The position numbers were made by a program, and so were the translations under genes. Below are positions 1 through 64,000 of a DNA stretch of 64,000 nt, piece by piece. A model generated the notes under the pieces. The model had not been told where the DNA came from and ran no database searches. It was given only the letters and a program-made list of their open reading frames with translations. Source of the stretch: Octopus sinensis. Its lineage: Eukaryota. How positions within the stretch are numbered: the first letter of the stretch is position 1; each line of letters opens with the position of its first letter. Where the stretch lies: contig NC_043019.1 of the NCBI RefSeq assembly GCF_006345805.1, positions 28,891,360-28,955,359 on the forward strand, given 5' to 3'.

Positions 1-651
1 GTAAGTAGTAATAAAGATTGAAAACATACCAAAGGCATTTTTAGAGGGAAATTCAAAATGCACAAATGTCTCCAAGACTATTTCAACATGGTTTTCAGTT
101 TATCATTGGCCTGATTATCAATTATTTCTAGAAGCTTCAGGCAGTACATTAAAGGGATATTGAAGCAAGTTAATTTTCGTCTGATAATCAATGGAAGCCC
201 TTGAATCCCTATTGCTTTCCAAATCCCATCTTTGTGAAATTTCGTGCTTTGACACATCTCTTTATTGAGATCAAGGATGTATTAAATTCGTTCGTCACTT
301 CATTAAAAGAGGGGGATCCCACTCAATGCTGGCAGGATATCGATAATGGAGGCATAATTACTCTTTTGAAATCATTGTGTTGTCACACAATCAAACAGAC
401 ATCAATCTATGAAGAAACACAGTTGGAATGGGAAGCCCATAATGACAAAAATAATAATCTTTCTACATGTTTGGAATATTATGTGATCAAATGGGTTTGA
501 ATTCTCTTTTCATGAGTATACATTGGAAATTTTTTACGCGGGGTGCATTTATTTACTTAAAGGGCCATAGGCTTAGCCCCACTTATACCATTTGCATCTA
601 AAATCTAAGCAATTAATTTATGCGTGTGTTGAGCACAGAAAGACACATACA

Positions 652-1025
652 TACACATATGTATATATATATCTATATATATATCTATCTATATATCTAT
701 ATATATATCTATATATATCTATCTATATATATATATATATATATCTATATATATATATCTATCTATATATATCTATCTATATATATATATATATATCTAT
801 ATATATATATATTATATCTATATATATTATATATATATCTATATATCTATATATATATATCTATATATATTATATATATATCTATATATATTATATATAT
901 ATCTATATATTATATATATATATAGATATATATATATATATATATATATATCTATATATATTATATATATATCTATATATTATATATATATAGATATATA
1001 TATATATTATACATATATATATATT

Positions 1026-1063
<38 letters not shown>

Positions 1064-1127
1064 CATTATACATACATATATATATATATATATATATTAT
1101 ACATACTATATATATATATATATACAT

Positions 1128-1166
<39 letters not shown>

Positions 1167-1196
1167 TATACATACATATATATATATATATATATT

Positions 1197-1227
<31 letters not shown>

Positions 1228-1330
1228 CATTATACATACATATATATATATATATACATTATACATACATATATATATATTATATATATACATTATACAT
1301 ACATATATATATATATATATACATACATAT
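652..1330. repeat. Compound (TA)n-rich microsatellite
   Basis: About 680 bp of interrupted TA/TATC/TACA repeats. Confidence 0.95.
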
Positions 1331-1958
1331 ATGTGTGTGTGTGTGTGCATGTTGTCATCATCATTATCATCATCATTCCTCCTTAATGTTCGTTTTCCTT
1401 GCTGGCATGGGTTGGATGGTTTGATCAGAGCTGGCAAGCCGGAGAGCCACACCAAGCTCCAGATTTGGCATGGTGTGTGTATTTGTGTGTGTGTGTGTGT
1501 GTTTGTAAGTATAAATTTGGGATGGAATTGTAAATTTATGCATTGAGAACCACCTTGTGATATGGTGCTTAGTCTTCTTTGCATCTCTTTATGCCCGTTC
1601 AACTTTGCTGTTCTCCCCTTTTGGGGTTGACAGAATAAATAGTAGACAAAGTATGAGATGGGTGGGGGGGGGTGTCAACATACTGTATTTTCTAGCATAC
1701 AAGTTGAATTTGTCAGACTAAAATTTACTGCAAGATGAATTTGGAGGATCAAAAATTCCCTGTGAAATACAGCAGGATTTGGAAAGATAGAGATGATGTT
1801 TGAATGTTTACATTACATATTTACACAATATAGCTATGTTGACTTGTATGCTGGAAAATACTGGATGCAACTATGAGCTAATGAAAGAAACCTCAATAGA
1901 GTCACTAGATTTATTAAAAATTGCAGCTTAATCTCTTTCAAATTTTACCCTTCTGTCT

Positions 1959-1991
<33 letters not shown>

Positions 1992-2153
1992 ATATATATA
2001 TACACACACACACCATATTTTCTAGCATAGAAGTTGTGTTTATAGTCGAAAAAAGTAGGTTGACTTATAACACCAAGATGACTTTGGAGGAATAAAAATT
2101 CCATGTGAAATGCAACACGATTTGGCAAGATAGCAATAATGTTTGGATGTTTA

Positions 2154-2200
<47 letters not shown>

Positions 2201-3789
2201 CACACACATACTATGTCAACTTCTATGCCAGAAAATATGGCAAGCAAAAACAAAAAAAAAAAAAGAAAAATTATAAAGCTTATGTCCCCAGCAAAGTTGC
2301 AGTCCTGTGACTGAAACTCACAAAAGAATAAATAAAAACAATAAATGAACAATAAACAAAAAAGGGTCAAAAGCACAAAGGGGTGACATGAGAAGGGGTG
2401 AAAGGTAACACCAAAGAAGCAAGATATTGGAAAGAAAAAATAAAGAAAAAAAGAAATATTTAGCATGTGAAAGAGTGAAAGATAAAAGGGCAAAAGACAG
2501 GAAAAGAGAACTTCATTTATTTATCTCTAAAATCTCTTTATGTAATGACCAATTAATTAATTAGCATTGTTAGTTAGACTATGTGAGGTTAGCACTAAGC
2601 TTTTAAATTTAGATATTAATGACATTTGGATTATCAGATTATGGCAAATGTTTTAGGGAAGCATTAGTTAGTTCTAATATAGTCGAGCAGCTTAAAGACT
2701 CTCTCTGTCTTACATACATACACACACACACATACAAGCATGTGCACATACGCACACACACACAGGTTGATAGGAATGTTATTTTTATTATTTAGCCTCA
2801 TCCTCACCCCAGGTCAGCCCTGACAGAATAGACATACCTATAAACAAAGGTAATTCCAAACAAGCTAATCATGTCCACCTGACCTGCTAGAAATAACAGC
2901 CAAACCTCTCTTGAAGCAAACTCCCACTATTTTAAACTAAAAAGGACAAATTGAATAATATTCTTTTTACTATAAACACAAGGTTTGAAATGGGGGGTGG
3001 GCAGGCAAGTCGATTGCATCAACCCCAGTGCACAACTGGTATTTATTGTGTCAACCTTGATAAGATGAAAGATAAAGTCAATTTCGGTGGAATTTGAACT
3101 CTGAACATAAAAACAGACGAAATGCCATTAAGCATTTTGTCCCGTGTGCTAACGATTCTTCCAGCTCAGCACCTTTCCAAATTGACCAATAAAAACTTAG
3201 CTATCATGGGGCAGGAGTTGTGGAGAAAAAGGAGTGTTTTTGATCATATAAATGCTCATTCAGAGCTAATCTGGGGTTATAAGACAACAAGGATTAATCC
3301 TGTTCATCTAATCTCCAGATCATAACCGAAGTCAAGAACACAGGTCCTGATATGTTACAGGCAGTTACATCTGTTAAGAAGTCAATCGTTGCTGACGTTG
3401 TTTTGCCCCAGGTTAGCCCTAATCAATTAGACCTATGAGGTGTCTGAGCCAAACTTGACCATTTCAGCTTTTACTCAGACGGTGTATATATAGACATTCA
3501 TTAGCGATGTGTGCTTCCCTTTTTTAAGGCAATGCAGCATGATTTAACAGAAATTTGGTAGCTTTTCTAGCCAGTCAAATGATCATGCAGATTGGTAGTT
3601 CTCAACCGTTTTAAACCTTTGATTTCTGTTTCACTTGGATGGACCCTCATAGCCACTTCATCATCATCATCATCATCGTTTAGCGTCCGCTTTCCATGCT
3701 GGCATGGGTTGGACAGTTCAACTGTGGTCTGGGAAGCCAGAAGGCTGCACCAGGCCCAGTCTGAAAATGCGCAGAGACCAACTTCCGCC

Positions 3790-3996
3790 ACATTCCAGGG
3801 ACAAAAACTAGAAATAGTTGATAGCTTCCGTTATCTAGGTGACCAAGTCAGTAGCGGGGGCGGGTGTGTTGAAAGTGTAACTGCTAGAGTAAGAATAGCC
3901 TGGGCAAAGTTCAGAGAGCTCTTACCTCTGCTAGGGACAAAAGGCCTCTCGCTCAGAGTAAAAGGCAGACTGTATGACGCATGCGTACGAACAGCC
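3790..3996 (+). mobile_element. RTE-clade LINE ORF fragment
   Basis: LEIVDSFRYLGDQVSSGGGCVESVTARVRIAWAKFRELLPLL...KGRLYDACVRT is typical post-RT RTE sequence; abuts an inverted 3'-tail copy at ~3657-3765. Confidence 0.85.
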
Positions 3997-4443
3997 AAAT
4001 CCTATTATTATATTTTTATAATTAAATATTATAAGGAATTATATAAAAAAAAAGTTGTTAAAATATTTTGTGTACTGCAGAAGTATAACCAGTTCATTGC
4101 ACATAAATTTTAACAACAAAATCTTATATGGACCCTGGTTGAGAATCACTGACATAGAGGCTCCTACGTTGGCTCTAAAAAGCTGATAATACATCAAATC
4201 AAGTCACTGCTCCTTGTCTTACAGGGTGCTGTGTATCTGTCATAGAACAGAGCTGTTAGAGAATTGGTACAAAATGTATTGTCTCATATACAGCTTAGAT
4301 GTAACATATCGTCATCTGCCATAGCTGAAACATCATAATCATAACCAGTAGCTTAGATCTAACATGCTGTCTTCTGTCATAGCTGAGATGTTGTCATCAT
4401 CAGTCATAACTGAGATATGATGTTATATTATCTTATGTCATTG

Positions 4444-5221
4444 TTAAGATGTCAGAGTCGAGCTGCTAATGTCATGAGTCATAAGCTGAGATGTCAGAGT
4501 CGAACTGCTAATGTCATGAGTCATAAGCTGAGATGTCAGAGTTGAACTGCTAATGTCATGAGTCATAAGCTGAGATGTCAGAGTTGAACTGCTAATGTCA
4601 TGAGTCATAAGCTGAGATGTCAGAGTCGAACTGCTAATGTCATGAGTCATAAGCTGAGATGTCAGAGTTGAACTGCTAATGTCATGAGTCATAAGCTGAG
4701 ATGTCAGAGTTGAACTGCTAATGTCATGAGTCATAAGCTGAGATGTCAGAGTTGAACTGCTAATGTCATGAGTCATAAGCTGAGATGTCAGAGTCGAACT
4801 GCTAATGTCATGAGTCATAAGCTGAGATGTCATAGTTGAACTGCTAATGTCATGAGTCATAAGCTGAGATGTCAGAGTGGAACTGCTAATGTCATGAGTC
4901 ATAAGCTGAGATGTCATAGTTGAACTGCTAATGTCATGAGTCATAAGCTGAGATGTCAGAGTTGAACTGCTAATGTCATGAGTCATAAGTTGAGATGTCA
5001 TAGTTGAACTGCTAATGTCATGAGTCATAAGCTGAGATGTCAGAGTTGAACTGCTAATGTCATGAGTCATAAGCTGAGATGTCAGAGTCGAACTGCTAAT
5101 GTCATGAGTCATAAGCTGAGACGTCATAGATGAACTGCTAATGTCATGAGTCATAAGTTGAGATGTTATTTTGTCAGTCAGAGTTGACCAGAGGCTGTGG
5201 TTGTATAGGGTGTATCCTTGT
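4444..5221 (-). CDS. Candidate terminal exon encoding (TSQLMTHDISSSTL)x17
   Basis: Acceptor ccttag|A at 5222-5223 puts the 4444..5238 ORF in frame with the phase-2 donor at 5397; TAA stop at 4444-4446. Confidence 0.4.
4447..5166. repeat. 42-bp minisatellite, 17 full units
   Basis: Unit agatgtcagagttgaactgctaatgtcatgagtcataagctg recurs every 42 bp from 4447 to 5160, with few substitutions and no indels. Confidence 0.97.
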
Positions 5222-5397
5222 CTAAGGATGTAGTACAATGGGAATCAACCTGTGAATATTGTGATGGCAAAGCAAAATTCTTATCCCTTTGGCCATTCCT
5301 CTGTCCATCACAACAGTTACAGAACACATACACATGCGCACACACACATGATCATACACATATAAACATACTATCTTTTTTTACTTATGTTCCTTAC

Positions 5398-5616
5398 CGA
5401 CTGGGAGTTTCGTAATTTCTCAATTGTTTATCATCAGGTTCAATCCCTCGGTCTCTCATTGTGTATGTTTTTATAGGGACTGGAGGTGGTTCTTTTTTGC
5501 CTGTTGTTTTGTTGGAAGATGTCCCTTTACCCCTCTTTTCTAATGTAAAATCATCTTTCGTATGATCTATAGAGGAGTTGGACCTGGCTACAACTTTGTT
5601 TTTTCCTTCTTCTTTA
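5398..5616 (-). CDS. TJP1: ZO-1-like exon, C-terminal region
   Basis: ctacag|TAAAG...AGTCG|gtaagg; [15 protein letters not shown]...[34 protein letters not shown](R); phase 2 to 2, 72 open codons. Confidence 0.82.
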
Positions 5617-5943
5617 CTGTAGAAATAGAAGTCATTTTAGCCATGAAAATGACAAATATAATTAGTTGTTAAGGTTTCCTACATTTTTTAACCTCTTCCT
5701 ACATCCTGCTTTCTGCTGAGCCATACCAATTATACAACCATTACGCCCATTAAAATATTTTATGAATTTTGGGGGATAATGTTTTTTTTCTAATTTTCTA
5801 AATGCTAATTAAACTACATCAAAGTCAAATTTGCTTTGCAAATGACTTGATTTGAAATCAATGCTTCCCATGTTTGATGGTTTGCTATGTTGAAATCTAT
5901 AAGACACAATATCCAGTATGCATGTATACATATATACATATAC

Positions 5944-5974
<31 letters not shown>

Positions 5975-8900
5975 GAACTTATTGTATACAATGCTCAGGT
6001 GTACTTGAAACAATACTACATTGTGGAAAAATACCATCTAAAACACACACAACTAAGTACTACCTTGAGTCACCCTAGGACTCATAGAACTGATTACCCA
6101 GTTTCTATGGTGTATAAGTGACAGAGATCACATCATTTCCCCCTGTACAGTACACCAGTCCATCACAGAGTCACTCATTTACAGCTGAGTGGACTGAAAG
6201 CAACGTGAAATGAAGTGTTTTGCAAAAGAACACAATGCACCATCTGGTCTGGGATTTGAACCCTTGTTCTTGCAATCATGAATGCAGAACTCTAACCACT
6301 TTGCTAAAAACATACACACATATCTATGTTTTATTTGTTTTATTTCTTGATAATATTATGTACTGCAAGGTGTGAAATGGCTTTTTATTAATTCTATAAT
6401 CATAGACAAAGCTTCATAAAATCTGTTGGAAATCAGTAACTGACCAGTTTTTAATAAACTAAGTAGGATATCTAGTTATTCCATTAACCCTTTCGTTACC
6501 AACTTGGCTAAAACCGGCTCTGGCTCTGAGGACAAATGTCTTGTTTTCATAACTTTTGAATTAAAATCTTCCACCAAACCTTAGTCACACTTTATGTTCC
6601 TAACACTAGCTTAATGATAACCAAGTTATTTTACTAAATTCTTTGTAATATTTAAAGTAATTGAAAGAAACACAGAGCATCTCAAAATAAATACAGTAAT
6701 GAAAGGGTTAAATCTTCAGTTTGAAAGCCTATTCTTTATTCATATCCAGGTTTTTTGAACAAGTACATAAAGATCGATCTAAGCCTAGACTAACTGGTCA
6801 AGAGCTGATTGCTATAAGATGCAGTACAAATGGCAACCTTGTAGATTTATCAGTGTTGGACAGAATTGGCTCTGTTCAGATCTGGAGAGGGATGTACTCT
6901 ACCAGATTTAACCCTTTTGATACCAGACTGCCTAAGACAAGCCCTGGTCCTATGATACAAACTTCCTGTTTTAAATTATTTAAATCAAAAACTTCTTTCA
7001 AAGTTTCTTGATAATTTATGTTCCAAACACCAGCTTAATGATGAACAGGTTATTTTACTAATTTCTTAATTAGTTTCAAAATTTATTGAAACAACAACAG
7101 TGTCTTTGAACAGAAATATGGTAACAGAAGGGTTAAAATGACCAAGACGTGCCACATGTCACAATGCCCCTCATATCCACATGTCTCTATCAGGAATTGA
7201 GGACCTGCAGAAGGAAGGAACATTTGCAATAGAAGTATGCCTGCAACCTAGCTGTAGACATTCAATAAATTTCTTCTCATAATATGCAATTCCAAAATAA
7301 AACAAAAGTGTGTATAACACTTTATATGTGTGTATATTTTAAATGACTGTCATGACTTTTCTGCAATCTCATAATTAATTTTCTGTTAATCCAATTACAT
7401 TTACTTGTTTTTTAAACTATTCTAGCTATTTCCAATTATCATAGTTGTATGCTTGATATTCAATTCAAAGGTTAAATCAGTTAATACAACATTTTCATGG
7501 AAATATTTAAAGATATTCTTTGATTCCATGTTATAAGCCAATTAAAGGAATTAGAGAAATTGCTATACATACACTTCATTCTCCAAGCCAGTCTCTACTC
7601 ATAAAATTTCCGTTTCTTTAAATTGAACTCTAATTGTGATTTAAGCTCTTTGAAAGTTTGAACCAGTCATGGGTAACCTGTGACCCACAGGACTTTCTGA
7701 AGAGCAGACCTAACTAAAAATCACTTTGATTCTTTTCAGTAGTACGGCTGATCTGATGATGCACCATGTCTCATGTGGCCTGCTTCTTGAAAGAGGTTGC
7801 CCATAGCTAGTCTAAACCTTTCAAAGTCAATTTTCACTTAACTGGCCAATTTGCTTTCCTGTTTTTCTAATTGCTATTGACTAATACAAGTTGCATTGAA
7901 AGTGCTTAAAAATATGGAACCTTAAATTTCCCTAATTTTTTTTCGCCTTCTAAACTTTGATTTCTTCTTACATCGTAATCATTTTTATAGAAAATTTATT
8001 GTTTAAATAACCTTATCCACATAACATAATTAAATTTCCAAAAACGAATAAGTATTTCTTTTTATCTTTTTTTCAAAAATAACAAAAAAGAAGAAAAATG
8101 GGATTAGGTATATATATAGGGAAAAACATGGGGAAAATAAAAGTCTGGAGAATCAGCTGGAGGCAGGAGGGAACAGGAATAACAAAAAAAAAGACATTGT
8201 ATTACAAGTCAGAATTCAATAAAACTAGATTTATCCAGTTTCTTTAACCCTTTAGCATTCAAATTATTCTGTCAAATGTAAAGCTTTATTCACATTGTGC
8301 ATTACCACATAGCTCTGGGATTTCAATGAAATAATTGTTTGTTTTTACAGTGACATTGTAGGGCAGGTGTGAGAGGCCAGATCTGGCTGGTTTGAACACG
8401 AAACAGGTAGAATATTTGGGTTGCATACAATCGGTTTAAATGCTAAAGAGTTAAATGAGTCATTTGCACAATTTGTAGACGATATATACAAAGTAAACAT
8501 TAACGCAAATGAAATAAACAAGATTTTTCCTATGCTTGGATTCTAAATTGCAACAATTAGCAGCAGCAAAAATGAAAAAAAAAAAGCTAAAAATTTAATT
8601 ATCAAATTCTAAAGAATAAGTTTAAGAGACAAAATATGAAACATGTAAAGTAATTTTTTGATTGAGATAGTTTGTTTCCATAGCAAAATACATTATTACA
8701 TAAGGAATACAAAAGTGAATGATATTGTTTAAACTAATTATTTCAAATACTTCAAATTAAAATGAAGAAAAAAAGGATGAAAAAAAAATACAAAGAATAG
8801 ATGTCTTATCAATTATATCTTTAAAATTAGATAAATTCATTAATTTTAAATTAATTTGAAACCTTCAGTTGGATACTTATGAATTGCTTTCATGTTTCAT

Positions 8901-11900
8901 AAAAGGCATTACCAATAAAGGTAACTGTCAACAACATAACAGAAAGAATGGTTACTGCTTGCCGGACACTGGCCTGGAATGCTCAATGTTACTCACTAGC
9001 CAAGACATGGAGAGGATGAACCAGGAATATACTTTTAAAACCATGGTCAAGATCTAGATGAAGAACAGTGGTGTTGTGACCACTGATGAACTCCTAGGCA
9101 ACTAATGACAGAGACTAATGCAAATGTATGCATCACATATATGTAGTAATACAAATCGATTGCATGGCAATATATTTATATAATATGTATAGATTACATA
9201 TCAATAAATATATGTATTATACACAGATTGATTACATATCTCGTGGCCTATGCCAGGGGCATAACCAGCCCACTTATGTGTACCTTTTCCCTCTTTGGAC
9301 ACTAAAACTCTGCTTGCGAAGACCTGCTGAGGCAAGTGAAATCAAAATCAAAATCGATGACTGGTATCTGTGCTAGTAGGGTGCAAGGAGCACCATATGA
9401 GTGTGATCGTTGACAGAGCGGCTAACCGGCTTCCGTGCCAGTGGCACATAAAAGGCACCATTCGAATGTGATCGTTACCAGCATTGCCTTACTGGCACCT
9501 GTGCCGGTGGCATGTGTAAAAGATTTGAGTGAGGTCATTGCCAGTACTGCCTGACTGGCACGTTAAAGCACCCACTACACTCTCAGAGTGGTTGACATTA
9601 GGAAGGGCATCCAGCTGTAGAAACTCTGCCAGATCAAGATTGAAGCCTGGTACAGCCATCTGGTTCAGTCAAATCGTCCAACCCATGCTAGCATGGAAAA
9701 CGGATGTTAAACGATGATGATGATGATATATATTACATATGGATTGTGCCGAAATATTCATGTAATACACATAACTTGAGCTGTCTCTGTCTGTCCATCC
9801 ATCTATCTAAATCACCATAGATCTTCATGCAGCATGCCCCTCTCTCTGTCTTCCCTAGCTTCTTTTTCAGATTATCACCAGATGCTTAAGGTGTCTGAAC
9901 TGAGCCTGGTTACTAGCTTTCTGATGGTCTCTGTTTGAAGAGGATGTGTTGCACCAGTCACTGTGCTACATAAAAGTACAAACTGTAGTCTATAGATAAT
10001 GAGTGCAATGAAAACTGTTACAATGAACTGCACATAACTAGTCCCCTTAAGCCACTTAGTTTTTGAGATGACAGAGAAAAATGCTTCTCTTTCAAATCTA
10101 ATTTAAAACACTCAGTTGAACATGTAATTTTCTTCATGTCTAAAAAAAAAAAAAGGTATTAAAATTAACCCCAGACTCTTAATCCATTAAAGCTATTATC
10201 ATTTTTGTCTTCAAGATAGCAGAGAAAATTAAATGGTTTGGTTCCTTACCGATACTTGGCAGATAGGTCTGATAACTTTGCTTTATCTACATTGATGGTG
10301 CTGACTGGATTTGCTGTGCTGCGAGTGAAGCGATATGGGTCATGCGATGAGGTATTCCGATCAATACGCTTTGCATTAAACAATGAACCAAATTTTTCTT
10401 GAAGCTTGCTGTCATCATGTTTGTTAGCAGGATTAGATGTATACCGACTGTATGAATCACTGCTATATGAAGATGAATCATTGTAAATCTGTAAAAATAA
10501 ATGAAACAAATTAAACCAATTGACCTTGTTTAACCCTTTGCCTATTTAGAACATTTTAAAAGTTTGCCCTAAACATCCATGCTTGTTTTCATACTTTTAG
10601 TTAGCCCTTGTTTCATATGTTCTGAAAAATAATTTCAAATTTTGGCACAAGGCCAGCAAATTTGGGAGAGGGGCTAAGTTGGTTAAATTGACCCCAGTGT
10701 TCAACTGGTACTTATTTTGGTGACACCAAAAGGATAAAAGGCTAAGCATTTTACCCAGCATGCTAACAATTCTGTCACCTTTTATGTTCAGAATAATATA
10801 AAGCTTTCCTTCCCATATAAGTCCAAAGATATTCTGGTTGTTGAAAAAAATTGGGAATGTGCATAATATTCATACATGGACACAAGAAACATGTATATAT
10901 GTCTTTGTATATCGCAGGTGATACACTGGACTGGCAAAAGGTTAAATGGTGAGTTGGCAGAATCAGAATCATCATCAGAGTGTCAGAATATCTTGCAGTA
11001 TTTGTTCTGGCTCCCTGTTTCCCTGAGTTCAAATTCCATCAAGGTCATCTTTGCCGTTTATCTTTCTAAGGTTGATAAATGAACCCTCAATCTACAGTGG
11101 GGGATTGGTGAAATTGTTAGGATGCTGGGTGAGATACTATTGTCACAGGGCTCCATTGTCAGATGGGTTGACATGCTGACTAGAGCAACATGCTGGTCAC
11201 ATCAATTAAAACAAGCAGAGCCTTAACTTCCATTCATTCATGCTCACATGGATCAGAGAGAATTTGTTAAGGCAGATTTTCTATGGCTGGATGCCCTTCC
11301 TGTCATCAACCCTCACCTGTTTCCAAATAAGGTAATATTTTCCCCATGACTAAACATGTTTTCACTTAAGATTGGAAACAAAGGACACCACTTGCATGAC
11401 CCTGAAACTCGTTTACAACTATCACATGAAATCAAGGCAAAGAGAAAGTAACTAACACACACACACACAACAAGCTTCCTTCAGTTCCCATCTACAAAAT
11501 CCATTCACATGGTTTTGCTTGACCTGGGGGCTATAGCAGAAGGCACTTGCCCAAGCTACCATGCAGTGAGACTGAACTCAGAACCATGTGGTTGAGAAGT
11601 GAACCTCATAACCACACAATCATGCCTGTACCTATATAAAAGGAAAATTAAATAAAGAGAACAAAATATCAAAAAGAGTTGAGGAAAGAATAAAGACAGA
11701 AAAAAAAAAAGAATGACAAGAACTTTGTAAATAAGGCAAACCTTTTGATCATGAGATGGACTTTGTTCAGGATGCGACGGTGGTGAGGATGGATTGTGAT
11801 GTGTATGAGGGACACGATCATCTCGTTTCCAATGGTTCTGAGGAAATTCCTGGTATCTACGGCTTGAATAATGATCTAGAAATGAAAATTGAATTTTTGT

Positions 11901-14900
11901 GCTTATGAACGTGGGTATTTTCTTTTTCTTTTTTTTTTTGTTTGTACACACACACACACACAAACATATGCACCAAAAAAAAAACTAATGAGAGAACCTC
12001 TCTGTGGTTGTTTAACTTGCTAGAAATAGCAAGTAAATCTCTTTCAGATAACACCTCTACTGTCCTTTATAAAAAGGGCAGAATTTATTGGATAATGTAA
12101 CTGTTTATGAATGAGTCTTGAAAAAAATAGATGGGAGAGTCACAAGTGGAATACCTTGATCAGGATTGATCCTGGGTAAAACAATGACAAAACACACACA
12201 TACACACAGCTGAAAATTTAAAACCAATCAGATGAAACAAATCAGCAATTATTATCAAGTCTTTAGAATGTTAAAAGTAAAAGATAAAATATAAACAAAA
12301 CCTTAAGAATGGTAAATAGTAGATGGAGACTCAATATACATAGATTGGGTTTCAATTCATATCTGTGTTTTACATATACACATACACCTCAAAAGTAAAT
12401 AGACACCTCTATTTTATCTGTGTAAGCATTACTCGATGCTTCAAACTTGTTAATGTATAATGTGCAAAGCATACCTATTAAATATTAGATAGAGTATTTA
12501 AACGGATGAAATGACATTATTTTGTTTCAAGAAATGAATCTTTCAAAAAACGATGCTGTCTATTCACTTTTGAGATGTCTCTGTAGTGTAGTGTGTGTGT
12601 GTGTGTGTGTTTATGCATGAGAGGGAGATTGTGTTAAAATGTATGCATTCATGTACACATACAATATATTATACATAGATTGTATCAATGCACATGTATG
12701 TATCACATAAATGTAGTAATACAAATCAATTGCATGTCAATACATTTATATAATACGTATAGATTACATATCAATAAATAGATGTATTATACACAGATTG
12801 ATTATCAATAAATATATATATTACATATAGATTGTGCCAAAACATTCATGTAATACACATAACTTGAGCTGTCTCGGTCCGTCCATCCATCTATCTAAAT
12901 CACCATAGATCTTTATGCAGCATCCCTTTCTCTCTCTCTCTCTCTGTCTTCCCTAGCTTCTTTGTCAGATTACCACCGGATGCTTAAGGTGTCTGAACTA
13001 AGCCTGGTTACAAGCTTTCTGATGGTCTCTGTTTGTCTATGGATTTCAACATTTGGCACGATCAGCATTTGTCTAAGGCAGTGCTTTTCAATCTTTTTGC
13101 TGGAGCGGAACCCCAAAGAAACATTCCACTGGCTCGAGGAACCCCAGTGCAATAATTTAATAGTCTTCTGCACACATATCTGCACAGGAGAATTAAAAAT
13201 TACTGCCGATTTTAGCAGTTTTGTAACTTCTTGCAGAACCCCTGGACTGTACTGGCGGAACCCAGGTTAAAAAACACTGGTCTAAGGAACTACTGTGTTT
13301 TCCAGCATACAAGTTGATGTATATAGTGTAAACCTGTGGCGTAACCGTCCAAGCATCATTGTAACCGTTCCATATCCTGCAGTATTTCACATGGAATTTT
13401 TGGTCCTCCAAAGCCTTTTTTTGGGTCTAAGTCAATCTACCTTTTTTTGGTTTTGATTACTCTTACTCTTTTACTTGTTTCAGTCATTTGACTGCGGCCA
13501 TGCTGGAGCACCGCCTTTAATCGAGCAACTCGACCCCGGAACTTATTCTTTTGTAAGCCTAGTACTTATTCTATCGGTCTCTTTTGCCGAACTGCTAAGT
13601 GACGGGGACATAAACACACCAGCATCGGTTGTCAACCAATGCTAGAGGGACAAACACAGACACACAAACGCATACATATATATATATATATACATATATA
13701 CGACAGGCTTCTTTCAGTTTCCGTCTACCAAATCCACTCACAAGGCTTTGGTCTGTCCGAGGCTATAGTAGAAGACACCTGCCCAAGGTGCCACGCAGTG
13801 GGACTGAACCCAGAACCATGTGGTTGGTAGACAGGCTACTTACCACACAGCCACTCCGTAAATTTTGGTCTGAAAAATTTGATTTGTATGCCAGAAAATA
13901 TGGTGAATCCCTACAGTATTTCAGGTCACACAGCCAAATGTAAAAATGTGTCCTATTTATGCTCCTAGGATTCTTGTCCTTGGCCATATATATTTGCATT
14001 TTGTGTCAATGGCTAGCAGTTATTTTTCTGCATTGTAATTTGTTATTTTTTTATGATGCTTATTTTTAAAAATAATTTCCCCTTGTATTTGTTGATGAGA
14101 ACTCCCAACTCTCAACAACATTTACAAGAAAAAAATAAAGCTGTAATAGTTTGAAGTTTTATGAATCAAAGCTACACACCCACATGCACACTTATACACT
14201 GTAATATATGTATTGATCTCCAGTCCAAATCTATTACATAAATGTGCAGTATATATATCATAGTACAGGGACATATTTGATTATCTTTGATTTTCTGGAA
14301 ATTCTATAAAACAGTTGATACTCCTAAAATGATACAATTGCTAATCCTCTACGTGAAATGCTTTGGGCTGGAAGTTGTTGTTTTAGATTTCAGAATGATT
14401 GCATATATAAATATTTTTTTTTTCCACCAGGCTATCAGATGTTGCTACACATCGCTGGTCACAATGTGCTTCGCATTGTTTTAGCCTTCAAATAACGCCA
14501 CCCCGCTGGCTAAGCGAGCAGGCCAACAGAAGAAAGATGTGAGAGAAAGTTGTGGTGAAAGAGTACAGCAGAGATTGCCACCACCCCCTGCCAGAGCCCC
14601 GTGGAGCTTTAGGTGTTTTCGCTCAATAAGCACTCACAACGCCCGGTCTGGAAATCAAAACCGCAATCCTACGACTGCAAGTCTGCTGCCCTAACCACTG
14701 GGCCATTGTGCCTCCACCTTTTTTATTTGCATCTATAAAATATGACAGCTTGGTCAAGAGGCCTAACTTAAAACATGTTATCCATTTACATTTAACCCTT
14801 TAGCATTTAAACTAGCCTCATCTGGCCAAAGTATTCCACTTGTTTTATATTCAAACCAGCCAGATCTGGCTTCTTACACCTACTCTACAATATCATTCTA

Positions 14901-15625
14901 AAAGGAAGTTTCAAAGCTATAAGATAATGCATGATTAATTCAAAACAATGTGAATAAATAAGCATTATATTTGACAATAATCTGAGTGCTAAATGGTTAA
15001 TACATACATCTTACACACAAACCATGAAGGTAGTTTTATATAAACTTAGTACAAGTCCACCTTTGTTTGACATATAACAGATTCATTATGGGAACACTTT
15101 TCACCACAGCAAACCCACCAATTACTTTTGCTTCAATTTATCAACTACATACCACTTTTGCTTTATGTTTATCTAACCTACATCCACTAGTTTCAGGAGT
15201 TCCATCTATGGTTCTCCTCTTGGAAACAATTTCAGATTTTGGAAGCCTTCAGATTTCAGTTAAAGATTTGAACAACCGTATCGAACATGTTAGTTAGCCT
15301 TTTGTTGTCATACTTCTTTTAATGTACACTGCTAATGTTTTGGACCTAAATTAACATGAAATTTTGAGGGGCAGGTTGTAATTTAAACCACTTTCAAACT
15401 GGAAGTTTGTACCCTAAAACTGTCAGGCAGGTTGGTATGGAAAGGGTCAAACTAAATTGAAAAAAATGTGATAATTTTGATACAGACAACAAAAATGGCA
15501 TTTGGCATAATTTTTCTTTTTCACAAGGATAATCAAGCCTGTCTCCTATGCAATAATATATATGTATTATCATGCAAAACATATATGATAGTGTATATCT
15601 GTAATATAAAAATAGACTGGGTGTG

Positions 15626-15664
<39 letters not shown>

Positions 15665-18600
15665 AAGGGATGAACTGTTAGTGGACATCCATTATGCTAG
15701 AAGAAGATCCGCTATGGTCTTACCACTAAGAAAGGAATGTTCTCAAGAAGCATAATGGATGTCCACTTATAGGTCATCCCTTTTATATGTATGTCATATA
15801 GCATTTTCTGAAACTTCAGATTTTTAAATATGCTAGATCACTGGTTTTAAATTGATATTAATAAAATTAATATTCAAATTTTCACCCTTATTATTTTAAA
15901 TATATATATATATATATATATATACATACACACATATTGTATGTCATATATATATTAGGTTGTCCCAAAAGTTTGTAAACACTTGTGAAAATTGAATTTT
16001 TACTCGCCAAGTACTAACAAAAATTATTCCTCAAAATAAAGACCATTATTTTCCAAGACTTTCTACGAACTTTTGGGACAACCTTATATATATGACAGCT
16101 AGCTAAAAAGATAGATGATGTAGATATATGAAATACAAACAGGTGGTGTCAATGCATATAGAATATATTAATTTGAAAACAGGCCGGTAAATCAACTGTG
16201 CTCCTTACCATCTTCTCCTCCCTGCTGAGAGCGTAATCGTTCACTAGGGGTAAGAGTAGCATAAGGGTCAATGTTTGACCTGCTATGGTTAGACCACTCT
16301 CTTGAGTGATTCTGAGCATAATAAGATGGATAATAACGGTCCTCAGGAAGACTACTGTAATCTAAAAAATGAATTACAAAATTTGAAACAAAAATCAATA
16401 AAAATAAATTGAACAAAAATAAAACAATCTTTTTTTTTTATATCAACAAAAATGAAATCAAATTAAATTAAAATGGAAAATTGATTAAAAACAAAATAGA
16501 AAGTTAAAAGAAATATTTATTTAACTAATATGAATTTAATCCCCTTTTGCCATTTTAGATATTGTAGGAGTGTCTTTGATCAAAACATCCATGGCTATAT
16601 TTGGAACAAAATATACTGTTTTCCAATTAATTTTGAAAACACTCAAGACTTTTAAGATAGTAAATCAATTATGTATCATTATTAATTGCGTATGAATGGC
16701 AAAGTACAAATGTGTCAAGAGAAAAACTGAGCAATCAGATGTACTATGCAAAAAAGAAGACTGCACTGTGATGGTGCATATGGATGAAAACAACTAGGTA
16801 TTGATCCCTTAAGTTGGATGGAGCTTGCAGAAGAGGTAAACCCAGGAAGAAATGGGACAAAGTGATGAACACTGGTATCAGGACTTTGAACAAAGGACAA
16901 GGATGACTGGCAATATGTGATTCTCAACAAGACCCATCCATGTCAGCCAAGTGCCAAGTGCACAACTGGGTCCCTCATCCAATTTTCTCCTCAAGGGATC
17001 CCCTATCCATCATCTCTCTCTGTCTGCAGTATTCTGCTAATGTAATTAAATGTGAGTAGGACTGCATACTTCATGGGCTTTTCCTGAAACCACTTAACTT
17101 CCTTCCTACCCAGAGCCCTTTCACTTGATATCCATTGTTCAACTTTAATACTGTCCTCTCCTCTCACATTTTACATTGAACACCCTCTTAAGCCACCAAA
17201 TTATCTATCCACCTCCACCATCGTACATCCCTCTCACTCACCCCATGCACTACACCTGCTTCTCTCTCTCTTTCTGTAACATCTTTGTAACCTCTCCCAC
17301 CTCATCTCTCTCATTTACTTCCATCTCCCCCCCCCCATGTCTAATGTATCATTATTACCATTCTGCAGCTCTTCATTCCCACTTTTCAGCACTGTTGGTA
17401 ATTTCCTGCTCTTTTCTACTCCCCCTCCCCTAACTCAGCATAGGTCACACCCCAACTCCTCATCCATCAGCCACTACGTCCCCTCTGCAACCCTACCCAT
17501 TCTTTACAGTTGTCTCCTACTCATTTCTACTTCCTCCAACTTATAATCCCTTAACACTTGTTTTTCATTCACTATAGTTCACCTCTCATCCATTCTGCAC
17601 CTCTAACCATCTCTCACACTCCCACTCTTGAAATTTCAATTCAACCACACTCCTTATTCTCTTGTTCCCACTCACTGACATCTCATCATCACTATTTTTA
17701 CCTATCTATCTGTTTGTCTGGCTCTCTCTCTCTCTCTCTAATTTAATTGTATATATTTTAATTGTTTGTTTATTCATATGTTTCGTCTCATTCCATACCC
17801 TGACCCCAACGTTTGTTTTGTCCCCTCTTTTTCTCAACCTTATGGTGAATAAAGAAATACTCTCTCTCTCCCTTTCTCTTTCTATCTCCATCCTGGTCAT
17901 TTTCAATCTTCCTCCTATAATGCGAGAAGCCATGTGGCTCCCCTATGGGAAGAAAGCGGTTTTATTCTTGCCCCAATTTTTCATACTTTCACCCCTCATC
18001 TCTGAGCATAAAACCATTTCCCTGCCCCTCACCTATGTACTGTAACCCCTACTCAATCAATGGGGGTTGTAGTTTTGCAAGTTGCATGGTAACTACACTA
18101 GCGCTGGTGCCATGAAAACACCTGGTACATGATACAGCCTTGAACCCATTAGATACAGTTAAACCATCCAACCCATGGAACAGGGAAGTTAAATGGGGAA
18201 GATGATAATAATTATATATATCAGGATATTTGTAGAAAATAAGAGAAAAAAATAAAAAGCATAAAAATAAAAACCAATGTAAATTATAATATATATAAAA
18301 AAAAGAAGCAAAACAAAAATGCAGAAGCTTGTTGCATGCACACATGCATACATGTGTGCATGTCTTTCTTCACTATCATGAACTGGTGCTGTGTCTAATT
18401 ATGTTGAAGAGTAATTCAGTAGTTCAAAAAAATAAAGAATGATCAAATAAGTACTAGCATGATATTTTGGAGGGGCAATTTGATCCTGTATGGCTGGCTG
18501 CAGTCCAATGACTGAAACCAGTACAACAAGAATAAAGAAAATAAGGAATCTAAATACATCTACAGATAGAGTGGCCAGATGTACGAAAGTTTTTTTTTCT

Positions 18601-20687
18601 CCACCATTATTTGTATATAATATATACACCTCATTATTATTATTATTTTTTTTTTTTTGTTTTCAGTTATTTTGTTAGTCTCTCGAGTCAGAGAAAGATG
18701 ATACAGAAACTTCTTGCTGAACAACCTGCACAGATGATTTGTTTATAAAGATCAAATGAATGTTTGTGCTGTATGTAAGTTCGCTGCCGCCATCAAATCA
18801 ACATTGCCTGTACAGGGTCATGGTGTGCTATTCATCAGATGTCAAAATAATTACCTTATTTATATAATGATAAATTCCATGAGCAGAAAAGTCAAAACAA
18901 AAAGAATCTGGATGTATATACACAAACGAAACGGAACAATTCAAGAAAATGGTTATTTGTCTGTGAATATATTCTGCAAATAAACTGAGCAGGAATTGAA
19001 CTTCCTTTTTCATTTTCTTTTTCTTTCTTTTTTCTTTTGCTGAATGCAATATATGCGATATAACACGGAAAAAACAATGATTAAAGTCTGTTAAAACAAG
19101 CATGAGAGAAAATACAGGTACAACACCCAATTTCTGAACACCAATGGTCCAGAACATCTTAAAATCTATACAGTTCTATATTTAAAAGATGAGGAATTAT
19201 GTACATTATTTATATTTGACAGATATTTGTCCTCATCTTGTTTGTTGTTAACACAACATTTTGGCTGGGGAAAATTTTGAACCTGGGTTCAAAATTTCCC
19301 CAAGACACCTGATGAAGGCTGGAGGGTATATTAGCCGAGGGTATATCAGCTTGTACAGGTGCATGGTGTGCCATTCATCAGATGTCAAAATAATTACCTT
19401 ATTTATATAATGATAAATTCCATGAGTCTTGGAGAAAATTCGAACCCACTTTCCCAAAACACCTGATGAAGGCTGGAGGGTATATCAGCCAAAACGTTGT
19501 GTTAACAACAAAGAAGATGAGGACAAATATCCGTCAAACATAAATAATGTAAATAATATATCTTAAAGTTTGTACTAATTTCTGAACATGAACTTCAATT
19601 TGCTGTGACAGACAGATTGGTTTACTAATACCTTGCAGACACTAGTATCTTGCACAGTGCAACAGTATTAATATGCATGTAGCATTTATACAAATATTCA
19701 GATACCTGTATTTTATTTAATTATTTAAATAAAATTAATATTTGTTGAATTTAGCGAGTGTTGACCAAGGTGAAAAGGTTTTGCCACCGAAGTTTCCAAT
19801 AAATCAATATTTCACCTGTAGTAGTGTTACCAGAGTAAGTTATATGGGAAAAAATATGAACATTTATCTGGGTTGCTTACCTTCTTTATACCTGATGGGT
19901 GATTGGTGGCTGTCTGAGTAAGTAGGTTCTTTTGTGTGGGGTATACTGTTCTCCTAAGAAAAGTAGAGTTAGAGAAGAAATGTGAATGGAATATAGTGGA
20001 GTAAAATGAAGAAATTAAAGAATATGAGACTCACACACACAAATGCACAGAGGCAAAGTATGATATTTAAGAAAGAAAATATCCTATATGTTGTTAGGAA
20101 AAGAATTTCCTGATATTTTGGACCAAACCATTGATTGGAGATTGAAGAAAGATTTTCGTGTCCTTTGGACATCAAAGTTTGGTATTAGTGAAGAATTCTG
20201 AGAATGTGTAGAAGAGGGGTTGGAGAGAGATAAAGGAAGTGGAATTAGAGAAGAATGAGGTTAGGAGTGATAAGAATAAGAAGAAGAAGGGAGAAGAATT
20301 ATTGGTCAGAAATGATGTTTGGAGTGACAGATACAATATAATTGAAGGAAGGAATGCAAGATACAGAGATATTAACAGAGAGAATGGTAAAGATGAAGAA
20401 TGAGAAAGAAAAGAGACAAAAAAAAAGGAAGAGTAAAAGAGAGAAATATTGATCATTTTAGGCAGAGAGCAATAAAAGAAGGATGGAGTTCAAGTTGAAG
20501 GGGTGAAGTGCGAGGTGAGAGAAGAATAGACAAAGAGAGAGAGGGGAGAGAGAGAGGGAGAGAAGAAAAGTTCCAAAAGGATGAGAGACAAAGTCGAATT
20601 CAGAATTTGAACTCAAAGTGCTGATAAGCATTCTGACTTGCTAACAATTCTACCAGCTTGCTGCCTAATAATAATAATAATAATAAT

Positions 20688-20739
<52 letters not shown>

Positions 20740-23086
20740 AGATGTACTTACTTTTCGTTTGTAGTTTGGGGGTGAAGGGTATGTCGCTATGGCTGGAATT
20801 CTATCAATAGTTGCTATGCTGGGGTCTGAAGAGGAGCGCATGAGTGGAGCTGTTTTAATAGGTAACGTATCAATGTCATCAACGGGACGATTTAGCGCTT
20901 GTTCTGTCTCAGGAGAGGCCACCATGCTAAGTCGGGTTGACATTGGAAATAAGAAATCATCATGCTTAGAATCTGTCAGCTGAAAACACGATAAGAGATG
21001 GAAATTAATATTTTTATTAATTTTTTTCATTGATTAGTTAATCAATTTGTATTTTTGTATATTAATTAATTTATTATCTATTTGTATTTTTAACTATATA
21101 TCTACTATTCGGGTTCTCAATAAGGTTTCCATTTTTTTCTACACGTAAAAAGCAACATCTGAATGTGGCCGATGCCAGCGCCGCCTTGACTGGTGTCCAT
21201 GCCAGTGACACATATAAAGCACCAACCAATCATGGCCATTGCCAGCCTCCTCTGGCCTGTGCCAGAGGCACATAAAAAGCACCCACTACACTCACGGAGT
21301 GGTTGGTGTTCGGAAGGGCATCCAGCTGTAGAAACACTGCCAGGTCAGACTGGTGCCTGGTGCAGCCTCCTGGCTTCCCAGACCTCGGTTGAACTGTCCA
21401 ACTCATGCTAGCATGGAAAATGGATGTTAAACGATGATGATGATGATGAGAGCAGTGGAAGAGATGAATTGTAAAGCATTAGTTAGACAAAAGAGACGTT
21501 AAATGCTGACGATATCAAGAAGAGGAAAAGATTAGAATAATAACACACCGGTTTTTCTGATATCCATATTTGTTGCTTTTGCTGGAAGTCAATCATTTCT
21601 TTCAATTTACGATACCAACTATCACTGCTGTTATGGATAATTGTACCTGTTGGAATACAATTAATAGTTACTTAGCAAAATTAAAGGAGTAATTCAATGA
21701 AATAGATAGGATTACAAGCATCAGCATCACGATCATATAAGTGAATGAGGGAGCAACTTCTGTACATAGTTGCTTGTTCTGTTAGAAATAGCAGCCAAAC
21801 CTTTCTCAAATCAAACCTTGCCATCTTTAAAGAAAAAAACAACCTATTAGATAATATGGAATAGGTGCACACTTAGATAATATGGACCAGGCGCAATACT
21901 TCTCCGGCAAAAAAGCCAACATAGTATATAGTGTAAATGATTTACCATAATATAAAGAACGAGAGTCACTTAATTTGCTTGTAATAGCAACCAAATCTTA
22001 TTTCTTTATTGCCCACAAGGGGCTACACACAGAGAGGACAAACAAGGACAGACAAACGGATTAAGTTGATTATATCGACCCCAGTGCGTAACTGGTACTT
22101 ATTTAATCGACCCTGAAAGGATGAAAGGCAAAGTTGACCTCGGCGGAATTTGAACTCAGAACGTAGTGGCAGACGAAATACCGCTAAGCATTTCATCCAG
22201 CGTGCTAACGTTTCTGCCAGCTTGCCACCTTATCAACCAAATCTTGCTCACATCACACCACACCACCTGTGCCTATGTAGAAGTTCTTTGGAGAATTGTT
22301 GTCGTTCTTGGGTGCTAAAGTAAACCCATTACCCATTTTAATAGCACCATCAAATGACTCACAGGAGCATTTAAAATAGTCCACTGGTCTGAAATAATTT
22401 ATTTCTTTTCTCCAACAAATCTCAGAGGACCAGCCACCCTTGCCACTGACAAAAGATCTCCTAAAATCCTTGCAACAGTGATAATACATTAATTACCTGT
22501 AAATAAATAACTGTAGAACTTCTCTAATTTCATCGATTCTTCGTAGAGCTTTTTCAAGTTCTTGCTTGAGTTTTTGGCCCACCGTGAACGAACATCTTTC
22601 ATAGCAGCCTTCGTTTCTGATGCCACAAAAATTACCAAAGGGTAATATTGTGCAAAGTTGAGCTTTTCAACTGAATCAGGAGTAATGTCCAACAGACAGT
22701 GTTTATTCTGTAGGCGGAGAAAAAACAAAATTCAATATAAGACAATAAAATCATAAACACACAGACATACAGTAGTCACACGCGTAAATTCACAGACATA
22801 TGTTCACATACATGCTGATTCCCACAGACACATTCCCTCCTGTAGCTCTGCACTTTAAAATCCCTTTAGTGAAATGCAGATAAGGGTCAGGGACAGGAAG
22901 AGCATCCAACTATAAAATACTGCCTCAAATAAGCTTCTGTCCAACCTATGCCAGCATAGAAAACAGGCATTAAGCAAGCAAATGAATACATAAATATGTC
23001 TTTAAAAACATACATGCTTTGTTTTAAAGTAGAGTGAAGTTCATAAGATAGAGTGAACACATTCTCGGATGATATATATATATATA

Positions 23087-23117
<31 letters not shown>

Positions 23118-26100
23118 TGGGGGACATAATGACATTTAGTCTTGAACTTTTTCCAGATGGTCTGGGTGTTAATAAATTAAATGTTTTCAAGAAATAAAAT
23201 TCCTTACCTGAGTCATAACACCATTAATAGCACTAAGTTTCACAACACCTGTTCGGTTTTTCCTACCGTCATCTTCATGACCACTTTTCTCTGTTAACGA
23301 AAATAGGGAGCATATTGTCATCAGAGGGAACAAAATAATCTATGGACACAAAAGTGCATGCGAACACATGCACAAACACACACAATGATGATCGATCCTG
23401 CATTAGTTTTGATAATGTTGGTGGCTGAATATTCCACAGACATGTATACCATTAATGATTCTCAGACTGAATCAGTATAACAATACTGTATTGGTAAAAT
23501 CCAACCAATGAGCATCCATACAAGAAGTGGATTTGACAGGTGGAAACTAAAAGAAATCCAGCTTGTTTACCAACCACATGGTTCCGGGTTCAGTTCCACT
23601 GCGTGGCACCTTGGGCAAGTGTCTTCTACTATAGCCTCGGGACGACCAAAGCCTTGTGAGTGGATTTGGTAGACGGAAACTGAAAGAAGCCCGTCATATA
23701 TATGTACATATATGTATGTGCGTGTATGTTTGTGTGTCTGTGTTTGTCCCCTTAGCATTGCTTGACAACCGATGCTGGTGTGTTTATGTCCCCGTTACTT
23801 AGTGGTTCGGCAAAAGAGACCGATAGAATAAGTACTGGGCTTACAAAGAATAAGTCCCGGGTTCGATTTGCTCGACTAAAGGTGGTGCTCCAGCATGGCC
23901 ACAGTCAAATGACTGAAACAAGTAAAAGAGTAAAGAGTATGTCTATTTTTGTCCCCATCACATTACTTGACAACCATTGTTGGTTCGTTTATGTCCCAAT
24001 AACTCAGCAGTTTGGCAAAAGAGCCTGATAGCATAGACTTAAAAGATTAGTACTGGGAGTGGGGGTGATCTGTTCAACTCAACACTTCAAGGTGGTGCTC
24101 CAGCATGGTCGAATGTCTGAAGCAAGTAAAAAGAAAAAAAAAAGATTTAAGAAGTAAAAGCTTTTATCTTTGTGGGTGATCCTTTCAAAAATATTTTGTA
24201 ACCAAGAATGCTAATTGCTTCCCTATATAGTTGTTAAGTGAAAAGCTTAACCCTTTTAATACCAACCTAAGACCCAATCTAAGGCAATAACATTTTGTTA
24301 TTACCCAGACGCTAAACGAATAATTAAAAAATAAAGTTATTTGTTTTGCTAAATTTCTCTAAATTATTTATAATTTCTAGAATTAATTGGAATATAGGCA
24401 GTGTATTTTATTAGCAATCTGATCAAGAAAGGGTTAAAGATTATACAAAAAGCCAAGTAATTTCAGGCAAACATACGAGGGGAATCAAACTTCTCGGGTA
24501 AGTCTTGAAGAAGACGGTCTTTGGCAATATCAGCAACTGCACCAAAAATAACCACTGGACGTACATAACCCACTGCAAAATAGAAAGAGAAGTTTGCTGG
24601 TGAGTATTTATTTAAACTGGTATAGAGAAATTAATGTTTGTGAGATGATAGTGTGAGAAACAGAAATGTAAATATACTTTCATTTTCTAAGCACACCGCA
24701 AAAAAGAAAAAAGCCATTACAAAATAGTAAATAAGATTTCATTTAAAATAAATGAAATAAATGAAAAATAACTAAAGAGAAAAAAATAAAAGAATTTTAC
24801 ATAATTTTTTGTAAATTTAAATTAAAGTTTGAGATTCCAAGTGTAAAAGTTCAAGAGAGAAAAAAAAAATAATATAATTCAGTAAAATTCTGAATTGTTA
24901 AAATGTCTGAAAGAAAAAAAAAATGGAAATTTAAAATAAATAAAAAAACAAAGAGCTAAAACAGAATGAGGAGAAAGTTGACGATCAACAAAGGAAACAA
25001 ATGAGATTCTTTAATTATTTTGTTTAATGAATTTATAATTAATATTATAAATTTGCTAAACACCAAACAAAAGAAATCATGAAATTAAGTGAAATATTGA
25101 GGTTGAGTGTCATGGGACAAAAAGAGCGAAACTCCTATCGAAAAACATAACGCAAACATCATGGATTCATTTCTCAAGTGCAGCAGTTTCACCTTTTGTT
25201 TATGATAGGGAAAAGATATGAGCATAATTGAGCGAGGATACTTGACAAGAGATATAAGGAGTTTCATGTGATGAGACAAGGGAACTTGACATGATAATAA
25301 AGGAATTTTCAGGAAATAATAAAGGAGTTTTATGAGACATGGTGAACTGCAGGCGCCAAAGTGGGTGTTTTATGGATTAAAGAGGGATCCTTTGTTTGGT
25401 TCCCAGAACTGAGAGAAATAGTTCTTTAAGAATTTTAGTTGAATATATTGACCCCAGTAATTTTTTTTTTCAAGCCTCATACTTAGGGGACATAAACACA
25501 CCAACACCAATAGTCAAGTGGTGGTGGAGAAACAAATGCAGACACAAAGACACACACACATACACAATGGGCTTCTCTCAGTTTCTGTCTACCAAATCCA
25601 TTCACAATGCTTTGGTTGGCTTGAGGCCATGGAAGAAGACACTTGCCCTAGGTGCCACACAGTGGGAATGAACCTGGAAACACAAGGTTGGGAAGCAAGC
25701 TTCTTATTTCTTTATTGCCCACAAGGGGCTAAACATAGAGGGGACAAACAAGGGGATTAAGTCGATTACATCGACCCCAGTGCATAACTGGTACTTATTT
25801 AATCGACCCCGAAAGGATGAAAGGCAAAGTCGACCTTGGCGGAGTTTGAACTCAGAACGTAACAGCAGACGAAATACCTATTTCTTTACTACCCACAAGG
25901 GGCTAAACACAGAGAGGACAAACAAGGACAGACAAACGGATTAAGTCAATTACATCGACCCCAGTGCATAACTGTTACTTAATTTATCAACCTCGAAAGG
26001 ATGAAAGGCAAAGTCGACCTCGGCGGAATTTGAACTCAGAATGTAACAGCTGACGAAATACTGCTAAGCATTTCGCCCGGCGTGCTAACGGTTCTGCCAG

Positions 26101-29026
26101 CTTGCCACTTTGTAAGCTTCTTACCATACAGCTTCACCTGCATCAAATTTTCTTCTTATCACACACTACTACTGTCACTCCTTATATGCCAATAGTCTGT
26201 TAATGACTGCTCAAGACCGACCTGCTGGTTGCAGATTATTACAGTGTATTTAAATATGTTGAATGAAGGTAGAGGGGCATAGAAGAGTAATAATGAAAGA
26301 AAAGGAGTGATGGCTAAAAAAAAAAAAAAGTTTCAGAACCACTATATCATCACTCAATCTACTTGAAGTGGCAGCCAAGTCTACCTCAAATCACATCAAA
26401 ATGAAGCAGCTTTAATTTGCTTGCATAACTTGTCAGAATAGCAGCCAAATCTTGCCAAATATAAAGCTTCTTGATCACACAACTACTAAAAATAAGTCAA
26501 ATCTCCCTCAAACCCTATACCCATTGTCTTAACCCTTTAATTGGATAATTAAATATCATGTTTATTTCAATAATGGCGTTAAATATCTGCCAAAAAATAA
26601 AATTGATATTTTCTGCAAGTCAATTATACTTGGCATATCTCAATAAAAAATAATTTTAAACACAACATTCCTCAACAAATGAGAGATTGGTTTATAGAAC
26701 TGTTTTCTGCAGCAGAAGGGTTAAACAGGAAAGACCAGAACACAATGCAAAATACAGTTCTAGATACTCCTAAAATATGAAGATCAAAGATGGAATACCT
26801 TTGGACATAAATCTTCTCTAATGCGTTCAAAGACTGGTTTGGGTTAAAACACTTTGGAGATAATATAAGTTCTATATACAACTAAATCAAAGGTAAAAAA
26901 AAAAAAGCGAAAAGAAGAGAAAATCTAATGATGATTACAGCTGTAGCACATTAGATCATACGTTGTTAGATCAATCTTAGTGCTGACCTGGGGCTAAACA
27001 GCAGCAGCAGCAACAACAAAAACAAAATCGATATTAAACACGCAATCATTGTCCTACCAATCTCTCTTCACGCTGACTAAATAGTATCCATTATTATCGC
27101 CTGATTTGTGCTTCTCATAAAAACATACACCCTCACTCCACTCCCTGTCCCTTGAGACATTTTCTACAGAAATCTCATATTTTCCTTTAATAAGATCATA
27201 AAAATGAGTAACAGAACCGATTACTTTCACTTTCATACGACAAGCTACCTAATTGTATCAAAAAAAAAAGAAAAAGATATTAAGATGCTATCTAATTTGT
27301 ACAAGTTATGATAAAGGTATTTAAGATCTAGATATCAAATAAGTTGCTAATCTAATAACAGAAAATAATGAATAGCTATCGCATTTTCTTTTTTTTAAAA
27401 ATCATATTGAGATAAAATAGTAGAAAAAGCCTTTTTTAAAAATCTAATAAATATAAATTTTCCTGTAATTCAATTTATTGTCATTATATTTTGACAAAGC
27501 TGGAAAAGGTTGTGTGGATAGCCATAGTAAGTTTTCCAAGACTGGTGAAATTGATGTAGTTATCGGTCCTACTGAACAGGTGCAAGTTGACAGCTGCAGA
27601 GAAAGAGATGAGAATTCCAGAGAATTGATATTCTGGAGAATAACAGCAGAGAGCATCAGAGCTAAGTGCAGACCTTCAGGATGGATAAAGTGTGGTTGAC
27701 ATATAGGTGGTAGTAGGGAGCGAAATGATATTAACTGGGAATGTTTGAGAACAGATGGTTGAAAATAACAGGTAAATTTAAATAAAAAGACGTGAAGAAA
27801 TATGAAACTGAAACTGACCATCAGTCAAAATCACACGTTCATAAGCAGGAAACTTGGTGCTGTGATTAACTGCAAGTAGAAATAGTTCAAGTAAATAATT
27901 AAAAAAAGGTTTTCAAAAAGATATCATGTTTGAATATATGTTTTTTTTTTCAGGGATATAAAAGGCAAATATGAAAAATATGAAATGAATATAAAAAAAC
28001 AAAACAAATAGACATATTAGATCCTATTTTATATGAGTTGCATGTATGTATGTATAATAATAATCACCATTTGAGTGTGATCGTTGCCAACGTCACTTCA
28101 CTGGCACGTGTAAAAAGATTCAAGCAAGGTCATTTTGCCAGTACCGCCTGACTGGCGCCCGTGCCAGTGGCACGTAAAAAGCACCTACTACACTCTCGGA
28201 GTGGTTGGCATTAGGAAGGGCATCTAGCTGTAGAAACTCTGCCAGATCAAGATTGGAACCTGGTGCAGCCATCTGGTTTGCCAGCCCTCAGTCAAAATCG
28301 TCCAACCCATGCTAGCATGGAAAGCGGACGTTAAACGATGAATAATAATAATAACAAACACAACAATAATAATTGAGAGGGATTCTTTGGGGTTTTAATA
28401 ATTCACTTCTGGAAACATGGGTGTTTCGTTCAATATCCTTAAACAATCTTTATTCAGGGACCTTTTGAGCAGGATGGGTTACTCGACCAGAAGAAAATTC
28501 TAACTGTGCCCCACCTGCATAGTCATGTGCTGTTTATCTTGATATGAGACCACCATGTTGCGCACATATGGTTGTGATGCATGTGCCTAGTGTGCCCTTA
28601 TCAGACGGGTAGTCATGATGGGTATACTGGGCTTCATATATTTGTACCCCATTGTCACTTTCATGGCATGCACTGCTCTCTCAATAATAATAATAATAAT
28701 AATAAAAAATAAATAAATAAATAAAGGAACTGAAAATTATTCAAGAATGATCCCTGGTTTACCATCCACGCAGGAAGTGCAAAAGATTGTCTTAACTCGT
28801 ATGTCACGTGTACTGAGAAGAACATTGTCAGAATTTTCTTTCCCGTCTCCCCTTTTATTTTCTTTGTCTACTTCTTTTTATTATTTTTTTCTCTGTCTGT
28901 AAATGAACAATCTGGTGTGTTTATTTCAATGACCTACCAATATATATAGTGCGTTTCTCTGCTCTTCGTGTCAGGAAGACACTCAGCAAGAAAAGGAAAC
29001 AAAAGTGAAAGAGGATAATGAAAGTA

Positions 29027-29061
<35 letters not shown>

Positions 29062-32000
29062 AATAATAATGGTAATAACCCATTCTACTATAGGCTCAAT
29101 GCCCAAAGTTTTGTGGCAAGGGGTACTAGTCAATTACATTGACCCCCCAATGCTCAAATGCTACTTATTTTATTGACCCTGAGAGGATGAAAGGCAAAGT
29201 GGCATTGGAACTTAGAATGTAAAGCCAGAGGAAAAGCTGCTAAACATTTTATCCAGCTTGCTAATGGTTCTGCCAGCTCACTGCTTTTTTAATAATACAA
29301 TCTGAAAAAAAACATCTGAAAACCTTAGAGGTACCCTACAATATAGAGGTATTGCAAAAGTTGACATTACTTGGAACTGCACACATATTGTGTAAAGTAC
29401 TGTCTGTCTGAGGTCCTTGTTGTGACGTGACAAACAGTACAAACCCCTGGTAGAAAATAATATCTTCAATCAACAACCTTACAATATTGTATACTGTGCG
29501 ATGTCTATAATAATAATAATAATAATAATCCTTTCTACTATAGGTACAAAGCCTGAAATTTTGGGAGACAGGGGAATAGTCGATTACATTAATACCGGTG
29601 CTTAACTGGTACTTATTTCATCAGCCTTGAAAGGATGAAGGGCAAAGTCGACCTTGGGGGCATTTGAACTCAGAATGTAAAGATGGATGAAATGTTTCCA
29701 GGCATGGCATTTTATCTGGTGTCCTAAAGATTCAGCTGGCTCATCACTTTAATAATAATAATAATAATAATAATATAATAATAATAATAATGATAATAAC
29801 AATTGCTATTGTTGTTTCTATCATACACAAAAGGCCTGAAATTTGGGGGTTGGGGAGTCAAACCCAGTAATTGACTTTATTTTATTGGGCCCAAAATGAT
29901 GAACGGTAAAGCTAAATTGGATGGGATTTCAAATAATAATGTAAAGACCCAGATGAAATACCACAAAGCATTTTTTCTGCCAGTCCAATGATACTGCAAA
30001 TCTACTGCCATGATGATAATTTCTTTTATTTACCATTGGGGATATTACAAAGGCAGGTTACATATAGTGTGTATGTCTGTGTGTGTGACAGCAGAGGACT
30101 GGCTGTGGTTTTTACAAAATCAGATGCAGAAGGGAAAAAACTGAAGGAATCAGATAAAAAGTATACATAAAGGGGTGCTGAAAAGTTCTTGGCTTTAAGG
30201 GTGTTGCGAAAGGCCTGGTTGGAGGCCCAACGTTCTTTTACTGAGCTTAGGCAAAAAATGAAGTACTGCTACAATAAGTGTGTGAATCTAAGAGGGCAAT
30301 ATGCTGAATAAAATCATAGTTAACTGATTTTTCTTTTACCCAAAACCAGGAACTTTTCACTACCCCCGCGTATAGTATAAAAACACATCGATGATCCAGT
30401 TCTCCTGATCACACACAGGTGGATTCTCCAACCAGGCCAATTAAAGAACCTTACAAAGTGAAGATCATCCACAACACCAAAAGCAAGTGACTTCTCTAAA
30501 CTGTTGCTCTCTGACCTAGAAGCACATGCTTGGAGTAATTCCACCTACTCTGACCATTTCCACCACAGTCTTTTGACAAATTTATTGGAAGAAAGTTGCA
30601 TCATTTCCAGCTTCACCTTCTGTTTGAAGTGGAACTTTAAAAAAGTTGGTGAGGGCATGATTGAAAATACTGATGGTTTAAAATTTTGGTATAAGGCCAG
30701 TAATTTTTAGGGGAGGGGGTTAAGTCGATTACATTGATCCCCAATACTTGACTGGCACTTATTTTATTGATCCTAAAAGGTTGACTGACAAAGACAACCT
30801 TGGTGGAATTTGAACTCAGAATGTAAAGAACTGGAAGAAATGCAGCTAGCATTTTGTCTGTCATGCTAACAATTCTGCCAGCTCATGAGCTTGTGGCTGA
30901 TAATAATAATAAAAATAATTGCATATGATTTAAGCACAAAGCCAGCAATTGTGGACCCTAGAACTTAACTGGTACCTTTTATTGACTCTGGAAAAATTAA
31001 AACTAAGGTTGACCCTGGTTGGATTTGAACTCAGAATGCAAAGAATTGGAAGAAATATCACAAGGCATTTTTCCAATGCTCCAGTGACTCGGTTAATCCA
31101 CTGCGATGATGATGATGATGACAATGATGATGATGTTAATAATAACATGCTACAGCTGCCCTTCCCTTCAGGCTAGTTTTGAAATCACAATAGATGGTTC
31201 CATTTGCTTATCAATATAGATCTTTTATGAATGGAGAGTACTGACTACTGAGATATGATAAAGTGGTTGTTAATAATAGTAATTTCAATAATTAGAAAGA
31301 ATATGAAGAGTTTATTATCTGCAGAAAAGATTTGATTTTGGGAAATCAAAAACAAAAATATAAAAAAAATAACAAACAAAATGAAGTAATGTTTTCAGGT
31401 TTGCATATATAATTAATTTTTACATATATAATTAATTCTTGCATATATAATTAATTTTTAGTAAAAGAATGCAGTTTCAGAAGCCTTTGAAAATAATACA
31501 TACAAAATAAGTGTCAAAACAAAAATAAACCTTTACAAAAGAATGAGAGATGCTTCAAGAAAATTACTATACGTTCGTCAGAGTTAATGGTGCCTGTTTA
31601 ATCAAGTTGGCAATTATCCAAGTGAATGTTAAATTATCAGCTTGGTTTTCCATAAAATAGACAATCTTGCTCACATTGGTAATATCATATTGGGTGATAT
31701 ATTGTGTAGGATAAGATTATTATCCCAAACACTTCAATAGCAATTTGATAAAACCATGCAACACATATAGAGAAGAGAAGCTACATGTAACACTCCCACA
31801 TGCATGTACAAACCTCATGCAAATTATACAATGGAAGATATTTGCTTTGAACGCATTATTTACAGCAATTATAAGGGGGGGGGGGAAAGAAACAGTTGAT
31901 TGTTAAGTGTCTTTGCCAGGGACACAAAACTAGTTCATATGGACCCCCTCCTCCCAACCTCTCGTTCTCTTAAAACTTTATAATGCCTAAATTATCAATA

Positions 32001-35000
32001 TGCAGAAAAAACAGAAATTATTTATTGGTGTATTTTTTTTTTGTAGCTAATTTAAAGGCAAGGAGCATGCTTGATGTGAATTATATTTCTTATACACACA
32101 AACATATGCATGATTTATTTGATTTTAAACCACCTAAGTGACTCAAGACCCTTCAGTTGCCTATGAGGCTTCAGAGCTACTAAATAAATAATATAGATAT
32201 ATATATGTATATATTCATTCGGCTTTATGTATTAAATTGTCTTTTGTTTGTAAAATCAATATATATTATATATATATACATACACACACACACACACATT
32301 TATATAAATATATATATATATGTGTACACATGTATACATACAGTATGTGTATGCATATATACACACATATACAAATATACATACATGCACATCACACATA
32401 AAGAATACTTAGTGCTTAACCAAGCTTTGAATTTTGTCATTTTCTTCCTGTGAGACTCTATTATTTGAAGTGTCAAGAATTATTAATAATAAGCATTATA
32501 TGGTTAAGATATATATATTTACAATTACATATGCCAGTTGACATGACATTAATTGCCGAACAGATGCGCTCAGACGAATACCTTTCATAATCACATCAAG
32601 TTGGAATGTGCTTCTCTGTGGCAAATTTCCAATCATAAACCAGTATTCTTGTAGTGACCATCCTGCATCTGTTTTTCCCCGTTTCTTGTACTTCCCTGTT
32701 TTGCATGTTACTAGTGCCAGTGATACACAAAAAAAGCCCCCAATACACACTCTAAAATGGTTGGCATTAGGAAGGGCACCATACCAAAGCAGACAGGGAG
32801 CATAATGCAGTCCTGTGGCTCACAGCATCTGGTCAAACCATCCAACCCATGCCAGCTTGGAAAAAGGGATGTTAAATGATAATGATGATGATGATGATAA
32901 TGATGAGCATTATATAAAGGACTCTTTGAAGGAGATTTGGTAGCTAATCTTAGCAATGAAGACACCTCAACATGGTCAACTTAGCACAGTGGCCATGTAG
33001 AGGGTTCTTTGTTAGTTTACTTAGTACATGTCTAAATTGCTACACTACATCCCACATGATTCATCTCTGTAAGTAATGTATGGCAATCAGCAAGGCAGGG
33101 ACATTGCATACCTGGAATAATATATCAGTCAGTTACATCTAAGTCAATTTGGTCCGTTATTTACATGCCACAGGTCTGCTCTATCAGAGCTGATCTGGAG
33201 GTTACAAAACAGTAGTATAGTAAATTTAAGTATCCAATCATGCCTGGTAAGAATCAATAAAATGTAGCAGACTTTGAGAAAGATAAATATAATCTAAGAA
33301 TTGTATTTTCATTTTTTTAAATTCCCCAAAACAATCAAACAAGTTTACATAAAAGAAAAAAAAATTAGTAATTGAGGAAATATTTCAAACAAAAATGATT
33401 TTATAAGACAACAAAAAGCTTTTAACACTTTAGGATTTAAATCAGCCATATCTGGATCAAACAGTCTACCTGTTTTATGTACAAAATGACCAGATCCGGC
33501 CTTTTACACTTACTCTACAATGTCATTCTAAAAATAAACAATCACATCATCAAAATTTTGAAGCTATAAGATAATGCATGATTAATTAAAAACAATGTGA
33601 TAAATTAAAAACAAAGCATTACATTTGACTGAGTAATTTGAATGCTAAAAGGTTAACCCTTTCGTTACCAACCTGGCTGAAACCGGCTCTGGCTCTGTAG
33701 TATAAAGGTCTTGTTTTCATAAGTTTTGAATTAAAATCTTCTACCAAACTTTAGTCACAATTTATGTTCTTAACACTGGCTGAATGATAACTAAGTTATT
33801 TTACTAAATTCTTTGTTATATCTAAAGTAATTGAAAGAAACACAGAGTATCTCAAAATAAATACAGTAACGAAAAGGGTTAAATGTCTTTTTTCATTCAA
33901 TAGAACTTATTTACTTATATCTAAATATTGCATATTTGAATGAGTCCATATGTGGCAGGGTGACATGAGTAGCAAGATTTTGAGCAAAGGGACTTTTCTT
34001 TCTGAAAAAGAGGGTGGAATGAATATATATGGTGTCTTCTCTCCGAAGAATTTACCTAATGTACTTTTGCTGACCAAAGACTACTGCTAGTTTCCTTGGA
34101 CACCGGCTACCTTTGATTTGCTGTGTCTAAATAGATAGGAGCAGGTGTGTCTGTATATGCAACAAGTTTGCTTTCCAGGGATTTATGTTCAGTCCCATTG
34201 TATGACATTCTCGTCTTTTCAAAAATAAACAGTATGATTTATCTTTTCATGTATTACTTGTTCCAGGTATTGGACTGTGGCCATGCTGGAGTCTTGAAAG
34301 CTTCAGTTGAACAAATTGATCCCAGTACTATTCCTATAGGTCACTTTTACCTAACCACTAAGTAATGGGGATATAAACAAACCAATACTGGTTACCAAGC
34401 AGTAGTAGGGGACAAACACAAAAAAACATACACACACATGTATATATTTCTTTATTGCCCACAAGGGGCTAAACATAGAGGGGACAAACAAGGACAGACA
34501 GAGGGATTAAGTTGGTTACATCAACCCCAGTGCGTAACTGGTACTTTATTTATCGACCCTGAAAGGATGAAAGGCAAAGTCAACCTCAGTGGAATTTGAA
34601 CTCAGAACGTAACAGCAGACGAAATACCACTCAGTATTTCGCCCGGCGTGCTAACAGTTCTGCCAGCTCACCGCCTTTCATACACACACATGTATATATG
34701 ATAGGCTTCTTTCAGTTTTCATTTACCAAATTCACTGACAAGGCTTTGGTTGGTCTGAGGCTATAGTAGGAGACGCTTGCCCAAGGACTGATCCTGGAAC
34801 ATATGGTTGGGAAGCAAACTTCTCACCACCCAGCCACACCTGCATCTATTCAACCAAAGTCTAGTCTCTATTTCTAGTGACTCAAGCAACAGCACAAAAG
34901 CCCCCGATTTAATGTGGGTGCTGTTATTGACTAGAATTAGTTCTGTCCTGCTACAACAGAAGTACAAGGAAAGGTGTTCTGGCCATGACCTCCACATCGC

Positions 35001-35644
35001 TTCAATTTTTGTTTTATGCTTTTCAGACATACTACATCAGCATCTATATCAAATTCGTCCATTTTTTAAGAGACAGTATGGTGTGATTTAATAAAAATTT
35101 AACCACTGTGTCTAGCATGTAAAATAATCAGGTAAAAACATTCTTCACTGCTTTATGATAATTGTCTAATGCTTACACCATAAGGTGTTAATGTCCCAAT
35201 AGCAATGTTCTACACCGTTTCTTGTCATCGTTATTTGGAAAATTCTATAACCTATTTAGACATATACTGAACCAAAAAAAAAAAAAAAAAAAAAAAAAAA
35301 TTCAAAAAATGTAATAAGAAATATTGTAGATAGAAATATTGTGAAGGAAAAATATAAAAAAACACCTTAACTCTGTTCTTTATTAAAATGAGGCAACACG
35401 GGAGTTTCTACGTGAAAACAATCACAATATAACAGCGTGCTATTGATGAAAATAACTACAAATATTGCAAATAACAGAGAACAAGTGTTATGAGAAAATC
35501 TAACTTCAACAATGGAATATATAAACATTTGTTCTATTAGATCTTTTGTTTCTCACCTATGTTTCAGTGATATAGCATTGGAAACAACTGTAGAATATGA
35601 ACTGAATACACACACATACACACAAGTGCATAGATGTGTGTCTA

Positions 35645-35695
<51 letters not shown>

Positions 35696-35902
35696 GCCTA
35701 TATATTAATATAGCGATACATTAGTACATATGTATATATATAGGTAAATATTAATAAATATATATTGAGAGGGGTGGAGAGGGATATATTAGTGTGTGTG
35801 TGTGTGTGTATATATGTATATATATATATATAATATATATATATTATATATATATATATATGTATATATATATTATATATGTATATATATATATATAATA
35901 TG

Positions 35903-35933
<31 letters not shown>

Positions 35934-35980
35934 ATATATATGTATATATATATATATAATGTATATATATATATATATAT

Positions 35981-36022
<42 letters not shown>

Positions 36023-36099
36023 ATATAATATGTATGTATATATATGTATATATAATATGTATATATATATATGTATATATATATATGTATATATATATG

Positions 36100-36131
<32 letters not shown>

Positions 36132-36453
36132 TATATAATATATGTATATATATATATGTATATATATGTATTAATGTATATGCATATATATATATGCATA
36201 TATATATATATGTATATATATGTATTAATGTATATGCATATATATATATGTATATATATGTATATATATATATGTATTAATGTATATGTATATATATATA
36301 TGTATATATATATATGTATATATATATATATGTATATATAATGTATATATATATGTATATATATATGTATATATATATATATATGTATATATATATGTAT
36401 ATATGTATATATATATATATAATATATATGTATATATATATATATATATTATG

Positions 36454-36520
<67 letters not shown>

Positions 36521-38862
36521 TGTATATATATGTATATATGGGTGTATATTATGTGTGTGTGCTTATATATATATATATATATAATTTTAATCCAAAAGGG
36601 AAACAAAAAAACAACAACAACAGGAACAATTACAGTATTATTATTAATAGGCGCTCAGGAGATGGAAGCAGGGAGGTATGACGTTTCGAGACATATATAT
36701 ATATATATATAATTAAAAAGTTTTCTGGCTACAGACTTTCTTAGAATCCAGATAACTCAAAGAGCATGAAATAAAATACAAACTGAAAAGATTGTTGTTA
36801 AATACCACTGTGCACAAAGAAATTAATTTCAACGTATGAACTAAAATGAAGTCATGAGGAATACTGTGAAATCGTATAAGCAAATCTCTTTGCGTACAAA
36901 GAATAACTAACCATCTTAAAGTATGGAAAAAAAAAAAAAAAAGAAAATCGTCTGACAGACTGAACACGAACAGCACAGAACTGGGAATGTCAAGAGAGAC
37001 ATTTATCAATAAAAAGAACCGTATAAAACTAGCTTTTGTAAAACAGATAAAAAAAACAACAATAAAAGAATTACAAATGTTGTAAAAGAAATCAGAAGCT
37101 TTCTAAGTACAACAAAGTGAAGAAACCAGTATGTAACTTTATATTTAAAAAATTTTTCTTGTGCTGATTTCAGTCATTGGATTGCAGCCATGTTGGGAGT
37201 TCCACCTTCATTGGCTTTTACGGATAATATCAACTCACATCCCAGTACTTTGTCTGGTGTTTATTTTACCAAGTAAGGAAAAGTTAGCTGCCAAAAAGAC
37301 ACATTACCATAATGGACTGAAATATAACAAGGTACTTTCATTGATTGTATGTATGTAGGAGCACAAATATATATATATATGTGTGTGTTGAGGCACAATG
37401 GCCCAGTGGTTAGGGCAGTGGACTCGTGGTTGGAGGATCATGGTTTCAATTCCCAGACCGGGCATTATGTGTGTTTATTGAGCAGAAACACCTAAAGCTC
37501 CACGAGGCTCCAGCAGGGGGTGGTGAAGAACCGTGTTTTAGTCTTTCGTGCCAACTTTCTCTCACTCTTTCTTCCTGTTTCTTGAGAAATGCACAGGACC
37601 TTATGTAATCACCCTTCACCATAACCTTGGATCGATCAATACTTTGTGAATAGAGTCCGATAGAGGGAGAACTGTTGAACTTATTATATACTAGCAGTAT
37701 CGCCCGGCGTTGCTCGGGTTGTAAGGGAAATAACTATATAAGCATTTTTAGAGAGTTATAGCCAAAAACTAGCAAAAAAATGCATTAAAAATTGAAAAAA
37801 AATTAAGGTAAATTTTTTTTAAAAATCGTTGACACATCGTAGATATTTTTAGAGAGTTACTTCCCTTATATAAAAGCGAAAAAAATGCATTAAAATGGAA
37901 AAATATGATGGTAAATTTTTTTTAAATCGTAGACTCATCGTAGATGCGCGCTAATACCCAGAAGGGCTCGATATGAATCACGACTATAAGATACCCGCTT
38001 TTGGTTAAACTGCACCGCAAAATGTGGGAGTAGTTACGAATCTAAATCGAAGGGGACAGACACACAACTTCACTCTTATATAAAGATGCTTTTTTTTTCA
38101 GTCATAGAGTTAGATTTATGAAGGTCTTCAGTAGAAAATCCTTCGAATTCTGACTCGCTGCTTGATATAATGAAATTCGTATCCATTTTTTGTCAGAATT
38201 ACAAATTTTGAAAACACAATAGGAACAAATTTCGGAAAAAAAATCTCCCATAATTCATGGAATTAAAATTACACTTCGATTTTTGTACAAAACTGTATTT
38301 GAAGTGTTTACGAAGTATAATACGTGTTTTCACGAATGTACTAAAGAGATTTACTCTGATATTCTCATTTAAATATGAATAGGTAAATTCGGGCGGTTTG
38401 GTAACGAAAGGGTTTATATAAGTGTCGTCTGTTTATACATAAACACTGTTTCATACTTTCAGTTTAGTCTTCCTCAAATCACTCTGTCGCTAATTTACTC
38501 TCTTCCAAGAACATTTTCACTCACTCTTATCTGTTAGCTTCCCATACATTTTACTCATGTATCTATCAGCGTGATAGACAGAAACAAATATTACATCTAG
38601 TTTCACTTTATTCGTTGCACACTGTGTGTGTGCGTTTGCGTGTGCTGTAAACCAGACTAAGAAAAGCATTTGACATACACACCAGAATGTGAGTTTTCTG
38701 TAAATTTTGCTTAATTGGAGTTTAAATTTTAAAAACTGGACCTGGCATGATCCGATGCATTCTACTCTTAAAAATGCTAGGTAAATTGTAATTGAAGAAA
38801 TCCTATATTGTAGATTTCTATAACTTACAAAGAGAGGCAGATAAAATTTGCCTTTTATAATA

Positions 38863-38902
<40 letters not shown>

Positions 38903-39861
38903 AGATAGGGGTTGAAAATTCAACCCACCATGGGATAACATATATCCAATATACTGCTAGAGAGGTACCCAACAAGACTAATACATAAATGTTAAAAATT
39001 GCCATGCAATTAATTCATCTACTGTATTATGTGGGCAAGGGTAAAAATATTACCGTAAATTAATAATACAAAATTAGAAAATGGAGAAACATACTTAAAT
39101 CAATCAAACATCAACCATCAGATAATACCCAATCAATACTTTATTACACCATTACATAACAGCAAAGACATTATACAAAATATATTGTAAATATAATTAG
39201 ACAAGGAAATAGAAATATATTTTATTGGCTCTGTTAGAGATACCTTCGTTTTTGAAGTCCTTATCTGAAGACAATTATATTGTATACACACACACACACA
39301 CATTGAGCTTATGTGGCAGGCTTTGCATGGTTGCTCAACAGGTATCTTGGCTTCCCAAAGTAGTGATATATCAAGGATCTATGACATCCTAGGTTGATAT
39401 TAAAAGAAATAAGACAGGACTCACTGCAAACATTTTCAAAAGCTGTTATCATCAACTACATTCATTCAGGTCAAGGAAAAATCCATATACCCTATCCATT
39501 TTGTTTGGAAACTCAAGGACCAAAGACTGGAATGTCATCCAATAACATGAAGCATTGTTGATAAAGCCTCTCAATACTTCAATGAGTTCAAGAATGGCAA
39601 CATTAAATTGGTCAATGATATCACTTAACTAGAGGTCAGAAAGTTTTATCTTATTATTGTCATAAAAAGAAATTCCTCTTACTCTACTTCCACATAGGCG
39701 CAGGAGTGGCTGTGTGGTAAGTAGCTTGCTAACCAGCCACATGGTTCCGGGTTCAGTCCCACTGCGTGGCATCTTGGGCAAGTGTCTTCTGCTATAGCCT
39801 CGGGCCGACCAAAGCCTTGTGAGTGGATTTGGTAGACAGAAACTGAAAGAAGCCTGTCGTA

Positions 39862-39916
<55 letters not shown>

Positions 39917-42900
39917 ATATGTTTGTGTGTCTGTGTGTCCCCCTACCATTGCTTGACAACTGATGCTGGTGGGCTTACGTCCCCGTCACTTAGCGGTTTG
40001 GCAAAAGAGACTGATAGAATAAGTACTGGGCTTACAAAGAATAAGTCCCGGGGTCGATTTGCTCAACTAAAGGCAGTGCTCCAGCATGGCCGCAGTTAAA
40101 TGACTGAAACAAGTAAAAGAGTAAAGAGTTACTCAACTTCCACATGTCTAAAAATGCCTGTAGGTTCAAATTCATGTTTATCATAACAAATATTTTGAAG
40201 TAGTTACTCCTGAGGATAACAGGTCTGAATCAAGCATTCCATACACAAAGCATTCCAACCAACAGTATTTTTGACATGCAGTATATTTGGCCATGTGATT
40301 TATCTTGACCAATAGAAACCTATCTCAGTATGTGCTGATGTATTGAATGCTGTATGTAAAACATTATCAGTGAATTGAAATTTGCCTTTTGGGTGAGAAA
40401 AACAAATCTAGGAACAATTATTATTGACTTTCAAAGTAAAAGATAATTTTAGGAAACTAGCTCCCCCTCACCCTACCAATTCACTGTTTGTATCCCTTCT
40501 TGTACCCACCTTCTTATATCTTGAGATATTTTGGCATCCCATCACCACCATCTCTATATCTTCTTTCAAGCAACTTCCATCCTTATATAATGTGGAATAG
40601 CCTTATGTCCCCTATACAGCAAGACACTTGTGCTTGTCCTTCTATCATCCTTGAGCTTTGCAATACTTGGCACAGACCCATTGCCCCTCCTCCCCTCTCC
40701 TCTCATTTTGTTAAGGAGACTTTTTCTTTTTTCCTTCTTTTTGTTCTTTTCTTGTCTTGTAACCCCACTAATGCCAGTAGCAAGTAAAAAACACCCAGTA
40801 CACTCAGTAAAGTGGTTGGCATTAGGAAGAGCATCCATCCAGTGGTAGAAACCATGCCAAAACTGATACTGAAGCTTGGTATGGTTTTGTGGTCCACCAG
40901 AACCTGTCAACCCATCCAACATGGAAAATGGATGTTAAATAATGATGATGATGACAACAATGATGATGAGGAGGAGGAGGAATGAATTTCATAGAAAACT
41001 TAATTTTCATTATTGGGTAAAAAAATCCAAACTGTTTTCTTAGCAGGCAAGCAAATGGTTGCAGACTTGTTTAAGTTTGATTAAACTTCGTGAGTAAAGC
41101 ATAGTCTTTTCAAAAAAGAGTTACGAATTGTTTTCCTTCTAAGCATGAATAAATTTTCTGTGAAAAGAATTTCTCATTTCTTAAAATTATCATTTTTTTT
41201 TTCTTTGAAAGCTGCTAACAATTGTTTTATACATACACCATACTAAAATTAGAATTACACAATAGTAGCAGTGCTATAGTAAAAACTTTATCAGTATAAC
41301 ATACTTCACATAAGTGTATGCTTGAAAAACCAGAAACTGCAGGTCTTTGTCTAGGCAAAAAAACCCTTTGTGAAAACATATTGTGTTGAAAAACACTAGC
41401 TAGGCAAAGCAAAATCACTCCGGAAATGACCACAAGAGCAACAAATACAGATTTCATTGTTGCTGTGGCTTCTGAATGTCACAAACTTATGTCACTTACT
41501 CTCTTTTACTTGTTTCAGTCATTTGACTATGGCCATGCAGGAGCACTGCCTTTAGTCGAGCAAATCGACCCCAGGACTTATTCTTTGGAAGCCTAGTACT
41601 TATTCTATCAGTCTCTTTTGCTGAACCGCTAAGTTACGGGGACGTAAACACACCAGCATCGGCAGTCAAGCGATGTTGAGGGGACAAACACAGACGCATA
41701 AACATATACACACGCACATACATATATATATACGACGGGCTTCTTTCAGTTTCCGTCTACCAAATCCACTCACAAGGCTTTGGTCGGCCCGAGGCTATAG
41801 TAGAAGACACTTGCCCAAGGTGCCATGCAGTGGGACTGAACCCGGAACCATGTGGTTCATAAGCAAGCTACTTACCGCACAGCCACTCCTACGCCTTCCA
41901 AAACAAGATTGAATCAGTTAATCTGAAGTTTTTTAAAATATTATATAAACTATACACAGGTTTTCAAAGGCACTGCATAAGGAGAATAAAATTCAAACAA
42001 TGAACTAGAAGCAGCTTTATAGTAAAAACTTTATGAATATAACTTACTTAATGTATATGCATCATTGGAAAGCAAGGAGCTGCAGTTTTCCGTCTGGGAA
42101 AAATCCCTTTTGTGTTTAAAAGCACAATATACTTCAGAACTAAGCAAAATGAAATTGCCCTTGAAGCAATTATATGGTACATCACCACCTATTTTGAATT
42201 ACATAAATTCAAACCAACAGTCCATTTGAGTTATTCCTCTTAGCTCATGTTTCGCAACTATACAATTTACCACTGGCCAAGACTGTCAGTAAATGTCTTT
42301 ACATTTGCTTTGCAGAATCTAACGTTCACTGATTGAATAGGTTTGAAAAGACCATGTATGGGTGTGTTTCAGGCTTATTAGACCTCTTCAGCAAAGTATG
42401 GTCTTTAAAAGTAAATCTCATACTTTGCTGAAGAGGTCTAATAAGACTGAAACACACCCATACGTGAAGTATGAAAATTAGATTTTCTCTGAAAGTAATT
42501 TATATTTCTTGAAATTATCTCTCCTTTATTTTGTGAGTTGCTGACAACTACAGCTAGGTTTTTGTTTCTCCAACTAAGAGGTAAATTCCAATTCACTGAG
42601 AAGTATTTTATGCTTGCCATTCAGTGCATCTCCACCTACCTGAATTAGGTTGGGTTTGAAGAGTACATCAGTCGTAAGTACAAGGACACACAAGTCTTAA
42701 TTTGAAAAGAATGTGTGTATTAACTAGAAGAGTATGAGCACGTGTGTGTATGTTAACCAGAAGAGCACGTGTGTTAACTGTGTGTGTGTGTGTTTGTATG
42801 TGTTTTAAGTAGAGGAATGTATATATATATATATGTGTGTGTGTGTGTTAACTGGAAAAGTATGTGCATGTGTGTGTGTGTTAACTAAGAGAGAGTATAA

Positions 42901-43787
42901 GTTTCATACATTACATATGTACAAAATTAGTTTTAACTAGAGACCACTTCAATAAAAATAAGAAACTATATTAAAAGAAAAAAGAAAAAAGATAGAATAT
43001 TGATTTTTGAGATAATAAAATATTTCAAATTGATAGAAAGTAAAAAAAAAAAAAAAAATGCTTTCTCATGTGCAGACAGTAGCTTTTTGCTTGGTTTTGG
43101 TATAGACTAAGAATTATATTTAACAGAGACTTATCAAAGAGCAGATCAAAGAGGAAAAGTAGTAATTAATCCTTCTCGTTACAAACCCACCTAACAACAT
43201 TACTGTACTAAATTGTTCTTATTTAAAAGTAAATCTCAATAAAAATCTCATTGCAACACGAGTGATATGAATGGTAACATGAAATTCCAGATGGTCAATG
43301 CCAATGTAATATAACACATACATACACACACACACAACCCATACACACACATGTGTGTGTGTGTGTCCCCGTCCATTTATGAATTAGAAGCAGCACTAGT
43401 GTTGTAAACATTATCAACTGCACATATACACAATATATGTGTTCTGCTTCTTCGCAGGCAATGCTGTGGTTCCGCATGGTGGGGATGACTCCACCAAAAT
43501 GCCAGGTGCTGAAACACTTGAAAGTCACGGACAGGTGAGACAATTCTCTCCGAGCCACAGAAAATGGTGAAATATCAGTGTCCATCACTCCTGAATGGTA
43601 ATAGGAGGTGAGTTGTCATGCTTGTCCAGCGCTTTGGGGGAAGTCATCTCTACTGTGCTGAACCACAGATGGAAACTAAAAGAAGCCCATTGCATATATA
43701 TATATATATATAAACACGTGTAGAATGAAATAAAACGATTCCTGTTCAATCTGCGTTCAGCTCCATTTCTTCAATTCACCAATAATG

Positions 43788-43833
<46 letters not shown>

Positions 43834-44917
43834 GTGTGTGTGTGTGTGGTGTGTGTGTGTGTGTGTGTGTGTATGTTAACCAGAAGAGCACGTGTGTTAA
43901 CTGTGTGTGTGTGTGTGTTTGTATGTGTTTTAAGTAGAGGAATGTATATATATATATATGTGTGTGTGTGTGTTAACTGGAAAAGTATGTGCATGTGTGT
44001 GTGTGTGTGTAAACTAAGAGAGAGTATAAGTTTCATACATTACATATGTACAAAATTAGTTTTAACTAGAGACCACTTCAATAAAAATAAGAAACTATAT
44101 TAAAAGAAAAAAGAAAAAAGATAGGAATATTGATTTTTGAGATAATAAAATATTTCAAATTGATAGAAAGTAAAAAAAAAAAAAAAAAATGCTTTCTCAT
44201 GTGCAGACAGTAGCTTTTTGCTTGGTTTTGGTATAGACTAAGAATTATATTTAACAGAGACTTATCAAAGAGCAGATCAAAGAGGAAAAGTAGTAATTAA
44301 TCCTTCTCGTTACAAACCCACCTAACAACATTACTGTACTAAATTGTTCTTATTTAAAAGTAAATCTCAATAAAAATCTCATTGCAACACGAGTGATATG
44401 AATGGTAACATGAAATTCCAGATGGTCAATGCCAATGTAATATAACACATACATACACACACACATACCCATACACACACATGTGTGTGTGTGTGTCCCC
44501 GTCCATTTATGAATTAGAAGCAGCACTAGTGTTGTAAACATTATCAACTGCACATATACACAATATATGTGTTCTGCTTCTTCGCAGGCAATGCTGTGGT
44601 TCCGCATGGTGGGGATGACTCCACCAAAATGCCAGGTGCTGAAACACTTGAAAGTCACGGACAGGTGAGACAATTCTCTCCGAGCCACAGAAAATGGTGA
44701 AATATCAGTGTCCATCACTCCTGAATGGTAATAGGAGGTGAGTTGTCATGCTTGTCCAGCGCTTGGGGGAAGTCATCTCTACTGTGCTGAACCACAGATG
44801 GAAACTAAAAGAAGCCCATTGCATATATATATATATATATAAACACGTGTAGAATGAAATAAAACGATTCCTGTTCAATCTGCGTTCAGCTCCATTTCTT
44901 CAATTCACCAATAATGT

Positions 44918-44996
<79 letters not shown>

Positions 44997-45580
44997 TTTT
45001 CTGTCTGTGTTTGTCCCCCACTACCATTTGAGAATCAGTGCTAGTGTGTTTATGTCCCCGTAACTTAGCGGTTTGGGAAAAGAGATCGATAGGATAGAAT
45101 AAGTATATCTATATATATCTATATATCAAAATCATTGTATTGACCAGACAATTAGATGTTGTAATACATCACTGGTCACAATGTGCTTCCTTGCATTGCT
45201 GTACCTTTTGAACGATGCCATCTGACTGGTTAGGCAGGCAGGCCAACATTCTCTGCTGAATGGAATGCCAGTCTGTCACGGGGTTACCTATCTACAGCTG
45301 AGTGGACTGGAGCAATGTGAAATGAGATGTTTCGATCAAGGACACAATGTATCACTGGTCAGGAAATCAAAACTATGACCTTGCGATCATGAGTGCAACA
45401 CACTAACCACTAGGCCATGTGCCTCCATACACGCACATATATATAAACACACACACACACACATATATATATACATATATGTACATATATATGCAGACAC
45501 ACATATGCATACATACATACATAAATACATACAGATATACATATACACACACATACATAAATACATACAGATATACATAT

Positions 45581-45625
<45 letters not shown>

Positions 45626-48600
45626 CATATAGGTAAACTCACCCATGTGCTTCGTTGATGTTGATCAGTTAGCTGATCGGCTTAAGCGGGCAGGGTCGTT
45701 GTTTATTATAATACATTCAGGCCTGCTGATGAATACGTAAGTATGAAATCACTGTGATACAGGTCTATATTTTTTAAATGTCTTACTTTGAAAAATTGCG
45801 TTCGGTGGGATTAGTAATATTTTTGGTAGAAATGACTAATTGTCCCTCTTAGCGTGTGGCATGTATGTATAATGCCTTCTGGCATGTAGTATAATGCCCT
45901 CTATATATAAATTAATATGTTCAATAAGAAATAATTATTTTCAAAATTTTTTCTCTTATGAGGTTTTCACGCTATCTACCTGACAATTTCTTGTTAAGTT
46001 TTCCTTATTAAGTAGTTGTCCTTAATTGCTAATTTTTATTCCGAAAAAACTTTTCCTCTCCCGAAATGCAATTCGTAAAAGTTTGCCATTTATCCGGATG
46101 TAATATATGTAAACTCACCCATGTGCTTCGTTGATGTTGATCAGTTAGCTGATCGGCTTAGCGGGGCAGGGTCGTTGTTATTTATAATACATTCAGGCCT
46201 GCTATGAATACGTAAGTATGAAATCACTGTGATACAGGTCTATATTTTTTAAATGTCTTACTTTGAAAAATTGCGTTCGGTGGGATTAGTAATTTTTGGT
46301 AGAAATGACTAATTGTCCCTCTTAGCGTGTGGCATGTATGTATAATGCCTTCTGGCATGTATGTATAATGCCCTCTATATATAAATTAATATATATACAT
46401 ATATATATAATATATATATATATATTCACATAAGAATTAAGATATAAACTCAAATTAGACAATCAACTTTTTATACATACTCATACAGTTATAAATTCGA
46501 CTTACAATGTATGTGTGTGTATGTATATATATATATGAAATAAGCCTGTCATTTGTACGTATGTCTTATCTAGTGTTGGTTTGTTTGTATTCCCTATCTT
46601 AGCTGGTTGGCAAGAGAGGCCGATAGAATAAGGACCAGGCTTGAAAAATAATTACTGGTGGTGATTTGTTTGACTGAACCCTTCAAGACGGTGATCTAGC
46701 ATGGCCACAGTCCAGTGACTGAAACAAAGTAGCAGTGTAAAAGTGTCATCACTGAATTTTGATTCGTTGTAAAATGTAACTTGAAAAACAATCTTCATAA
46801 AATAATGTAAACAAACAATAGAGAAATTTATGTAGAAAATAAGGAAAAACAGATAATTATAGGAGCTTTCAATCTAACGCTTTTAATAGCAACATACCTG
46901 AGACAGCCTCTGGTTCTATGAGACAAAAACCTTTCATTTTAATGTGTTTACATTCAAATTATAACATTCCATCTTAATTTTATTTAAGACTCCTTTTGTT
47001 GTATTCAAAATACCAACAAAATAGTGACAAAGCATTATTTTACTGAATTTCTTTAGATTATTGGTTATTTTTACAATTAAATTGAAACATATGGAGAACC
47101 GTATTTCATTAAAATTACAGTTACAAAAGGGGGTTAAAATTTACAAGCTACCAAGATCTGTCAGGTTAACAATAGAAAATTTGTTGTTTTAAAATATAAA
47201 CATCAACCCCTTTAAGCATTCAGATTACTCTGTCAAATGTAACACTTCTTTATTCACTTTGTTTTGAATTAATCATGCAGTATTACTTCATAGCTTCAAG
47301 ATGTGATTGTTTATTTTCAGGGTGACATTGTAAGGGAGGTGTGAGAAGTTGTATTTGGCTGGTTTGAACATAAAACAGGTAGAATGTTTGGGCTGGATAT
47401 GGCAGTTTAAATGCTAAACTGGTTGAAATAGTAATATTGAAATAGAAATAGTAAATATAGAAAAAAAGCCAAACAGAAAATAACGAGAAAACATTTTCAA
47501 AAAATGTCATTGCTCATCTGAAATATCATACATATATAGCATTCTGTGTTTTTTTTTTCCTATTTTGCTTGTTTCTTTTTTTTTTTCTTTGAATGAAAGC
47601 AACGAGAACAACAACACTAAATGATGCAGATTCGCATAAAACATGAACATTAACTACACAGTTAATTGGCACACACAACACACAAACGAACTGAAAGTCT
47701 CATGTTAGACACATTCAGGTGCAAAACAATTTCAAAAGAAACTAGACAGTTTAAATAAATACAGTGTCAGACACTTACCAGCTTCATTGGCTACAAGTAT
47801 AGAAATAATTGTAACAATAGAACATAACAAGATGAAGAAGATATAAACAAGTTTTAGGTCAAAGAGAAAATAAGCACACGTTCTTTAGAACTTTCAAAAC
47901 ATTCAAATGATCACAAAATTACACTTTTTCTTAAAAAAAGTTGTTTTTTCCAAAAAAAACGAAAAACATAGGTTTACATTTTATCAGAGATTATGTTGTA
48001 CTCAGGTAAATGTGATAATGTATTTCATTTTTTGTTTGATTAATGGTGTTACCAACTCACTGAAATATTTTGTAAGTGGCTGAGTATTTCATGGGCACTT
48101 GTCTATACCACTTAAAATAATCTTCAGATAAAATCATCTTCATATTTGTTGTGTGGACGCCCCCAAACAATGAAGTAGGATAGCCCAATATGTAGATATA
48201 GAGGGAGAAGTCTAGACGTCGGGAGTTGAGTAGAGGTCATCCGAACATGCGATATAACAGTGGTGATGAGGATTTCGTGGCACACACAGCCACTGTGCAG
48301 TATTGCAATATAACAATATTGTTGTTTAACAAGGACATACATATATAGTTTACTGTTCCATTATATATTGGATCAACAAAAAAAAAAAAAGGTACTCCAC
48401 CTAGTGAGAAATAAATATCATTTAATCTAGTAGTAGTAGGAATCCATTGGTCTTGAGAGGCCATGGATCTGCACCTGACGAAATTGTAACATTTAATCTA
48501 GACAGTATTTAAATAAGAGCTACTAATAGTTTCATGCCATGGAAGCATGATAATTTGGCAGGTTTATATAACATAACTTGTGTCTCCAAGAAATCCTTCA

Positions 48601-51600
48601 GGTTCAGTGCACATGAGTAGCTCTTGCTGAAAACTAGAAACCTGAAAGATTGCTTGGAGACACAAGGTGTGTTTTAGAAATCTGCCAAATTAGCATGTTT
48701 ACATGGCTTGAAACTGTTAATAGCTCTCATTTAAATACTGTGTTTATGTGTGTGTGTGTGTCTATATACACACACAGATTCATATTCAATTATAATTCAT
48801 TCTTGATGTTAAAACGGTTCCCTACTGCCATTGTTATCTCCTGTACTTATGTAAATATTAAATTAATATCAATAAATGATAAACATTGTTTTTTTCATCA
48901 CATAATTATTTCTAATTAACTTTATTTAAATGCTCATTACATCAAATATGCTATCACATTTATTTGAATACAATGCAATCTCCAATAAAATATGAACCCC
49001 AATTTTCCTAGTTAAAAATCAATAATATATATATATATATTCTTTTGAATAATGTGACCCCAAGGAACAACTGTAATTACTTATATTATCAAAAAAAAAA
49101 GTTCTTCCATAGTAAAATACACTTACAACTTGTAGAGTCCCAATCTCCTTTCACATTCTTGTGAATTTAACCAACCAACATATCCATACCTTGGTGCCAC
49201 TTATATACACCTTCCTGTAACCTGAGTGTACTCCCTATCATATCTTCATCGTCTCTCTCACTCTCCTACTGATGTAGCCATGTGTCTGTCCCTCTTCTTT
49301 TACTCTGACCTCACATCTGGCACAAAGCCACATTCCTCACTGCTATTCCCCAACTCATTTGAGGGTTTTTGCCTTGTAAATTATTTTGTGACCTCTATGC
49401 CGTGCTTGAGAAGACCCGGCAAGCCAAGTGAGACCATGACCTCGTGGCCTATGCCAGGGGCGTAACCAGCCCACTTATGCATACCCTTTTCTTTTTTGGA
49501 CACTAAACTGCTTGCGAAGACCTGTTGAGGCAAGTGAAATTGAAATCAAATTCGATGACTGGCATCCGTGCTAGCAGGGTGCAAGGAGCACCATACAAGT
49601 GTGATCGTTGACAGAGCGACTAACCGTCTTCCGTGCCAGTGGGACATAAAAGGCACCTTTCAAGTGTGACCGTTACCAGCATTGCCTTACTGGCACCTGT
49701 GCCAGTGGCATGTGTAAAAAGATTCAAGTGAGGTCATTGCCAGTACTGCCTGACTGGCCTCCGTGCAAGTGGAACATAAAAGCACCCACTACACTCTCGG
49801 AGTGGTTGGTGTTAGGAAAGGCATCCGCTGAAGAAACTCTGCCAGATCAAGATTGGAGCCTGGTGCAGCCATCTGGTTCACTAGCCTTCAGTCAAATCAT
49901 CCAACCCATGCTAGCACGGAAAGCGGACGTTAAACGATGATGATAATGATGACTGCTGCTGGTGCCACATAAAAAACCCCACCCTGCACACTCTGTAAAG
50001 TGATTGCCATTAGGAAGGACATCTAACCATAAAAAACACATCAAAGCAGACAAGTTGAGCTTGGTGCAGTCTTCCAACTTGTCAGCTCCTGTCTAACTGT
50101 CCAGACTATGCCAGCATTAAATGACGATGATGATGCTGATGGTTCTTGCTTATATTCAATAACTTTTACCCTTTTGATACCAAGCTGCTTGAAACCATCG
50201 GTGGTTCAAAGATACAAACTTCCTTTTTAAAGTGATCGAAATAAAACCTCCCTTCAAATTTTCATTTCATCATTTTAATAATGGCAAAGTAATTTTATTA
50301 AATTCTTCATTATTTTCAAAATCAATTGAAGTAAAGACAGTGTATTTTAAGAGATTTATGTAAACAAAAGAGTTAAAACCACTGAGAGCTGGCTGCAACA
50401 GTGACAGTTTTCATTGCTGCACTCTATGAAGGCTGTACAATAGTTGTTAAATGCCTCACAGTTACAACCTTCAGTTCCTTCATTTCACAAGTCTGTTTTT
50501 GTTGTTGTTGCATCTAGTACTTTTTTACCTCTAGAATTTTGTGTTAAATTTCAAAATTATTCTGTATGAATAAATACATTAGGATTATTTTCACTATGGC
50601 TTTTCATAAGGTGGGCATCTCTGAATTATTTCTGTCTGATACAACTAGTCTATGTCATTGTACATTTACTTAAAAGATTCTCTTGTAACTACTTTGTCAA
50701 GTATAATGAAAATAATGATTCACTTATGAGGTTGCAATAATACAGAAACATGTCCAGAATTATCTCCCATTCAGCTAAGAAGCTGCATTTTGTCCTAACT
50801 GCATACTTCTTTCTTGTTATATTTACCTGCTCTATAAGAGCAGATAGAGACAATATTATGTTAATGGTCATCCACACATTTTCTGTCAAGAAATTTCACT
50901 CACAAGGTTTTGGCTGATGTGAGGCTATGGAAGAAGAGAGACTTGCACCTAGGTGTCACACATTGGGAGGTCAAACCTGTAGCAACATAGCTGTGATGCA
51001 AATTTGTACACCACAAAGCTATACTTTCATGTACATCTTAACCCATTTGATACATATTTCTTTACTACCCACAAGGAGCTAAACACAGAGAGGACAAACA
51101 AGGAGAGACAGACAGATTAAGTCGATTACATCAACCCCAGTGTGTAACTGGTACTTAATTTATCGACCCCGAAAGGATAAAAGGCAAAGTGGACCTCGGC
51201 GGAATTTGAACTCAGAACGTAACGGTAGACAAAATACGGCTATGCATTTCACCCAGCGTGCTAACGTTTCTGCCAGCTCGCCGCATTTAACCCATTTGAT
51301 ACAAGTCCACCTGAGACCACCTCTAGTTCTTTGACACAAACTTACTGTTTTAAAGTGAACTAAGTTATAATCTTCCATTAAAACTTTATCTTAATTTGTT
51401 TCCGACACCAACTTGGTAATAAAGTTGTTTTACTAAGTTCTTCATTATCTTTAAAATTAATTAATTGAAACAAAGTTGTAGTACATGTCTAGAGAAATAT
51501 AGTAACAAAAAACTTAAAATGAAGTCTGTTTACCAATTTGGCGTCACTCATTGTAAAAATATCCCTGAGAAAATCACAGATGTTGGAATTTTACATGTAA

Positions 51601-52653
51601 AGGTGGGGGGTCCTTTGTTTCAGGGGTGAAAGTGGTGTGGTGGCGAAATCTAATTAAAGAAACTCAGAACCAGAAATAACTAGAAAATAAGGCACCAGAT
51701 AGAGTATAGTAAGATGTATACCTCTTAATTAGACAATAGTATTTTGCCAAACAACCTAATTTATATGTTTATAAGGTGTTATTTAGCCCAAGGTCAGCCT
51801 TAATTGAGTACAACACTAATGAAAACTGTTCCAGCTGTGACTATCCCATCTTTGTATAATAATAGGGACTACAATGTTGAATGTTTCCTTCTTTATTTAA
51901 GATGCTATGAATGTGTTGAGGAAGATTCGGTGGCTATTTCTAGCAGGCCCAGTCACCATATAGAGTATTACAGAAGTTTGACATTTAGAGAAGACAGGAA
52001 GGAGAATATATATTCCTTTACTACCCACAAGGGGCTAAACATAGAGGGGACAAACAAGGACAGACAAAGGGATTAAGTCGATTAAATCGACCCAGTGTGA
52101 AACTGGTGCTTCATTTATTGGCCCCGAGAGGATGAAAGGCAAAGTTGACCTCAGCGGAATTTGAACTCAGAACGTAACGACAGATGAAATACCGCTAAGC
52201 ATTTCACCTGGCGCGCTAACGTTTATGCTAGCTCGCCGCCTCCAGGAAGGAGAATATAGTTACTGGGAACTAAAGGACGCAGCTGTTCCAGACATTAGAG
52301 ACAGTGCTGTGAGTGAGCAGAACCGAGTGGAAATAGGTGAGAAGTATTACGAAGGTGGAGGAGTATCAATGAATACAAAAGTGGAAATAGATGGGGAGTA
52401 TCATGAAATTAAAATAGGTGAGGAGCATTTATCTGTGTGTGTGTGTATGAGAGAGAGAGAGAGGGAGAGAGAAAAAGCACATGGCTAAGTGGTTAGAGTG
52501 TTGCACTCAGAACTGCAAGGTCATGGGTTTGGTTCCCAGACTAGTGGTGTGTTATGTTCTTGAGCAAAACACTTCACTTCACATTGCTCCAGTCCACTCA
52601 GATGTAAATGGGTAACCCTGTGATTGCATATGTGAGTGTGTGTGTGTGTGTTT

Positions 52654-52692
<39 letters not shown>

Positions 52693-53674
52693 AAGGAGGG
52701 ATATAAGCTAGTTTTCCATTATTTCTATTTTATTTTATTCCTTTACTGTTTTTTTTTCCTTTTACTGTGTGAGTATTCCAGTATGGCCAGTCTACTGTCC
52801 ATTGTGGAATACCCAGCAATTTCAAAGTACCAGTTGAAACTCTATTGACCCATTCATTCTCTTGGTGCTTGTAGTAAACTAGTGCATATTTTATCAATTC
52901 TGAAAGGACAAAAGGCTAACATAACCTGTTCTGGGTTTGAATTCTGAACACAAAAGGATGGAATCAAAAAAAAAAACCACACCAGCTGTACAAAATATTT
53001 TGCCTGACACTCTACTGATTCAACCACACATTTGTTAACAACAAATTCATTACCGACTAATAAATAAATTAAAAAATGATAATAATTTAAAACCAAACAG
53101 AATAAAAAAGAAAAACAGACAGTACTTCAAAGTGAACTTACAGAATATAACATCATCCCAGTGGTTTTGACCGAGTGTTTTAGCACGACGAGCAGATTTT
53201 CTTCGAAATAAACTTGTGCTTTTCTGTTTACTCAAAGCCAGTTCTTTATCACTGAGACTTTGCTGCTGGTTAAGGGCCATTTTTTCTGCTCTGTAATAAA
53301 AAAAAAATATATAGATTATCATCATCATCGTTTAACGTCAGTTTTCCATGCTAGCATGGGTTGGACGGTTCAACTGGGGCCTGGGAAGCCAGAAGTCTGC
53401 GCCAGGCCCAGTCTGATCTGGCAGTGTTTCTACAGCTGGATGCCCTTCCTAACGCCAACCACTCCGAGAGTGTAGTGGGTGCTTTTTACGTGCCACCTGC
53501 ACAGGTGCCAGACGAGGCTGGCAAACGGCCACGATCGGATGGTACTTTTTACGTGCCACTGGCACGGGGCCAGACGATATATATATATATACATATTACT
53601 GAAGCATAATGTAAGAATTGTAAAAGTTATCAAAAATACATTTTATATAGTGCAAACACTATCTGATATACAAC

Positions 53675-53710
<36 letters not shown>

Positions 53711-53738
53711 AGCATACACATACATAGATATACGAGTT

Positions 53739-53775
<37 letters not shown>

Positions 53776-54295
53776 TATATACACACACACACACACCAAT
53801 ACACATATTGTGTTCTGTATCAAATAATGCTTACACTATGCAAAATATATTTTTAATATATTTTTCAGTTTTAACATTGAAGATGATACACACACACACA
53901 CCGCAATTATACTCTTATTGATCTCAGTTTGTTATTTAAAAATACAATATTTTCATGTTACCAAATAATAATCTCATTTATTCTTGTGTGTGTGTACACA
54001 AGTGTGTATGTGTTTATGTGTGGTCATTTATTCAAATCTGGTAGAGTAACTTCTGCTGATTAATGGTTATAAAAAAAATTGAAAAATAATAACAGCACAC
54101 ACACACATATATATATATACACACACATACATACATACATACATACTCATGTTTTGAGTTTTATTTTCCTGTTTGCATCAACAAACCTATATATTTACAA
54201 CAATCTGATGAAATGCACTCTGACCAATGGTGTATAACAACATCTGATAGTGGGGTTGGTATAATGATACATACACACACATATGTGTGTGTGTG

Positions 54296-54347
<52 letters not shown>

Positions 54348-57300
54348 AATGCACCCACCAACAAACACACACACATCATCATGATCATCAAATTTAGCAT
54401 TTGTTTTCCTTGCTGACATGGGTTGGATGGCTTGGTGGCAATTGGCAAGGCCAGGGGCTGCACCAGGTTCCATGGCCTGTTTTTGCATGGTTCCTACATC
54501 TGGATGCCCTTCCTAATGCCAACCACTTTACAGAGTGTACTGGGTGCTTTTTACGTAGCACTTTGGTTTTAGGGTTTCAATTCTGTTGTGGTAGCAGGTC
54601 TTCTTGAGTATAGTCTTGTGTCATCTCCTTCATAAGGCTCAGCATTTTGAGATTGGCCTTCAATACTTCGTCCCATATCTTTATGTATATACATATAGAT
54701 CCCCTAAAACAGATACACACATCCACAAACACACACACAATGCTGGTCACACCACAAGCACAGATTCACATGAATTGGGAGCTTGAGTCATAACAAATCT
54801 TTCAGTAGCTGGTTACACAATCACGGACACTACCCCTATGGATGCATTGCTGCTACTCGTTTGATAGAGCGTGGTGATCCTAACCATTGATAAATATATA
54901 CATGTATAATTATATATAGGGAGAATTCACGAAAACAGGTGGTGTAGACAACTAACAGCTGTATTAGTTCAATGCTCAGGAAGTGAAAAAGTCTTTAACG
55001 TTTTGAGCCTATGCTCTTCCACGGTAAGAATTATATATGTACACATTTATAAATATACGATTACGATATATATATATCCCATCATTTTAGGGGTTGCCTA
55101 CATTATCTAATGTGTCTGACTTTTCTCTAAAAGATGTATGATTTTTGAGAGTGATTTTGCTGCTCTACTGGCAGGTAAACATGTGTTATATGCTTTGACA
55201 GTTATATCTATCATTACATTACAATCAGTAGGAGAAATATCAGGGGAATAGGGAGGATGTTGCAAAATCTCATAATTCAGGCTTTGCAACTTTTGGACCA
55301 AAGCTTGAGGAATGTGAGGACATGTATAGTCATGGAGCAAAATTGAGCCATCTTTATTCACTAGTCTGGGTTGCTTCTTTTTCAAATTCTCATGCATACA
55401 GTCAATTTCTTGTCAATACAATGTTGCTGTTACTGCTTTCCCTTGTTGCAAAAATGAATAACTCCCTTCACAGGCCACCACACAGTGACCACTAACTTTT
55501 AGGGGTACAGTGGTGGGTTTGGGTAGTGTTTGGGTAGGTGACTCTCCTGCATCTAATCACTGTCCTGTTCTCCTGCTGTTGTCACAGAGTTTCCATTTCT
55601 CATCACAAGTAATGATTTGATGCAAATATGGTCTTTTTCCAGTTGAGAAAGTAATAATGAGCACACTTCAAGGTATATGTTTTTTTAAAATCTTGTTCAG
55701 TTCATGTGGAATAAACATCCATTTTCTTGACTTTTCCAATTTTTTTTTTTTACAGGTGTCCAAAAACAGTTGTCCAAGATGTTTGGAGTTCTGATGAAAG
55801 TTTTTGAACCTCTGTTGTCAGATTTTGTTCAACCAAAGCATTTAATCCGTCATACCAAATAACTGATTTTGGCCTACCCGTTGGTTTATTTTCAAGACTA
55901 TCATCTCCTGAACGAGAGCTTTGGAACCAACTCTGAACAGTTCTGGTGTCAACAAAACCATTACCAAAGGCCCGCTTGATATTCTGTAGAGCTTCTGCAG
56001 CAGAGTGACCCAGTTTGTACACATACGAGAAAACCATTCAACATAGTTTGGTTATTATCATTTTCATAAGGTCTGTGGGTACAAATTTTGTATACCGATA
56101 TTGTTGGGAAAGAAAAAGAGTCAAGATTAAATGCAAAGTATACATAATTGAGTTTTTAAATGACTGAAATAGCAAGTAATTAAAAATGCAACATTTCATG
56201 TAAAACAACCTAATAGAACAAGAGATGAGTGTAATGATATTTGAAATCAAAAAATTCTGTATTAAGAAAAGAAACTTACCGACTACTGTTTGGAATAATT
56301 CCCTTTTGTAATTCTTGATTATTTTTGCCAATTTTAATGGCAAGCCATGAACCACTAACTCCTCCGTACAAAGTGTCTTTGATACGTAAAACCTCTCCTC
56401 GTACAAAGGCAAGTTCAGAAGACTCTGTTTGTTCAAAGGTGTAATGGGCCCTAAAATATATAATTTAGAAAAATAGTCACTGCAAAAGGTTGTGAATGGG
56501 AATTAAAGAACTGACAAACACACACACACACATGCAAAAACCCAAATATGATTGATTGTTCAACCAACAAGTTAATCAAATGATTGATTAGTTTGTTGGA
56601 TAGATATTTAATCAATTGACTAATAAATAAAGGAGTGGAATTAAATTGGTGCATGCGTTATTAATATTGGCGAAATGACTCACCTTAGAAAGATAAAATA
56701 TAGAAAAAAACAATGGGAAAAACATAAAAAAATATCAAGTAACCACAACTTGAGAAAATAACTTGCTCTCATGTGTATGCATACATGTAAACTTATGCCT
56801 ATTTTTCCATGTTTAAAGTATATATAATGACAACATGCATTGAGTTGCCTTAACAGCATTATAGCCCCCACCTCACCCTGGACAAATCTGTGTTCTTGGT
56901 TTTATGGTATATATTTATTTATTGACAGCAATCTACAGAATATGTTTATTAGAATTGGGCTCCTTCTGGAGTAAATTGATGAAGTGGACCCTATATTTAT
57001 TGGCAGCAAGCCATAGAATCAGTAGATCAGAATTGAGCCCCCAGACCAATGATGTCCCTGGGCAACTGCTTAATGTGCCCATGCTTTAAGACAACATTAT
57101 ATGTATGTACATACACACAAACACACACATCATCAACATTGTTATAACATCCACTTTCTCATGCTTGCATGGTCTGATGAAAATCTCTTGGGACAGGGGC
57201 TTCTTCCAGTTTCTCTCACAAAGCATTTATCAACCAAGGGCTATAGTAGAAGGCTACATAGCTTCAAGTTCAGTCCCACTGCCCTGTACCTGAGAAGGTT

Positions 57301-57985
57301 CCTTAGCCACACAATCAGGCACATATTTTTTATATATATATAACGGAAAAAAATTTGGAGTCAACATGAAGGGGTATGGCTGGACATTTATTTCCAATCA
57401 CTACAATTGTTTCCATGCACCGTAGTTCTCCAGGCATGCAGGTACTTGATTATGCAACCATTTCCCTGCATTATGAGATCTAGTTGTGTTTCCTCAGCCG
57501 ATATGTAAATATTGCCTCCGTAAACAATTGTGTGGAAACAATTGCAGTGATTGAAAATAAATGTCCAACCGTACACCATCTTGTTTACTCCAAATTTTTC
57601 CAATTATCTATTCACACATGACGGATGCCCAAACGCAAGCCTGGAAGTATGTACAATACTACTACTAGATAGCACACTGTGACACCTGAAGGTGGACGAG
57701 CTTTATACTGTACTCTACTACATTAACAGAATATACCATAACTATATATATATACATACATACAGAGAGATAGAAAGAGCAAAGATTATAAATAACATGA
57801 AGATGAGGTAAACAAAAAAGCAGGATATAGGCTTACACTTAAGATGAATAAGAGGAGTAAAAAAATGGAAAGAAAAAAGCAAGCATGGTTCAATTACACA
57901 GTCACATATATACATACATATACATATATATATATACATATACATATATATATATATATATATATATGTACATATCTATATATTT

Positions 57986-58021
<36 letters not shown>

Positions 58022-59401
58022 CATTATCATCATCGTTTAACGTCCGCTTTCCATGCTAGCATGGGTTGGATGAATGACTGAGGGCTGGCGAACCAGATGG
58101 CTGCACCAGGCTTCGATCTTGATCTGGCAGAATTTCTACAGCTGGATGCCCTTCCTAATGCCAACCACTTTGAGAGCGTAGTGGGTGCTTATATTCCTGG
58201 TGTCTGTCCTACGTGTATGTTTTGTAGTATTTAATACATTTTTCATTTATGGAATAACTGAATGGCACGCATCTCAACTTTTGTTACACACACACACACA
58301 CACATATATATAAAATGGACTTTTCCATTTTCTGTCTGCCAAATTTCACTTGCATAACATTTTTGACTATAACTTGTAGTGAGAGGAGAAGACACCAGCT
58401 GATAGCATCCATGCAGTGCCAATGAACTCTAAACCATGTGATTCCAAGGTGAACTTCTTAACCACAAAATCATGTGTGCATGTATATGTGTGTATGTCTC
58501 TCTCTCTTTCTATACACACACACACACACATGCATATATATATATATATATATCAGCTCCTCTGTCTCATGCACATACGAATTAATAAACAATAAATACA
58601 CACATACATATAAAATACACACATATACAAACACTCACACAATTATATATACATTTACTATATCTTTCTTTGGTTAACACATACATGCACACCACATAGA
58701 ACATACTTGGAATACATTTAAATTTTTATGCCCTCTAATTAGCCGATGAGTTGCAAATTAAAACTAATGATCAACAGTGCAATAAACAGAAACCAAACTC
58801 TCAAAACCAATAAATAAATAAATATGTTGATAAATAAAATAAATAGATAAAAAAATTGTCAATATAACCATGTGTATAATTAAAACATAAATTTGTCTGA
58901 AACTATCTATTCCAGCCATGCCAGCATGGTTTAAAGAAAAACAACAGCAAAACCTCCTAAAAACAACAACACAAGATGTGAACGTGTTAACATAAACAGT
59001 TAAGAAAAAAAAATTTAAATGGCTGCTAAAAGCCTGAATATCTTGAAATAAAAACTCATAATGATAACGAAGGATTTGTAATGAGAGATTATACTGTGCT
59101 TTGATGGGAAAAACATAAAAGTGACTTACTTTACAAAGAATGAATCTCCAGCTTCATGACTCGCCATTATGTGGTCATATTCTTTGGAAAAAAGAAAAAA
59201 AAAATGTTATTTTTTTTAATGTTTTTAATTGCTGACATCAAAAGAGATAAATTTTTCAGTGTTGCTGAAGCAACAAGCAATATTTATAAAAATTAGAATA
59301 AGCAATATATATATATACACACACATACATGTGTGTTTGTGTGTATGTATGTGTGTGTATGTATGTATGTGTGTGTATGTATGTATGCATGTGTATATAT
59401 G

Positions 59402-59465
<64 letters not shown>

Positions 59466-59892
59466 GTGAATCTCAGGTTACTCTGAGTTTCATAATTATC
59501 GCTGATCATGTAACTTATACCTGATAGCTAAGATGCGATATTTATAGCAAAATATGAGCTACTGAACAGAAAGGACTATCTAAACATACACACACACACT
59601 GACAAACAACATGTGTAACAATAACAAAAAGTAGACCTCAATAATGTTGAACAAGAGGACTACATTTGATATATAGTAAAAGCATTCAGTACCCAGAGTT
59701 TCCCAGCAGTATCAGATACATTTTCATTCAGTTTACAGTCACCATTGATCAGCTCACAAATGTCTACTGTAAATTGGATAAAAATATACTAGAGCTTGTC
59801 AGGAAACCTTAGGTACTGGAAGTGAGCATTCCCATACTTGTATTATATATTAATTATATACAAACATATCTAAATTAAAATGGTGTATATCA

Positions 59893-59951
<59 letters not shown>

Positions 59952-60898
59952 ATTACAAATTGAGATAGGGGTTGTGAGTGCAACTCACCATGGGATAACA
60001 TATATCCAATATACTGCTAGTAAAGTACCCAACAAAGTTAATACATAAATGTTAAGAATTGCGATGCAATTAATTCATTTACTGTATTATATGGGCAAAG
60101 GTATTTTGTATCTGCTGCTTAAAATAAAGTATATATATATATACCAAATATATACGTTTTATTTATTATTTTGCACATTATTTAATCATTGTTATATGTT
60201 TTATCTTATATTTAATCTTTCTATAATATGTAATTTTTCTAAATGGTATAATTTAATTTTTCATTATTGAATTGATAAAAGGGTTTTTTTTTTCTAATTT
60301 ATATATATTATATCTTGTGAAATTTTATTTAGTATTCTAAATTGAATTTTTCCCTGTAAGTTTGGAATTATATTCCCTCATATTGTTATATATATATAAC
60401 ATGCACTTAAGGTACACCACTATATCATGAGCAATGCCAAAAAAATATATTGTTAACTTATCTATAATCTTTCAGTAAACTGGTGCAATTAAAAACGAGA
60501 CCAGTAATAATGGAAAATGTACAGAAACAAAAAAACAACAAGAACTTGGCTTTCCTGAATTACCATAACAAACACTGTGTTTTCCAACATACAAGTCATC
60601 AAATATTTTGGACCCAAATACTCAGGCATTATGACTGAATATCTAATTCTACATTAACCAATTTTTTTTTTTTTTTTCCTATTTTAAATGGTAGGTTGTA
60701 AATCAACCATGTAGAAGCTCCTTCCTTGTCTGAAATGATTGGTGATGGTCAGTCAGTTTTTAAATACAATAGATAATGAAAATGATCACTCTTACCTTCC
60801 TTTTTATGTTGAACACTAATGGACACTTGACCATCAACACTCAGCAGATATGTTACCGCTTCTTCTCGCGTCATTCCAGTAATTTCAACATCATTCAC
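5398..60898 (-). CDS. TJP1: Tight junction protein ZO-1 / polychaetoid-like MAGUK; multi-exon gene, 5' exons outside the window
   Basis: 15 GT-AG exons join with matching phases and no stops. Translation shows PDZ3 end ([19 protein letters not shown]), SH3 (GDSFFVKAHY...[13 protein letters not shown]...GIIPN), KFPAYERV, and GUK ([36 protein letters not shown]). These are the ZO-family motifs, in ZO order. Confidence 0.95.
6484..7136. mobile_element. Two piggyBac-type MITEs (6484-6711, 6908-7136)
   Basis: TTAA|CCCTTT...AAGGG|TTAA ends. Confidence 0.7.
8244..8454. mobile_element. piggyBac-type MITE (ttaaccctttagcatt family)
   Basis: TTAA-flanked terminal inverted repeats. Relatives at 14792-15000, 33422-33656 and ~47205-47425; a related TTAA-flanked family at 24247-24437. 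Confidence 0.68.
9240..9725 (+). mobile_element. RTE 3'-UTR/tail-family retroelement
   Basis: Ends ccaacccatgctagcatggaaaacggatgttaaacgatgatgat; closely matches 49420-49950. Confidence 0.75.
10250..10488 (-). CDS. TJP1: ZO-1-like exon, C-terminal region
   Basis: tttacag|ATTTAC...TATCG|gtaagg; [20 protein letters not shown]...[12 protein letters not shown]...LSAKY(R); phase 0 to 2. Confidence 0.85.
11742..11875 (-). CDS. TJP1: ZO-1-like exon, C-terminal region
   Basis: ttctag|ATCAT...CAAAAG|gtttgc; [45 protein letters not shown]; phase 1 to 0. Confidence 0.82.
13079..13279. mobile_element. hAT-type MITE with 8-bp TSD
   Basis: CAGTG...CACTG termini; gtctaagg at 13071-13078 and 13280-13287. 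Confidence 0.8.
13460..13860 (-). mobile_element. SINE family B
   Basis: Reverse-complement match to 39698-40130. Confidence 0.78.
15657..15790. repeat. 134-bp hairpin with ~42-bp arms (probable MITE)
   Basis: acatataaaagggatga...agtggacatccattatgct / agcataatggatgtccact...tcatcccttttatatgt. Confidence 0.75.
15955..16086. mobile_element. Tc1/mariner-type MITE
   Basis: TIRs aggttgtcccaaaagtt / aacttttgggacaacct in a TA context. Confidence 0.65.
16209..16361 (-). CDS. TJP1: ZO-1-like exon, C-terminal region
   Basis: ttttag|ATTAC...GATG|gtaagg; [51 protein letters not shown]; phase 1 to 1. Confidence 0.85.
19201..19551. mobile_element. Penelope-like terminal repeat cluster with inverted 66-bp arms and a mutated minimal hammerhead
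   Basis: 19202-19267 is the reverse complement of 19486-19551. AACAC-CTGATGA-A-GGCTG...CAGCC-AAAA-CGT-T-GTGTT at 19458-19503. Confidence 0.6.
19881..19953 (-). CDS. TJP1: ZO-1-like exon, C-terminal region
   Basis: ttcttag|GAGAAC...GAAG|gtaagc; [24 protein letters not shown]; supplies the phase 0 to 1 change the next exon needs. Confidence 0.8.
20666..20738. repeat. (AAT)n microsatellite just inside the intron after exon 20752-20979
   Basis: Direct reading of the sequence. Confidence 0.9.
20752..20979 (-). CDS. TJP1: ZO-1-like exon, post-GUK (U6-like) region
   Basis: ttttcag|CTGACA...CGAAAA|gtaagt; [27 protein letters not shown]...PSPPNYKRK; phase 0 to 0. Confidence 0.88.
21549..21646 (-). 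CDS. TJP1: ZO-1-like exon, end of GUK domain
   Basis: caacag|GTACAA...AAACCG|gtgtgt; [33 protein letters not shown]; phase 1 to 0. Confidence 0.92.
22497..22707 (-). CDS. TJP1: ZO-1-like exon, GUK domain
   Basis: ctacag|AATAAA...ACAG|gtaatt; [70 protein letters not shown]; phase 0 to 1. Confidence 0.95.
23208..23290 (-). CDS. TJP1: ZO-1-like exon, GUK domain
   Basis: aacag|AGAAAA...ACTCAG|gtaagg; [27 protein letters not shown]; phase 1 to 0. Confidence 0.9.
23556..23935 (+). mobile_element. SINE family B
   Basis: Matches 39698-40130; a partial second 3' half follows at ~23960-24130. Confidence 0.78.
24477..24572 (-). CDS. TJP1: ZO-1-like exon, start of GUK domain
   Basis: tttgcag|TGGGT...CCTC|gtatgt; [31 protein letters not shown]; phase 1 to 1. 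Confidence 0.93.
25440..26130 (-). mobile_element. SINE family B with two tandem family C SINEs inserted in its head
   Basis: Family C copies at ~25705-25880 and ~25880-26110; flanking direct repeat aagcttctta. Confidence 0.7.
27819..27869 (-). CDS. TJP1: ZO-1-like exon, KFPAYERV motif before GUK
   Basis: cttgcag|TTAATC...GATG|gtcagt; [16 protein letters not shown]; phase 1 to 1. Confidence 0.93.
30171..30368. mobile_element. mariner-type MITE
   Basis: Imperfect TIRs gggtgctgaaaagttcttggcttt / aaaaccaggaacttttcactaccc. Confidence 0.55.
33422..33882. mobile_element. Two adjacent piggyBac-type MITEs sharing one TTAA (33653-33656)
   Basis: Junction aaaggTTAAccctttcg between two different MITE families. 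Confidence 0.68.
34250..34830 (-). mobile_element. SINE family B interrupted by a family C SINE (34448-34678)
   Basis: The nested copy is flanked by a 21-bp TSD catacacacacatgtatatat at 34427-34447 and 34679-34699. Confidence 0.75.
35646..36580. repeat. Compound (TA)n/(TATG)-rich microsatellite
   Basis: About 900 bp of interrupted TA repeats. Confidence 0.95.
37691..38086 (-). mobile_element. Non-autonomous Helitron
   Basis: On the minus strand: 5' TC, 3' GC-rich hairpin (CCCGAGCAACGCCGGG) about 10 nt before CTAG, inserted between A and T, no TSD. Confidence 0.75.
38898..39052 (+). repeat. Dispersed repeat next to (TA)n, second copy at ~59957-60100
   Basis: tgagataggggttg...ccatgggataacatatatccaatatactgctag...gggcaaggg is shared by both loci; family not identified. 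Confidence 0.7.
39244..39264 (-). CDS. TJP1: Candidate 21-nt microexon (DKDFKNE)
   Basis: aattgtcttcag|ATAAGGACTTCAAAAACGAAG|gtatct; phase 1 to 1, no stop; donor weaker than the other two. Confidence 0.45.
39698..40130 (+). mobile_element. tRNA-headed SINE, family B, full length
   Basis: ggcgcaggagtggctgtgtggtaag...ggttcagtccc head with A/B-box-like motifs, internal (TA)(TG) tract, ends gaaacaagtaaaagag. Confidence 0.8.
41490..41893 (-). mobile_element. SINE family B
   Basis: Reverse-complement match to 39698-40130. Confidence 0.78.
42356..42473. repeat. 45-bp inverted repeat made of head-to-head degenerate hammerhead-like termini
   Basis: Arms 42356-42400 and 42419-42463 differ at one position; the right arm reads CTGAAGA-GGTCT-AATA-AGACT-GAAA. 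Confidence 0.8.
42742..44995. repeat. Near-identical tandem duplication, ~1.12 kb unit
   Basis: 42751 onward matches 43874 onward (offset 1123); differences are mainly microsatellite and homopolymer length; junctions fall in (TG)n. Confidence 0.92.
45160..45425 (-). mobile_element. tRNA-headed SINE, family D
   Basis: Head ggaggcacatggcctagtggttag on the minus strand; related copies near 5985-6305, 14440-14720, 37385-37560 and 52485-52620. Confidence 0.65.
45719..45766 (+). ncRNA. Type I hammerhead ribozyme, catalytic core intact
   Basis: Stem I AGGCCTG/CAGGTCT (one G.U); CTGATGA at 45726-45732; stem II ATAC-GTAA-GTAT; GAAA at 45745-45748; stem III ATCAC-T-GTGAT; NUH triplet AUA; predicted cleavage after 45759. 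Confidence 0.85.
46195..46241 (+). ncRNA. Second hammerhead copy, core G5 deleted (CTATGA)
   Basis: Identical to 45719-45766 except for a 1-nt deletion in CTGATGA; predicted inactive unless this is a consensus error. Confidence 0.7.
46898..46915 (-). CDS. TJP1: Candidate 18-nt microexon (EPEAVS)
   Basis: ttttgtctcatag|AACCAGAGGCTGTCTCAG|gtatgt; phase 1 to 1, no stop. Confidence 0.6.
47779..47790 (-). CDS. TJP1: Candidate 12-nt microexon (SNEA)
   Basis: Long U-rich tract, then cttgtag|CCAATGAAGCTG|gtaagt; phase 1 to 1, no stop. Confidence 0.65.
49170..50140 (+). mobile_element. RTE 3'-UTR/tail-family retroelement plus a second tail copy
   Basis: Matches 9240-9725. Related tails lie near 1350-1470, 21160-21450, 28070-28345, 32700-32900, 40770-40960, 53325-53575, 54375-54660 and 58020-58190. 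Confidence 0.72.
51055..51286 (-). mobile_element. SINE family C with 17-bp TSD
   Basis: ttaacccatttgataca at 51038-51054 and 51287-51303. Confidence 0.8.
52011..52242 (-). mobile_element. SINE family C with 16-bp TSD
   Basis: caggaaggagaatata at 51995-52010 and 52243-52258. Other family C copies lie near 2990-3175, 10630-10780, 22005-22230, 29080-30010 and 30680-30890. Confidence 0.8.
53142..53290 (-). CDS. TJP1: ZO-1-like exon, U5/hook region
   Basis: ttacag|AGCAGAA...TTCT|gtaagt; [49 protein letters not shown]. The basic stretch and HWDDV resemble invertebrate ZO/Pyd hook regions. Phase 2 to 1. Confidence 0.9.
55100..56040 (-). pseudogene. Decayed mariner (Tc1/mariner) transposase
   Basis: N-terminal HTH ([17 protein letters not shown]...TVQSWF...[13 protein letters not shown]), KKLVVTVWW-type segment, and LLHD...[12 protein letters not shown] catalytic motif; stops and frameshifts between them. 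Confidence 0.88.
56280..56450 (-). CDS. TJP1: ZO-1-like exon, SH3 domain
   Basis: tttag|GGCC...AGTCG|gtaagt; [56 protein letters not shown](R); phase 2 to 2. Confidence 0.93.
57343..57605. mobile_element. Foldback MITE with ~75-bp imperfect TIRs
   Basis: ggaaaaaatttggagtcaacatga...caattgtttcca pairs with the reverse complement of ~57530-57605. Confidence 0.6.
59130..59181 (-). CDS. TJP1: ZO-1-like exon, PDZ3-SH3 linker
   Basis: ccaaag|AATATG...GTAAA|gtaagt; [17 protein letters not shown](K); phase 1 to 2. Confidence 0.9.
60796..60898 (-). CDS. TJP1: ZO-1-like exon, C-terminal half of PDZ3
   Basis: tttag|GTGAAT...GAAG|gtaag; [34 protein letters not shown]; phase 0 to 1. Confidence 0.92.
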
Positions 60899-60924
60899 CT
60901 AAATATATGAAACAAAATGATACC

Positions 60925-61412
60925 ATCATCATCATTGTTTAATGTTTGTTTTCTATACTGGCACGGGTTGGACAGTTTGACATGGAACTGGTCAGCTGGA
61001 AGCTTCCCAGATTCCAGTTGTCTTTTGTGACATGATTTCTATGACTGGATGCTCTTCCTGATGCCGGCAACTTAACAGAGTGTGCTGAGTGCTTTTTATG
61101 TGCCACTGGCACAGGTGTGTGTATGCAGCACCAGCACAGGTGCTTTTAATGTGGCACCAACATCTGAAAGAACCAGCCCGTATGTGCGGAAGACAGCGAT
61201 TTTACTTAATTTGATGCGTCTTATCAAGTACAATTTATCACCACATCTTCTGGTCCCTTGTCATCTCTTCAGTGAGGCCCAGTGTCCAAAGATCCTTTCT
61301 CACCACTTTATCTCACATCTTCCTGGGTCTATCCCTTCCATAAGTACCCTCCACAGTTAGAGCTCGGCACCTCTTTATGCAGCTGTCCTCATCCATATGC
61401 ATCACATGACCA
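60925..61412 (-). mobile_element. 3' end of an RTE-clade LINE (ORF end plus 3' UTR)
   Basis: GHVMHMDEDSCIKRC...GRDRPRK...VVRKDL..LGL with in-frame stops, followed by the shared (GAT)n-ending tail. Confidence 0.8.
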
Positions 61413-63491
61413 TGTGTGTACATACATATGAAATTTACTCCATGGTCATTAGTTCAATAGAATACATTTTGCCAGATTAATGATTATGGATTAAATGTTT
61501 ATCCACATCAGATTTATCTTTGAGTTATTTATTCTCAGTGGGTGACCAGCCATAACTTCTTTGAACTTGCCAACCTCTGGAATATATGCATGTGTGCATG
61601 TGTGTGTGCATGTATGTATACATGTGCATGTGTTTGTGTCTCCTTGTTTTGACATTGTGTGATAGTTGTAAATGATCGTCACTGTTATACAAGCAGTGTC
61701 ATTCATTTGCATTATGCTGCGAGAACATGGTCTGGCCATTGGAAAAATATTACCTTGCTTGGAAACAAGCGAAGGTAGGCAACAGGAAAGTCATCCAGCC
61801 ACAGAAAATCTGCCTCAAAATCTCTATCGGACTCATGCAAGCATGGAAAATTGGACGTTAAAATGATAAAGATGTACATATGTCTATTTATATATATACA
61901 AATATATATAAACATTAAATATATACACACATATACATATCTATACATATATATCCATACATATATATATATACATATATATATATATACATACATATAT
62001 ATATTTATAAATATATATTTATACAAATACATACATACACACACATATATATATATATATATATATGCATATATGCACACACACACACACATGTGCACAC
62101 CAGTACTTAAAGAGATAAGAACTTCCGTATCAAAATGATATTCAGACACACTGTTTACACAGATAGAGAGAAATGGTGTATACAATTTATACAAAAGACT
62201 CAACGTTTTCAATGCAAGTGACAGTAGGGTTGTTGCAATATCGCTAGCAGATCAAAGACATAGGATGTAACAATAATAATAACAACAATACTAATAAGAT
62301 TTATATATATTTCCCCCACGAAGTAATTAATTAGCAATCTATATAACACACTGGCTAATGTAACATTTGAAGAAAAAAGAAAACAAAAAAAAAACCAAAA
62401 AAAAAAACCAAAAGAATTTCACTGTTTTAGCTTTTTCCAATACCATCAGGCAGAAGAGGAAGAATCATCTGGCTATTTTATATGAAATAAGTGAATAAAA
62501 AGATCAAAAGAACAGAATTAAAAAAAATTGTCTGATCGAACTGGTTGTAATGTTTTGATTACATTGTATTGATTGGTTTATTTTGCCATAAGTATGAGGA
62601 GATGGAGGGAAGGGAGTAAAGAGAGTGTAAATGTATCATCTTTAAATGGGGTGAAAAAATTCCTGAAAACCTTAAACAGCAACTAAAACATTTTGGAAAA
62701 ACATACGTTAAACATTACAAAACAAAAAAAAAGAAAAAACTATGAATAAACAATCTTAAATCATCCCCAAGAAAACTCCTTTAAATAATATCAACAAAAA
62801 ATTTCATCAAAAAGAACAAAAAAGTTTCCAGAAAACAACTATCTTTTTTTTTAAAAAAAAATTCCTTAAAAGATATCAAACCCATAAAAAACAACCAGAA
62901 AACCTTGATAATAAAAATTACAAAAGCAAACAATAAAAAAAAAACATTAAAAAATCTCAACTAAAATAACCCATTAAAACAAAAAATATAAAAAACAACC
63001 AGACAAAAAGCCATGTAAACATACCCCCCCACCACCACCATTACTACTAACCAAAGGAAATGAGATCAAACATTTATGAGAAATCAAACCAATGGAATGT
63101 CCTTAAAATATGAGACACAGAACTTTGACATAAACCTATTTGCTTTGTTATCTTCTTCATGGGCCCCGAAGACATGGCTAGAGAAAAATACTACAAAGTG
63201 GGACATGGATAAGTAGCCTGGGTTCTGTAGCATAGGGGAAATACAGAAATGAATTTACACACACAGAAAAGTACCCAGCCTTTCATTTGCAAGCGTCATT
63301 TCAGTTATTTCGACCACTTGTAACTGCTGAACGAAGGAGGTGCATCAGTCGATTGTTGGCTGCATTGTCCTCACCACATTAGTTGATTGTAAGATTGCAT
63401 TGAGTGAATATCTCTAGTCTTTTCTGCAAGATGATGTACTCAGTAATGGAAAGAATGGAGATGGTGGAAGCATATGTGAGAATGCTTTTTA

Positions 63492-63723
63492 AGGCGGCGA
63501 GCTGGCAGAAACGTTAGCATGCCGGGCGAAATGCATAGCCGTATTTCGTCTGCTGTTACGGTCTGAGTTCAAATTCCACCGAGGTCGACTTTGTCTTTCA
63601 TCCTTTCGGGGTCGATAAATCAAGTACCAGTTATGCACTGGGGTTTATGTAATCGACTTAATCCGTTTGTCTGTCCTAGTTTCTCCCCTCTGTGTTTAGC
63701 CCATTGTGGGTAGTAAAGAAATA
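63492..63723 (+). mobile_element. tRNA-headed SINE, family C, with 22-bp TSD
   Basis: ggcggcgagctggcagaaacg...gagttcaaattcc head; ggtggaagcatatgtgagaatg repeated at 63463-63484 and 63724-63745. Confidence 0.82.
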
Positions 63724-64000
63724 GGTGGAAGCATATGTGAGAATGGGTTCTGTTAAGCATATTTTGTATTTGCACTACTCCAAAGAACCTGGGCTACTTT
63801 TGTCGTGTACCACCCTGTAGTATCTATATATACCTGTGTCTTAAGTTATACATACCACCTTGCTTCATATTAACCTCATCATTCAAAATACAGAAAACAG
63901 AAAACGTTTATTTCAATAGTAAAACTAAAGCAGTGCTGAAATGGCAAACTTGTTTGAGTGTCAAATCAAATGCTGTGCAGTATTATTTCGGCTCTCAACA

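What the first reader, a model, noticed from the sequence alone, without database searches (positions are those of the whole stretch)
39244..47790. Three phase-1 microexons (12, 18, 21 nt) in the SH3-GUK hook of ZO-1
Seen: the 25.3 kb intron 27870-53141 is phase 1. It contains three short segments with good acceptors and GT donors, each a multiple of 3 and stop-free: 47779-47790, 46898-46915 and 39244-39264. With all included the protein reads [35 protein letters not shown]; with none, [18 protein letters not shown]. Known: the MAGUK SH3-GUK hook (U5 in ZO-1) governs localisation and binding, and DLG paralogues carry alternatively spliced inserts there. Inference: up to 8 isoforms that add acidic residues beside the basic [10 protein letters not shown] patch, possibly tissue- or neuron-regulated. 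I saw no UGC motif (SRRM4-type) next to the two acceptors I checked (12- and 18-nt exons).
Basis: partly seen in the sequence, partly recalled or inferred. Interest (0 to 1): 0.75.

Follow-up and report, generated by a model that had tools for sequence, protein, structure and literature searches.

The report
Conserved 12-nt microexon in octopus ZO-1
Of the three proposed tiny exons in the big intron of the octopus ZO-1 gene, only the 12-base one is backed by evidence: a matching acidic mini-exon, missing from every gene model seen here, sits in the same intron of four distant snails and limpets.

Summary
The sequence facts are correct. The gene is a ZO-type MAGUK on the minus strand. It matches Octopus vulgaris CAI9739572.1 at 100% in most exons, with a few differences. 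Intron 53141-27870 is phase 1, and the three segments read as stated. As a set they are not above chance: 503 frame-compatible AG..GT segments lie in the intron, and the three rank 7th, 11th and about 56th by splice-site score. The annotated protein uses the direct junction ([18 protein letters not shown]), which is colinear with almost all other animal ZO proteins. The "8 isoforms" count is wrong: the 18-nt segment starts with AA, which makes TAA after the hook exon's T unless the 12-nt exon precedes it.

The 12-nt segment (47790-47779, SNEA) is nevertheless very probably a real microexon. In the same phase-1 intron of Lottia, Elysia, Bulinus and Candidula, the top-scoring candidate is also a 12-18-nt acidic exon: SDEE, DNEDN, DDEDE, DEDDGE. 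These share the core RAYGAAG, and all five end in G|GTRAG. None is in the annotated proteins. I found no support for the 18- and 21-nt segments, and no transcript data could be reached. Verdict: partly supported, with one conserved unannotated microexon in the ZO-1 hook and two probable chance pseudo-exons.

The parts
53142..53290 (-). Hook (U5) exon of the ZO-1-like gene. It encodes [10 protein letters not shown]...[22 protein letters not shown] and ends in phase 1 with a T.
   Evidence: 100% match to residues 572-620 of O. vulgaris CAI9739572.1, with the junction reconstructed. The same exon end and phase occur in Lottia, Elysia, Bulinus, Candidula, amphioxus and a crinoid.
47779..47790 (-). 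12-nt microexon CCAATGAAGCTG, phase 1 to phase 1. It inserts S-N-E-A and changes the next residue from F to V. This is the supported part of the finding.
   Evidence: Sequence. Donor CTG|GTAAGT scores 6.51 bits. The upstream 50-100 nt are pyrimidine-rich, at the 97th-98th percentile of all AG sites in the intron. It is the only segment of its quality in 64 kb on both strands and the top candidate in the intron on the combined score. Counterparts: Lottia CTGATGAAGAGG, Elysia ATAATGAAGACAATG, Bulinus ATGATGAAGACGAAG, Candidula ATGAAGATGATGGTGAAG.
47791..47880 (-). Pyrimidine-rich upstream region and acceptor (ttgtag) of the 12-nt microexon.
   Evidence: Y fraction is 0.72 over 50 nt and 0.67 over 100 nt. 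Long T-rich tracts precede the Lottia and Elysia counterparts.
46898..46915 (-). 18-nt candidate AACCAGAGGCTGTCTCAG (E-P-E-A-V-S). Unsupported. It stays in frame only when it follows the 12-nt exon; after the hook exon it gives T+AA = TAA.
   Evidence: Donor CAG|GTATGT scores 5.88 bits, but the acceptor context is poor (Y25 0.45, 31st percentile). It ranks 11th of 503. No counterpart in the four gastropod introns.
39244..39264 (-). 21-nt candidate ATAAGGACTTCAAAAACGAAG (D-K-D-F-K-N-E). Unsupported and most likely a chance pseudo-exon. A (TG)n microsatellite lies about 20 nt upstream of its acceptor.
   Evidence: Donor AAG|GTATCT scores 0.83 bits and Y25 is 0.55. It ranks about 56th of 503, and controls give 36-65 equally good segments. 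No counterpart in gastropods.
27819..27869 (-). Conserved 51-nt exon, phase 1 to phase 1, encoding (F/V)[16 protein letters not shown]. This is the strand that follows U5 and leads into the GUK domain.
   Evidence: The exon has the same size and phase in amphioxus, and the same 17-residue exon occurs in the gastropods and the crinoid. It aligns to human ZO-1 structures 3LH5, 3TSW and 3SHW.

Best explanation
The window carries part of the ZO-1-type MAGUK gene of Octopus vulgaris or a very close relative, on the minus strand. The 25.3-kb phase-1 intron between the hook (U5) exon and the conserved 51-nt exon holds one genuine microexon, the 12-nt segment 47790-47779.

This exon is an old molluscan feature. 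An in-frame 12-18-nt exon with a pyrimidine tract, an AG acceptor and a G|GTRAG donor lies in the same intron of a limpet and three heterobranch snails. In each case it encodes a short acidic or polar peptide (S/D-N/D-E-...).

When spliced in, it adds four residues (SNEA, with the next residue F changed to V). The insertion sits between the conserved HWDDVIF motif and basic [10 protein letters not shown] patch of U5 and the TKFPAYERV strand that leads into the GUK domain.

The most likely mode (inferred, not shown) is cassette-type alternative splicing. The skipped form is the one annotated, and it is colinear with nearly all other animal ZO proteins. The included form would add negative charge and length to the SH3-GUK hinge and so could tune hook-dependent binding.

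The 18-nt and 21-nt segments are most likely chance AG..GT pseudo-exons of a long AT-rich intron.
For: Gene and junction:
- tblastn and PDB matches to ZO-1.
- Most exon cores match O. vulgaris CAI9739572.1 at 100%; that protein reads [18 protein letters not shown].

The 12-nt exon in octopus:
- Near-perfect donor and an extended pyrimidine-rich upstream region.
- Unique in 128 kb of sequence scanned.
- Ranks 1st of the intron's candidates on donor plus pyrimidine score.

Conservation:
- In each orthologous intron, scored on splice signals only, the best candidate is an acidic microexon. These are Lottia 3689-3700 SDEE, Elysia 4091-4105 DNEDN, Bulinus 16370-16384 DDEDE and Candidula 62810-62827 DEDDGE.
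- All are multiples of 3, and all five end in G|GTRAG. Octopus, Lottia, Elysia and Bulinus share the core RAYGAAG.
- Such peptides make up 1-4% of candidates in the longer introns. The product of the five fractions is about 5e-8; the peptide class was defined post hoc.
- The rest of these introns does not align. Even between cephalopods only the exon plus about 20 nt is conserved.

Against the other two segments:
- Ordinary ranks and poor acceptor contexts.
- The TAA dependence of the 18-nt segment, seen directly in the sequence.
- No gastropod counterparts.
Against: - No transcript evidence of inclusion was obtainable. All three protein searches returned no cephalopod or mollusc transcript that spans the junction.
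- All five annotated mollusc proteins whose loci I examined skip the exon. So do RefSeq isoforms of Littorina (X2) and Dreissena (X3, X4).
- By a plain donor plus acceptor PWM the 12-nt segment ranks only 7th in the intron.
- The heptamer AATGAAG occurs 6 times per strand in the intron, so sequence resemblance alone is weak. Two look-alikes with poor splice sites exist.
- The peptide class and the combined score were defined after seeing the data.
- The 18- and 21-nt segments could be cephalopod-specific exons. Gastropods cannot test that, and no second cephalopod intron was available.
Confidence: 0.72

Rival explanations
1. All three segments are chance pseudo-exons. The gene uses only the direct 53142-to-27869 junction, and the gastropod look-alikes are coincidence.
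For: As a set the three are no better than chance. The only available octopus protein and all mollusc annotations use the direct junction, which is colinear with 49 of 54 ZO homologues. A/G-rich words such as AATGAAG are common in these introns.
Against: The best splice-signal candidate in each of five independent introns has the same kind of sequence, the same phase, a 3n length and an acidic peptide. The Lottia intron is only 847 nt, and its candidate outscores the next by about 10 units.
Confidence: 0.1
2. One reading: three independent alternative microexons (12, 18, 21 nt) generate a combinatorial set of hook isoforms.
For: All three are in frame with AG/GT. The 18-nt segment has a good donor and lies only 875 nt downstream of the supported 12-nt exon. 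On the donor plus pyrimidine score it is within the top 8.
Against: The 18-nt segment creates TAA without the 12-nt exon. The 18- and 21-nt acceptors are weak, and the 21-nt donor is weak too. They rank 11th and about 56th of 503, with equal numbers in controls. Gastropods show only one conserved microexon per intron.
Confidence: 0.04
3. The 12-nt exon is constitutive in molluscs, and the annotated skipped form is an annotation error. Gene predictors and short-read aligners often miss exons this small.
For: It is missed in all five annotations I examined, from different pipelines. Its splice signals are very strong in Lottia, Elysia and Bulinus.
Against: The skipped form has exactly the spacing (4 residues) seen in nearly all bilaterian ZO proteins. 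RefSeq models of Littorina and Dreissena, which normally draw on transcript data, also skip it. The octopus acceptor is only average.
Confidence: 0.12
4. The conserved element is not coding. It would be a recursive-splicing or other intronic processing site: a juxtaposed 3' and 5' splice site used to remove a long intron stepwise.
For: A strong acceptor lies close to a strong donor inside a 25-kb intron.
Against: The Lottia intron is only 847 nt and still has the element. Lengths are always multiples of 3. The encoded peptide is conserved in character (acidic) while the nucleotides vary.
Confidence: 0.02

Closest known systems
Alternative hook isoforms of amphioxus ZO-1 (Branchiostoma floridae XP_035670915.1 / XP_035670919.1 versus XP_002603185.1)
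   Same: The same junction varies. The phase-1 intron after ...HWDDIVF and the following 51-nt exon are conserved with octopus, and the isoforms differ by a 5-residue insert exactly there.
   Different: The insert (GRKSN, basic) comes from an alternative 5' donor 15 nt downstream in the same exon, not from a separate microexon. No acidic microexon stands out in the amphioxus intron.
Alternatively spliced HOOK inserts of DLG1/SAP97 (I2, I3, I5 and others)
   Same: These are short alternative inserts between the SH3 and GUK domains of a MAGUK that change hook-dependent binding and localisation. An example is protein 4.1 binding by I3 (PMC2133382; PMC9307800).
   Different: This is a different MAGUK subfamily with larger inserts and no sequence relationship. 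It is a functional analogy only, and homology was not tested.
Animal microexons (3-27 nt cassette exons; the neural SRRM4/eMIC-dependent programme)
   Same: Size (12 nt), 3n length, strong donor, long pyrimidine-rich upstream region, deep conservation of the exon in otherwise unalignable introns, and a location in a surface loop next to a protein-interaction domain.
   Different: No UGC motif lies in the usual 10-40 nt window upstream in octopus, Lottia, Bulinus or Candidula; only Elysia has one (read). Tissue specificity is unknown. No paper in the library links microexons with ZO-1/TJP1 or lists this one.
Known ZO-1 splice variants (vertebrate alpha domain; Drosophila Pyd isoforms)
   Same: They show that ZO-1 function is tuned by alternative exons (PMC6748370, PMC6605796).
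   Different: By my own recollection, not checked in those papers, those exons lie C-terminal to the GUK domain or elsewhere, not in U5. U5 itself is known as indispensable for occludin binding and junctional localisation in vertebrates (PMC3879131).

Membership tests
ZO (zonula occludens) subfamily of MAGUKs | PDZ3-SH3-U5-GUK core with ZO-type sequence | tested here: met
   The spliced window protein matches human ZO-1 structures 3LH5, 3TSW and 3SHW at E about 1e-65 over SH3 and GUK. Most exon cores are identical to O. vulgaris 'junction ZO-1-like' CAI9739572.1, with a few residue differences. Homologues carry PDZ, SH3_2 and Guanylate_kin Pfam hits.
Cassette microexon | Very short exon (27 nt or less), a multiple of 3, flanked by canonical AG and GT in the sense strand of an intron | tested here: met
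   for all three segments. This feature alone is met by 503 segments in the intron.
Cassette microexon | Splice signals clearly better than the intronic background | tested here: inconclusive
   Met for the 12-nt segment. Not met for the 18-nt acceptor or for the 21-nt segment.
Cassette microexon | Conservation of the exon, its frame and its splice sites in orthologous introns of distant species | tested here: met
   Met for the 12-nt segment only: Lottia, Elysia, Bulinus and Candidula. Not met for the 18- and 21-nt segments in gastropods. Other cephalopods were not available.
Cassette microexon | Transcripts showing inclusion (and, for an alternative exon, also skipping) | not testable with these tools
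   No RNA-seq is on hand. Protein searches found no mollusc transcript across the junction. Only skipped-form models are on record.
SRRM4/eMIC-dependent neural microexon | UGC-containing enhancer close upstream of the 3' splice site, and neural-specific inclusion | tested here: not met
   The nearest UGC lies about 86 nt upstream in octopus. Only Elysia has one within about 15 nt (sequences). Neural specificity cannot be tested here.
DLG-type HOOK inserts | Homologous insert position and sequence in the DLG hook (for example the 4.1-binding I3) | not tested
   Only the general location (SH3-GUK linker) is shared. DLG structures align only over the GUK domain.

The most novel reading that the evidence does not exclude
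An acidic 12-18-nt microexon in the U5/hook of ZO-1 has been kept in cephalopods and gastropods, lineages I take to have been separate for roughly half a billion years (own knowledge, not tested here). It is absent from every mollusc gene model examined here. In octopus it may also be the entry point of a small ordered cassette: the 18-nt segment is readable only after it. This would give a lineage-specific switch on the SH3-GUK hinge of the main junctional scaffold in animals that lack occludin-based tight junctions.
Probability: 0.12. Interest if true: 0.6.

Novelty: new member of a known kind. Interest (0 to 1): 0.45.

Why it matters
The SH3-U5-GUK unit is the regulatory core of ZO-1. In vertebrates, deleting U5 abolishes occludin binding and junctional localisation (PMC3879131).

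A tiny exon kept at the end of U5 across the molluscs sampled points to a regulated change in this hinge that current annotations miss. It gives a concrete target for RT-PCR or isoform-specific experiments in octopus, Aplysia-type snails and limpets.

It is also a worked example of how a microexon that cannot be told from chance in one genome becomes convincing once orthologous introns are compared. It corrects the over-reading of the other two segments.

Tried and rejected
1. Transcript or isoform evidence from the protein collections.
- One search (hook plus microexons) found only a genomic ORF of the hook exon from a distant relative, probably a cephalopod (P0001/L002).
- One search (355 aa) and one search (five-mollusc profile with the microexons inserted) returned arthropod and vertebrate fragments only, all shorter than about 620 aa. 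Neither contained a mollusc junction.
P0024 was used instead and brought in the full-length ZO proteins.

2. SNEA resembling SNAA/SNPA of a retrocopy (P0024) and of the brachiopod ZO1. I considered this as evidence that the microexon is the ancestral segment. I rejected it because the skipped form FNHS is the colinear counterpart, and molluscs vary at these four residues (AGLS, SGLA, SGVN, SHLQ).

3. The dragonfly 10-residue spacing (P0112) as a possible microexon. It lies inside a single exon.

4. RefSeq isoform sets of tick, horseshoe crab, crinoid and zebra mussel. None varies at this junction.

5. Priapulus has no intron here, and the crinoid intron is only about 170 nt. No evidence for the microexon was found in the few non-molluscs checked.

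6. Repeat origin. The flanks of the 12- and 18-nt segments are unique in the window.

7. Literature. Nothing links microexons with TJP1/ZO-1 or lists octopus microexons gene by gene.

8. Two further octopus look-alikes, 51448-51434 ATAATGAAGAACTTA and 37214-37206 CCAATGAAG. Both have poor donors or acceptors and were set aside.
Full report
**What is there**

The minus strand of the window carries part of a ZO-type MAGUK gene. I then set the splice junctions by hand.

The spliced product matches the human ZO-1 SH3-GUK structures 3LH5, 3TSW and 3SHW at E about 1e-65. The U5/hook stretch between the two domains is left unaligned.

An exhaustive HMMER search seeded with a relative (P0024) returned P0044. 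This is CAI9739572.1, 'junction ZO-1-like isoform X4' of Octopus vulgaris, 1446 aa. Most of its exons match the window at 100%, and a few residues differ elsewhere. The window is therefore O. vulgaris or a very close relative.

Exons in the region:

| Coordinates | Notes |
|---|---|
| 60898-60796 | |
| 59181-59130 | |
| 56450-56280 | SH3 |
| 53290-53142 | hook exon, ends in phase 1 with T |
| 27869-27819 | 51 nt, phase 1 to phase 1 |
| 24572-24477 | |
| 23290-23208 | |
| 22707-22497 | |
| 21646-21549 | further exons lie downstream |

**Check of the observation**

Three qualifications apply.

- The set is not above chance. The 25,272-nt intron contains 503 AG..GT segments of 6-30 nt that are multiples of 3 and open in phase 1. 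With a generic donor plus acceptor weight matrix, the 12-, 18- and 21-nt segments rank 7th, 11th and about 56th. Other phases and the antisense strand hold similar numbers of equally good segments: 3-8, 9-13 and 36-65 respectively.
- The acceptors of the 18- and 21-nt segments are not good. Pyrimidine content at -25..-4 is 0.45 and 0.55, against 0.55-0.91 for twelve real exons of this gene.
- The 18-nt segment begins with AA. After the hook exon's final T this reads TAA, so it is usable only when the 12-nt segment, which ends in G, precedes it. At most six of the eight combinations are productive.

**What the annotated protein and the homologues say**

P0044 uses the direct junction, [18 protein letters not shown]. 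Among 54 ZO homologues with recognisable flanks, 49 have exactly four residues between the W-D-D-V-V/I-F motif and (S/T)KFPAYERV. The skipped form is therefore the colinear, ancestral architecture.

Exceptions were followed up.

- Amphioxus isoforms differ by GRKSN at exactly this point. The locus shows that this comes from two alternative donors 15 nt apart in the hook exon. The 51-nt exon and the phase-1 intron are conserved with octopus.
- A dragonfly with a longer spacing has it inside one exon.
- RefSeq isoform sets of a tick, a horseshoe crab, a crinoid and Dreissena do not vary here.

**The 12-nt segment**

Taken alone, this segment is unusual.

- Its donor is CTG|GTAAGT.
- The 50-100 nt upstream are pyrimidine-rich, at the 97th-98th percentile of all AG sites in the intron.
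- It is the only frame-compatible short segment in the whole window, on either strand, that combines a strong donor with such an upstream region.

The decisive evidence came from orthologous loci fetched through annotated proteins: Lottia gigantea (L005), Elysia marginata (L006), Bulinus truncatus (L007) and Candidula unifasciata (L008). All have the same phase-1 intron, ranging from 847 nt to 10.8 kb, followed by the 17-residue exon.

I scored every frame-compatible AG..GT segment on splice signals only. The best candidate in each intron is a short acidic exon:

| Species | Sequence with splice sites | Peptide |
|---|---|---|
| Octopus | ttgtag\|CCAATGAAGCTG\|gtaagt | SNEA |
| Lottia | ataaag\|CTGATGAAGAGG\|gtaaga | SDEE |
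| Elysia | ttaaag\|ATAATGAAGACAATG\|gtaagt | DNEDN |
| Bulinus | aataag\|ATGATGAAGACGAAG\|gtaaga | DDEDE |
| Candidula | ggaag\|ATGAAGATGATGGTGAAG\|gtgagt | DEDDGE |

Lengths are 12, 12, 15, 15 and 18 nt. All five end in G before GTRAG. Octopus and Lottia share 8 of 12 bases.

Peptides of this kind make up 0.9-4% of candidates in the four longer introns. The product of the five fractions is about 5e-8. That class was defined after the fact, but the margin is very large.

The remaining intron sequence does not align. Even a contig that is probably from another cephalopod (L002) matches the window only over the hook exon plus about 20 nt.

I conclude that 47790-47779 is a conserved molluscan microexon that none of the examined annotations contains.

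**The 18- and 21-nt segments**

The gastropod introns hold nothing resembling either segment. Their splice signals are ordinary, and the 21-nt segment lies about 20 nt downstream of a (TG)n microsatellite.

Cephalopod-specific exons cannot be excluded, because no second cephalopod intron could be reached. I put the 18-nt segment at roughly 10-15% and the 21-nt segment at about 5% of being real.

**How it probably works**

- Shown: position, frame, splice signals and conservation.
- Inferred: that the exon is a cassette included in some transcripts. Skipped-form models exist in RefSeq for Littorina and Dreissena and in all five annotations I examined.

Inclusion adds four residues, one of them acidic in octopus and three to five in gastropods. 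The insertion sits between the basic [10 protein letters not shown] / HWDDVIF part of U5 and the TKFPAYERV strand that leads into the GUK domain.

In vertebrate ZO-1, U5 is indispensable for occludin binding and junctional localisation. Ordering of U5 together with rotation of GUK against SH3 has been proposed to regulate binding (PMC3879131). In DLG1/SAP97, alternative hook inserts change partner binding and localisation (PMC2133382, PMC9307800).

By analogy, the insert would lengthen and acidify the hinge and so modulate hook-dependent interactions. This is inference only.

I found no UGC enhancer in the usual position, so there is no positive sign of SRRM4/eMIC-type neural control.

**Limits**

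No transcript data could be reached. The three protein searches returned no mollusc transcript across the junction. In practice that tool listed only proteins shorter than about 620 aa.

In the few non-molluscs checked, the intron is absent in a priapulid, too short in a crinoid and shows no comparable exon in amphioxus. On present evidence the exon is a molluscan feature, sampled here in one octopus and four gastropods.

**Verdict**

The finding is partly right. One of the three proposed microexons is real with good probability, and it is an unannotated, deeply conserved feature of molluscan ZO-1. The other two, and the eight-isoform scheme, are not supported.

Noticed in passing
window 42779-43848 and 43904-44977: A tandem duplication of about 1.13 kb inside the big intron. 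The copies are 99-100% identical, so it is either a very recent duplication or an assembly artefact. It produces duplicated pseudo-exon candidates.
   Followed up: partly
L001 10001-10681 (ENA ERZ26052287, contig of 489,759 bp): An intronless 226-aa copy of the SH3-end/hook/GUK part of a ZO mRNA (P0024, reading ...[20 protein letters not shown]). It lies among reverse-transcriptase genes and looks like a processed retrocopy in an unidentified invertebrate genome assembled from a metagenome. It is 62% identical to brachiopod ZO1.
   Followed up: partly
window 51434-51448 and 37206-37214 (minus strand): Two further AG..GT segments carry the same AATGAAG core: ATAATGAAGAACTTA, which is 10/10 identical at its start to the Elysia microexon, and CCAATGAAG, identical to the first 9 nt of the 12-nt exon. 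Both have poor splice signals (donor -6.1 bits, and acceptor Y50 0.40).
   Followed up: partly
L003 21880-21912 and 22759/22774 (Branchiostoma floridae ZO-1): Amphioxus RefSeq isoforms carry a second small insert (GDGLLILQHR) at the SH3/hook exon junction. This is in addition to the +15-nt alternative donor at the hook/51-nt-exon junction.
   Followed up: partly
window 19882-19953, 20752-20979 and 10249-10488 (minus strand exons): A few amino-acid differences from O. vulgaris CAI9739572.1, for example ...HTKEPTYS versus HTKEHTYS, while most exons are identical. The window therefore comes from another individual or assembly, or from a sister species.
   Followed up: no
window 39273-39303: A (TG)n microsatellite about 20 nt upstream of the acceptor of the 21-nt candidate. 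TA and TG microsatellites are very frequent throughout the window.
   Followed up: no
L009 (Priapulus caudatus) and L010 (Antedon mediterranea): Intron history at this junction: the priapulid gene has no intron in the whole SH3-hook-GUK stretch, while the crinoid keeps the phase-1 intron (about 170 nt) and the 17-residue exon.
   Followed up: partly
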